Shown: positions 1-64,000 of the stretch, one piece after another
Layout of the letters: each line of letters opens with the position of its first letter
Numbering within the stretch: position 1 is the stretch's first letter
Assembly (NCBI GenBank): GCA_028023455.1
Contig: JAQFVV010000006.1
Coordinates: forward strand, 18,972,001 to 19,036,000
Source of the DNA: Epiperipatus broadwayi
Taxonomy: Eukaryota > Animalia > Onychophora
DNA: 64,000 nt
Direction of reading: 5' to 3'
The notes under the pieces: generated by a model
Told to the model about the DNA's origin: nothing
Database searches by the model: none
What the model saw: the letters and a program-made list of their open reading frames with translations, nothing else
Position numbers and translations under genes: made by a program

Positions 1-119
1 AAGTCATCTATTTATATTGAAAAGATTCAGCAGCAAATTGGTTTAATTAAATTCAAGCGAATCAATAATTATAACCTTAAGAGACAAAAAGACAAGTTTA
101 TATCTAGCATTTTGAAAAA

Positions 120-1530
120 ATATACCCGTCAGCTATCGTCACTCCACACATATTTGTAAAAGGAAAATTCCACAAGCAGAACTATCTAATCTTTCAAAAG
201 AAAACTATCTAGACTTATGATCGACTTTGGCAGAGCATAATATAACCTAGCAACCAAAATGGTTGCAAAGTGTTTGCAATCTGAACTTGGTTTCAGAAAG
301 TTGACAATTAAATCATCTTTTGATTTTGTTAATATTATTAAAAATGTAAATATTTGTGAATAGTTCAGAATGGCTTCTTTCGTTATGACCGAGCTCTACA
401 GGTCAGTCAATTGTGTAGGCCAATTAATATTATACATAAACTACTGAAGCATAGCACGGTTAGCGATAAGAGGATACAGTTTATCATGGACATGTGGGGT
501 TTTAACAAGAATCTGCATGCATTGTGTAGGGATGAATCTTTTCTTATGAACACAAATTGACCCATGGGTTTATCAATTAAATGACATGATTTTTTAGCTT
601 GCAGTGGATTTTATTGAGAATGAGATCATTCTGCCTTTCTTGGACACTGATAGGAATATGACATACACAAGAAATGTGGATGATGGATTTGTTTGTGTTG
701 ACACTGAACTCATCCAAGAGATGTTTAACAAATTGAAACTATTCCCAGAAATTAAATAAAACATGGACGAAGAGGACAGTGGTTATACTATCAAATTTCT
801 AGATTTGAGATTGACAAGGCAAAATCAAACTATTGATTATTCAATGATTATTAAATCTCCTAGCATCAGGGGTTACTTGCACCCACAATCTGGGATCCTA
901 TTCTGATATAAAATGGCAAGTTTTAAAGCCTTTTTATCTAAAAATAAAAAACTAAATTCAAAGCAGTTAGAAGAGATAATATAGAATGCTACAGAAAGGA
1001 CTTGATTAGGGTTGACTACCCAAGCACCATGCTTGACAAACAAGGATATTTCACAATGCACATACATCTAGTGATACACCTAACACTAAGCCATGGATTG
1101 ACATATTGTATATCCCTAATATACACTCATCCATTTTGTACTCTGACTTTAATATTGGCTTCAGATGCCATACACTTATCAATAATTCTAACGATAGTAT
1201 TAATCGCAAAGACAAACTCAATTAGTTTATGCCCTGGATTGCAAATTTTGCCATGAAGAAACCTATGTAAACCTAAAATGTAGAATAACCCCAGCATGTT
1301 TACTTATACAATAGAATCAAATCCAGCAACGCATATAGCTCAGTATTTATTGACCATGAAAATCATACTGGTCATTCTTTCAAACTTGCCAATGCTAAAA
1401 TTGTCTAACTTGAAGATAATTAAAAAAAAAGGGGAAATAAAAAAAGCTTGGTGTATTATCAACTCCCAAAACTCTACAAACATAAGTGCTAATAGAATTC
1501 CTCTCACTAAACACTGCATTTAATACAACA
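120..1530 (+). mobile_element. Decayed Penelope-like retroelement (RT + C-terminal GIY-YIG endonuclease)
   Basis: Broken frames give PLE-type motifs in order: PHIFVKGKFHK, SSFDFVNIIK, PMG, YTRNVDDGFV (~665-700), IKFLDLRLTR, LVYALDCKFCHEETYV (~1220-1270, GIY-YIG VY..C..C), DHENHTGHSF, KAWCII. Many stops and frameshifts; ends approximate. Confidence 0.85.
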
Positions 1531-1649
1531 TAGCGTGAAGTTTTTCGCATGCAAATTTATAATAATTAAGAGCCAGCTTAATTTACATTTTATACATAGA
1601 GGAATATGGCTAATACTTTACTATTTCATTTTTTGACCATGCTACCGTA

Positions 1650-4065
1650 TAAAAAGCCTGGCTTAGTAAATAATAAAATTTTAGATTTAAATTTATTACT
1701 GTATTTGAGTTTCAATTTTTCTTACATATTTTATTGTCAATTTGTACTTTACTTAAATTTAATGTTTGTGATCTATTTACATTTTGTGACTTATTGACAT
1801 TTTAAGACTTTTACACTTGGCATTTTGAGTTCAAATTAAGTAATTATTGAGGTTTATGTATGACAGATAATTTATTTACAACATTTAATTTACATTTTGT
1901 CTGTTTTACTGTCTTTAACAACTTTGTTTTCTTTAGGTTGAACTATTTTTGGAACTAGTTGTCCTCTTTTTGGGTGCCCAGCCAATACATAATTTTTTTG
2001 TTCTGTCTTTACTGAAACTCTCATCAATCTTCTAACTACACTGCCGAGTTACCCTTTTGATATTCTTACAGTAGCGACAGTTGAATAGAATCATATTCTG
2101 ATTTTTCTTCTTCAGACATTTTAATAAAAAGATCATTCAATTTAATAGAGTTGTCTTTTAAATTAACATCTGTGCAGTTTTTTTCTTTTTTAGTTTTAAT
2201 ATCTCTTCTAATGCAGAATCAGTTTTAGTTTCTCTTTGTTATCTATGCACCTCATAAGTTTTAATTCTTCAGCGGCTTCTATCTTCATAAATTTCAAATT
2301 TTTTCTGCTAGATTTATTTTTTTCATTTTTTATATTACTTTTAACTACTATCATTGGATATAAAGTTTCTTCTATTTTTATTTCTTTCTCTGATTGAAGT
2401 GTTTACTTCTTTTCTGATTGAAATATATTAAGCTATTTTTCTGCTTTAACAATATTACATTCTTTTTCTGTTAAAATATCAATTTTTTTTCTCTTTTTAA
2501 TTATCTGAATTTTATTCTGATTTAATTTCATCTGAAGCTTGTTCTTTTTTTAATTATGTTACATATAACTTTTTCATTTTTAATTTCTTTCATATCCTTT
2601 TCAATTTAATTGTAGTTTCACTCTTATCTGTTTTAGCTATACTTGCATCATTTTCTGTCTTGGTGACAATTGATTTGTAATCTGTTTAACTTCATTCACT
2701 TCTTTTTTTACTTCTGATTTCACAATAACAGAATTAGTATTGGGTATTTCACTTTCCAGTTTACTATTTTGAGAATCATTTTTCAGAATGTTTTTCTGAT
2801 TTTATATTTGGTTTCTTTCTAGTTTCAGGTTCTGAAACTTTTTTTGATTTTACATCTGATTTATTTTTAGTTTTATATTCTATTTTGTCTGGTTCTAATT
2901 GTAAAGGTTTATCAAATGATTCTCAAGTGATTCTGTTTTAATATTATTAACAATTTTTGAAGACTTTTTTCATAATTAAATAACCTTTTGTGATGTCTTC
3001 AGTATCAGATGACGCTGACTTGTTTATAGATTTATAATTATGAGATTTACAATCATCACTGTTCTTATCCAACACATCATTGAGACTACTTCCATTTTCT
3101 AAAAAATTATGTACTTCACAATTAGTCTTTTTTAATCTTGTTAATCTCTACAATTTTATCAGACTATAATTTCAGACCATATTTTTTTTTAATTTTGAAC
3201 TGTTATCATTATTTGACATTGGAATTAATTCATTCTCCAGTTCTTTATTTCTTTTGGTTATAGTGGTGACGCTAACTGGAATATTTTCTTTTATATTTTC
3301 TTTGTGCAAATTATATCTTCCTGCTGAGATTCTGAATTTTCTACCAAATTTTTAGCCTCTTTCTTCTTTGTATTAGTACTATCTTCTTTTGTTATTTATT
3401 CTTTTCCATCATATTCAGAGTTTCCAGAATTGCTTATTAAAGAATCATTCTGAAGTTGTTTCTTTGGTTTCCTGAATAATCTTTATCTATAGTATTGTCC
3501 ACATTGCCATCTGTTGTAAGTTCTTTTTGGTTTTTCAATAGAAGCTGGAAAAGTATTGATTAAAATGTCCAACTGTTCATGATTACCGGTCTTTATCATT
3601 CTGCTCTTCACTATATATCCATACTGGGAGATCTTTATCTAACTGAAACCACTATATTATCCCACTAGAATCTCAACCAATTAGAAGCCTCGGCCTCAGA
3701 CTTGATAACCTCATTCTTGAAAGTGATGTTGTTATCAAACAGACAATCACATAATGTCTTGAGCAGCATGAGTTTGATGCAAGTTTGCAATTCTTATAAC
3801 CAAACTTTTCCATTTCCCCAAGTATCAACTTAAGAAAATTGATGGAAAAATGTAACTAAATTTTTTTCCCACCATTCGCTACTGACACTTTTTCCCCAAG
3901 TTTTCTTTTTTATATCTATCAACACTGATTTAATTTCTTTCTGGTCTTCTAAATAATTCTGAAGCTTTGCAATAGAAAGGTCTGGAAAATCTACAAGTGC
4001 CCCATGATACTTTACCATAAATGAACAAATAATGGATAAATACTCATACTAGCAGTGTCAATTAG
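1650..4065 (-). pseudogene. RSF1: Processed (intronless) RSF1 pseudogene, 5' part: N-terminal DDT/WHIM-like region plus charged linker, no PHD finger seen
   Basis: Minus strand reads ICSFMVKYHGALVDFPDLSIAKLQNYL...GKSVSSEWWEKNL...WEMEKFGY...LKTLCDCLFDNNITFKNEV...WFQLDKDLPVWIYSEEQNDKD, matching recalled RSF1 (VCSFLERYGPLLDLPEL...GKSVTADRWEKYL...WEMEKKGY...LKYLCECQFDDNLKFKN...WYQLDQDHNVRMYIEEQDDQD). Multiple stops and frameshifts. The 3' boundary (1650-1900) is uncertain. Confidence 0.85.
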
Positions 4066-4084
4066 ACTTACAGTAATATGAGCA

Positions 4085-4735
4085 ATGAATGCAAACAAAA
4101 TTATGTCCTCATGCCTGAATATATTCATGTCAAGATGAACAAAATCAATTCTGATTGGACAAAAATCTTGCACAATATGCAACCAGCTTCAGAAACTGTT
4201 CGAAATCAAGCAACTGCCCGCTGTAACTTCCAAACCATCACCTTGGTCACATTTTGACCAGTGTATAATCAATTATGTGATTGGTTATTGCTTTTGGATC
4301 ACATGCTTCACTTGTAGATTGTAATAGTTGGTGATCTAGCTGAAATCCAGGAAATGATTAATAAACAAAAGAATGTGTTGCATGATTTGTATCAAAAGCA
4401 GACTCAACTTGATGAGATTCTAAGCATTGCAGAACACCTAAATAATAACAGAGTTTGAAAGCACTGCAGGATAAAGTTGAACAGTTCAGGGAGAGCTGGG
4501 AAGATGCTAATGCCAAAATAAAGTTTAAAAAAAAAAGTAACTGGATATCATGTTGGCAGATAGTAGAGGTTTTCATGGTATGAGAGAATCATTTGAAAAA
4601 TGGTTAACTCAAGCTGAGAAAAAATTGACTACTATGAGTGTGGTATGACAGACTGTGGATGTTTTAGCTCAGCTTGGAACATAAGATTTTCCAGGAAGAA
4701 ATAGACCAGTGTCGCTTTGTTTGCTATCATAAATT
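4085..4735 (+). pseudogene. DMD: Intronless internal fragment of a dystrophin/utrophin mRNA (hinge 3 to spectrin repeats ~20-21)
   Basis: Translates QTITLVT...QLCDWLLLLDHML.L.IVIVGDLAEIQEMINKQKNVLHDLYQKQTQLDEILSIAEHL...QLDIMLADSR, versus recalled dystrophin TQTVTLVT...ELTDWLSLLDQVIKSQRVMVGDLEDINEMIIKQKATMQDLEQRRPQLEELITAAQNL...QLNEMLKDST. Contains stops and frameshifts. Confidence 0.85.
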
Positions 4736-4739
4736 CCTG

Positions 4740-5800
4740 AGAAAATTTGAATGTGTTGGGCTCCTAGTTGGAAGAGATATATCATTTCCTTTGTCTTCAT
4801 CTCTAAATAATTATGCAGAATAATTTTGGATTCTTAACTTCAGAAACAATGGGTTCTTCATCACTATGAATTATAAACTATGATTATTAGAAAGTTTATG
4901 ATTACTATAAATTTTTAGATAGTGAAATAAGTTGACCGAGGAACCAGATTCATCTGAATTATTGCTGTGATCTGAATCATGAATTTCATTTTTTTTAACC
5001 CAATTCAGGCTCTTCTTTACACAAAATAGGCTTAAAAAGAGGAATATTCTCATTGCTATCTTAACTTTGCAGACTAATGCTTGTAATCCTTGGTTTTTCA
5101 CTTTCAAAACTTAAATGATCATTTTTAAACCTCCCATCTGGAAGACTTCACAAATCAAAAATATGACCAAAACTACGAGATCATTTCCTTGATGGAGAAC
5201 AAAACTTGTTCTTATTTTTCAGAATCAGCTGTATGGCTTAAATAATGAACACAAAAACTGGAGTGATGCTTTTTAATGTTGATATGTTTATGCTTTGTTT
5301 AAGAACATGATCACAAACTTCAATATTAGCTTCTTCATATTTAGCATTGTTTTCTATTCAATTGGTGACCCAAGAACAACTTCACACAGCTGAATGACAC
5401 AGTAGAAATAAGGTCCATGTTGAATACATACCTTTAAAACATCAACTAGATTCATTCTTCTCGATGGATTTGCATCATGCACACTTCTTAAAATAAGCTG
5501 AAGACTATGACTTAACTTTCTATGCTTATGGTGTTCAATTTCACACTCAGTTCCATATTGCAGCATTTTACCTAAGGGGAAAAAACCTCAAATTTCTGCC
5601 ACTTTTATGATGATAAGCTCAAATTCTCAATGAATGTGAACAGATCAAACTTAGCTCTTTTGGAAATCTATACAAGCAATCATTTGGATGATTAAAGAGA
5701 CAATTACGGGATTGGTAAAATTATTCAAAAGCAAATTTCATAGGAAATATAACGGTCATCTCCAGAATTCAAATTGACTATTTCATACATCATTTTTGTT
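4740..5800 (-). pseudogene. Intronless fragment of a KIND-domain protein gene (PTPN13/FRMPD2-like)
   Basis: ORF 5566-5354 and flank, LGKMLQYGTECEI...KLSHSLQLILRSVHDANPSRRMNLVDVLKVCIQH..CVIQLCEVVLGS, aligns with the recalled PTPN13 KIND C-half LGMTLYWGADYEV...KLGDHLNSILLGMCEDVIYARVSVRTVLDACSAH..YVKHLVKLVLGN. It is followed by S/D/N-rich linker; disrupted. Confidence 0.65.
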
Positions 5801-6089
5801 TGGAATATAGCTAATATATTAAAGGGAATGCTGGAAAAATAGTTTGGATATAAAAAAAATCAGACTTAAAAAAATAACTCTATATAATATTGTGGCTGCA
5901 GAACGGAGTTTGTTATTAACTGAAAGGAGATGCTTTGATTCCTCTTGGAGGCCTTAAAGGAACCAAGCAAGGCAAATTTCCTAATATCCACTCCATATGT
6001 TCTTGTCGTTGCAGCTGTTATTACTATGTGATTATTCTATAGTATACGAACATGGATAGGCTGCTCACCAACACGCATTAGCCAGCATG

Positions 6090-9055
6090 GTGAGTTTATT
6101 GGCTTTTTACCTCCGAGTTTATGAATATCTTTTCCAATATATACAATCATGACAGACAAAAATAAATCATGGCCCTTATTCCCAGGAAGCGGTTGGTGAC
6201 TGAAGGAGGAGGATGCTAAGAATCCCCTGATTGCGGACCCAGGCTGCTATTTGATGAGCTTTTATTTAGGTACTTGCAAACTGCAAATCACTTTCAAGTG
6301 AAGAAAGATTGCAAGAATTAGAAGAATTATCATATTAAATGGGACATTATTGGAGTTTGTGAAGTTAAAAGAAAAGATGAAGAGACAATTGATTTAAAAA
6401 GTGGGCATGTACTCTACTATAAAGGTATAAATTTTGGAAATATGAGTGGAGTAGGATTCATTATAAATAAAAAGTGGAAGAACAACATTGTGGAGATTGA
6501 TGGTGTATCGGACAGAGTGGCAAGATTAATTATACAACTTAATAGCACATACCAAATGCACATAATTTAGGTTTATGCCCCAACAAGTTCTCATAGTGAT
6601 GAAGTAGTTGAAGATTTTTATATATGGATGTACAAAAGGCTTTTGATCAAAGTAAACATTTTAAAATTGTTATGGGAGACTTTAATGCTAGAATTGGTAA
6701 ACAAATGAAGGATGAAAGTGCTGTAGGTAATTTTGGTTATGGTAATAGAAGTGAGAGAGGACATAAACTTGGAGTTTCCAGAAAAAGAAAAACTTTATAT
6801 TATGAATTCTTTTTTTTGAGAAAAACGCTAAAAGGAAATGGATATGGAAGCATCCAAATGAAGGTACAGCAGAATTGGATTAAATTTTGACCAACAGAAA
6901 ATACATATTTCAAGATTGTAATGTTCTTAATAAATTTAATACAGGAAGTGATCATCGATTAGTAAGACGTAAGATACGTGTTAATGCCAAACTAGAGAGA
7001 CAAAAATTATTAAGAAAAACAATATTTACAGTTGATATTCCTAATCTTCAGAAACATTCTAGTGAATTAAAATTTAAGAACTTACAAATCGGTTTGAAGT
7101 ATTAGTAGATTTTGAACATGATTCAAATTTGAATAAAATTAATATGAAAATAACTGATACACTTTTAAAAACTGCAACAAAGATAGCTGGTAGAAAAAAA
7201 CAGCAACTGGCCAATAAAATTTCTAGTGAGACTAGAGAATTTATGAAGAAAAGAAGGAATATGAAGATAGACTAGAGAATTTATGAAGAAAAGAAGGAAT
7301 ATGAAGATATACAAAAATGATGCATTAAATATGATTGAATATCTCGAATTTTCTACAATGATGGAGAAAAGAATTGAAAAATGATATAAGAAATACTTAA
7401 CTGTGAACTAGCAAGGAAAGCTGTAGAAGAGAATAAAAGTCTCAAGAGTGTAAAACAAAATTTTGGTATTGGTAGGAAATTTATATCTGCAATAAGAAAA
7501 AAGATGGAATTATTATTAAAACGAGAGATGACATCATGAAATGGGTAAAAGACTTTTATCAAGAATTATATAGTAATAAAAAACAAATACGTCCTATATC
7601 TATTACATTCCGAATTGCCCAGAATTTTAAATGAAGTGAGACATGCAATTCAATGTATGAAGAAAGGAAAGGCTCCAGGTAATGATGGAATCTATAATTG
7701 ATATATTAAAAGAAGCAGGTCAAGAAATAGAAAAATTTTTAACCAAGTTATATACCAAATGTCTAAATGATAAAGATGTACCAGATGATTGGAAGAACGC
7801 AGTATTAATATTAATATTTAAAAAAAGGTGATAAAGAAGATATTAGAAATTACAGACCCAGCAGCTTTTTATCAGTTTTTTACAAAATTTTTACCAAGAT
7901 AATTACAACTTGTCTACAGAGAACATTGGATTTCCACCAACCAAGAGAACAAGCTGGATTTAAAATTGGTTTTAGTACAGTAGATCATATCCAGGTATCG
8001 AGAGAAGTTATAGAGAAGGGCAAATGAATATGAGTTGCTATTATGCTTTGGATTTGTAGATTATGAAAAGGCATTTGATTCTATAAACATTTCTTCAGGA
8101 TTAAAGCATTGGATCATCAAGGCATAGATCCAGGATATTGTCATATTTTAAAGAATATTTATAAAAATGCAACAGCAACAATTAAATTTAATAATGATAC
8201 TTGGAAAGTCAACATTGAGAAGGGTATAAGACGGTGACTCCATATATCCCAAACTTTTTACAGCAGTGCTGCAAGAAGTATTTTGTGGATTAAAATAGGA
8301 AGCTAAAGGAATTAAAGTAAATGGAGATTATTTAAGTCATTTAGATTTTCCAGATGATGTAGTTGTTTTTGCAAATAATGCTTTAGAGCTGCAGGAAATG
8401 TTGCAGGAGTTATCAGATGAAAGTAGGATTAAAGATAAATGTTAAAAAGACTAAAGTAATGTTTAATGGATTTTCTCAAAATATGAAAATAAAGATCGAC
8501 TATGATGAGTTAGTAATAATTAAGTTACAAATACCTTGGTCATATTATTAATACAGGTGGAAACATAATGGATGAAATTAATCATAGAATTAAGCTTGGT
8601 TGGAGTGCTTTTGATAGAAATAATTTGATACTAAAAGGAAATATGCCCATGTGTTTGAAAAGGTTTTTAATAAATGTGATTTATTAGGTCTTACTTATGG
8701 ATCTGAGACTTGAACACTTAATAGAAGAGCAATACAGAGACTTCAGACCAATCAAAGAAAGTATGGAGAGATGTATGTTAGGAGTAACAAGAAGAGATAG
8801 AAAACAATATATGAGTGAAAGAACAAACAGGTGTTACTGATCTTATTGAAAAAATTAAAAGACTAGAATTGGGCCAGACAAATTGCTAGAAACGATAATA
8901 GATGGACAATTGAAATCTTAAACTGGATTCCAAGAGATTGTAAAAGACCCAGAAAGAGACCACATGTGAGATGGATGGATGAAATAAGAAAGTGTGCAGA
9001 GGTGACATGGAGAAGAGAAGCTAAAGATCGGAGAAGATGGTTTGAACTTGGATCA
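6090..9055 (+). mobile_element. Near full-length decayed RTE-clade LINE (family A; APE + RT)
   Basis: ATG at ~6149. APE motifs WDIIGVCEV, GVGFII, VYAPTS, MGDFNARIG, GSDHRLV. RT motifs GKAPGNDG, NYRP, QPREQAGF, FVDYEKAFDS, HL.FPDDVV, YLG. C-terminal WIPRDCKRPRKRPHVRWMDEI. Includes a 40-bp internal tandem duplication at 7230-7309. Confidence 0.93.
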
Positions 9056-9226
9056 ACGATGATATAGAAGTTAATTTATCAGTTAAAAAAAAAAGTCACC
9101 ACAGAAGTGTTAAGATGCTTTAGTCTGGTGAGTGTTGCAGGTACTATATTCCAAATCAGGAAATTTTATCCAAGAGAAATGTATCACTGCATGGTCATCT
9201 GGTAACTGAAAAGAAATTTTGTCACT

Positions 9227-11199
<1,973 letters not shown>

Positions 11200-12552
11200 C
11201 AAGAAGTTAGTTTTAGTTATGAGCAACTTTTACAGCTACTTTTTATAGTAAGCCATTTATTGCATGGGTGAGGTATGTTTGGGAATAAGCTGTTAAAAAA
11301 CTAAGTCCATTCAGCTTGTGACATCCCTCCTTTCCTTACTATTTCAATGGGATTTGTTGATGAAGTCCAGGGCACTCGTAGGAAAACTTTGTGTAAAGAT
11401 GCTTGCTGGATAGTCCCAAAAATGATGCCATTTAAGCATATCCTGTCTGGAGAGGATAATTTATTCCCTATTGCCAGTATATGCAGTCTAGTTCTAATTT
11501 TGCTATCACGGAAAAATGTTCGCGACAAGTGTGATTGGTAAATAGTGCATCATATGGCATGATGAATGGAAAAAACTGCAGCTATTATGGCTGAAATTTT
11601 TTTTTTGTCAAATTATTTTGTTTTATCTTACTTTTTTTGGGTTTTGTTAATTTTTTTAAAAAAAAAAAGAACTTTAACTTGATTTTTTAAAAAAAAAAAG
11701 AAAGGGAGGATTTTAAAAAATAACACTAAGAAAAAGTTGGAAAAGATCATTGCAATTCTGTGCCCACACATTAAACACAAAATATAAATACACATTATTT
11801 ATGAACTTGTTGAATTACAAAGTCTATAGCCAAATGTATTATACTTTCTCCCTCATTCCACCATATTTACAGAAGTATAAACAACACCACAGACAATGAA
11901 TATGTAAAGTATATGATGGATAGGCAGGTAAAAGACAGTTTATACAAATACTATGAGGTGTTTTGGTTAAGATTTTATTATCTGGTGGGGGGAAAAAAGG
12001 AATAGAACCTAACAAATTTGGTACTTACATAGTTTGCCTGCTGGAAGCTTGCCATCTGTTTTTTTTTTTTAAAAAATAATCCATTTTCAAGGGCTCAGAA
12101 CACATGCTATAAGTTATTGTATTCAATAATTATGTTTTTTTATTTATTAAAATGATAAAGAAACATAAAAGTCCAAAGAGTTGTAATTCAAAAATTTTTT
12201 AATATAAATAAAATTAAAAAAAAAACAACATTTAATATTGAAGCACTCAAATCTGTTGCACACATTTGGCTTCACTTTCTAATAATGTTTGAAACCTCCA
12301 AACATGGGTTCAAACCTAATCATTTAATTATAGACCACTGGGGAGTGAAGGTATACCAATGCACGTGATTGTTTATGTATTTGTAAACTTTAAATTCATT
12401 TAAAATTAATATGCATAAAAACAATTATATATTTTCATTACGGTAAACAATCATGCGTATGTGTGTGTAACAGATAAACTTTAATAATTTAAAGCGTTGC
12501 ATAATGTATATTTTATTCATACATATATTTTAATAGAGAGAAAGTTCGAGAG

Positions 12553-12899
12553 TGTGACGTAAAATTAGTAAATAAAAGACTTACCGTCTTCCAAATTCTA
12601 AAAAAAAATCTGTTTTATTATAATATAGATTTATTTAAACGTCATGTTAGTTAACGTTGATTCCGCAGATCTATTTTCAGCCTAAAGTAGATCAAAACTA
12701 ACTCTCGAACTTAATCTCGTTTGTAGTCCAAAATATGCTGTATCATTGTAGTTATTAAAACATCCGGGAACTACCCATCGGCGGTGACAACGAGTATAAA
12801 TACAACCACATTTTCTAACTAAAGAGGAGACATGTCATTTTTTCTAACGCGTTGCTAAGGGGAAGTCACGCCCCTCTGAACGGTAACATGACGAGCTAG
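12553..12899 (+). mobile_element. Possible LTR (TGTGACG...GGTAACA, 12553-12888) followed by a PBS-like sequence
   Basis: Has TG...CA termini and a TATAAATA inside. It is directly followed by TGACGAGCTAG, resembling a tRNA-Arg PBS (TGGCGAGCCAG). No partner LTR, TSD or coding region found. Confidence 0.3.
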
Positions 12900-15424
12900 T
12901 AAAACATAGATTTGCTTCCCCGGATCTCTCCAAAAATCTAACCGATGCCTAAATACTCGGAAACCATCGTTCATAAATTACTGCCAAAATGAACTTTATA
13001 TTGAATAAAGAATGGACTGAAACCTTAATTTCGTCAATTTGTAGCTAAATTAACTCTTTTATCAAACATGGAACCAACACGTGCGCACCCGGCTGGAAAT
13101 TCATCGGAAAGAAAGGTAATTCCCTGCCGCAAAAATGAACTTTCATCTTAATAACCTTTTCTATTGTAAAATATAAATGTAAACCTCCAATAATGTTATT
13201 TCCCATCAGCTAATGTATGTCTTTTAAACATTTCTAGTTCTGAAATTTTTCCTAATGTAAAAATGTAATTGCTTATTTCTCTATCGGTAATGCTAAGCCG
13301 ATTAACTGCCTAAACAATGACCTCTTTTCTTTTTTGATTTCTTTTTGTTTTATATTTAAACTGTAATTCTCACTTTATAAACTCGAATGCTAGGTTCTCA
13401 CTCTCCTTGTATTTTTATTTTAATGCGGCAATGTTTATTTAATATTATGCAAATCATATCAAATTTTAGTATGCTAATAACTCGATCTGGCGAATCAATC
13501 CTATTTATTTTTGCTATTCTGCCATTGCGGAAGATTTAATCGTAAACGTAAGCTTGCTTACATTATAAAATTCGCCCGATCGAGAGATATTCCTAAACTA
13601 TGTTTTAATAATGAATATTATGCTTTTCACTGCTATTTAAAATAAATAATTTACTATTGCTCCACGCTATTGATTAACATGATGAAAATTGAGTATTACA
13701 TAAATTTAATTCAGATCTTTATGTCTAAATGATTCATTTTATAAGTAGCCCGCCATCTAACGATAATTTAAGTCACTTATTTCTCGGGCGGATTAATATG
13801 CGTTTAACGAAGGAATTTTAATGTTTTTAATATTTTATCCTTAAGATATTGAATAAATTCTTTAAGTAAGTTGTATGCCCCCGTTTGGGACTGCTTTTAG
13901 ATCATTATTTCATTACGTTAGACTTAATTAGTATTTTAAGGCTGTATAAATCAGGGTAAATCAAACCTGACAGCTTTCGTAACGTGTCCCGGTGATAACG
14001 TTCCTAATTCAAAAATGGCTTTGTCATACTTTCTCTCGTTAATGGAATATATATATAGCACAATTCTCGACAGAGCGTGGAGGCCCCAGCTCTTACAGAT
14101 TGTCTTAGGTTAGGTAAGCGCTGCTATGGGTTAACATTCGACGAGTCGGAACCATAGTATCTTGCCAACCAATTCCCGATGCTATCCGTCACAAGTGCGG
14201 ATAAGCTTATTTTCTTCGCTCCCAAATTGATGAAGCTCCTCGTCCGCTCAGGCCTTATCATGCGGTTCACACGTTATCGTTCCTATCCTTTCATATGGTT
14301 CAGATGTCTATAAGCCGTAATGATATAATTTCCCTAAGCCATCCCAAAATTCTCGTTATAGTTTAAATTTAATTAACTTTATTATATATATTATCGCTTA
14401 TTAGCGCTACCCATCCTTCGTTCAACCGCTATTAATACATCATTAATTAACTATTGAGAAAATTTATAAATGTTGACTCGCACGACAATATCAAAATGAT
14501 CATGCTTTTCCTATTTCTCTTCGCAGATAAGAAATAAATGAATCATCTCATAATGTTCCAAAATAATTGATCTATAATTAATGTACCTTCCATGAAATCC
14601 AAATGTAATCAAAACTTGTTAGATCATTTATTATTTAAAATATAATCGTTATAAAAGCTCGCGTATAGTTATCAAATTATGTTATATTCATCTTAATTTA
14701 AATGTAATCATATGTTGAATAAAAACCCTCGTACTGTTATTAAGTTTGGTCATATTCTATGTAATTTAAAATCTTATAAGCATTCATTCTAAAAGCTATT
14801 GTCATTGGTTAGTTTCCTTAATTTAGGAATATCATAGCGTGAGTAATAGCAACCCGTTAAATCACATTAGCATATTAAGCCGCATCTGTTCAAATAATTA
14901 ATTTATCATTATGTATATTTAGTGGTGCATATCCATCAAACCTTGTTATGTTATCCGGTTTGACATGGAATGCCCAAGTGACCATAAGTGAAACCTAAAT
15001 CGAGTGTTCAATATATATAATTTCTAATTCATTGTAAATCTCCATATCTAGTGATTCACATGATTAATCAATTATTATTAATATTACGTTTAATAAATTT
15101 ACATTTAATAAGCTATTTTTTGGATATTTTTGTTGGTTTGTGTGTGCACATCTATCATTACTTTGCGTTATCAATTAGTTAAGCCGTAGGTCTCTTGTAT
15201 CTTTGCTGAACCTTTCTGGGCCGGAGTAAATTGAAGGGTAGACTGTTATCATCAGAAATGTTGTTTGTAATGTGATAGACTTGGGAAGTGGGCAATAGGG
15301 CGGAGATCATGAGTATCCCTGACCTGTGTATCTCGTATATGATTGAACTCTAGGTACTTTTGCTTAGGTCCTAATTCTTGTTAGACGAACATACAATTCT
15401 GACCGGTACAATATATTATAACAA

Positions 15425-16400
15425 AAGTGCAGATAGCCATCACTTTTCGAGTGGACACTATCCCTTAATTTTAAAAATATTTCACTGAAGCACACAAAAT
15501 ATGATTAAATAAAGTATAACAAACGTGTTAGTCAGACGTCAATATTCAGGCAAGCAATTATCCTGTAATTTTTAAAATATTTCATTGCATCTTATTCTGT
15601 CAACAAAATATTTCAAATTTTAATCATATTTCCTGTTCAGTCGATGAAATATTCCTGATTTTAATCATATTTCCAAAAATGATATGGTATAGAAGGAATG
15701 ATAAAGAAACCACATATAAACTAATGTTAAAAAAAATTACGATAATTTGTTATGTATTATCTGTTATCCTCGTGTTAAGTATTCACAGAGTGTTAACATT
15801 TTGACATTATCTTGTGAATGGAATTTAGGGCTAATCACAATTCTAAATCAATTGTTAAGGCTAATCACAATTCTAAATCAATTGTTAGGGCTAATCACAA
15901 TTCTAAATCAATTGTTAATTTTTAAAAAAATTCAAAAACATTTTTTAATAAATTCCATTTAGAAAATAATGTTCAAACGTTAACACATGATCAACACTTA
16001 AAACATGGCACAAAAATTGTCATTCTTTAAGCATTCGGTAACCCTTGTGTAAAATTTGGAATATTTTATCACAGAACTGGAAATATGATTAAAATTTGAA
16101 AGATTTCATCGACAGCACAAGATGCACTGGAATATTTTCAAAATTATTAACACGAGGCAAATAGATAACAAATGGAAAATAATCGTAATTTTTTTTAACA
16201 TTAGTTTACACATGGTTTTTTAAACATTCATTCTTTACTAAATCATTTTTGGAAATATGATTAAAATCTGGAATACTTCATCGACAGAACTGGAAATATG
16301 ATTAAAATTTGGAATATTTCATTGGCAGAACAAGATGTAGTGGAATATTTTCAAAATTACAGGATAATGCCCGACTGAAAAATGATATCGGTCTGCACAT
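15425..16400. mobile_element. Foldback/MITE-like element with long imperfect inverted repeats
   Basis: 15556-15700 (attatcctgtaattttt...atcatatttccaaaaatgat) is the reverse complement of 16240-16370. It has internal GGAAATATGATTAAAAT subrepeats, and a degenerate extra end copy at ~15425-15510. Confidence 0.7.
15825..15917. repeat. 30-bp tandem repeat x3
   Basis: TTAGGGCTAATCACAATTCTAAATCAATTG units at 15825, 15855 and 15885. Confidence 0.95.
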
Positions 16401-17087
16401 TTGTTTTTGTTTTAATTTTATTTACTATTGTAACGATATATAAATATGCCGATACATTAATTTAAAATAAAAACTTTAAGTTCGCAAATAAAAATAAATT
16501 TATTAAAAACTAAAAAAATTAAAGAGTTGTTCAATATATATATTCACACAGGTGCAAAACTTTACAAGTATTTTTTTTTTTTTGATAAAAAAAAAGAGTG
16601 TTTGAACGTATTTTTTTATAAAAAAAAAAAAGTACAAGACATAAAAATAAAATATTTTTGTGAAAAGATTTATATATTTTTTTTGTAAATGGAAATGATT
16701 GTTTTATAAATTAACTGAAAAAACAAACTAGCTCTTGGGGTTCTTATATAATTAAAAAGTCAGAGGGAAAGATATAGATAAGAGAATAAAAAGAATTAGC
16801 TTGACCAATGGAAGCACCAAGCCTCAGCTCGGACCCTAATGAAAATGATGGATTAGTGACGTTTTGTTCGTGGAATCCATAGGATCATTATAAAAGGAAA
16901 ATGATTCAAATTAAAACAGTTCCAGACAGTTGCAGCTTGATTGTTTTTGAGAGGTGTGATAGGACGCACATATCACCCTCTCTCTCTATTTTAAAGATGA
17001 AATGACTCTGATACCGGAATGGAATCAGCTAAGGCCACCTACAGAATATCAGACCGGTCTTCCAATGGGGACATCGCGGGAATTGCC

Positions 17088-17229
17088 ACCAAGAACCGTG
17101 ACTCTTCTACTGTAAGCTATTAAACTGAACAATTTTAAAATTTAAAAGTAATTAAGAACCAAGAACTGTGACTCTTCTACTGTAAGCTATTGAACTGAAC
17201 AATTTTAAAATTCAAAAGTAATTAAGAAC
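17088..17229. repeat. 70-bp tandem duplication
   Basis: accaagaac(c/t)gtgactcttctactgtaagc... begins at 17088 and 17158. Confidence 0.95.
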
Positions 17230-18441
17230 TTTCGTCAAGATTTGACAAGTTAATAAACAAGCTAAATCTAATTTTTGTAAAATGAACTATAATCTGACTT
17301 TTCCAAATCAATTAGTGTTTAATTTTTTTTTTTTTACATTTCAGTTTGCTAAAAATCATTTCCATTTTTATTTTTATTAATATTTATTGTAGAAATTATT
17401 AAATTTAAGTTGGTCATAGACACTTGCATGGATTCGTTCACGTTTAATTAGGTTTTTGTTTTCATATATGATTAAAATATATAGACATTCGGTAAATAAT
17501 GATATCTTACGTTTGAATATCTAAAATGTATTTATTCGATGTCTTTTTAGTTATTGGTGTCAATGCGGCATCTTATGATAAATGCCATTGGGTTTCTAGT
17601 GAATTCCCTCTGCAATTACATCAATGACTTTATATTTTGATCATTTATGTTTATGTTAAAATGTTTTTGAGCGTGTAATCTATGTAATCGATCTGTGCTC
17701 AAAATTAAAAAACAAACTTTTATAAATCCATCTGTGCGAATTTATATAAATGTTAAATTTAAGTTGGGCATGAATGGCTATATAGATTTGTAAAGTTATA
17801 TTAATTAATTAGGGGAGGGTAATCTTAGGTTATTTGTTTCGTAGTTAAATTAGGTCAATGGATTGGATATATTGGTGTAATTAGTAGATGTAGTATGAGG
17901 TTCACTACGTGCATGATCTCCATTATACGCTGCACACCTCTTTTTGCCTATGGAAGTGAATAGTAAGACGGAAAAAATGCAGTCCCTTCCTATGGAGTTT
18001 TTTTTTGTTGTTGTTCTTCTTGCCATATAGATGTAACATTCCTGTATTGGACAAGAGTCAATGTCTTCTCTAATCATGCTGTTCAGATGTACATTCCTGG
18101 ACAGTATGGTATATATTTGTGCTGTCATATTTTCATGCTACATTGAATACATCAATGTATCAGATGGATTGACGCCGGTTTGACTGCGAACTTTTGGCCT
18201 AAATTTAAATAAGGGATAGAATATTTTCTTTTCAAATACAATCTATGTAGTCTATTCATACTCGACAATCTTAATAAACCACTAAACATCACATGATCAC
18301 CATTTCTATACTAGCACATAATTGTTGTAAACAAAGGCAAAACTCTCCATACAGTAGTGCCACCCTGTGCCAAACAGAGTAATCAATGGATGCCAGAAGG
18401 CTTGTGCATAAAATCCCTATCTAATGCCTACTCATCCAATA

Positions 18442-18483
18442 TCCCCAGACTAGTTTCTGGCTTGTGGCCATCATCAGTGAGGA
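18442..18483 (-). ncRNA. Type I hammerhead ribozyme, intact core
   Basis: Minus strand TCCTCA-CTGATGA-TGGC cacaa GCCA-GAAA-CTAG-TC^TGGGGA. Stem I TCCTCA/TGGGGA is extended by ATCCAA/TTGGAT across an internal loop. Confidence 0.9.
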
Positions 18484-19087
18484 GTCTTGGATCTGAGAGC
18501 ACTGCACCTAGATCTTAGGATCTAATGCAACCCTCTAGCAGCCACCTTTTAACTCTACTTTACTACAAAACTATGAGAATGAAATTGAAAACATTGTTAA
18601 TATCTTCAATCTAAGCTCAATAGCTTATATAGTCATATGGGTCTGAACTCAATTCAGCACCCATACATTTTGGTGTCTTTGGCTCTTAAACAACCATAGC
18701 CACCACTATCCTATTAGGCAGGATTGGTGTTAAACCACTAAACATCACATGATCACCATTTCTATACTAGCACATAATTGTTGTAAACAAAGGCAAAACT
18801 CTCCATACAGTAGTGCCACTCTGTGATGTTTAGTGGTTTAACACCAATTCTGTCTAATAGGATAGTGGTGGCTATGGTTGTTTAAGAGCCAAAGACACCA
18901 AAATGTATGGGTGCTGAATTGAGTTCAGACCCATATGACTATATAAGCTATTGAGCTTAGATTGAAGATATTAACAATGTTTTCAATTTCATTCTCATAG
19001 TTTTGTAGTAAAGTAGAGTTAAAAGGTGGCTGCTAGAGGGTTGCATTAGATCCTAAGATCTAGGTGCAGTGCTCTCAGATCCAAGGC

Positions 19088-19128
19088 TCCTCACCGATGA
19101 TGGCCACAGCCAGAAACTAGTCTGGGGA
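19088..19128 (+). ncRNA. Hammerhead ribozyme copy with core mutation (CCGATGA)
   Basis: TCCTCA CCGATGA TGGC caca GCCA GAAA CTAG TC TGGGGA; U4-to-C change in the conserved core. Confidence 0.8.
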
Positions 19129-20421
19129 TATTGGATGAGTAGGCATTAGATAGGGATTTTATGCACAAGCCTTCTGGCATCCACTGATTACTCTGTTTGG
19201 CACTACTGTATGGAGAGTTTTGCCTTTGTTTACAATCTTAATAAAAACAATATTAAATTCATTTGTATGGACAATCTTAAAATAATAATTTAAATTAAAT
19301 GTTATTAAAATCTAAAATAATAAACGTTATTCCTCAAATTTAAATGATTATATATGTGCGTAAATAAATATTGTTTGTGTGTTAATTACTGGCAGTGGCT
19401 TTTATTTTTTTTATATTTAAGATATCAAATTAAACAAAGTTATATATTATTATCTCTGTGTCTCCAATGAGCTAGTGACAATGGGCTAACAGTCAGAATC
19501 AAAATATATAAAATTTAAAAAAAAATTTTTTTTTTTAAACTTACATATCTGCCTACTATATAAATTTTCTAGGTTCAAATGCCTAGTGGCGCCTTGTAGT
19601 GTAGATACGATAAGTCTCCTTATTATTCCAGACCATTATACTGTATTTACATTAAAAAATTTTACAATTACAACCCTTTGGACTTTTGTGTTTCTTGAAC
19701 ATTTTAATAAATGAAAAAACCATAATTATTAAATACGATAACTTAGTCATATTGTTCATACCATGTACTGTAAGCCCCTGAAAATAGACTTTAAAAAAAA
19801 ATGAATGGCAAGCTTCTGGCAGGCAAATTACACAAGTACCCAAAATTATTTGAAAAAGAAACAATTGTAAAACAATACCCAGACTGATAGTCAATCGTAA
19901 AGGATTATTATGAAGATTTTAATCATAGTGAATTAAAAAGGCATTATATTGAGCACAAAATAATGAATCAGTTTTACAACAATGCTCCATTTTTTTTGAA
20001 CTAAAAAAATAAAATAAAATACCATAGCCTCTGCTCATTAAAAGTTTACCAGAACACCTGTGGACTCTGTGGTGAGTATATAAAAAAGGAAATAATATAA
20101 TGGAGATGTTTGCACATAATCTTTAAAAAAAAAGGAAGTTTGTAAACTTTATGAACTAGGAAAGAACCAAGATAGGAAGGGGTCAAAAGCAAAAAATAAT
20201 GTATGTTGTTAAAAAAAATCAGAAGTGATACAAAGCTTTTTTTATTACACGGTTGTACAATGATAAAAGACCAAATTAGTAAACTTTTTTAAATTTATGC
20301 AAACAATTTAATACAATCAAATTGATATATTATAAAAAGATTTTAACAAGAAATTTTTTATTTCGCCTATGCAATCTTTTTTCTGATCAAATTACTTTTA
20401 ATATTTGACTTAAAAACTTAC

Positions 20422-20496
20422 CTTGATTTTTTAATTCTTCCAATTGATAGAATGTGTAATGAGAAAACCGACAATTATCGCCAAATTCACAATGAC
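20422..20496 (-). CDS. ZMAT5: ZMAT5 coding exon 3 (75 nt, phase 1-1), CCCH finger C-half
   Basis: tatatttag|GTCATTGTGAATTTGGCGATAATTGTCGG...AATCAAG|gtaagt gives (G)HCEFGDNCRFSHYTFYQLEELKNQ; recalled human [22 protein letters not shown]. Confidence 0.95.
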
Positions 20497-21229
20497 CTAA
20501 ATATAAACAATTTTTATTTTATTAAAATTAACTACAAAATATATATAAATGAGATTATTAAACTTTACAATACCATTTTACAATTATAAATGTAATTAAG
20601 GATTATTCATCCTAATACATGCGCTATCTCAATGATGTCCTGTTACACAAGATAGGGACTTTTGAAAAGATAAGAGTGGCCATCTTATCTTTAAACATAC
20701 TTTCTAATTATATAGACCAATCTAAAGCATCTCACTTTAAGAGCATGAAGATAATTCACTGTTCACTTCTATTATTTTCTTTCTGCAAATTAACTCTTGC
20801 AAAATCTATAAATTTACTCTATGTTAATACTCAGAAATATTAGAAATTTTAATATGGGTATAATGGTGATATATCACTAAATCTAAATATTAAATTACAA
20901 TATTTGCACAAAACATTTCCTGATGTTAAACTGAAGTCTTTCAATTAGATAATGCTTAACAACTATTAAAATAAATACTCATATTGTTCGTATAGAGATT
21001 TAACATTTTACTTTTTTTAACTTACTATTTTCAGCCATTTTGTTATGAATCGTTCATGTTATTTCTCTATCTCTTGTCTAATTGTGACAAAGGAATTTTG
21101 TATTTGTGCAATCATATTTCTCTCCTTTAAATATATTGTTATTCCAATCTGTTCTTTATTTATTTTCTAACTTATTTTTTGCCTTTCTATTTTTTCTTCT
21201 TGAGTTAGGCTGGCCATATTTGTTTAGAT

Positions 21230-22315
21230 CAGTGTTTCCCAACCTGTGGTACGCGTACCACTGGTGGTACGCGAGTTGCTGGTTGGTGGTACACGAAAAA
21301 TAATCAATAATGGCGGTCATAAAAAAAATTAAATCATAAAAATATCATAGAAATGTTTTTTCCTATAATTCATAAAAATTATTTTAATTAATAATATCAT
21401 ACAGTAAAGTTGTTAATATGTACAGTCGATAACGATCTTGATTAAGAAATTAGATTTTTGGAAACAGTGCATCGAAAACAATCAACCGGAAGTATTCGAA
21501 ACTCTACATATTTTTTGTTTGAAAATAAGGTTAGTCTGTCTCAAGATATACGAGAAAATATAATAGCACATTTAACAGGATTAAAATGGTCTTTCATAGA
21601 ATATTTTCCAAAACCCGAAAACACAAATGATAATTGGATTTCAAACCCCTTCTATGAAGAAAATTTAGAAAAAGCTACATCATTATCAATAAAGGATAAA
21701 TAAAAATTTAATAGAATTATCATGTGACAGAACTTTACAAGTAGAATTCAAACGACACAATCTAATTAATTTTTGGTTAAACATTAAAGAATATGAACAG
21801 CTTTCTGAGAACGCTCTTAAATTAATATTACCGTTTACTAGTAGGAATTAGTAGAAAGCTTTTTCTTCTTATATTTTTTAAAAAAATAAGTATCGAAACA
21901 GATTGAACGCATCTTTTGAACCAAATTTCAAAAAATTATGTTCTTCGAAACAAGCACAAGGATCTCATTAAATTTATTTTATAAAAATATTTGATTATGA
22001 TAAAAAAAATATATTAATTGTTTTTTTATAATTTTGTGTTTTTATTAAAACCATTTATTAGTAAACGAAATATGACAAAATAGTAGATAAATATGAAACT
22101 TTGAACAAAAACATACATATATATATATATGTTACAGTGAGTTTATAATTTCAGTGAGTTTATAATCCGGCGTGAAGTTTAGGCGTGTTTCAGTGTAATT
22201 TGTCTCATTATGTGATAACAAATTTCACGAAATACAATCATTTTTACGAAGTGGTACAATTTAGCGTGATGTAGTAACAAGTGGTACGCGAGCCAAAAAG
22301 GGTTGGGAAACGCTG
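21230..22315 (+). mobile_element. Non-autonomous hAT (Buster/Charlie-type) deletion derivative with transposase C-terminus
   Basis: TIRs CAGTGTTTCCCAACC / GGTTGGGAAACGCTG and perfect 8-bp TSD GTTTAGAT (21222-21229, 22316-22323). 21458-21970 encodes ...NWISNPF...LIELSCDRTL...FWLNIKEYEQLSENALKLILPF...KYRNRL (hAT dimerisation domain, disrupted). Confidence 0.95.
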
Positions 22316-23362
22316 GTTTAGATGATTAACTAAAAGATTTTATTAAAAAAGTTTATAACAAAAAGTTATATATATTACATATATTAAAATAATTATTTTT
22401 TGTCACAATTTATCTTCATGGCAAGTATTGTGAATTGCTTTAGTAAGTATTATTTCAGTAAATTCTTAATCGATAATTATTATTTATAAAAATTAACTTT
22501 TTTTTTATAAGCAATTCTTTATTTATATATTGCTTTTAGACCATGTCTTTTTTTCTAAATACATTATCTAGTACAGAACTAAAAAGATTCAACAATTTTT
22601 CAGAAACTTTCTATTAAAACATCAAAGGACTTTACTAGTTTACATTTAATGTCTGCAATTGTATCACACAAGCTTACACACATGGCTCTATTAAGATACA
22701 TAATGTATTGTTTTACTAAACTATCTTTGAACTTTTTAAAGGAATTATGAATCCAGAAATTTTTATGAACAAAAATAAAGAATAAATCAAAAAAGAAAAT
22801 TGATAATTATCTGGAATACTGATATTTATTTTTAACAAAACCTGTAATGAAATAAAAACTGGGGACTTAATAATACAAATAAGATTCCTAGTGCATAATT
22901 ATAGTTTTTAATCTTCATAATTATGATAACAGATGAAACATGAAATTCAATTTTTTGAGGTAAAAAGAATGTCTTAATATAAATATGACATTAGAATTTG
23001 ATGCAGATGACGAATGGAATTTATTTGAAACTATTTCTGTTTTTTATTCTCATGGTTTATAATTCAGAATTTGGCTACTATATGTAACATTATAGTTTAA
23101 TCCAATAAAGAGTTAGTAAAGATCACTTAAGTACTCTCAAAGATAACAATGTTTAGATATGTATAGGGATCTAACTAAAGTTTATCCATCTATAAAAATC
23201 AAAATAGGTGAGCAATCTTTCTAAGCTTCTATAGTCTATTAAATTTGACTAATTATTTTGACAAATTTTATAATTATTTTTAAATAATAATATTAGCACA
23301 AAGTAATGTTTCATTCTTATAAGATAATAACTTTTAAAAGTTGTTATCAAAGTAATATTTAC

Positions 23363-23425
23363 CTGCTTGGTGAAAGCGTCGGCATGGTATTTTACTGGTT
23401 TCGTCTAAGAGTATAGTTTCAGCAT
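23363..23425 (-). CDS. ZMAT5: ZMAT5 coding exon 2 (63 nt, phase 1-1)
   Basis: ttttaacag|ATGCTGAAACTATACTC...CACCAAGCAG|gtaaat gives (D)AETILLDETSKIPCRRFHQA(G); recalled human [22 protein letters not shown]. Confidence 0.95.
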
Positions 23426-25499
23426 CTGTTAAAAGATTACATTAAACACTTATTAATGAGAAATTTTAGTTCAATAATAAAAGACAAAATTTTAACGACT
23501 TAAAAATTATGCCTAGCATAATTTGGTGAAGTGAAAGAGGGCAAATTTTACAACTCATGGTTTAATAATTGCAGCTCCATGTGTCAATTTCAGGGTTTGA
23601 ATTTTGTATGATGACTAGGATATTTGATTATTATGTTTTATAGAATAAATGTTCAATATTTTCTTTTTTTTTTTAACTAAATACATTTTTTTTTTTCAAA
23701 TAGTTTCAAAAATGAAGGCAAATGATGAACTTGGCATTCATATGAGTTATAAGATTGTTTATTACAATCACCTCATTTTAAACTTGTGTGAATATCAGTA
23801 TTAACCTGGGACTGATTTTGGGTAACTAGTTGGATTTGCTAAAAACCAGCGAAGTGAAATAAAATAGTCAAGGAAGCTAGGTAGACTACAAACACTTCTA
23901 TTGTTTTATTTAAAAAAACATGAAGTCAACAATAGGGAATTTAAATCCAATGGAGTCAATTCACAAACAGCAAAAGATTTTTTTTTTTTTTTTTAGTTAT
24001 AAAAATAAATAAATTAATATTTAAAGAAAGATCCTGAGATTAATATATATAGACTTTATACTTTTAAAAAGTAGTTTTTACAATACTTACATCTGGATAA
24101 ATATAAAACTATACAATAAACATATTTTAGTATTAATTAGAAAAGCCTTTTATCTTCACAATTAATCCAAAATACACACAACTCATAAGAACTTATATTG
24201 GATATCTCATTCCATAATCCACAAGTATATATTATGACCAAATATTATTGGACTTTTTTTTTTTTTTTTTACATTTTTCTCACAAGAAGGTATAGCATTC
24301 ACATAAAATAAAAACAAAGATATTGTTAATGTTGGCAGGTCGTGTGATGCTTCAGTAGCAGGTTTATCACAATAATACCACACACCTGACTGAGTTTTTA
24401 TTTTACTCAACTAAGAATTAATTCAGGAATATGTAGTAAAGACCATCAGTAAATCATACAGAGCATTAATGCAATTACTGAATATAAATAACCCAAGAGG
24501 AATCTGTTTTGTCACTTATTAATTCCAATCATATAATATTGTTTATATCATAATTTTAACTATCAGTAATGGTTGACTTTTGAAAGAGATAGCTGTGGCA
24601 TCAAAACAATTAACATATTTAGAGTTATAAAAAAAGTTCTGATCATGAAGAGAACTGTTCCAATTCTTCTCATTACATCTGTTAAAGCTAAATCAGAGCT
24701 CTGCACTACTATTTATTAATGTTTTATAATATTATTGCTAAGAAATATATTCTGTGGTTTTAAGAAGGATGATTTAACTTAAAGTATAATCATTGCAACA
24801 TTTCAAGTCCTATACATAACATATACGATTGTATCTTATTAATTTGCATAGTCTTTTTATATATATACAAATATATCTTAAATCCTCATTTCAAAAAAAA
24901 AGGTTAAGTAACTAAGCTAGGCAGTTACTTATATTGGCTAAAGTTCTACAAATAATATCACCTGATCAACGCTGGTGGTTTGCCATCTCAATGGAAAGGG
25001 TACCTAAATGCAATTACTATTACTTAATTCCTTGAGTTCAATTCAAATGAAATTTCTACAATTAGTCCATTAAACAGAAGGATGACTATGGTCTATCAAC
25101 TGCTAGTAAATCCAAATGGAGATACATCATTTCAAAATAGTTTTCAAATTTATTATTGTTATTGTAAATAAGGAGGATCATAACACAGAAAATAAAATCC
25201 CTTAAAACACAATATAAACAACTTTTATTTTGGTCTGAATGTATAATTTATTTAATATAAGCATCTTTTAATTATACCAAAATTTTTCAACAATGTAATT
25301 AGAAATATCAATGGTATTTTCAACTGAATTATTAAAAATCTTTCCAAGTGATTTAACAAAGATGAATGTATTTCAACTCATTTCCAGATTTACTGACATC
25401 ATTAAATATTTGCCAAAATCAAATCCAATCATAATTTCCGAATCTTGTATCATTTAGAATTCAACTATGGATCACAGCTCCAGTCATACACTTCTGATA

Positions 25500-25990
25500 C
25501 ACACAGGCGGAACTCTCCATACAATAGCACCACTCATTGCAAGCCATAATAATCAAAGCATGCTAGATTTGTGCATAAAATCCTTATATACTGCCTAATC
25601 ATTCAATATCCCCAGACTAGTTTCTAGATTATGACTTTCATCAGTGAGGAGCCTTGGATCTGAGAGCACTGCACATAGTTCTTATGATCTAATGCAACCC
25701 TCCAGCAGCCACCTTTTTATATTTTTAGTTAACTATAAAGCTTTGAGTCCTAAGATCTAGGAGCAGTGCTTTCAAATCCAAGACTTATCATTGATGAAAA
25801 ACACAAGCTAGAAGCTAGTCTGGGATATTGGATGATTAGGCACTAGATAGGGATTTTATGCACAAACGTTCTAGCATCCATTGATTACTATGGCTTACAC
25901 TGAATGGCGCTAGTGCATGGAGAGTTTTGTTTCTGTGTTCTCAGTTTGTGTCAACATAAAGAACGGTGATCATGTGATGTTTAGTGATTT
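25500..25990. mobile_element. Retrozyme-like element copy B (two inverted arms, hammerheads at 25609-25650 minus and ~25785-25826 plus, both damaged)
   Basis: Homologous to copy A. CACTTCTG flanks both sides (25489-25496, 25995-26002; possible TSD). Confidence 0.85.
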
Positions 25991-26119
25991 CTTTCACTTC
26001 TGGTGATCAAATTTATGAATTTCAAGTAATAAACAGTTCAATTATTTGGTATCTCCAAGACCTTCTATAGTCTTCTAAAATATTCACAATTATCAATCAC
26101 CTTATGTTTTTTTCGCAAC

Positions 26120-29100
26120 TCATTTTAGCACACATTTTACTTCTAACTGCACTATCTCTTTACATTCTAACTATATATATATATATGGCACTAAATAGCT
26201 ATATATAGCACCTCCTCCACTTCAGAAATTACAATTTCTGAAGTCTCACACAGTCTTTCAGATAGCTCGGTTCTTTTTAGTTCTTTGGGATCTATGCAGG
26301 GTTGCTTTTCATCAGTTATGTCATTGTTTACTTTGTGCCCTTCATTTATTTCTAACAAGTCTGATTCCTCTAGATAATTTGGAATGTCCAGCACTATATT
26401 ACTTCCAGTTCACTCAATTTCTTCTTTCCGATATCTGACATGATTTACATGTTTTCACGTGATTTTCTCTGTTTCTGTTTCAACAACTACTATTTCCTTT
26501 GATAGATGTTTTTTTAATTATGCCTTTCACCCGTACTTACCGAAAACATCTCTTAACCAGACTTTTTCTCCCTCCGTGTACTGCAATTCTGAGCTGTTGT
26601 TTTAATTACTCGAAAAATTTTGATCTGGATAAATCAATAACTTTGTGCAGATTTTCCATCGAATATTATCTCAGCTGGAGATTTACCTGAACTACTGTGC
26701 TAATACATTAAAACAGAATACAATGTTTTTGTATATTTGCAGTATCTTCCTTTCATAGCATTTGTACTGCCTTTTCTGCAATACCATTGGACTCAAGAGT
26801 GATATTGGGGCATAGCTATTTGTTTAATTCACCATTCCTTAAGAAAATACTTGAATTTAGTGAACATAAAACTGATTTCATTGTCAGATACTATTGTTTT
26901 GGGAAAACCATGAAAAGCAATTGTTTCTTCAGTGCTTGTATTTTTTCCAATTCTATATTCAGTCTACTTTGAGCACAAGTAGATCACTACTAAAAAAAAT
27001 GTAGCCGTAGAAAGATCCGGCATGATCAATGTGAATATGACCCCAAGCTTTATTGACTACAGGCCATGTAATATAATTTTTCTTTGGGAATGTTTGCATT
27101 CACTTGACAATTCTCACAAGTTTCCACGAATTGTTCTATCTAAGAATTAATTCCAGGCCACCCTACATAACTTCGAGCAAGTACAGTAGTCCATACAAAG
27201 CTGACGATGACCACTACTAGGTATTAATAATCTATTATCCATTAACATGCATATCTTATTTATAGACAGTTTTTCTCTTATGTCCCACATAGATTAATGA
27301 AGTATCTCGGGCCAACTTCTGGGCTAGCTTTTGCTGATCCACTTGATCAAAAGTTTATAACCATGCTCAGCTTTTGTTCAACTCTCTATCTTTTCACTGT
27401 CTATTACTACATTATTCCAATTGCCTATGTAGTTAATGGTTGGATCAAGTTCCTGTAATTTAATTGGGACTCTCGACAGCAAATAACATTTCCTTTTTTT
27501 AAAATTTAGCTCAAAATACCCACTAATAAATTTAGCCATTGTAACATTCTAGAGCTCAAATGATTTAGTGCAGTTTTATTTTTAGTCCATATTCCTAACA
27601 GTGACTTATAATCAGTAAGATCTTGAATGGTCTGCCATAGAAGTAATGGTAGAATTTGCCTCTTTATCTAACTGACTGTAGTTTTGCTCTGCTTGGGTTA
27701 GTGTTCTAGAAGCGAAAACTATTGGTCACTCCCACTCAGCTATTGTTTGATTTAAACCGCTCCAACCCCAAAATCCAATGCATCTGTTATAAATATCACT
27801 TGGGGGCTACTGCCATAATATACTAATAAACTATGTGATGTCAACAATCCTTTATAGCACTAAAAGCTTTTTTGGAGGGGTTTGATCCCAATGCCATTTT
27901 TGACCTTTTTAAAAAAATTATACAATGGTCGTGCTACATGCACTTTTCCCTTTAGAAAAATTTTGAAATAATTAAGAAGGCCCAGAAAATCCTAAAGTTC
28001 TCATACATTTCTGGATCTTGGGTACTTCTTTTAGGGCTATGATTTTCTGAGGATCGGACTTCTTTCCCTTGCTTGATATGATAGGTCTCAAGAACTTTAT
28101 TTCAGTTGTTATCCAGATATCTTTTTCTGGGTTTATTCTAGCTCGAAAACTAGATAACTTATTGCAAAATTTTAATAAAAGTCATTCACGCAATTTCTCC
28201 TCTGAATTTACAACTATAAAATATCATCAAAATAAGGTGTCATCCATTTGTTGGAACAGCATGTTCACCTTGGCTTGGAAGATGTTTGGTGCAATGGTAA
28301 TTCCATAAAGCAGCCTATTATTGTTAAACAATCCCTTGGGAGTAGTGATCATCAACAATTCAGAGGTCTATTTAGAAACTGGAATCTGATGAAATGCAGC
28401 CTTCAAATCAATTTTAGCAAAATGATTTGCCTTTTCCATATTAACTAATATTTTTCTGGTGTTAGGCACAGATACTGACTCTTTGTAAGCTCTTATTGTA
28501 TCATTTACATATATATCGTACAAGTATATTGGCATTGAGTAAGGTTTAAAAGAAATAAAATTTAAAAAAATCATCAATGGACGTAATTTAGTTTTTTTTT
28601 ATTAGTTAGTGTAGTTTATATTATTTTTTTGATACATACAATGAATGCTATTAGTGTTTAAAATTATCTATTTATTAAAGTAATGTTAATATTGGAGAGA
28701 ATGTAAGCACATACAGATTACTATCAGAGTAAAACCTTTCACCAGAAAATTAAAGATGACAGAAATAAGTTATAAAAAATAGAACTTTGTAACTAAAAAG
28801 TAATAAGAAATGTTGAAGATTATAGTGATAATAACACAAAAGATAAGAGGATATGCACAGAAATCTCAAAATGGTCATCAGTATAAAAAAAGCAGACAAG
28901 TTTAGAATTGGTCTTTTACCTGTGTTTTGCTGGCTGTTTCTTATGTGCAGCATTTTTGAAGACAATAAAATGCTACTACCCAGAACTACTATGATGATTC
29001 GCCATAACTTTCTCTCACAAAAGTCACCAAAAACTTTGTCTAGCCTTGCCCTAAATACGAATCAGAGATGCAAAAAGTTTTACCAGAATGAAGCCTTAAA

Positions 29101-32020
29101 GAATTACCATGGACTCCTCACAAAAAGAACTTACTGGTAAGTCAATGGCCACATCGTAACTCATATATAAATCAAAAACAGATTTATGAACTAAAGTTTA
29201 AAAGATAAACTTCTAATATAGCAAAAAGAAAGAAGGAGAGACATTTGTGATTTTATTCTTAAAAGTGAACTATTTGAATTAAATGGTTAACGTTTTTTCC
29301 AATATTATAATTCTTATTGTTTAAATATTTAATGTGTGTTAATAAAACTTTTACTAATAATATAAACCTTTCATTGTACTTTAATTATTTAGATTTTATT
29401 ATTAAGTTTAGAGAATTGTGTAAATTACCTTTGCCGATATGCTTGATTAAAGCATGGGAAAAATTCTTATAATAAATTAAGTGACAGGAAAACATAATTC
29501 TGCTCTTACTGTTAATTATTTACTTTGTAAGTCTCAACAAAAATGTGACAAGAGTTAGGAGTCTACAGATTCTGGAGCCCTCTTAAATAAATTAACCTAA
29601 CTCCAGCGTCAATTCGAGTTATAATAAATATGCGGTCAGTTAGACAGGAAACATAACTATTTCTTGAAATACCTGCATTCCTACTGGATTGGATCACTAT
29701 CATTAAATAGTTTGGCTAACTAGCACTTTATAGAAAGTAATAAAAGACCTAAATCAAAACATAAACTGTCACATTCTTATTTACCATAATAATCTCCACA
29801 AATGCAAACTTGTCCATTTGGTTTAGCTATCATTCCAAATGGAATGATCCATTTGGTTTTCTTGATTGGTGTCCATACTCCTTTACTAATTAAATCATTT
29901 AACACCTGTTCTATTTTAGCTTGTAGTGCAAAAAGAACTTTTCTAGGCCTGCAAATCATGGACATTGCTCCATCTTGCAACACTATATCTATTGGCATAG
30001 TAATGATTTGGCTCTCCGTATTGTTAAATAAATTTGTGTATTTATTTCTTATTTCTTCCTCAATAGCAATCTTGTTAACCATACATATTTTTATTCCCAG
30101 AGCCTTGAACCATTCCCTACCTATAATAGAGTTAAGACTGCCTTGCGCTATATATAATGGTAGTCTACAGCCTTTTTTTAATTTTTACACTTATGTCTAC
30201 TTTCCCTAATATCCCCATAATATTACCACTAGCATCTTTCGCTTTCAAACTAGTTCTCATTAATATAGGGGAGTTCATACATTTTTTTGTTACTTTATCC
30301 CAGTTTTTGACTGCTATCATTGACACAACCGATCCACCGTCAATTTCCATTTTCAAATTTGAAATTTAATAATTTCACTGACATCATTAATGGATTGCCA
30401 TGAGTAATGTGGTAAATCTCAGATTCCTGCTTATTTCTCTTTTGAAAAAGTTGGCAAGGTGCTACTATCTTTTTCCCCATTAGCCCTATATGCTTTCTGT
30501 AAATGATCTACTTTGCCACAGGCTATACAATGCTTTATTATTAAATCTACACTTCCTTGCCATGTGGCCTTTTTTGCACAGCAGGAGCAAACAATTTCCT
30601 TCATCTTACTCTTAGCAGGCTAATATTTATTTTCAGTTTTTTGTACAAACACGCTACACTCATTATTAGTAAAATTCTGAAACTGCTTAGATTGGTCAAT
30701 CGTGATCTCATGGGCTAGTCCCATTTTGACTCCCTCCTCATACATCAAGTTTCTTGAAGACAGTAACTGCTGTTTAAGCCTATCATTAGACATTTCCCAA
30801 AGTAATTGTTCAAGTAGATTATCCTCTAACGCATTGCCATAACTACAACTCCTAGAAGTTCCCCCAATGTTTGATCATAATCATGTAAGTGTTCCCCTTT
30901 ATTTTGCTATCTATTCCTAAAATGTAGTCGCACTACATGCTTAGAGGGCTTGGGGCTAAAATAATTATTTAGTTTTTCACCTACTATTTTGTACAGCAAT
31001 TTCTCTGGTTCTTTGTAATTGCATAGCCAATTTGAGATTTCTATACTTGTTGCCTGACATAATATAACAATGTGGCATCTTTAATGGGATCACTGATAGC
31101 CTCTTGAAATAAATTGATCAATCAACAGGGCTATTGACATTAAATTCATTTATTGTCACTTGCGGCACAGATATCATCTTAACTCCGTAATTCAAATTAG
31201 TAATTACTAATTTAAAAAAAAATTTTTTTTTCCACAATTATCAAACTAGGCTGACTTATCCAACCAGTGTAACCTTATTATGCCTACAAAGTTACAGCTA
31301 CTGATCGAAATCCCATCTCTGACTATGACTAGCAAAAATTGCAGTTCGATTTTAATCCTGTAAGGGACTGCACCAGTTTCTACTATGTACAGCCACCATG
31401 AATGTTACAGTCATGATAAGTGTGGTCAGACAAGCAGAAACAAAATTAATTCGAAACAGTTTTGTTATAACTAAAATTTTGACTTTATTGCCACAAGTTA
31501 ACAATAGTAAAGTTTAAACTAACAATACTTAATACACGTTACAAATTTATATAGTTATAGTTCAGTAATAAAATTACTACGTATGAATGCATGGCCATAA
31601 AGGTGTAAATTAAAACATAATAAAAACGGTGTGGCCTGTTTAGTCCCTAGGTCCACTTCTGCAATTTCAATGGTGGAATTCACTGGATCACTCCACAGTC
31701 CTCCTTACGCTCAGCCATTCTGTATCTTCATATAAACATGACCAGTTCCAACAATGCAAGTTTATAGTTTAGACCTCAATTCGCTTTATCTGTGTGAGAG
31801 CTTTTATATCTTCCCTGCTGATAATAGAATGTTCTAGAATATAATTATTATCTTTTTAATAAGTATTCATTTCCTAATCTGAAATTGCTTATCAAAATTT
31901 TAATCTTTAATATTTGTAACTTTGTAATACTTTATTTCTTTTAGTTTTAACACACATTTTACTTCTAATTCCATTATCTCTTTACATATTCTAAATATAT
32001 ATATGTATATGGTACTAAAC
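26120..32020 (-). mobile_element. Decayed Gypsy LTR retrotransposon 1 (gag-PR-RT-RH-IN order)
   Basis: 5' LTR ~31381-32020, with an ~80-bp remnant of the 3' LTR at ~26120-26195 next to a GGAGGAGG PPT-like tract. PBS TGGTGCAGTC at 31375-31366. Gag knuckles ~30480-30600; protease EIDGGS (~30340); RT KIDLKAAFHQIP; integrase ARSYVGWPGI and IVSDNE. RT is interrupted by an insertion at ~28520-29785. Confidence 0.9.
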
Positions 32021-32640
32021 ATCTATATAAAGCAGACTTTTTGAATTTCATAGTGAGTTATTGGGTTTTTTTCAATTCAAATAATTTAGGACAGTTGTAA
32101 CAAATCTTTTACAAATGACTAGATGAGTTTTAAATGCAATGAAATTAACTTATTGTTACAAGCAAAGAATATTACAAATTTTAATGCAAGAGATAAAATT
32201 GTCTTTTAATAGGAACTTACACTTATGAATTTCTTTAGTTGAACAAAACAATTTTAATTGTTTCTTCAGCTTACATGAATTTTCAACTGAATAAATTCCA
32301 AAGTATAGATAAAGTTTTCAACAAAATTTTATAATATTTGCATGAATAACAATCAACCTTTTACAATATTTTCCAAAGTTCAATGAGGACAATTATTGGG
32401 ATTGGAATCCATTTAGAGTGACAGCTAAGCCTTCAGTGCAAGTGATTATGAATATCTAATTAATTTAGTTAGTGACTTTGACTTAAAACAAAAATACAAG
32501 AAACTCATTAAATGATTTCTAGACAAATTTAACAAAAGAGTTCCCTAATGTGTAAAAGCTTGCTTCCTTTTATGGCATATTTATGATGGGCTACATTTTT
32601 GTATTATGTTACAACCAAATCAAAGCACAGGAGTAGACTT

Positions 32641-32961
32641 ATCACATGATCACCATCTCTATACTAGCACATAATTGTTGTAAACAAAGGCAAAACTCTC
32701 CATATAGTAGTGCCACCCTGTGCCAAACAGAGTAATCAATGGATGCCAGAAGTCTTATGCATAAAATCCCTATCTAGTGCCTACTCATCCTATATTCCCA
32801 GACTAGTTTCTAGCTCCTCACTGATGATGGCCACAAGCCAGAAACTAGTCTGGGGATATAGAATGAGTAGGCGATAGGGATTTTATGAACAAGCCTTCTG
32901 GCATCCATTGATTACTCTGTTTGGCACAGGGTGGCACTACTGTATGGAGAGTTTTGCCTTT
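32641..32961. mobile_element. Retrozyme-like element copy C (inversion breakpoint inside the ribozyme)
   Basis: Forward arm 32641-32815, inverted arm 32813-32961. TSD GAGTAGACTT (32631-40) / GAGCAGACTT (32962-71). Confidence 0.9.
32815..32856 (+). ncRNA. Type I hammerhead ribozyme, intact core
   Basis: TCCTCA CTGATGA TGGC CACAA GCCA GAAA CTAG TC TGGGGA. Confidence 0.9.
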
Positions 32962-34599
32962 GAGCAGACTTGATGCTATACCAGATATAAGAATTTGGTT
33001 TTCTAATATTGTGCCTGAAGTCATTAGGAACTTAATTTTGCTATACATATGCCTAGTTTACTAAATTATTTTCATGTTTTGTTTTATATAATTAAAATTT
33101 GAGAATAAATGTTTGTTTTGTTTCTTAATTCTTATATTTACTTGCTTAATTTATTTCTTGTTAATATCTATGTACTCTATAAAATAAGCAGGGCATTTTA
33201 TTAAACTTTCAAGATTTGTGAAACATTTTGTCATATGAAAAGTTTGGGAAACACAAGTTTTTAACATTTCTTTCTATATACACCTGGGTCTCGTTTTATG
33301 CAGTAGATAGATTCCACAGAAAACACGCATTAAAAAAAATCACACAAAATGGGGGATAGGGGTCTGTAATTTTCAGAATTCGCATAAAAGTAAAGCAACA
33401 AAGAAAAATCACTTTAAAATTTGCATTAAAAAAATAAACAAATAAAGTATGACTAATAAAAAATTTCAAATATTTGAAAAAAATTAATACAAGACCAACT
33501 TTTTTTTTATTAACTACAGTATTTAATTTTACATTTTTCATACATATTTTAATTGTTTGTAAACTGGAAAGAAATCAGACTCAATGTGATGTATTGTAGC
33601 TTCTCCTTAAACGAAGTCAAGAATCTCTTAGCAATTATGCCCAGAGAAACCTGTTAGCCACTATTTTTATTTGTGATGTGATGTACAACTAGCGCCATTT
33701 TCAGTCTTGTGCTGTGTTAATGGTTTTCTGTTTCTATATTAAAAAAATGAGATCGTAATCAAAACAAAAAAAATTATACATTATCATTAGAAAGATTATT
33801 TTCAGTTTATAAATTCTTCGTTTTTATTTTAAATATCTAAAAGATTATTTATTTCTGTTATATATAACAAAATATACATTTTAAAAGTTTAATTTTTTTG
33901 AATATTTATTGCGATATTTTTATATGTAAGTATAAATCTATTATTATTATTTACTCATTAGTATAAATAGGTTATTTACATAGAAGCTAAAATTCCAAAT
34001 ACAGCTTCAGGTCATATTCACGTACTGCCAATATAACATTATATTTTTGAAGAAAAAAAAGTATTTCAAGTGAAAATAAGTTATTAATAATTTAAATTTC
34101 TTGATATCTAATAAATATAGTGAAATATGAAAGATATTAAGAAGAAACATGAATCACATAACTTCAAAATCGCATTAAAATAATCAGCATAAAATGAGAC
34201 CCAAGTGTATATCAAATAGCTGCACTTTACAAATTGGTGCTCCGTACAATCAGTATTTGTTATAAGCATACAACTTGTACGAAATAATATTTCATATGTA
34301 TGTATGTATGTATATATATAGTAACTCTTTGAATCCACGGACTAATATTCTATAATTTGAAAAAACATACAGAAACTATTCCAAAGGTTTGTCATAAAAA
34401 TTAAGCTATGCTAGTCTTGGAGCTAAATAGATATAACACGAATCCAAAAATTATCCCAATGTAATTATTGTGTGTTGCCCACAAAAGAAATTAATAACTG
34501 ATGCTACATTTACTGATCTAATCCTATAATTGTGTTTGGAAAAATGGTCTAAAAGTTTCCAAAACCTTTAAATGCAAAAAAAACATTAATTTACTTGAC

Positions 34600-35480
34600 A
34601 AAATAATCTCAAAAGTAAAATTGAAGTGATACTAAATGACATTATAGTAGATACAAAATTTTACAGAATAGTCTGCCACAAAATTCAGTTCTTATCTACT
34701 TTATTTAATGTCTTCATCAGTGATCTTCTAGATATTAGATACAAAGTGGAGGAGATTCATCTGTGCTGATGACATTGCCTTCATTTCACAAGAGAGATTC
34801 TTTCCAAAAATAAAAAAGTCTTTCAATAAGGATATGAAAAGTTTGGAGATTTTTTTTCAAGGATTGACATCTTATTTCTAACTTTTCATCTAAACAATGG
34901 GGAAACATCTTGAAATATAAGTTTAGTTTTTTGCAACAATGGACTGTGGCAAAGTGCTGCCCCATACCACTTGGGAATAAAAGTTGGATCATCAGGTCTG
35001 GTTTATTTTCCTCATTTAACTAAGATTAAATAGCAATAATTTCTGGGAATAATTCCCATTGTTTTAGATTGCAATGCAGACATTTTATATCAGAAAATTA
35101 CTCTGCCCCTATTTGGAGTGAAAATGGCCATGATGAGTTTCTAAATACTAAAGCAAATGTTATCACGGAGAATGTTATTAATATATTCAGGTCTAATTTT
35201 TGTAGTTGTTTCCTGTTCTTGCACCTATTTCTCCATCAAACATGAGAAAATTTGCCACACAAAAATATATAAAAAGTTGTTAAATAGATTGGACTTACTA
35301 ATAAATCAAGATATGGTTTGCCACCCAAGACTTATCTCAAATCAAGATCTTTCAATTAAAAATCTACAAATGAAGAATTATAGTATAATAAAATGGATTG
35401 CTTATAAAATTCCAAACATTTTTTTTTTCCAGATCCAACAATAAAGCAATTGGATTTGATATTCCTAGACATTACTGGAG
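34600..35480 (+). mobile_element. Decayed LINE RT fragment (clade unresolved)
   Basis: PQNSVL.STLFNVFISD (PQGS motif), ADDIA (YADD) at ~34765-34780, YSAPIW at ~35100. Confidence 0.65.
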
Positions 35481-38400
35481 TCTCATCAACAGACCACTCA
35501 TCTATTCATATATGAAATCCGACAGCAATTAATCTATGTAGTCGTGGATAAAAGAAATTATAAACTACATAATTATTAACTGTCAAATCTATGGCAACAA
35601 GGGCAGAATTGAAGGAGTTAATAAAGCCACTAGTGATTTTATCTTGATTAGAATCTCTACAAATTCCTTAATCTGTGTAAAAAAAAAAATCCATATGCTT
35701 AATACATAAATAAATAAAATTAAAAAATATTAAAAACTTTCTAATTTTGAATTCAATGATTTCATATGCAAGCTTATCTGTATAAGCACTTTAACAAATT
35801 ATCTCCTAAACACTCATCTCCTCAATGTGTACTGAATTAATCATAATTGTTCTCTTTGTCTCAATTCATTAATGTAGACTTTTTCATAACTACATTGTTC
35901 TAAATTTTTATTGTTTTATTGTATACATTTTTAAATTTGTGTATGTAAATATGTTAAACATAGGGTTTTCTACTTATCCATGGTTGCAACTTGGAATCCA
36001 ATATACTGAATATGGAAAGATTTCCATATAGAACTCATTAACAATCATTTTTAAAAAGCTACTTTATTCACTTTTTTGAATTATTCATGATTCTCAAAAA
36101 TAATTATATATATATATTCTAACCTGTAATTATGCATCCTCACTTCCAGATAATATAAAACGGGTTCTATCTCAGTTAATAATTAATAACTAAAATATTC
36201 AGCATTAAAATTAAAATATTTCACTAGCTCAAATTTAAAATACGAATAAGGTTCAATTTATAAAATAAATATTTAATATTTTCATGAGACTTGAAGTGAA
36301 AATACAGGTGACAAGATAGATTACATTGAGCCAATATCCCACAGGATACTACCTCAATGGCATAAGAACACTATCCCCCCTTTATTACTAGTTCAAATAA
36401 CAAACTCATAGTATTCTTACGACTTTAATAACTTCTACTCACTAAGATTAAACTAATAACTAAGTCCTAATCTTCTATTTAATAATAATCTAGCTCAAAT
36501 AAAATAATCTCAGGTTCATAAAGTTTATTCTAAGTTAATTTTAAAAATATGGTAGTAAAATATGAGAAGGGATTTTATGTCATAATCTACTACACTGAAA
36601 CTAATAATAATAAATAACAGTAATAATATTCTTCATTGTTTAACTAATTCTGTATATCTTTTCTTTTTACTATAATTTTATTACCATAATAAAATAATAA
36701 AATAATTTTATATAATCTTTACCTTCATGTAATGATATAATAAATACGTGGTAGCATTTTAATAATCTGACAAACAAAATATGTGTGGCAACTGATAGCA
36801 TATAATTTAATATAATATTGTGATAACTGATTTATGACCAATAAAATAATGTAAGATTATGATTATTTAATTATAATGAATACCAATAAAATATTTAAAA
36901 TTCTTAAAATAATTTTCTATTTATCTTTTGTGCAAAATTATATATTTGTTTTGATTATTATGCATATATCGTGTTTTCATGCAGCGATGTGGAGAAATAA
37001 ATAACTCGGACACAAAATTTTTTAAATAACAAAATTTAACAAAGTTTATTACTAACAACAAATAAATAAACAATTTATTTACACTATTTACAGTGGATAT
37101 CCTTAACTTTTTTACTTTACAGTTTGATCTACCAGGTTATAAAAAAAATTTATATTTCAATTATATTTTATTTAGATTTGGGACAAAATTTAAAAAAATG
37201 TTACTATTTGGTTTCTCATTATGATTAACTTATTACAAGTATATTTATCTACTTTATTAGCAACAGCATTTTATCCTTAATATTATTAAACTATCTTATT
37301 TTAAAAAAATTCATACTTAGAAAACATTCTATAGAAAACAAAATTTTATAATGAGTATGGATTTCTCAAAATATTAAAAAAAATTTCATCTTGCAAAGTC
37401 AAAGATGTTACACAAAATATTATCCAAAATTCAGTACTAGATTTTAGTATTTATCACACAATGTTTACTAATCATAATATATTCTTCTTTAAGCCTTACT
37501 TTAGTATGATATAAGTGTAATCATCAATATATTTCTGTTAATCAATAAACAAAAAATATACTATGCATATTGTTTACATAATTTACTTTGTACTATTGTA
37601 TTTTAAAAATATGCAATACTTATTTTTCTCTTAAAAAAAAATAATACTAAAGCATTTAAAATTATTATCACTTTAAAGAAAATATCTTTGTTTAGATACT
37701 TTATTTTAAAAAAGTTTATATTTCATTTCCGAAATAAAATTCAAAATATATTCTATGATTCTTTTCTTTCCTTAGGATACTTTGGATCTTCAATTTTAAG
37801 TTATAACATTCTGCTCCTTATAAGCAAATAAACTAATCTTATACAAAAATGATAGCATAACCTTAGTTCTAAATTATTTATCATTTCTTTTAAAATATCT
37901 TAACTAAACGATGCAGTTACATGAAATAAAGATAGCGAAAACAGATGCATAAGATTAAGGAAGAAAGCTAGAGTATTACTCTTAACATATCTCAAAATCA
38001 TGGTACAGTGCGAAGAGGTATGACATTTACTTGCCTAATATCCTCTAGTACAGGGACGATGTTAAAGCTATTTCTTCAGCTTTATTAGAACATCAAATAT
38101 TTAAAGAAATATAAACACTGTCCAAATAAAATGTGTATCAGTCATAGGGCTTTGTTAACTATGCTGATATTCACATAAAGACTAAATATTATTTCCATTC
38201 CTTATAACATCCTATTTCTTAAAACATCATCTTGGTTTCCTGTTCACTAAGTACTTCCAAGCCACTATCTCAACATTATTTCTCAAGATTTTTCTACATC
38301 TTACATCGATAAATAACTATCTGCATTTACAAAAACAATAAATAAAATTCATTAATAGTTAAACAATCTAGCTGTTCCACAAGAAAAGTCTGCTTACTTC

Positions 38401-41079
38401 ATTATTCTATATGTCTAATCATATACAATCTACTTAGACAATATTTGAATATCCAATAACATGAAAATTTTAAAAGAATCACATAATTATTTGTTATGTT
38501 GGATTATATCACTAATAAAAAAAAAAAATCGTCGTATGCATATTTTCAAATCAATCCTATCTCATAATGTTTTTTTAAAATGTTGTATGAAATGCGGTAC
38601 ATATAAGTAAAAAACTTTTACACTTCATTCTTCCAATTTATGGATGATCTAAAGAAAACAAAAAAAATATACATTATAAATTATCAATAGTTATTATTAT
38701 TACCAATAACCTTTATCTAGTCATCGTGTTCAGTAGGCTTTTCTTTATCCACTTGAGCATTGCAGATATAAAAAAAAAATCACACCCATACACTTTATAT
38801 TAAAATATTTTTAGCTAAATTATTAGATTGTTATATTATAAAATTTTAATATTAATAAATTAATGTTTTTATGTTTTTCCTAATCTTATATAAAAAATTT
38901 AGATTTAAACTAGGTTAACAAAATAAAAAGAATCAAAACTATAGTTACATATTTTCTTGACGATAGTTCCTGATAAGTCCAAAATGTTTATTATTTTCTC
39001 TAGAGTTTTTAAAAATGTTCTCCTCCACGCATTAAAGTTTAAAATAAAAATAATTATTAATCCATTTAATAAAATTTAGAAAATAATCCTTGGTTTTAAT
39101 ATTTAAGACGATAATTATTAAATCATAATATTAATTAATCCCGTGAAGCTTCTTAATCTTCTCTACCAATATTCTCTGCGTATCCGATGCATCAATCCAT
39201 CTAATTTAACTTTGAAAAAATATTCGATAAACTTTTAAGTACTATTTGTATTTCCATGGATCCATCTTTTATTCAACTATGTGTTCACTTTTTTATATAT
39301 GTTTCCTTCTTGATACATTTAAACTTTCGTTTGGTATTTTTATAAATCTCTTTTAAAATAAAAAAAACTTCAAGTACTTTTGAACAAATCTTTTCCAAAT
39401 ACATTTTAAATAATTCGAAGAACGGATATTTTAATATCAAAATGCTTCTGTAACATATTTTCCTGGGTTCTTTATTTAATTCTTGAAAAATATTTTTAAA
39501 AAATGTTACCTTCAGAAAAGATATAACATTTTACTCCTTTGAATATCATATTATATAAAATAATTCATGCAATATATAACTATCTTATTACCATTTAAAA
39601 ATAAATCTTGGATAAACTTATAAATAATACGTTTCAATACATTTTTTAGACTCCGTATAATGTCCGAGCTGTGGTTTTTATGTACCAGAACAGTTCTTCA
39701 GTTAAATATTAATAAAGCTGTATCAATAAATATTTCAAACATTTTTACAGTATTACAATTTATATCCATTTTATTCCGTAGTATATCCATTTTTTTATTG
39801 CGAAGCTTAGGTTAAATTTTTAGATAAAATACGACTGATAAAGGAACTTTAAAAATTTAACAAAGCATGTTAAACGAAATTATTAAAATATTTTTTAGTT
39901 TACACTCTCTTTTTTTGCAAGTTACTTTTAAAATATTAATTATTTTTTGCAAATAAATTATGAGAGAGCACTAAAATTGACTAAAATAATAATTTTAAAA
40001 TACTATCTCTTTGATAGCTATAATTTACCTTTCTCTGGTTTCAATACATTATTAATCTCCCCCTATACCCCCGTGCAATTCATATTTATAGTCTGTAAGA
40101 ATACCTATTCCTATTGGTTAATTCTTACTTTAGCTTGAGAACAAATTTACATATTTCCAATTTCAAGTAGAATTGAATTTCAAAATTAGAAATTATGACG
40201 TAATAAAATTTAAAAAATATTATTTAAAATATTACTTTTGAATCAATTATTATTTTATTAAAATTATTTAAACATTTAAAATAACTTTTAAAATAACCTT
40301 AATAACCTATTCCATTTAGCTATTTTTATTTAAACAAAATATTTAATTTTTATTATATCTGTATTCGTCTTTATTACATTACTTAAAACATTACATACGA
40401 TAGTTAACTTAATATTTATTACTATTTACTTTTATGATAGGCAATAATTCTATCCAATTCTATAATATAACTTTTAAAATATTTTAAACTTTGTTATTAT
40501 TTCAAACAAGCGTGTGTGTGAACGTATATAGTATACAAGTCACATGATTAATAACTTTGACAGACGATTTTCAATCTATTTCTCTGCCCAGATTTATAAA
40601 ATTGATACACTTATTACATTATATAATATAATTATAAAAATTTGGAAGAACAATTTAGAAAATATAGAACTAGATATAATTTTCACCATCACAAAGTTTA
40701 TTTTAAAATATACTATATTAATTTTGACTATTTAAATATGATTACAAATTTAAATACTGTATTTATTAACTTATCAATTTTAAACCATTAAAATCGAATT
40801 TTTAAATATACTTTTAATATTTATAGCTGTGTTATTTAATATGGCCAGCTTTTACAACCATATGAAACAATATTTTAAACTTTACTTAACTACTTTTTAA
40901 ATAATTCGCTATAATTTTATATACCACGTATTTTATTTAGCTTTAAATTGTACTTTAAAAATATAATCGACAAACTATAATTAATGTATTAAAAGGTCAT
41001 ATTCTAAATTTAAAATTTTTAGTAATTGACTGTTATAAACTATTACTGACCTATAAAAAAGGGCACAATATATACATAC

Positions 41080-41206
41080 CTCTAAAAGCCAAATAATGTA
41101 ATGTTCTAGCTCTCTCATGCTGAATGCCATTCATATGCTTTTTTCTATTCTGCGCATTATCTGGAAATGTTCGATCACAATAATCACAGTAATAACGTTT
41201 TCCCAT
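41080..41206 (-). CDS. ZMAT5: ZMAT5 coding exon 1 (127 nt), matrin/U1-type zinc finger
   Basis: ttttgcag|ATGGGAAAACGTTATTACTGTGAT...TTTAGAG|gtatgt gives [42 protein letters not shown]; recalled human [42 protein letters not shown]. The acceptor AG abuts the ATG, so an upstream UTR exon is required. Confidence 0.97.
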
Positions 41207-43009
41207 CTGCAAAACTAGTTCTTTAGTTAAACCTGCATAGAAACAAAATTTTATACAAAAAGTTATTTACAAAAAAAAAAATGCCAAAATGTTTATAAAA
41301 AAAAAAATTAATAAAATATGTCAAAAATAATTTTCTGAAAAAAATTAACAAAATTTCATATTAAAAGAACCTAAATTTATTGTTATAATTCTTGTTATTA
41401 CATTAATAAAATGATGATTAATTCTAACCAATCATGATCTTTTTGGTTTGATGAATTGAGCCATACAATTTGCTGAATCATGTATATTCTTATTTTGCAC
41501 TAAAGAAATTTCTAACTATCTGTCTATTTATCTGCTGTCTGTTTGTCCATCTAACTGCCCATCTATCTATTTATCAATAATTTAAGAAAATAAGCTTGGT
41601 ATACGTAAGATTATATTAACAAATCTATTGGGAAAACGATACATTATGTAAACCCTAAAGTTTAAATCTAACAAAACCCTTTATAAAATATACCATTTAA
41701 TTAATGCATGCAGAATCATAAGAAAAACAAGGTTCAACGTATTTCTACAATATGTATAGGATAGACGATCCTATAAATATCTAAAATTAAATAGGAATCC
41801 TTTGCATTGTATTAACAGTTTAGAATCGAAGAATTATTTGTATTGAAATATCAAAGAGATTGATTACAGAAATTAAAAACATCAAATTAAAATATATATA
41901 AATATGATATATAGAGTTCATTATTTAAAAAATATAAGATTTTGTAGATAAAAGTTATATTATGAATTATAAACTATGGCAATACAAGGCTCAAAGAACT
42001 GATTTCAAAGGAATCCTTTATTTAGCCAAAGGAGAACTAAAGTCTCTATCCAACTAATCAGAATATGCTTGAATACTATTTATCTCAAACAGATTTTAAA
42101 GTATGAATGATGAAAAAAACACAATTATTAAATGTGATATTTTTGCACTCAGAATTATATTCTGAATAAACAAAAAATTATAATTCAATTTTTTATATAT
42201 CTTACCATTAATGTATATATATACATTTCTGTAAACAAAATATTTATTTTATGAGATTAACAATCATCTTGTGTTTTACACAATTAATAAACACACACAT
42301 AAATATTAATTCTATTTTTATATAATTGATCAATTGAATTGATTATGTGTATAACATAAGCAGTTAAGTAATTTCTATATTGTAGAACTATATAGAATCT
42401 TATAATATTAGAGAATACTTAAATACCCTCATTCATAATATTACAATAAATAGCTTTGTAATGCATTAGTTTTGCAACTCATTAACCATGAAAGAAATGG
42501 CTTAAAAAATACAATAAGTATTAAGAAGTTTTAAAAGATTTTGCATTTCATTTTACATAAACTACATTAGCAGGATGTTTTCAGAATATCAGTTTAATGT
42601 TTTATTGGTTGAGATGACATTTGAATACAAAAATGGCAGGTTGAATGCAATCGAAAATTCCAGCTATTTTTCCGCTACCATGTAATTAACTACAAATAAT
42701 TTAAAGTTTCTTTTATCAAACAATCCACATTTCATAATTTTGGCATATTAAATCTTTTATAAACAATATTATTTCAAAATATTAGACAATGATATTTCAA
42801 CTAGGCACCACCAGTCATAGATACTATTTATAAGACATTTAATTTCCAACAGACAGTATTTTCACTCTCTAGATATACTAATTCAACAGCCATTTGACAA
42901 TACTTCTAACTTTAAAAGTGTGGTCTATTTATTTAATTTTCAAATAACAGCACTTTAATTCTGCATTAATGATGAAATAAATTTATTATATAAATATGAG
43001 CTTGAAAAA

Positions 43010-43330
43010 CCACAGCTACAGAAATCTTTTCAAGCCATTTTATCTCTTCTCAAGACCATCTATAACTTCTTCCTCTACTTCTTTTCCTTTCATTCTTCAT
43101 AGACCCTTGCAATATAGCTTTCATAATTCTTTGCTATTGAAATACATAACCAATCCAATTTCTTTCACTTCATAATTTACTCTTTTCAAATTTCTGTATT
43201 GCCAACCCCCTTGATATAGTCTGTTTTGATTCTTAAGATTTATCAATTATCTTCTGATTCCTTTCACTCTCCACCATATCTTTCTTTTGAAAATCATTCT
43301 TTTCAATTTTGAATCATATGCTTATTATTA
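43010..43330 (-). mobile_element. LINE 3'-region fragment
   Basis: Reads RNWIGYVF...IMKAILQGSM...RGRSYRW, resembling the RTE-type C-terminal WIGH..R...G...RGR..RW motif. Confidence 0.45.
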
Positions 43331-43356
43331 CTGTTATTTTATTTACAAATCTTTAA

Positions 43357-43555
43357 ATGGACAGTTGAAATCTTAAACTGGATTCCAAGAGATTGTAAAA
43401 AACACAGAAAGAGACCACATGTGAGGTGGATGAATGAAATAAAAAAATGTGCAGGAGTGATGTGAAGAAGAGAAGCTAAAGATCAGAGAAGATGGATTGA
43501 ACTTGGAGAGACCTTCATCCTACAGTGGATTGATAATGGTTGATGATAATGATGA
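43357..43555 (+). mobile_element. 5'-truncated RTE family A 3' end with GAT-rich tail
   Basis: Near-identical to 8903-9050 and ends ...gataatggttgatgataatgatgat. Confidence 0.9.
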
Positions 43556-44099
43556 TACTCCACCTACATACTTTTCACAATGCTTTATTTAATTCTCTTT
43601 ATAATTTTCACTACCAAGCAATCTTCTTCAGATTATACAATACTATGTTTTAGGATCATTAGTTTGTAAACTGAAAAGAAATTATTAACAACTATGGCTA
43701 ACCAGTTAAAAGTATTGCAAAAAGTCTATAGAAAAGTCGTTTTTAAGATAAAAGCAATACAAAAAAGTGTAAGTGATGTTGAACATTTTTGGAAATATTT
43801 TATTTACAAAACCACATCAACTTCTCATCTCTAGCAATTATTAATTTTAACTTTCACTGCTACAACTTGCTATGCGATACCACAAAAAAAATTATCATAT
43901 ATCTTCATTTCATAAAATTGTCTTAATTGAACAGGTGTCCATCTTACTACTTCCCTAGGTATGTCTATATTCTGTAAAAATCAGTTTGAATTTTCCTCAC
44001 GTGGTGTTTTATATCACTTTCTTAGGGTTTAATGGTATCCCATACCTTTTGTAATCTAAAAATAATTTTATTTCTCAGCTTTTTGCAATCAATGGTTAT

Positions 44100-44560
44100 T
44101 TTTTTCTAATTTTTTATACAAATAATAGTTATTATAAATAATGTTTATAATAATAAAAATCAAATTTATTTATTATAATAACTGATCATTCATTTCCTAA
44201 AAGAAAGCCACTAACTGATCCTAGGTAGAAGATGTACCAGTTTATTCTAAATAGAAGTAATTTTATTTCTCCATTTTTTTGCAATCTATGCTTATAATAC
44301 TAAAAATCAAATGAATTCATTATAAAAACAGATTGTTCTTTTCCTAAAAGAAAGCAATTAACTGATCCCAGGTAGAAGTTCCATTTTTTGCATATATGAT
44401 TATATTTTTATTTTTTATACAAATATTATGACAATTTTTAAAAGTAATGCTTACAATAAATAAAATAAAATTTATTTCTTTATAATAATGGATTGTAAGA
44501 AATCAATCAACTGACTTTAGTTAGAAAGTTTTTGCAATTTTATAGTTATACTTTTTTAAT
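44100..44560. repeat. Diverged ~150-bp tandem repeat (2-3 units)
   Basis: ttcctaaaagaaagc..taactgatcc(t/c)aggtagaag occurs at ~44193 and ~44341, with a weaker unit near 44495. Confidence 0.7.
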
Positions 44561-44649
44561 ACAAATATTAATTATATCAAAAAATAATACTTTTCTTAAA
44601 AGTGATGTCAGATATCAGTTATAGCATTTACATTATAAAAACGCATTGC

Positions 44650-45150
44650 ATGTTAATCAATCTCTTATCATACTTTTCCTGTTTCAACACAACATTCCAA
44701 TCTCTCATAACCATCATAAAATGATTTTCAAAGTCACTAACTAGTTGGCATATATATCTAAATAATTGTGAAATTGTTGAAAAATCTAAACATCAACTAT
44801 TTATTCACATAAGAGCTAATTAGAAAATTGCCATTCACTTTGTACCTGAAACAAGGTTATATTTATCATAATTACTGCTATCTTAGAATAAAATATATCT
44901 TTTTACTGTTTTTACTACATCCCACTCAACTTGTAGACTAACCTTTTTCTTTTGCACCTGACAATAAATTTAATTTTTCTCTGGTTTAGTCACAATTTCT
45001 ATCATTCCATTTATCTATTCTTACAATATTTAATAATGCCAAAACCTTTAAATAGCACTCATAGTTGGACTGATATGTTCAGTACTAAAAGTATATACTT
45101 CCATTGGAATAGTTTTCTATTTGCTTATTCTGATATTTTTAATTGTATCT
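44650..45150 (-). mobile_element. Probable LINE endonuclease relic
   Basis: IYMPTS followed ~15 aa later by MMVMRDWN (VY.P / GDFN-like APE motifs); heavily decayed. Confidence 0.4.
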
Positions 45151-47622
45151 ACAATCCCAACATTCCAACTGAAATCTAATAATTTAATATTTTTAAAATG
45201 TATTCTACTAAACTAAATATATGTATGCAATAATTACTTAACTACAAATATATAATCTCGTTTAAAGGCAAGTTGGTATAAACAGGCTATTGAATATTAG
45301 TAATCAGTAATGATAACATTAATTCTTACCAAATAAAGAAAACTATTCTTAATCTAACAAATAATTGTATTTAAATTTTTTTTTAAAAAAATTATATATA
45401 TTCTATTCTGATTAAAAACAAAATACAGTACAATACTGTATTAAAGTTATAAAACAAAAATTTAAAAAGTAAATAATACTACAGATTTAACATTCGTAAT
45501 TAGTTTTCAAAATTAATACAACTAAAAAACATTGTAAAACATAATAACAGAATGACAATAAAAAATATTATTTGAAATAATGTTAAAAAAAATCTAATAA
45601 AATTACATATCTACTAAATATATAAACAAGTCCTCCATTACTTTAGCTATCTATCTATGGCAAGCTTGAATAATCCATGTTTTAGCAGATGGTAATGCAA
45701 TTTAGTCCCATCTCCTGACTAGTTTTTTGGCTTTTGCCTTTATCAACAAGTCTTGATATTCAGAGATTTGTCTTTTTTTCTATCAAGTTAATAGTTTTAA
45801 AATTCAAAAAATTCTAAGGCTTTGAACACGTTGGAGTAACAATATAGATCTGACAAGTCAGAAACTACATATTTTAATAAATAATTGATGCAAATTAAAT
45901 TCCACTGGATTCTGGCAAACCACTGTTTACTCAAGTTTACAATTGACAAGATAGAAAAGTGAAGAAAGGCTGGTTTTATTGGTACTGTAGTAAGCTGAAA
46001 GAATCAAGTAATGATGTGTCGGTACTAATATAATTAACTAAGAATAAAACAGGTTATGAAAATATTATTGCTAACAATGTCAGATTTATATAGCTATTCA
46101 AGCAGATAAGTTTAAGTTCAAATCTTAGAAATTTTTGGATTTCTAGCTATTATTAACTCAAGAGCAAAAAAAAAAAAAACATTAAATGTGACTATGAAAT
46201 GCATAAATCTATTGTTTCTAGCTTTGAAAAGAAAGTTCTCACTGATAAAGCCAAAAACCAGAACCCAGTTTGGGATGGCAAAGAGCAAAAAACGAGAAGA
46301 CTGCTTATTTATATTATAGTAAGCTGAAAGAATCACATAATACATATATAATAATAGAACAAGTTTTGAAACAAATTAAATATATATTGAACAAAACTGA
46401 CTTTTAATTTAAAACAATTATTATATACGAAGTCTTAAAGGAGGGTATTTGCTTAGATGTAATTTCTATATTTAAAAAATAAATTAATGTTAATATAACA
46501 AATATTGTTGGGTGCTGTAGTCAGGTTATCAATGGGCTCCACAAATAGTTACAAAGAGCTATTGTGAACAAATAAAGAGTGCCTAGGCGATCAAGAGCTC
46601 CTGCAGCATTGTAGAGCAAAGGGTGGTGGTTTATCAAAGGCTAGGTACTGTTTCCAATACAACTAGTTTTTTCTGTCATCTTCTTTTCCTTCTTCAATTA
46701 GTTAATTATTGCAGGGCCGATCATCATGAGCCTCTAATGGACATCTTGTAATAACTGTGACAGTGGGATTGTATGTTTGTGCAGTAATATTTTCATTCTT
46801 CAATTACATGCATGGCATTTCTGACTTCCCTTTTGCTTACCCCCATTTCTTTTAGCTCAAACTATATCACTAATGAGTCAGTTTGGAACCGGATTTAATC
46901 GAGGCAGGGGTTTCAGCTGGCAAAGATATTATATTCAGGCAGCCCTGTTTAGGAATCCTCTCCCTACTATGGAAGTGGAAAAGCCTTAAAAATATGATCT
47001 AAAAAATAATCTATCTCAGACAGTCCGAGTAAGCTATTGCATCTTGCAGATTATTCATTTCAATTGGTAATATTAAAATGATATAAATCTAATTTTTTTC
47101 TAAACATATATGTGTTGAATGTGCAAACTTTACTTGATTCAAATTCTTCAAAACTCGAATGGAATACTGCACTTTTGGCTAATGAGCTTTTCAGGATTTA
47201 AGATCGATATACCTGCTAGTAGTGAAACATGTCTCCCAGAGAAAGAAAGTTTATTAGAATAGATAGATGATATAAGTTTTTTTGAAAAGGCACAATGTAT
47301 GGTGTTGGATTTGCTGTAAAATCTAATTTCTTCTATTGCTGGAATTCCTTGTTTAATCAATGAAAGGTTAATTATTTTTAAACTGACCTTTCGTTATGGT
47401 ACTGGTGCTCATTTTATTAGTGCTTATGCTCCAATCTTAGATTAAAAAAATAGAGAAAGAAAACTTTTACTCCTGCTATGTCTTGATCTTAACTTTATCT
47501 CAATTAAGACTAACAAGTGATTTCTAAAATTATTCAGTTTCTCATATAACTAAATAACACCACAGTGGATCAATTTTATAACTAATTTTAATACAAGACA
47601 ATAATATTCTAGTAATATATAC

Positions 47623-50594
47623 TGTAACGGTAAGCACCCTCTCAACGAGATAAGTTAAGGCAGTCGTATCTCACTATAGTCTGATTTAGGGTCTTCATAT
47701 ACGATGCCACGAATGATGTGATTTAATTTTGATATAAATCTATATCTGTTCCCAATAAATAATATATTATTAATAAATTATTATATCTAAACCACATCAA
47801 ATCAATTTTCACCTTAATTGACTTAACCGTTAAGCTCAGATTTCGAACTCAGGGAAGTTTAACAATTGATTCTCTTCAGGGGTTCCTATCAATATACTAA
47901 AGTAATATTAATAACAAATCTCACTAACTCTTTAAAATGGATTTCATGACGTTAATATAATAATCAATAAAGATTATTATATTAAATGTTGTTCTTATCT
48001 TATAAAATCAAATAAATAAATAAAACAAAATTGAAGACTTCATTTAGTTTAATATAAAAAAACATAACAATTATTTATTTAACAAATAAATAACTTAAAC
48101 TTTATAATATATAAAAATTATTTATATATCTACTTCCTTATATTAAAAATATAAATATTCTATTTACTTACGGTAGATATATTTTCTAACTTATAACACT
48201 ACATAATTTTATAACGAATATAAGTATCCAAATATTAAGACTTCTATATTAATACTATTATATAATAATTAGATTATACAAATAATAATCCAATTATTTG
48301 TATATAATGTTTACATTCGTTAAAATGTATTGTACGCAATTTATGTTTATTAATATAAAAATATATATTTCATATCAATGTTAGTCATTTATCCACTTAT
48401 CATACATAATGGTTGTTAGACTATTTGGAGTAGTATAACAAAGTAGTGTCATGTCATAAAAAATAATTTAATCTCTTACCTCTAAGTTCACTTTATCCCT
48501 TCATATTTATACATGCCTTTCCCATATATTTCTTAACCTATATCTAAATTTTTATTAATCATAAATAAAAATAAAAATATTTTAAATTATTAATTCTCTC
48601 TTATTGCTCATTTCTTTAATGAAATGAATTCGATAATAAAGGAAATGAAATTAATGTTTCACAATTATAATTTTTAAAGACTTAAATGGTATTTATAAAA
48701 GTTAATGCAATAGTCTTAGATGTTCCTGGCATTCGCGAATGAAAATCCTTCGAAGATGCAATTTTTAATTCCTTCGTTGTTATACATTGAAGAAAATAAT
48801 AGGATTCCCAAGTTGACATTTAGCTTCCTCTTTGTATGTAGATGTCATCTTCGTTAATACACAGTTCCTTTATTAACAATTATAATTTCATTTTGAAGAT
48901 ATTGCTTCTATATAATTTTAAAGGCATTTGCAAAAGATGTTATTCACATATATATATATATTTGACAGGCAAGCACATTTTATATATCCCACGATCTGCA
49001 TTTTCCTTATAATGTAAATATAAATTTATTTAAACGCACATTCATTACGTAAATAATAGTCATTAAGGCTATAGTCTTAATGAATATTATTTACATAATG
49101 AATGTGCGTTTAAATAAATTTATAATTACAACTTTAAATTATCGTAATAGATTTCTCACTATAAAATCTTTCCATTGACTCGCTGTAAATCGAAAGATTT
49201 CACGAGTTTTAATGTGTAATAAGAAATGTGGACTTAATTAGTGAAGTACTGAATAGCTTCACACTCTCAGATCGAACCGCTTCAGCTTCACCTATTTAAA
49301 TAGAAAATAGGTTGAAGTAAAGAAGGGTTCCCCTCTTTTCTTCCAAGAGTAAGCTTGAGGTTTTAAGACCTGTAGAGGTCCCTACTATCGCATTTCATAC
49401 GCATGTGAGTGAGGCTATAGCCTTAATGAATATTATTTACTTATAATGTAAAGTACATTAAATTTAGTTGAAGTTTTTATAAACATGTTCTTTTTAAAAC
49501 GAAGTTTACAATTAGAACTCCAATTAGAACGATTTTTATCCAACATGAAAATATATTCAAATTACTTTCTTAAAAAAAAATATTAGAAATTTCTTCTAAT
49601 AAGTATTAAATCGTTCAAAATATAGATTTTATCTTATACACTGTTCTTTTAAATCGAACACAGTATAAGTCTTTGTGAGGATATAGCTGAAAGAATAGAA
49701 TCCTTAATCTTCTAATAAAAAAAAAAATTATTATTATTTTATTTGTAAGGAAAGCAGGGTGTGTTATGTGGTTTTTTTTTTTTTTTTTTTTAAAAATAAA
49801 AGTAAATTAAAAAGTTTGTTTTAAAATTTTTTTTTAAAATTTAAAATTGAAATTAAATATCAATTAAACTTTATATATTAAATCGCAAATAATGAAAAAA
49901 AATTTAATAAAAATAAATTTTATTAAAAAAATATTTAAAAAATTTTAAATAATATGAGAAGATATTATTTTTATTTTATTTTTATTATATTTTTTTTGAA
50001 TCAAAAAATTATAAAAAATGAAATGGTGTTATGTGTTTATTTACATACTTAATAAAAAAAAAACAAAAAAAAAAAAAAAATTAAAAATAAAAAAAAATTT
50101 CTTGGGAAACGACCAAAGAGTCTTAGTATTTATATTTTCTAAAAATAAAAAAAATGTATTTTTTGTATTTGTTTGGTTGTATTTTATATTTATGTTAGGT
50201 AGGTGGTTGTGGGGGGGGATGGAAAAAGATTTTTTTTTCTAAAAAGGAAAGAAGAAAAATTTTTTTTAAAATCAATAAAAAAAAATAAAGAAATCAAATT
50301 TTAAAACATAGAAGAAGAAGATGAATATTAAAATATAATAATTAAATAAATTAAATAAATAAATTAAAATAATTATTAATATTATTTTATTTAATTATTT
50401 TTTTTTTTTTTATTTTTTTTTTTTTTTTTTATTTTTAAATATAATGGGATAATATGAATGGTAGTGGTGTTGTTGTGGAGGTATGGTAGGGTGAGTTATG
50501 TTTTGTTGTGTTGTTGGTATGGGTGTATTGGTGGTTGTTGGGATATGTGTGGGGCCGTTGTTGTTTTTTTTTTTTTATTATTTAAATGGTGATT

Positions 50595-50634
<40 letters not shown>

Positions 50635-50990
50635 ATAAAAAAAAAAAATAAAAGTTTATTTTGTGGGCAAGTAAAAAAAAAAATATGGGGGGGGGGGGGG
50701 ATATATAACTGCACGAGCTTGTTGAAGCATATCACATTCTATATTGTTACATTACAATTCGATAGAAATCATTAAGTTAATTTCATTCCCTTTAATTCGA
50801 TAAAGTGCATGTGAACCCAGAGATCATTACCTTGTCAACTGTTTTTTTCTCAACAATGATGTTTCATTTTAAAGAATGAAAAATATTAACTTAACAAATT
50901 ATATATTTATTTTTATAAATATAATAAGAATACAAATATAATGTATACATAGTGATTATATGTATGTATGAGTATATATATACTCCTGCA
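47623..50990. mobile_element. Unclassified 3.4-kb TG...CA insertion inside the Gypsy 2 3' LTR
   Basis: The intact LTR reads ctagtaatatatacatatatagttgc. Here it is split as ...atatATAC|TGTAACGG...CCTGCA|ATACatatatagttgc (4-bp TSD ATAC). No coding motifs seen. Confidence 0.65.
49019..49124. repeat. 106-bp near-perfect palindrome centred on CTATAG
   Basis: tataaatttatttaaacgcacattcatta(c)gtaaataata(g)tcattaag(g)ctatag(t)cttaatgaatattatttacataatgaatgtgcgtttaaataaatttata; about 3 mismatched pairs and no spacer. Confidence 0.95.
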
Positions 50991-53900
50991 ATACATATAT
51001 AGTTGCTATACACAGGTTATAATAATAAATCAATATATAAGTCAATATCCTCACGATTAAAGTCTCCTGTTTAATTTCACTATTAGTGATTAATTAAATT
51101 GCTATTTACCTAATTCTCACAAATTTCTTTAGTTCTGTGAGCCCTCGAGGTGCATATAAATTATAATAAGATTAGAGAGATCTGTTTAATCCCTAGTCGG
51201 CTTGATTACTTTCAGGAGTCGAGATCCTGGGTCTGAAAACAAATCCCAACTATTCTTATGCTGCTTTACAAATATACGCAATCTAGTTGTGCAAGTACAT
51301 GAGGAATGGAGAAAAAAGATATTGCATTCCCCCTGCTTAAATAGTTTTCTTTGTCTTTTGTTTTCTGGAACAATTTAATTGTTCATCTGTATCCAGGTGG
51401 AAGGTTTTTTATTTTATCTATTATGTTTTATTGAACATTAGTTCTTTCTAGAATTTGATTGTTAATCAGTTATTGACAATTGAATTCCTACTAAATCAGA
51501 TTTTACTTTAGTTTTATTGCCATTATTCAATTAATGTTTTAATTTATATCTGTTTTATTATTTAACTATTTTTAGACAGTAGTTTTAGTAATGTAAATTT
51601 AGACACATTTTACTAATAATTAATAGATATTCCACTCTTTCATTTACATGTAATCCTGTAATTTCTTTAGTTTACATTTACTCTTTGCCTTTACCCGGGT
51701 TCAATCTCTATTTTTGTTTCAGCTTTACTATGATCTTGCAGTTGTAGATTCTCTTGTTTTTTGGCATTTGGATTTGTCTTTTCACATTCTCGTTCCCTGG
51801 TCTGTTTTTCCAATTCTTCAATGTATGGTATTGTTATCATCTCCTCTATTGTGACAAACATGGTTTGTATGTTCCTTGTATTACCATTTCCATTTTCGAT
51901 GGTTACTATTTGTCTGGATTGCCTTTCTGTAATTGAACCTTCGAACCATTTCTTTTGCAGCATATTGCGTATCCATACTTTTTCACCGATTTGGAATGTT
52001 TTCCTTTCGATCGTATGATGGAAATACTCATCCTTCAGTATTAACATGTCTAGTTTAATGCGTAATTTTTCTGTGATCAGCAACTGCGCTGGCGATTTGT
52101 CTGTAGTTGTTGATGGCATTGAGTGTTGATACAGCATTGCTTCATATAAAACTTCTTGAATGTGGCTACTCAGAGATTTTCTTATTGTTTTTTTTTTAAT
52201 TGTTTGTATGGCCTTCTCCGCGAAGCCGTTGGATTCTGGGTGGTAGGGGGGCTGCACATATGTGTCGGATTCAGTTGTTTATCAAATATTCTTTCCATCT
52301 CTTGCACTGTAAATCCAGTGCCATTGTCAGTAACCATTACTTCTAGTAATCTGTGCCATGAGAAAATCGCTTTTAGTATTTTTATTGTTTCATAAGCACT
52401 CGTATTTTTGACGTGATATTCAGCTCATTTTGAATATGCATCATCAAGTACTATAATATTTTGTCATTTAATAGAACCCGCATAGTCCATGTGGAGTCTC
52501 TGCCACGGTTTATTTGTTTTAAACCAGGGTATATATTTCTTTGGTTTCAGGTAGCTCTGTATTGATAAGATGAACATTTTTAAATATAATTTTCTGTCAA
52601 TTGTTATTCTTGGCCACCAGATGTAGCCATGCACTAAACCTTTTGCACACACTATTCCAGGGTGGTCTTCATGTAACGAGTTTAATAGTTTATTTCTTCC
52701 TTCTGATAGTTTAACTACTGTGTCTCCAATTAATATATAACCTTTACTAATGGATAGATATTTCTATTAATCCAAAAAGCTGGCAGCATGCACTATGGCT
52801 TTTTTGTTGGCCAGCCATTCCTAATTCAGCTCTTTAGCAGATGGTATCTTTTAACTTCTCTCAACCATTTTCCCACTATTTTGCTGTTGAGAATCTTACA
52901 CTGCATTGAATCTATATAGTTAATCTCTACCTCATTCATCAGGGATTCCTGTTTATCAGTTTCTGGATAATGCATCTGCATGCGGTATCTCTTCCCTTCT
53001 TGTATACCAACTGGTAGTCATATAATGACAGTATATTTCTCCATCTTAGCATTCTAGAGCTCAAATATTCGGGAGTTAGTCTACTGCTTGCCAATATGCC
53101 TAGTAATGGCTTATGATTCATTATGATTTGAAATGATGTCATATTGTCGAAGCTCCTTATCTATCTGACTAGTTTTTCTCTGCTTTGGAGAGGATTCTGG
53201 ACATATAGGCAATAGGACGTTCACCATTATTGCATGGATATAAAATCACCCCCATTCTGAGGTATCTGTGGTTAAACTTACTTCTTGATTATTGTCTAAA
53301 TGGACCAATAATTTTTCTGATAACAGCAGGCCTTTAGTGTGTCTAAAAGCATCATCATGGATTTTTAACCACTGCTCCTTTTGATTCTTTTTAAGTAACT
53401 CGAAAATGGGGGTTTTGCTACGTCGGATTTCTGTAGAAACAGTTCGAAACAATTAATCAGGCTTTAAAGTGCCTGCAATTCTTTGACATTCCTTGGTTTT
53501 TCTGCCTTTTCTACAGCTTTTACTTTTTTAGGCGAAAGGTTCTCCCTTTACCAGAGATTACATGTACTAGAAAAACTAATTTTTTTGTGTTCCATACACT
53601 TTTATCAGCGTTTACTTTTACTCCACAATTATTTAATTTTGCGCATACCTCAATCAATTTTTGATGTAAGCTCTCTTCAGAGTCTGTTGTTTTTAATATA
53701 TCGTCAAAATAGGGTATGACGCCCTCAAATCCCTGCAATAGTGTATCAATTTTCACCTGAAATATATTTGGGGCTGTTGATATGCCAAATGGCAATCTAT
53801 TGCACTTAAATAACCCAAAAGGTATTGTGATCATTAATATTTTGGCTGTTTTCTAACACTGGGATCTGGTGAAAAGCTGAATTTAAATCAAGCTTCACAA

Positions 53901-56900
53901 AATATGATGCTTTTTGTAAACTCGCAAGTACCTCTTTTACATTAGATACTGGGTATGCTCCCTTACTTAAAAACTTGTTCACAATTACTCTATAGTTACT
54001 GTATATGTGTGTTTCCATTGGGTTTTGTGACTATGACTATAGGTGTAGTTCAGTCAGCCATTTCTACCGGTGTCAATATGCCTTTATTGACCAATGACCG
54101 AATTTTTTCTTCTACTTTTGTTCTTTGAGCAAATGGTTATCTTTTGCGGTTGAAAAAGTGGAGGGCGTGCCTTATCAACTAGCTCTACCTCCCCCAGACT
54201 TGGATCTATTATCACTAACTCATCGGTAAATAGGTCTGGATATATATTAACTTTTCTTTCGAGAGATTTTTTTATTACACTAACTTGAATTCCAATTCCT
54301 TGCCTATTATAGGACTGAATCTTCCTTGTACTACGTATAATGGCAATCTATTTATTTTATCACAGTATCCAACCGATGTCTATATTTTCCCCAGTAAGTT
54401 TAATGCATTGCCGCTTACATCCCGGGCTTTTATGTTACTTTTTTCAAGTTTTAATCAAGAGTCCACTGCTGATAGTGCTCTCCAGTCTATGTCTGATATT
54501 ATGGATATACCTGAGCCACTATCTATTTCCATATTCATTATAACTCAGCAAATTTCCCAATTTGATCATAAATTTCTGCTACCCATCCATATTCATATTT
54601 CTAACAGTAAAATTATTATTGGGTTTCCCTCCTCTATTCTTTTGACCCCACTCTTTCTCCTGATTTGAGTCATTATTGGGTTTCCTACAGATGCATGCGA
54701 TGTGTCTCTTTTACCCACAATAGCGCTCTTTTGCTTTATGGTTATTTTTTCTGCAGCAGTAACACACCATTTTAGTTCCCTTTTCAAATTCTGGTTTGCG
54801 TGGGTTATTACATTTTCTCTAGGTTTTATAAAATCTGCATATTTTATACTATCCTCAGTTTTATTTTAAAAGCTTGAGCTTGCTCACTTATTAGCTCGTA
54901 AACTATTCCTTTTTGGATCGCGGTCTGGTACTTAAAGTCAGTATCAATTAACAATTGTTCTCGCAATCTATCACTGTACATACCCCAGAATAATTGTTCA
55001 AGGAATATTTCTTCAATATAATCACTGTACCCGCAACCCTTAGCTAGCTCCCTAAAGGCCAAATTATATTTTATTGATTCCCCTTTAAAATATTTTCTAT
55101 TCCTCAGTTTTAAATGAGCTATGTAACAGGATGGGCAGGGACTAAAATTCTGTTAATTTCTTAACTACTCGTATTCTAGACTATCGGTGGTGGGGGAATC
55201 ATAAAACTTATTTACAATTTCTATAACTTTTTTCCCCAAGAAACATAAAAGTGCTTCCACTTTTATTTTCTTGAATATCGTTCAAGGTAAAAAAGTTTTC
55301 TATCTGTGTCATATATAGTGGCCATTTTGCAGCGTTCTCCACATCAAATTCGCTTATGGCTGTTTGTCCAAATGACGACCTTTAGATTGATTACTATTAC
55401 TATCCTTCCCTAAGCTAATTATTCCTCTAGTTATGTTCAAAATAACCTATGACAGGTTTTTATTACACAGGCAGCAATGGGGTTTGAATCAAACTGTGTG
55501 ACTGTGCCAAGTTTTACTATATCTTGATCTTAACTTTATCTCGATTAAGACTAGCAAGTGATTTCTAAAATTATTCAGTTCCTCAAATAACTAAATAACC
55601 CCACAGTGGATCAATTTTATAACTAATTTTAATATAAGACAATAATATTCTAGTAATATATACATATATAGTTGCTAACATAGGTTATAATAATAAATCA
55701 ATATATATAGTCAATATCCTCACATTTAAAGTCTCTTCTTAATCACACTATTAATAAATAATTGAATCACTATCTAATTCTGGCAAATGTTCTTTAGTTC
55801 TGCAAGTCCTTGAGGTGCATATAAATTATAATAAGATCAGAGCAATCTGTTTAATACCTAGAAGGCTTGATTACTTTCAGGTGCCAAGATCCTGGGTCTG
55901 GAAACACATCACTATTTTGCCACTGCTTCACATATATACACAACCTAGTTGTGCGAGTATATGAGGAATGGAGAAAAAAGATATTGCATTCTTTTTTCCC
56001 TGCTTAAATAGTTTTCTTTTTGTTTTCTGGAGTAATCCAACTGTTCATCTGTATCCGGGTGGAAGGTTTTTTATCTTATCTATTAGGTTTATTAAACATT
56101 AGTTCTTTCTAGAATTCGATTGTTAATCGGTTATTCACAATTGAATTCTTACAAAATCAGATTTTACTTTTTTATTCTCATTATTCAATTAATGTTTTAA
56201 TTTATAACTGTTTTATTATTTAACTATTTTTAGACAGTAGTTTTAGTAATGTAAACGCAAATGCACATTTTACTAATAATTAATGGAATATCAACTCCTT
56301 ATTGGATAGCATTATTACAGCAATATCATTAAAAGATCAAATTTTTCTTCTGAGGTATGCTGGCACAAATAGTAGACTTTGGCTATGCACTGTTGGAAAT
56401 AATGGTTATTGGAGCTGTAAATTCAAATAGTTTATTATTATTGAATTTATGTACACACTTTATTTGGTAAAAAAATTGTTACAAAGGAATATGGATAGAT
56501 CCATGCTCAAAAAAATGGCATTTAATAGATTATAGTTAAGGGCCACATTACATGAGTTCACATTATGTGAGCACTTACAAGCTGATTGTTAAACAGATTA
56601 TAGATTATTATTCTCCAAGATTAAAATGATAATTGTATTAAAAAAGATATTATTCCGATCATATTGACAAGCTAATTGACATTTGTTCTTTAGAATAATC
56701 TCTATGTACTAAATTTCAACTGCTAGTAAACACTAAAACTGCCAATTTGGATCTACAGGACTGTCATATTATTAAAGCATGGAAGGAATGGGTTATGACT
56801 GCAAGCAAATTTATTCTTGGGTTCAATAAAAAAAAAATCAAGACCGATTTTCTGACAATAATCCTATTATTAATGATTTAATTAAAAGGAAACGTGGCAT

Positions 56901-58260
56901 TTTCTGCTAAGCAGAATAATAGATTAAATATGAAACTTCCATAATGAATATAAAAGGAAGATGTTCAATAACTGACAAGAAGGCTTAAAAATGATTGGTG
57001 GATTAAAAATGCAAAGAAGATAATCTCTTTTTTATGAATTTGAGAAAAGGTATCATAGTCTTATTACATCCAAAAAATTCTCTTGGTGACAATTTTAACA
57101 GATATAAAGAATATTTTGATCAACTTTTGAATAATGATACAAGAATTGAGATGATAACTTTTAATAATATATCCATTTTATTTATTCATTTAAATTTGGA
57201 CAAAGATATCCAACTTAATGAAGTCAAAACAGCTCTTTGTAATCTCAAAAATGAAAAAGCTAAATGTCTGATGAAGTATTTGGAGAATAATGGTGAAATG
57301 TTAGCTTCAAAAAATATCTGAACTAATGAAATCATGTTTTTATTGTTCCAATTTTTAAAACGAATGCAGTAATTATCATGGAATATCACTATCTATTCCA
57401 GCAAAAGGTTATTTACAGTTATAGATGAATGGTTACCACAAATTCAATATAGTTGTAGAGAGTCAAGAAACACTGTGGATATAATTTTTGTTGCCAGGCA
57501 AATGCAAGAAGTGTCAGGAACAAAGGAGTAATTTATATATTGCTTTCATTGATTTAGAAATTCAATTAGTTGGTTGTCTATCAAAATATATTCATATTTT
57601 ACAACTTGTACATGATGGAGTGAGAGGAAGTATTACTGCAGGGGGAGAAGCTGAGGCATTTGAAATGAAAACTGGTGTTAACAAGGTGTGTACTTATTCC
57701 AAAATTATTTTCAATTTTTATGATAATGAATTTTGGGAATTGCTTATAAGAAGCTTAATCAAACAGAAGTAAGATACAGGTTTAATGGTGGAATTTTTAA
57801 TTTGCATCAATTAAAAGCAAAAATAAGACCATCATTTATATCCTGGATTTACAGTGTACTGGTGATCATGCTATTTTTGCAGTCCAAGATGATTTACAGA
57901 ACATTCTTAATGTTTTGAATGCCATTTATAATGATCTTGGTTTATTATGTTGTGTTCAGGTGAGGCCAACCATATGCAATCGTGTTATTAGTTTTGCTGG
58001 TTGGGATCATAAGCTGGAGCAGCATTCAATTATATTTAAATAACATAAGAAAGATGATATAGACTGATAGTAGTTTAACTTGTAATTACATATATACACT
58101 TATCAGTAGTGCCATAAAAGTGGTAAAAAGATAACCTAGTCCTCTTTCAGCACTTTCAGATGCAGAATCTTCTGACTTCCTTTAACCAATGGTGTGGGGC
58201 TTTATATATTAGTTTATTTGCTATTGGTCTTCTAGAATGCCCAGCAATCATAGTATAAAT

Positions 58261-58715
58261 CAGGGGTGGCTAACTTTTGTGGTCATAAGATCTACTTTTT
58301 ATTTTAAAAATGTGTTGTGATCGCCTTGTTGTCATAGGCGTAATCTAAGTGGAGGGAGGTGTGAAATACATACTATTTTTATATATATCTACCTAGTAAA
58401 AAATAATAATTTAACGGCCCAAAAAACTCATGTCCGGGGGAATTAAAACAACATGAGTAATTATTAACAATATTTATTAATTCAAATTAGCTACATTAAG
58501 TCAAGATTAAAAATATTACTTTCAATGATACGACAAAGTGGATTTCACCTATTTAGAAAAAAAATTTAGAACAAAAATAACAAAATAACTTGAAAATCTT
58601 GACTTAATTTGTTTCACTCATTACCCGACAGCTCTTGGCAGATTGGCCTCGTGATCGACCAAAATTGGCTTTGCGATCGACCAGTGGATCACAATCAACT
58701 TGTTGGATACCCCTG
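58261..58715. mobile_element. hAT-type MITE
   Basis: Termini CAGGGGTGGCTAAC / GTTGGATACCCCTG; 8-bp TSD GTATAAAT / GTATATAT. Confidence 0.85.
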
Positions 58716-59635
58716 GTATATATGGTCTAATATTAACAAACATGACCATATATAAACCAGTTTAAATGCACATTATTATGATTGAAATGACAACATATGG
58801 CAGGTTTCTACTTTAATGATTACCTAATATCAAAATTATTCAAGTGTGCCTTTAAAATATTTGCTATAATCTTGAATAGTCTTTTATTTTATTATACAAT
58901 TGTAAACCTAACTTTAAATATTTATTAATACAACATTTAATACTATCAATAAAGATTATACCGATACACATATAACCTTATCATTTATTATTACAAACAT
59001 TCGCCATAATTAATATTACATAAATACAAACATATTTTATTATTTATTAACATAATTAATTCAATTACAAATATGTGCACTCAAACATGTACATACTCTA
59101 TATATATGAATGGCTTTACATCAACTTCTTTATCAGCCATTGATGGAAGAAAAACAGCAACTTCTAACTTGGATAACTATCAAAAACGTAAATCCATTTA
59201 AATATCTTGGTAGTTTTATAAATAGAAAGGTGCCCTATATGCTGTTGCTACTTTTAATAAGTTAAAAGATAAGAATATTTCATCACAAGAAAATAACTAC
59301 TGCAACTAAGTTAATTATATACAGAGCAGTTATTTTACAAAATTTATAGCATTAAGGTGAAATTTGGGAATCCCTATAATACAAAAAAAAAAAAAAGGCA
59401 TTACAAAAGTTTAAGATGTTCTCCAAAATTCTAAAACTACAATGGCATAATAGTAAAACCAATCAATGTTCTTCAGTTTTGTTGGATAAGATACTACAAA
59501 GTCCATAATTGTAAAATCATACTTACATTGGATTGACATATAAAACATATGAACAATGATAAACTTCCTAAAAAGATATTTTATAGTGAACTCGGGCATG
59601 GGTTTCATAGAAAGGGTAAACACTCTGTTATAACA

Positions 59636-60030
59636 TAAAACTCTCCATACAGTAGCACCATTCAGTGCAAGCCAGAGTAATCAATGAATGCAGGAAGGTT
59701 TGTGCATCCCACTTATCCACTATCTCTAGACTAGTTTCTAGCTGTGGCTTTCATCACCGAGGAGCTTTGGATCTGAGGTGTCCCTATCTAGTGCCTACTC
59801 ATTCTATATTTCTAGACTAGTTTCTAGATTGTGGCTTTTATCACTGAGGAGCTTTTGATCTGAGGTGTGCACAAGCTAGAAACTAGTCTGGAGATATTGG
59901 ATGAGTAGGCACTAGAGAGGGATTTTATGCATTGATTACTCTGTCTTGCACTGAGTGGCGCTACTATATACTTTTGCCTGTGAAAAACAGCTTGCATAAA
60001 TATAAAAAAATGGTGATCCTGTGATGTATA
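59636..60030. mobile_element. Retrozyme-like element copy D (two tandem dead hammerheads plus inverted arm)
   Basis: Homology to copy A. Cores read GTGATGA (~59723-59763) and GTGATAA (~59809-59850) on the minus strand; the inverted arm starts at ~59870. Confidence 0.85.
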
Positions 60031-60456
60031 AGAATTATTTCAGATATTCTAAAAAAGTGAAATCATTAAGATATGGCAGAAAATAGAATACATGGAGGGT
60101 TACAATCAAATATGGTGTTGAAGTGTTTCAGAAAATTTTCTGCTGAGGAAATTAAAGACATCCTAAAATATCAATTAAACAGAAAAGACATCCTAAAATA
60201 TCAAATAAACAGAAAAATGGGCCATGTTCTATATATGTTCTCAGATTGGTTTGCTTAGTCATTGCAAAACTTATTTCTAGAGTAGATCCCCCCCCCCCCA
60301 CTTTTGTTTTTGAGTTGGAATAGCCATATTAATTTATCAGTGACTGCTAATTATTATTATAATAAATATTATAACAGAGCAAAAAAATAACAATACTGTA
60401 CTTGCTTTTCAATAATAAAAAATAGTATTGATTTTAAAAATTGAATGAATGGAATA

Positions 60457-60642
60457 TATGGGTAAATTAGAAATTCCAATTATTTTTGGGGAAAAAATAT
60501 GAGAAAAGAAAAAAATAAGGGTGTGTGAGTAAATTATTTTAATTACAAGTATGGGTAAATTAGAAATTCCAATTATTTTTGGGGAAAAAATATGAGAAAA
60601 GAAAAAAATAAGGGTGTGTGAGTAAATTATTTTAATTACAAG
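60457..60642. repeat. Exact 93-bp tandem duplication
   Basis: tatgggtaaattagaaattcc... begins at 60457 and 60550. Confidence 0.95.
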
Positions 60643-60678
60643 AAATTTGTATGTTTTAACACAGAAATAATATAAACA

Positions 60679-61392
60679 ACTAAACATCATATGAGCACCA
60701 TTTCTTATGCTTGCTCATAACTATTATTAAAACAGGCAAAACTCTCCATACAATAGCGCCATTCAGTGCAAGCCAGAGTAATCAATGGATGCCAGAAGGC
60801 TTGTGCATAAAATCCCTATCTAATGCCTACTCATCCAATATCTCCAGACTAGTTTCTAGCTTGTGGCTTTCATCAGTGAGGAGCCTTGGATTTGAGAGCA
60901 CTGCACCTAGATCTTAGGATCTAATGCAAACCTCCAACAGCCACCTTTTATCTCTACTTAACTACTAAACTATGAAAATAAAATTTAAAACACAAAAATA
61001 TTTTCAATCCAAGCTCATTATCTTATATATAGGTCTGAACTCAGTTCATTACCCATACATTATGGTGTCTTTGGTTCTTTAATAACCATAGCCACCACTA
61101 TCCTATTAGGCAGGATTGGTATTAAACCACTAAACATCACATGATCATCAAAATGTATGGATACTGAACTGAATTCAGACCTATATGACTATATAAGCTA
61201 ATACGCTTGGATTGAAAATATTTTTGTGTTTTTAAGGCTCCTCACTGACGAAAGCCACAAGCTAGAAACTAGTCTGGGGATATTGGACGAGTAGGCACTA
61301 GATAGGGATTTGATACACAAGCATTCTGGCATCCATTCATTACTCTGGCTTGCACTGAGTGGCACTACTGTATGGAGAGTTTTGCCTGTTTT
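60679..61392. mobile_element. Retrozyme-like element copy E (~1-mer arm plus internally deleted inverted arm)
   Basis: actaaacatc at 60679 and 61129 (450-nt period). TSD AGAAATAATATA(A/T)ACA at 60663-78 and 61393-408. Hammerheads at 60841-60882 (-) and 61239-61280 (+). Confidence 0.9.
61239..61280 (+). ncRNA. Type I hammerhead ribozyme, stem II variant subfamily
   Basis: TCCTCA CTGACGA AAGC CACAA GCTA GAAA CTAG TC TGGGGA. Confidence 0.85.
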
Positions 61393-61520
61393 AGAAATAA
61401 TATATACACACAAACAAAATACCAAGAATTACTGAAACTTAATTTTTCAATCGCACTTTTTTTCAAAAAAAATCAACGTCGATTTATATAAATAATAAAT
61501 ACAATTTCAACGTAACTCAC

Positions 61521-61640
61521 TAGTAACTTGGAGCTTCGAAAAAACTAATCGAACGTTAAAATAGTGAAGTCTCAAATATCTAGGAATCTGAATGGACAAA
61601 TTATTTGCTAATATGATTCCCCATTATTACGATCGAAGAA
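61521..61640 (-). other. ZMAT5: Probable non-coding first exon of ZMAT5 (5' end unknown)
   Basis: Minus-strand donor ...AGTTACTA|GTGAGT (61520-61515) in a locally CpG-containing stretch just upstream of UQCR10; such an exon is needed to feed the acceptor at 41207. Confidence 0.55.
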
Positions 61641-61761
61641 AGCATCTTTTTATTATTATAATTATATATATTTTATTAAATATAAACTTTAAATATGAAT
61701 TATTTAGAATAAATAAATTCATTAATTGTTAGTGCGGTATTACAATCTTCCTAAAATAAAA
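61600..61761. promoter_or_regulatory. Putative bidirectional promoter between ZMAT5 and UQCR10
   Basis: Inferred from the divergent arrangement: only ~240 bp separate the ZMAT5 donor and the UQCR10 ATG. No specific elements assigned. Confidence 0.5.
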
Positions 61762-61902
61762 ATGTCTCTCGTAACAACTATATATCACAAGATATTTAAA
61801 CGTAGTTCTGTTCTAGTTGTTACAATTTTGGGAACAGCATTTTTTTTTGAACGTAGTGTAGATATGACTGCAGATTATGTTTTTGACCGAATAAACCAAG
61901 GG
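61762..61902 (+). CDS. UQCR10: Cytochrome b-c1 complex subunit 9, coding exon 1
   Basis: MSLVTTIYHKIFKRSSVLVVTILGTAFFFERSVDMTADYVFDRINQG|gtatgt; recalled human LYSLLFRRTSTFALTIIVGVMFFERAFDQGADAIYDHINEG|KLW. Exon 2 was not found within the window. Confidence 0.95.
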
Positions 61903-63169
61903 GTATGTTGGTTTTGCCTTTTTTTTTTTTTTTTTGTCGAGTAGTTGACCCTGAAAGCATGTTCAATGTTATTTTGTCTTTTTACCTTTTTGGTAATTAT
62001 CTAACTTTTTTTTTTTTAAGTTTTTTCTTTAATCCTTCAACAATCTTCTTAAAGAGTATATGCTTTTCTTTTTTTTTTACTTTTACTAATAGAGGATCGT
62101 CACGTTCATGCTAACTGCTAAATTTTATTTCGAACTCAGTGGAAGCGTGTTAACTTGAATTATTCCTATAGTGGAATTATTTTCAAGTGTGTAGTTTAAC
62201 CTTGAATATAAAAAAAAAAAAAACTGCTTGGCCAATAGTATGTCCTGCTGCCTCGTCATGAGCCTGTCATGTCTTGAGTCACTTCCCTATATTAGCTGTG
62301 ACAATAGTTTTTATTAAGTGTTTGCACTAAACATGCGCAGCATTTCTGATTCCAGTTACCTTATTATTTTTTTTGTTTTTGTTTAAGCCCTCTAGAATTA
62401 AAGCAATGATTTGGGATAGGCTGAAATAAGATGGCAGTACTTAATTGTGATTTTTATTGGAGCAGAATAATCACTAATGACTTAATTTGGAACTGGGTTT
62501 GAAATAAGAGTTTCTGCTGGCAAAGATTATATTTTTAAGCAGCCCAATTCCTCTGCTTACCACAGAAATGGAGACCATGTAATGTGATTTAAAAATAGCG
62601 TAATTACACTGTTTTCCTTGGTCATTGGGCCTGGTAATTTCTCCTTAAAGTAATAGAAATAATAAAAATATCAGTAGTATTTGTAAAGCAAGGAACTAAA
62701 GATAATTTATAGATCTCATGCTTTTTTAAATATAGATACATGTGAAATCTATGAACTTTAGTTGACCTACATTCTTCAAGATACAAATGAAAAATAGTAT
62801 TGGCAACTAAGTAACTGTCAAGGTTTAAAGTTAATTTAGCAACTCATGTTCTATAAGAAGGAAGTTTAATAGAATGGATGGATACAAAAAAGTTTTTTGG
62901 GAAAAGCTTTTCTCTCACTGATAAATAATTTGCTGTGAAGCCTAATTTAGTATATTCTTGGAATTCTTTGCTATATCAGTGAAAGGCTAATGATGCTAAA
63001 ACTTGCCTTGCACATTGGTACTAGTAGTCATTTTATTGCTGCCTATGTTCCAACATTTAGATTCAGAGAAAGGAAGCTATTATTTCTTAACTGGATAACA
63101 TTATTACTGCTTCGTAAAGATTGCAAGTGTTATCAGGTAAAGCAAAAAAAGTAGGCCTGAAGAAAAGTG

Positions 63170-63752
63170 CTAAAAAGATTATGTTCAATGGATTTTCTCA
63201 AAAGAAAAAATAAGGATTGGTAATGGTGAATTAGAAATTAATAACTATAAATACTTTGGTCAGAATATTAATATAGATGGAAACATAATGGATGAAATTA
63301 ATCTTATATGGAGTATTTTTGGTAGATATAGAGTAAATATGGTTATGTGTTTGAAAAGGAAAGTTTGAAATTAATGTTTACCAGTTCCTAGTTATGGATC
63401 TGGAACTTGGGCACTTAACAGAAGAACAATACAGATACTTCAGACCACTCAACAATATTATGAGTAATAAGAAGGAAAACAATGAGAGAAGAAACAATAT
63501 TACTGACATTATTAAAAGAATTAAGAGAGTGAAGTGGACTGAACTGGTCATATTGCTAGAAGAGATGTTAATAAATGGACATTTAAAATCTTAAGACCTA
63601 GAAAGAGAACACTTGTGAGATGGATTGATGAAATAAGAATGTTTATTGGTCTGATGCGGAGAAGAGAGACTAGAAATCAGAGAAACGATCAAATTTGGAA
63701 AAACTTTCATCATTCAATAGAGTGATAATGTTTGAAAATGATGATGATGACA
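63170..63752 (+). mobile_element. Diverged RTE family A 3' fragment with (GAT)n tail
   Basis: Homologous to 8450-9050 and ends atgatgatgatgac. Confidence 0.85.
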
Positions 63753-63779
63753 TGTAATTTCAGCTTGGCAGAAATGATG

Positions 63780-64000
63780 AACTTAATTATAAATACAGAG
63801 ATTAAATGCAAAAGTTCAGTAAATGACACTAAGGCTTAAAAATGATGTTGTCACTCCAGATAATTTTTTTGATGCATTTGAAGCAGCATATGGATCTGAG
63901 AAATAGTAACAACTATCCTACTAAATCCAGCAGTGGCATTCTCCTATATGATAAAATTTTGAATAGGTAAAAGGAATATTTTGATTGACTTTTGAATAAT
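63780..64000 (+). mobile_element. RTE family B internal fragment
   Basis: aaggcttaaaaatgat... and ...aaggaatattttgattgacttttgaataat match ~56980-57135. Confidence 0.6.

Follow-up and report, generated by a model that had tools for sequence, protein, structure and literature searches.

Within the window, by which we mean the whole 64-kb stretch of DNA that was analysed, two and probably three unrelated host genes seem to have contributed intronless fragments, in alternating orientation, to a 4.2-kb block (Table 1). We place at roughly one half the probability that this block is a single retro-insertion which arrived as a ready-made composite. If this reading is true, the locus is a natural record of one insertion joining several host mRNAs in both orientations. 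Mosaics stitched from several host mRNAs are documented mainly for mammalian LINE-1 and for a fungal LINE, with a single orientation, and to our knowledge hardly at all for Penelope-like element (PLE) or RTE machinery in invertebrates. As judged from its sequence, the block today is one dead, unexpressed-looking locus of modest interest, without sign of activity.

Table 1. Positions of the composite block, its parts and borders, and two adjacent elements, as numbered in the window.
Feature	Position	Strand	Remarks
Composite block	1617-5801	mixed (-/+/-)	framed by nested direct repeats R1 and R2
R1, left copy	1601-1615		candidate 15-nt target-site duplication; GGAATATGGCTAATA
R2, left copy	1620-1635		terminal redundancy of the block; ACTATTTCAT-TTTTTG
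Probable RSF1 continuation	1636-3588	-	lysine/glutamate/serine-rich middle, ends before the PHD finger; from skew and open stretches; assignment leaves out the first ~250 nt (1636-1890)
RSF1 N-terminal region (DDT/WHIM1)	3589-4039	-	residues ~15-173; intronless, six stops, one frameshift
RSF1 5' end/dystrophin start, head-to-head junction	within 4040-4139		RSF1 similarity stops at 4039
Internal dystrophin rod fragment	4140-4730	+	spectrin repeat ~20 and neighbours; about four stops, three frameshifts; flanks of the match read by eye
Dystrophin/KIND-like, tail-to-tail junction	within 4731-4873		no recognisable sequence, both strands
KIND-like or kinase-C-lobe-like N-terminal coding fragment	4874-5801	-	by eye
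ATGATG of the KIND-like piece	5793-5788	-	right block end lies 8 nt away
R2, right copy	5777-5798		terminal redundancy of the block; counterpart of 1620-1635
R1, right copy	5802-5816		candidate target-site duplication; GGAATATAGCTAATA
Decayed RTE retrotransposon	6255-9066	+	endonuclease and reverse transcriptase (Pfam Exo_endo_phos, RVT_1); 5' end within 5937-6255; not part of the block
DYRK1A processed pseudogene	9100-11700	+	whole coding sequence ~9230-11197, 3'UTR, A11 runs at 11658 and 11689

Gene pieces within the block

The leftmost piece had been assigned in a preliminary description to RSF1 on the minus strand, and this identity was borne out by protein search, by colinearity in tblastn and by a Pfam match to WHIM1 (3668-3793, minus strand; E=0.003). 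In an exhaustive search of 1.84 billion representatives, a 72-residue translation (3833-4048, minus strand) matched 21 proteins at E<=1e-3; the 18 of these for which names were retrieved, from fish, a frog and the snail Lymnaea, all proved to be either remodeling and spacing factor 1 or a PHD/DDT protein without a name. When aligned by tblastn, RSF1 residues 15-173 ran ungapped from 4039 to 3589 through the frameshift and stops listed in Table 1, and the similarity did not reach the start codon of the orthologues, ending some 14 codons downstream of it. Exhaustive and snail-RSF1-seeded word searches returned distant RSF1s only (24-39% identity to the copy), with no taxon outstanding; a word search with the 72-residue piece, which reaches proteins of similar length only, was blank. 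Comparison with the snail and fish genes bore out the claimed intron loss: the introns near residues 50, 82 and 113 of RSF1 in Lymnaea and Poecilia are all absent from the window copy, a loss of at least three introns.

The RSF1 piece had been drawn as far as about 1650, a claim that fared unevenly. No homology between 1650-3589 and RSF1 was detectable in this low-complexity region, but a T-rich skew of the plus strand from about 1700 to 3600 favours a minus-strand extension, as do the open stretches of at least 50 codons: the minus strand has six, where shuffled sequence gives 1.04 (P<0.001), and the plus strand is no different from random. The period-3 signal in 1650-3589 was too weak for use. 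Because no PHD finger was found in the copy by Pfam, we take it to be 3'-truncated.

For the middle piece, the proposed dystrophin origin on the plus strand stood through one match of 43 residues; positions 4318-4455 aligned with residues 2491-2533 of dystrophin in PDB entry 9c3c_D (E=4e-5), which was the sole match at E<0.5 in the PDB search, so that no other spectrin-repeat protein reached that threshold. Pfam gave Spectrin at E=0.002 and Spectrin_Dys-1 at E=0.05. Neighbouring pieces searched singly, including 4066-4254 (plus strand), yielded no match, and colinearity with dystrophin over the whole fragment, together with intron loss, was read by eye.

The identity given to the third piece, a KIND gene on the minus strand, was not confirmed, every tool being blank or returning noise. 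Pfam, PDB, atlas and word searches gave nothing usable; Foldseek with a single-sequence AlphaFold model (pLDDT 60) was uninformative; and a word search with a 77-residue translation, again limited to proteins of similar length, was blank. By eye, the piece plausibly resembles a kinase C-lobe or a KIND domain and appears to have lost its introns, and it contains a weakly unusual open stretch of 79 codons (P~0.03-0.07). The opposite strands of RSF1 and dystrophin follow from homology, whereas the minus-strand placement of the KIND-like piece was made by eye.

The three pieces abut within at most 100-150 nt of each other. Since the 64-kb window contains no more than about six pieces of host genes in all, chance adjacency of three tail-less, unrelated fragments at this spacing is unlikely. 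No poly(A) tract separates the pieces, as had been stated; the run of ten A at 4527-4536 consists of lysine codons within the dystrophin piece and is not a tail. A 17-nt match between 4525-4541 and 9083-9099 was rejected as chance, being based on this A run, and the dystrophin reading continues through it. The claim that the three pieces lack their native 3' ends agrees with the 3' truncation of RSF1 and with the absence of an A-tract at the 3' end of any piece; the DYRK1A copy, which keeps its 3'UTR, does not have this property.

In the contents of the block, stops and frameshifts together number about 1.2-1.4 per 100 nt, a level of decay that is similar along the full length and roughly suggests a divergence of 10-20%. 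A scan of the whole 64-kb window found no further copies of the block, the pieces of which are unique and non-repeated there, and no repeat common to the block and the remainder of the window. The searches revealed no PLE, RTE or other LINE sequence, no hammerhead and no tail inside the block. Rfam gave no HDV-like or hammerhead ribozyme near the block, and no hammerhead in 1400-2100, in 5700-6400 or, at the gathering threshold, in the whole window. Capture by an LTR element was rejected, LTR sequence being absent from the flanks, as was capture by a DNA transposon, given the lack of terminal inverted repeats and the loss of the RSF1 introns.

Nested direct repeats at the borders

Within 60 nt on either side of the borders first drawn for the block, the best direct repeat was R1, the two copies of which are identical at 14 of 15 positions. 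Nested inside it is R2 (16-22 nt), with 16 of 16 positions identical save one 6-nt gap (ACATCA). The R1 score alone was reached by 2.7% of control pairs; the nested pattern of R1 and R2 was found in 8 of 4000 control window pairs (0.2%), a test devised after the pattern had been seen and with several border pairs examined, for which a fair corrected P is about 0.01-0.05. That one short direct repeat, R1, flanks the whole chimera is thus suggestive and not proven. In a scan of the whole 64 kb, R1 and R2 were the sole nested pair other than plain A/T runs, and beyond R2 no longer direct or inverted similarity was found between the block ends. The predicted sequence of the empty, pre-insertion site is CATAGAGGAATATGGCTAATATATTAAAGG.

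No flanking repeats above chance were found for single pieces or pairs of pieces, which agrees with the earlier observation that no target-site duplication separates them. Nested repeats around the trio, and none around its subsets, make the block look like one insertion. An alternative assignment takes R2 as the duplication and R1 as either pre-duplicated in the target or the remnant of an earlier stub insertion; this would still give one block, with other ends.

The trio could also have accumulated in two or three separate events, in which a twin-priming-type pair, RSF1(-)/dystrophin(+), each with its 3'-truncated end pointing outwards, was joined by an adjacent insertion of the KIND-like fragment, later deletions trimmed the tails and duplications, and R1 and R2 are due to chance. 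RSF1 and dystrophin do join 5' to 5', as two-ended priming gives (PMC13174262), decayed elements and pseudogenes crowd the region, and contents so heavily decayed are more in keeping with old, separate insertions than with near-perfect R1 and R2. We nevertheless consider separate events unlikely: no above-chance repeat flanks RSF1 plus dystrophin, the KIND-like piece alone or any other subset, the frame around the whole trio recurs in just 0.2% of controls, and so close a spacing of three tail-less, unrelated fragments is not expected by chance at some six pieces per 64 kb. Plain twin priming was rejected for the framed block, as it needs 3' ends at both borders and the right border is the 5' end of the KIND-like piece.

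An assembly artefact, in which the inner junctions join reads of different loci, appears highly improbable. Tandem and inverted structures of the PLE type are known to upset assemblies (PMC8557442); against this stand the uniqueness of the pieces within the window, the matching repeats at the outer borders and the uniform decay of the block.

Taken together, R1 and R2 mismatch at 1 of 31 bases and are far better preserved than the stop-ridden contents between them. Two readings follow: the repeats arose by chance or, at the cost of a further assumption, the block is a secondary copy. We reasoned that near-perfect repeats around decayed contents mean that the block was probably already composite and decayed on arrival; an older composite may have been its source.

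The same comparison bears on the preliminary description, according to which three fresh mRNAs were joined on site into a multi-template cDNA by a template-jumping RTE or PLE and have been decaying since. The part of this account that is strengthened is the single composite unit, given the single nested-repeat frame seen in only 8 of 4000 controls; one-pass jumping between templates is not, given the inverted middle piece. The single framing duplication, the absence of a poly(A) tract or duplication between the pieces, and the extent of the RSF1 and KIND-like pieces, both of which reach or approach the 5' end as run-off followed by a jump would predict, all speak for assembly on site. We regard it as quite unlikely all the same, since with the observed decay of the contents the repeats should differ at about 7-11 of 31 positions rather than at one, the R2 terminal redundancy is left unexplained, and template-switch chimeras are one-oriented (PMC2104539, PMC13174262).

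Comparison with known insertions and proposed route

Chimeras that arise by template switching of a reverse transcriptase carry every part in the same orientation (PMC2104539, PMC13174262). The block resembles the bipartite and tripartite LINE chimeric retrogenes (Buzdin/Gogvadze; PMC2104539) in that several cellular RNAs are fused directly without poly(A) and one short duplication, of 14-16 nt in those retrogenes, frames the whole unit. It departs from their single orientation in its inverted middle part. The LINE chimeras end 3' in either a LINE truncated at its 5' side or an RNA with an A-tail, preceded by small RNAs of full length (PMC2104539), whereas the block has neither a LINE part nor an A-tail, consists of pieces of long mRNAs and has redundant ends. 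With twin-priming LINE-1 chimeras and inversions (PMC13174262) it shares opposite orientations within one insertion and the meeting of the RSF1 and dystrophin 5' ends; such products have a 3' end at each border and two parts, however, whereas the right border of the block is the 5' end of the KIND-like piece and its parts number three.

Insertions of PLEs contain partial tandems, an adjacent inverted copy and a short tail (PMC8557442), purified PLE protein cleaves and extends both DNA strands and starts reverse transcription inside the template (PMC11167929), and unrelated sequences have been captured between PLE repeats, with duplications (PMC3846280). The block is like these in its candidate target duplication, short direct redundancy of the ends, inverted segment, presumed initiation inside a template and AT-rich target (PMC8557442, PMC3846280, PMC11167929). 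It differs in having no pseudo-LTR, hammerhead or other PLE sequence, in a redundancy of just 16-22 nt and in the loss of at least three introns from its RSF1 piece, where PLE-mobilised host genes described so far retained theirs. Like an ordinary processed pseudogene, of which the DYRK1A copy at 9.1-11.7 kb is an example, the block is an intronless, decayed copy of host mRNA; unlike one, it comprises three pieces that have no A-tail, native 3' end or duplication of their own.

The best explanation, at the even odds given above, is the insertion of one ready-made block by a PLE- or RTE-type enzyme, probably from an older source, for instance a transcript or a circle, that was itself composite and decayed. 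The minus strand of the composite would begin with the 5' part of a KIND-like mRNA in sense, continue with internal dystrophin in antisense and close with the 5' third of RSF1 mRNA, again in sense, the RSF1 section being cut off within its A-rich coding region. A reverse transcriptase primed at a staggered break would have yielded one continuous plus-strand DNA, with synthesis beginning inside the RSF1 mRNA, reaching or nearing its 5' end and then undergoing two template switches. One of these would have been onto a minus-polarity copy of dystrophin, either a cDNA strand or antisense RNA transcribed from a retrocopy; the KIND-like mRNA would have served as the final template and been copied as far as its 5' end. 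The block itself would have been copied into the present site from the older composite and not built there from fresh mRNAs.

Templates, enzyme and cDNA-strand switching are all inferred from this arrangement. By analogy, the enzyme was most likely a PLE, with an RTE as the alternative; a PLE is preferred because PLE insertions typically show duplications, partial-tandem ends and inverted segments and because the PLE protein initiates internally. Simple one-pass template jumping predicts one orientation and mixed orientations are seen, so a PLE-like or RTE enzyme that also switches onto the cDNA strand fits better. It is a long shot that the block belongs to an unrecognised non-autonomous composite retroelement or circular RNA made of host-mRNA pieces, formed by a PLE-type reverse transcriptase able to use cDNA strands as templates as well, and still mobilised as a unit. 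Were that true, greater-than-unit-length copies, each with a fresh duplication, would be expected, and the block would be an animal analogue of SVA-like composites built purely of gene fragments.

Other insertions in the window

A young insertion at 18265-19245 is flanked by an exact 14-nt duplication, its ends are redundant over 95 nt, and it includes an inverted arm of 414 nt that is 99-100% identical; no HDV-like or hammerhead ribozyme was found by Rfam in this element at 18.3 kb. Since these are the three traits of the block, an enzyme that makes such structures exists in the genome. Lying in the same window, the block and this fold-back insertion point to an enzyme prone to template switching onto cDNA strands, a route by which host genes can give rise to hairpin or antisense copies. 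The young insertion also bears on repair at the DNA level, by which loose cDNAs, or a stretch of a distant composite locus copied through microhomology-mediated replication, would have been patched into a double-strand break, giving random orientations and short border duplications. We find such repair improbable, random-looking as the orientations are and free as the block is of retroelement sequence; short nested border repeats are compatible with microhomology-mediated repair, but the clean 15-nt duplication and terminal redundancy match the retro-insertion at 18265-19245, and no repair-specific feature is present.

The region of the window is itself a graveyard of decayed elements and pseudogenes. 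The 3' end of the RTE to the right of the block was set by comparison with the copies at 43354-43507 and 63148-63684; no HDV-like or hammerhead ribozyme was found at its 5' end by Rfam, and a 9-nt repeat considered as its duplication was rejected as chance.

Beyond the RTE lies the DYRK1A copy (PDB E=1.6e-40; Pfam Pkinase), which had been counted at 9.2 kb as a fourth captured mRNA. The copy is real, but it is not a fourth member of the array, because it is complete, A-tailed, outside the repeats and beyond the RTE. Its translation is near to the human protein. A duplication together with the tail may account for the A-rich repeats at 9083-9096 and 11655-11700.

Coding content of the composite block

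The block at window 1617-5801, a composite of RSF1, dystrophin and KIND-like pieces, is a decayed composite retrocopy, i.e. a chimeric retro-insertion, which is a known kind, and bears no sign of function. It is unusual compared with known chimeric retro-insertions in the mixed orientation of its parts, in containing no retroelement part and in its redundant ends. The preliminary description, which had reported an array of three host-mRNA fragments, was largely right in its observation; two of the three pieces (RSF1 and dystrophin) were confirmed, but the third drew no support from any search.

In the RSF1 piece, a 72-aa open stretch, searched against 1.84 billion representatives, matched 21 proteins at E<=1e-3. 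Names were checked for 18 of them, from the snail Lymnaea, a frog and fish, and each was either remodeling and spacing factor 1 or an unnamed PHD/DDT protein; the matched proteins bear WHIM1, DDT, WSD and PHD domains. Local tblastn placed orthologue residues 15-173 ungapped on 4039-3589, a path damaged by six stops, one frameshift and a small deletion, and Pfam recognized WHIM1 (E=0.003), bearing out the proposed minus-strand RSF1 piece. The supposed loss of introns was also found: in the RSF1 genes of both Lymnaea and Poecilia, introns near residues 50, 82 and 113 interrupt the aligned stretch, and because these three introns, present in snail and fish, are old and all are missing from the window copy, the copy is RNA-derived. 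Past residue 173, where the orthologues are of low complexity, nothing aligned. The plus strand is strongly T-rich over ~1700-3600, and the minus strand holds six open stretches of >=50 codons where local shuffles would give 1.04, while plus-strand open stretches over the same region behave as random; the T-skew and the excess are indirect support for an uninterrupted minus-strand stretch, derived from coding sequence, as far as ~1700. A PHD finger was absent from the copy by Pfam, and the copy therefore ends before the 3' part of the gene.

The plus-strand dystrophin piece was upheld by a PDB search, in which one stretch matched residues 2491-2533 of dystrophin chain 9c3c_D (E=4e-5) and the rest of the spectrin family gave no match; Pfam Spectrin and Spectrin_Dys-1 matched weakly. 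The flanking frames, so short and broken that none matched by itself, read by eye as the remainder of the same spectrin repeat and the beginning of the next. An A10 run at 4527-4536 was considered as a tail and rejected, as it sits in lysine codons.

For the third piece, Pfam, PDB, atlas, word and fold searches (model pLDDT 60) returned nothing. It is probably a coding fragment, putatively KIND-like; we take its likeness to the helices that end a kinase C-lobe or KIND domain as a lead. ATGATG occurs at 5793-5788, leaving 8 nt to the block end.

Borders and age of the block

The search for direct repeats took in all combinations of piece ends. Near the borders first proposed (1650 and 5800, +-60 nt), the best was R1, a candidate target-site duplication (GGAATAT[G/A]GCTAATA, at 1601-1615 and 5802-5816), whose score was reached by only 2.7% of 2000 control window pairs of equal spacing. 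Immediately inward of R1 lies R2, a terminal redundancy of the block (ACTATTTCAT[ACATCA]TTTTTG, at 1620-1635 and 5777-5798), and the order R1-R2 ... R2-R1 resembles that of an insert whose ends are redundant and which is framed by a target-site duplication. Equally strong nested pairs occurred in 8 of 4000 control pairs, and a scan of the whole window at spacings of 300-8000 nt gave about seven nested-pair loci, all others being plain A/T runs. No longer similarity, direct or inverted, was found between the block ends. The claim of one composite unit thus gains support from the nested repeats, with no flanking repeats above chance for single pieces, RSF1+dystrophin or dystrophin+KIND; as a sign of single insertion they are suggestive rather than conclusive, the test having been devised post hoc and its true significance being taken as roughly 0.01-0.05.

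Over 31 bases, R1 and R2 together show a single mismatch, and there is one 6-nt gap. Stops and frameshifts in the contents number ~1.2-1.4 per 100 nt (hand count), and the RSF1 copy shares 37-39% identity with orthologues whose identity among themselves is ~50%, which implies a divergence of roughly 10-20%; repeats as old as the contents should differ at 7-11 positions. Either R1 and R2 are chance repeats, or the block was already composite and decayed when inserted here. In the latter case, the locus would be a later copy of an older composite (a transcript or circle), and copying slightly more than once round would yield the block and also account for R2.

Routes to a mixed-orientation block

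Template jumping into a single multi-template cDNA, the mechanism originally offered, needs amending because the middle piece is inverted, which misfits an enzyme simply jumping from one mRNA to the next in a single pass. In published work, parts joined by reverse-transcriptase template switching or by RNA ligation share one orientation within one duplication, and opposite orientation points to twin priming (PMC2104539, PMC13174262). Plain twin priming does not suit the framed block either, as it predicts 3' ends at both borders and the right border holds the 5' end of the KIND-like piece. One continuous plus-strand DNA would fit everything: primed at the left border, it would copy RSF1 mRNA, beginning at an A-rich site inside it and reaching the mRNA 5' end or its vicinity, then a dystrophin template of minus polarity (a strand of cDNA, or the antisense transcript of a retrocopy), and last the KIND-like mRNA to its 5' end.

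That an enzyme of this genome switches onto cDNA is shown by a young fold-back insertion with an exact 14-nt duplication (ACAATCTTAATAAA), in which a 456-nt unit is copied 1.2 times, with a 95-nt terminal redundancy at 99%, and is followed by a 414-nt inverted arm at 99-100%. It had been called a hammerhead retrozyme; with the cutoff relaxed to E<=10, Rfam still gave no hammerhead in it. Structures that combine duplication, redundancy and an inverted arm are best known as products of Penelope-like elements (PLEs). Their insertions show partial tandems, an adjacent inverted copy and a short tail (PMC8557442), they self-prime and capture unrelated sequence (PMC3846280), and in purified form a PLE protein cuts both strands, extends them and begins copying within its template (PMC11167929). 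As the block itself yielded no PLE or RTE sequence, the choice of either enzyme is one that we infer.

Just left of the block are the remains of a decayed reverse transcriptase, in which a YxDD-like motif precedes '...FLD...' boxes and which by eye seem PLE-like; Pfam returned nothing on them.

Neighbouring elements

The DYRK1 sequence at 9.2 kb had been counted as a fourth captured mRNA. Its identity as DYRK1A is certain (PDB E=1.6e-40, plus Pkinase), but it is an ordinary processed pseudogene outside the array: it keeps the coding sequence from the N-terminal region through to the stop codon at ~11197, then has a 3'UTR of ~460 nt and two A11 runs, and lies beyond a decayed RTE. The A11 runs fall within a duplicated 20-nt motif (11652-11671, 11683-11702), and A-rich repeats on both sides of the copy (including 9083-9096) may be tail and target duplication. 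The RTE is ~34 nt shorter at its 3' end than two other partial copies, and all three finish in a (GATGA/ATAATG)-like microsatellite tail; it contains a perfect 40-nt tandem duplication (7229-7309), and no HDV-like ribozyme was detectable at its 5' side with Rfam.

Features of the block and its surroundings (window coordinates)
Feature	Position	Strand	Evidence
Reverse-transcriptase remnant	360-1250	+	motifs, by eye
WHIM1 match	3668-3793	-	Pfam
RSF1 open stretch	3833-4048	-	protein search
Dystrophin match	4318-4455	+	PDB
Decayed RTE	6255-9066	+	partial copies 43354-43507, 63148-63684
DYRK1A processed pseudogene	9100-11700	+	PDB, Pkinase, whole CDS
Fold-back insertion	18265-19245		exact 14-nt duplication
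LTR-retrotransposon pol regions	28371-30874, 51694-55152	-	reverse transcriptase, integrase
Short repeat, four copies	32848-33057, 59827-60039, 60684-60914, 61201-61428	both	translation
U1-type zinc finger, 71 open codons	41054-41266	-	Pfam zf-U1, E=2.8e-7
QCR9/UQCR10, 72 open codons	61726-61941	+	Pfam E=5.5e-15

The window is AT-rich (~30% G+C) and full of decayed mobile elements, including two decayed pol regions, with only three open frames >110 codons in 64 kb and no known RNA families by Rfam; positions 1-14000 share no repeats with the rest of it except the RTE 3' parts. The four-copy short repeat translates as '...GKTLHT..P.SA.QSNQWMPEGL.IKSLS..YSSNI.RLVSSL...'. The zinc-finger stretch is an exon or else one more fragment of a host gene, and the match to almost the whole of cytochrome bc1 subunit QCR9/UQCR10 marks a real small exon, a real small gene or one more retrocopy.
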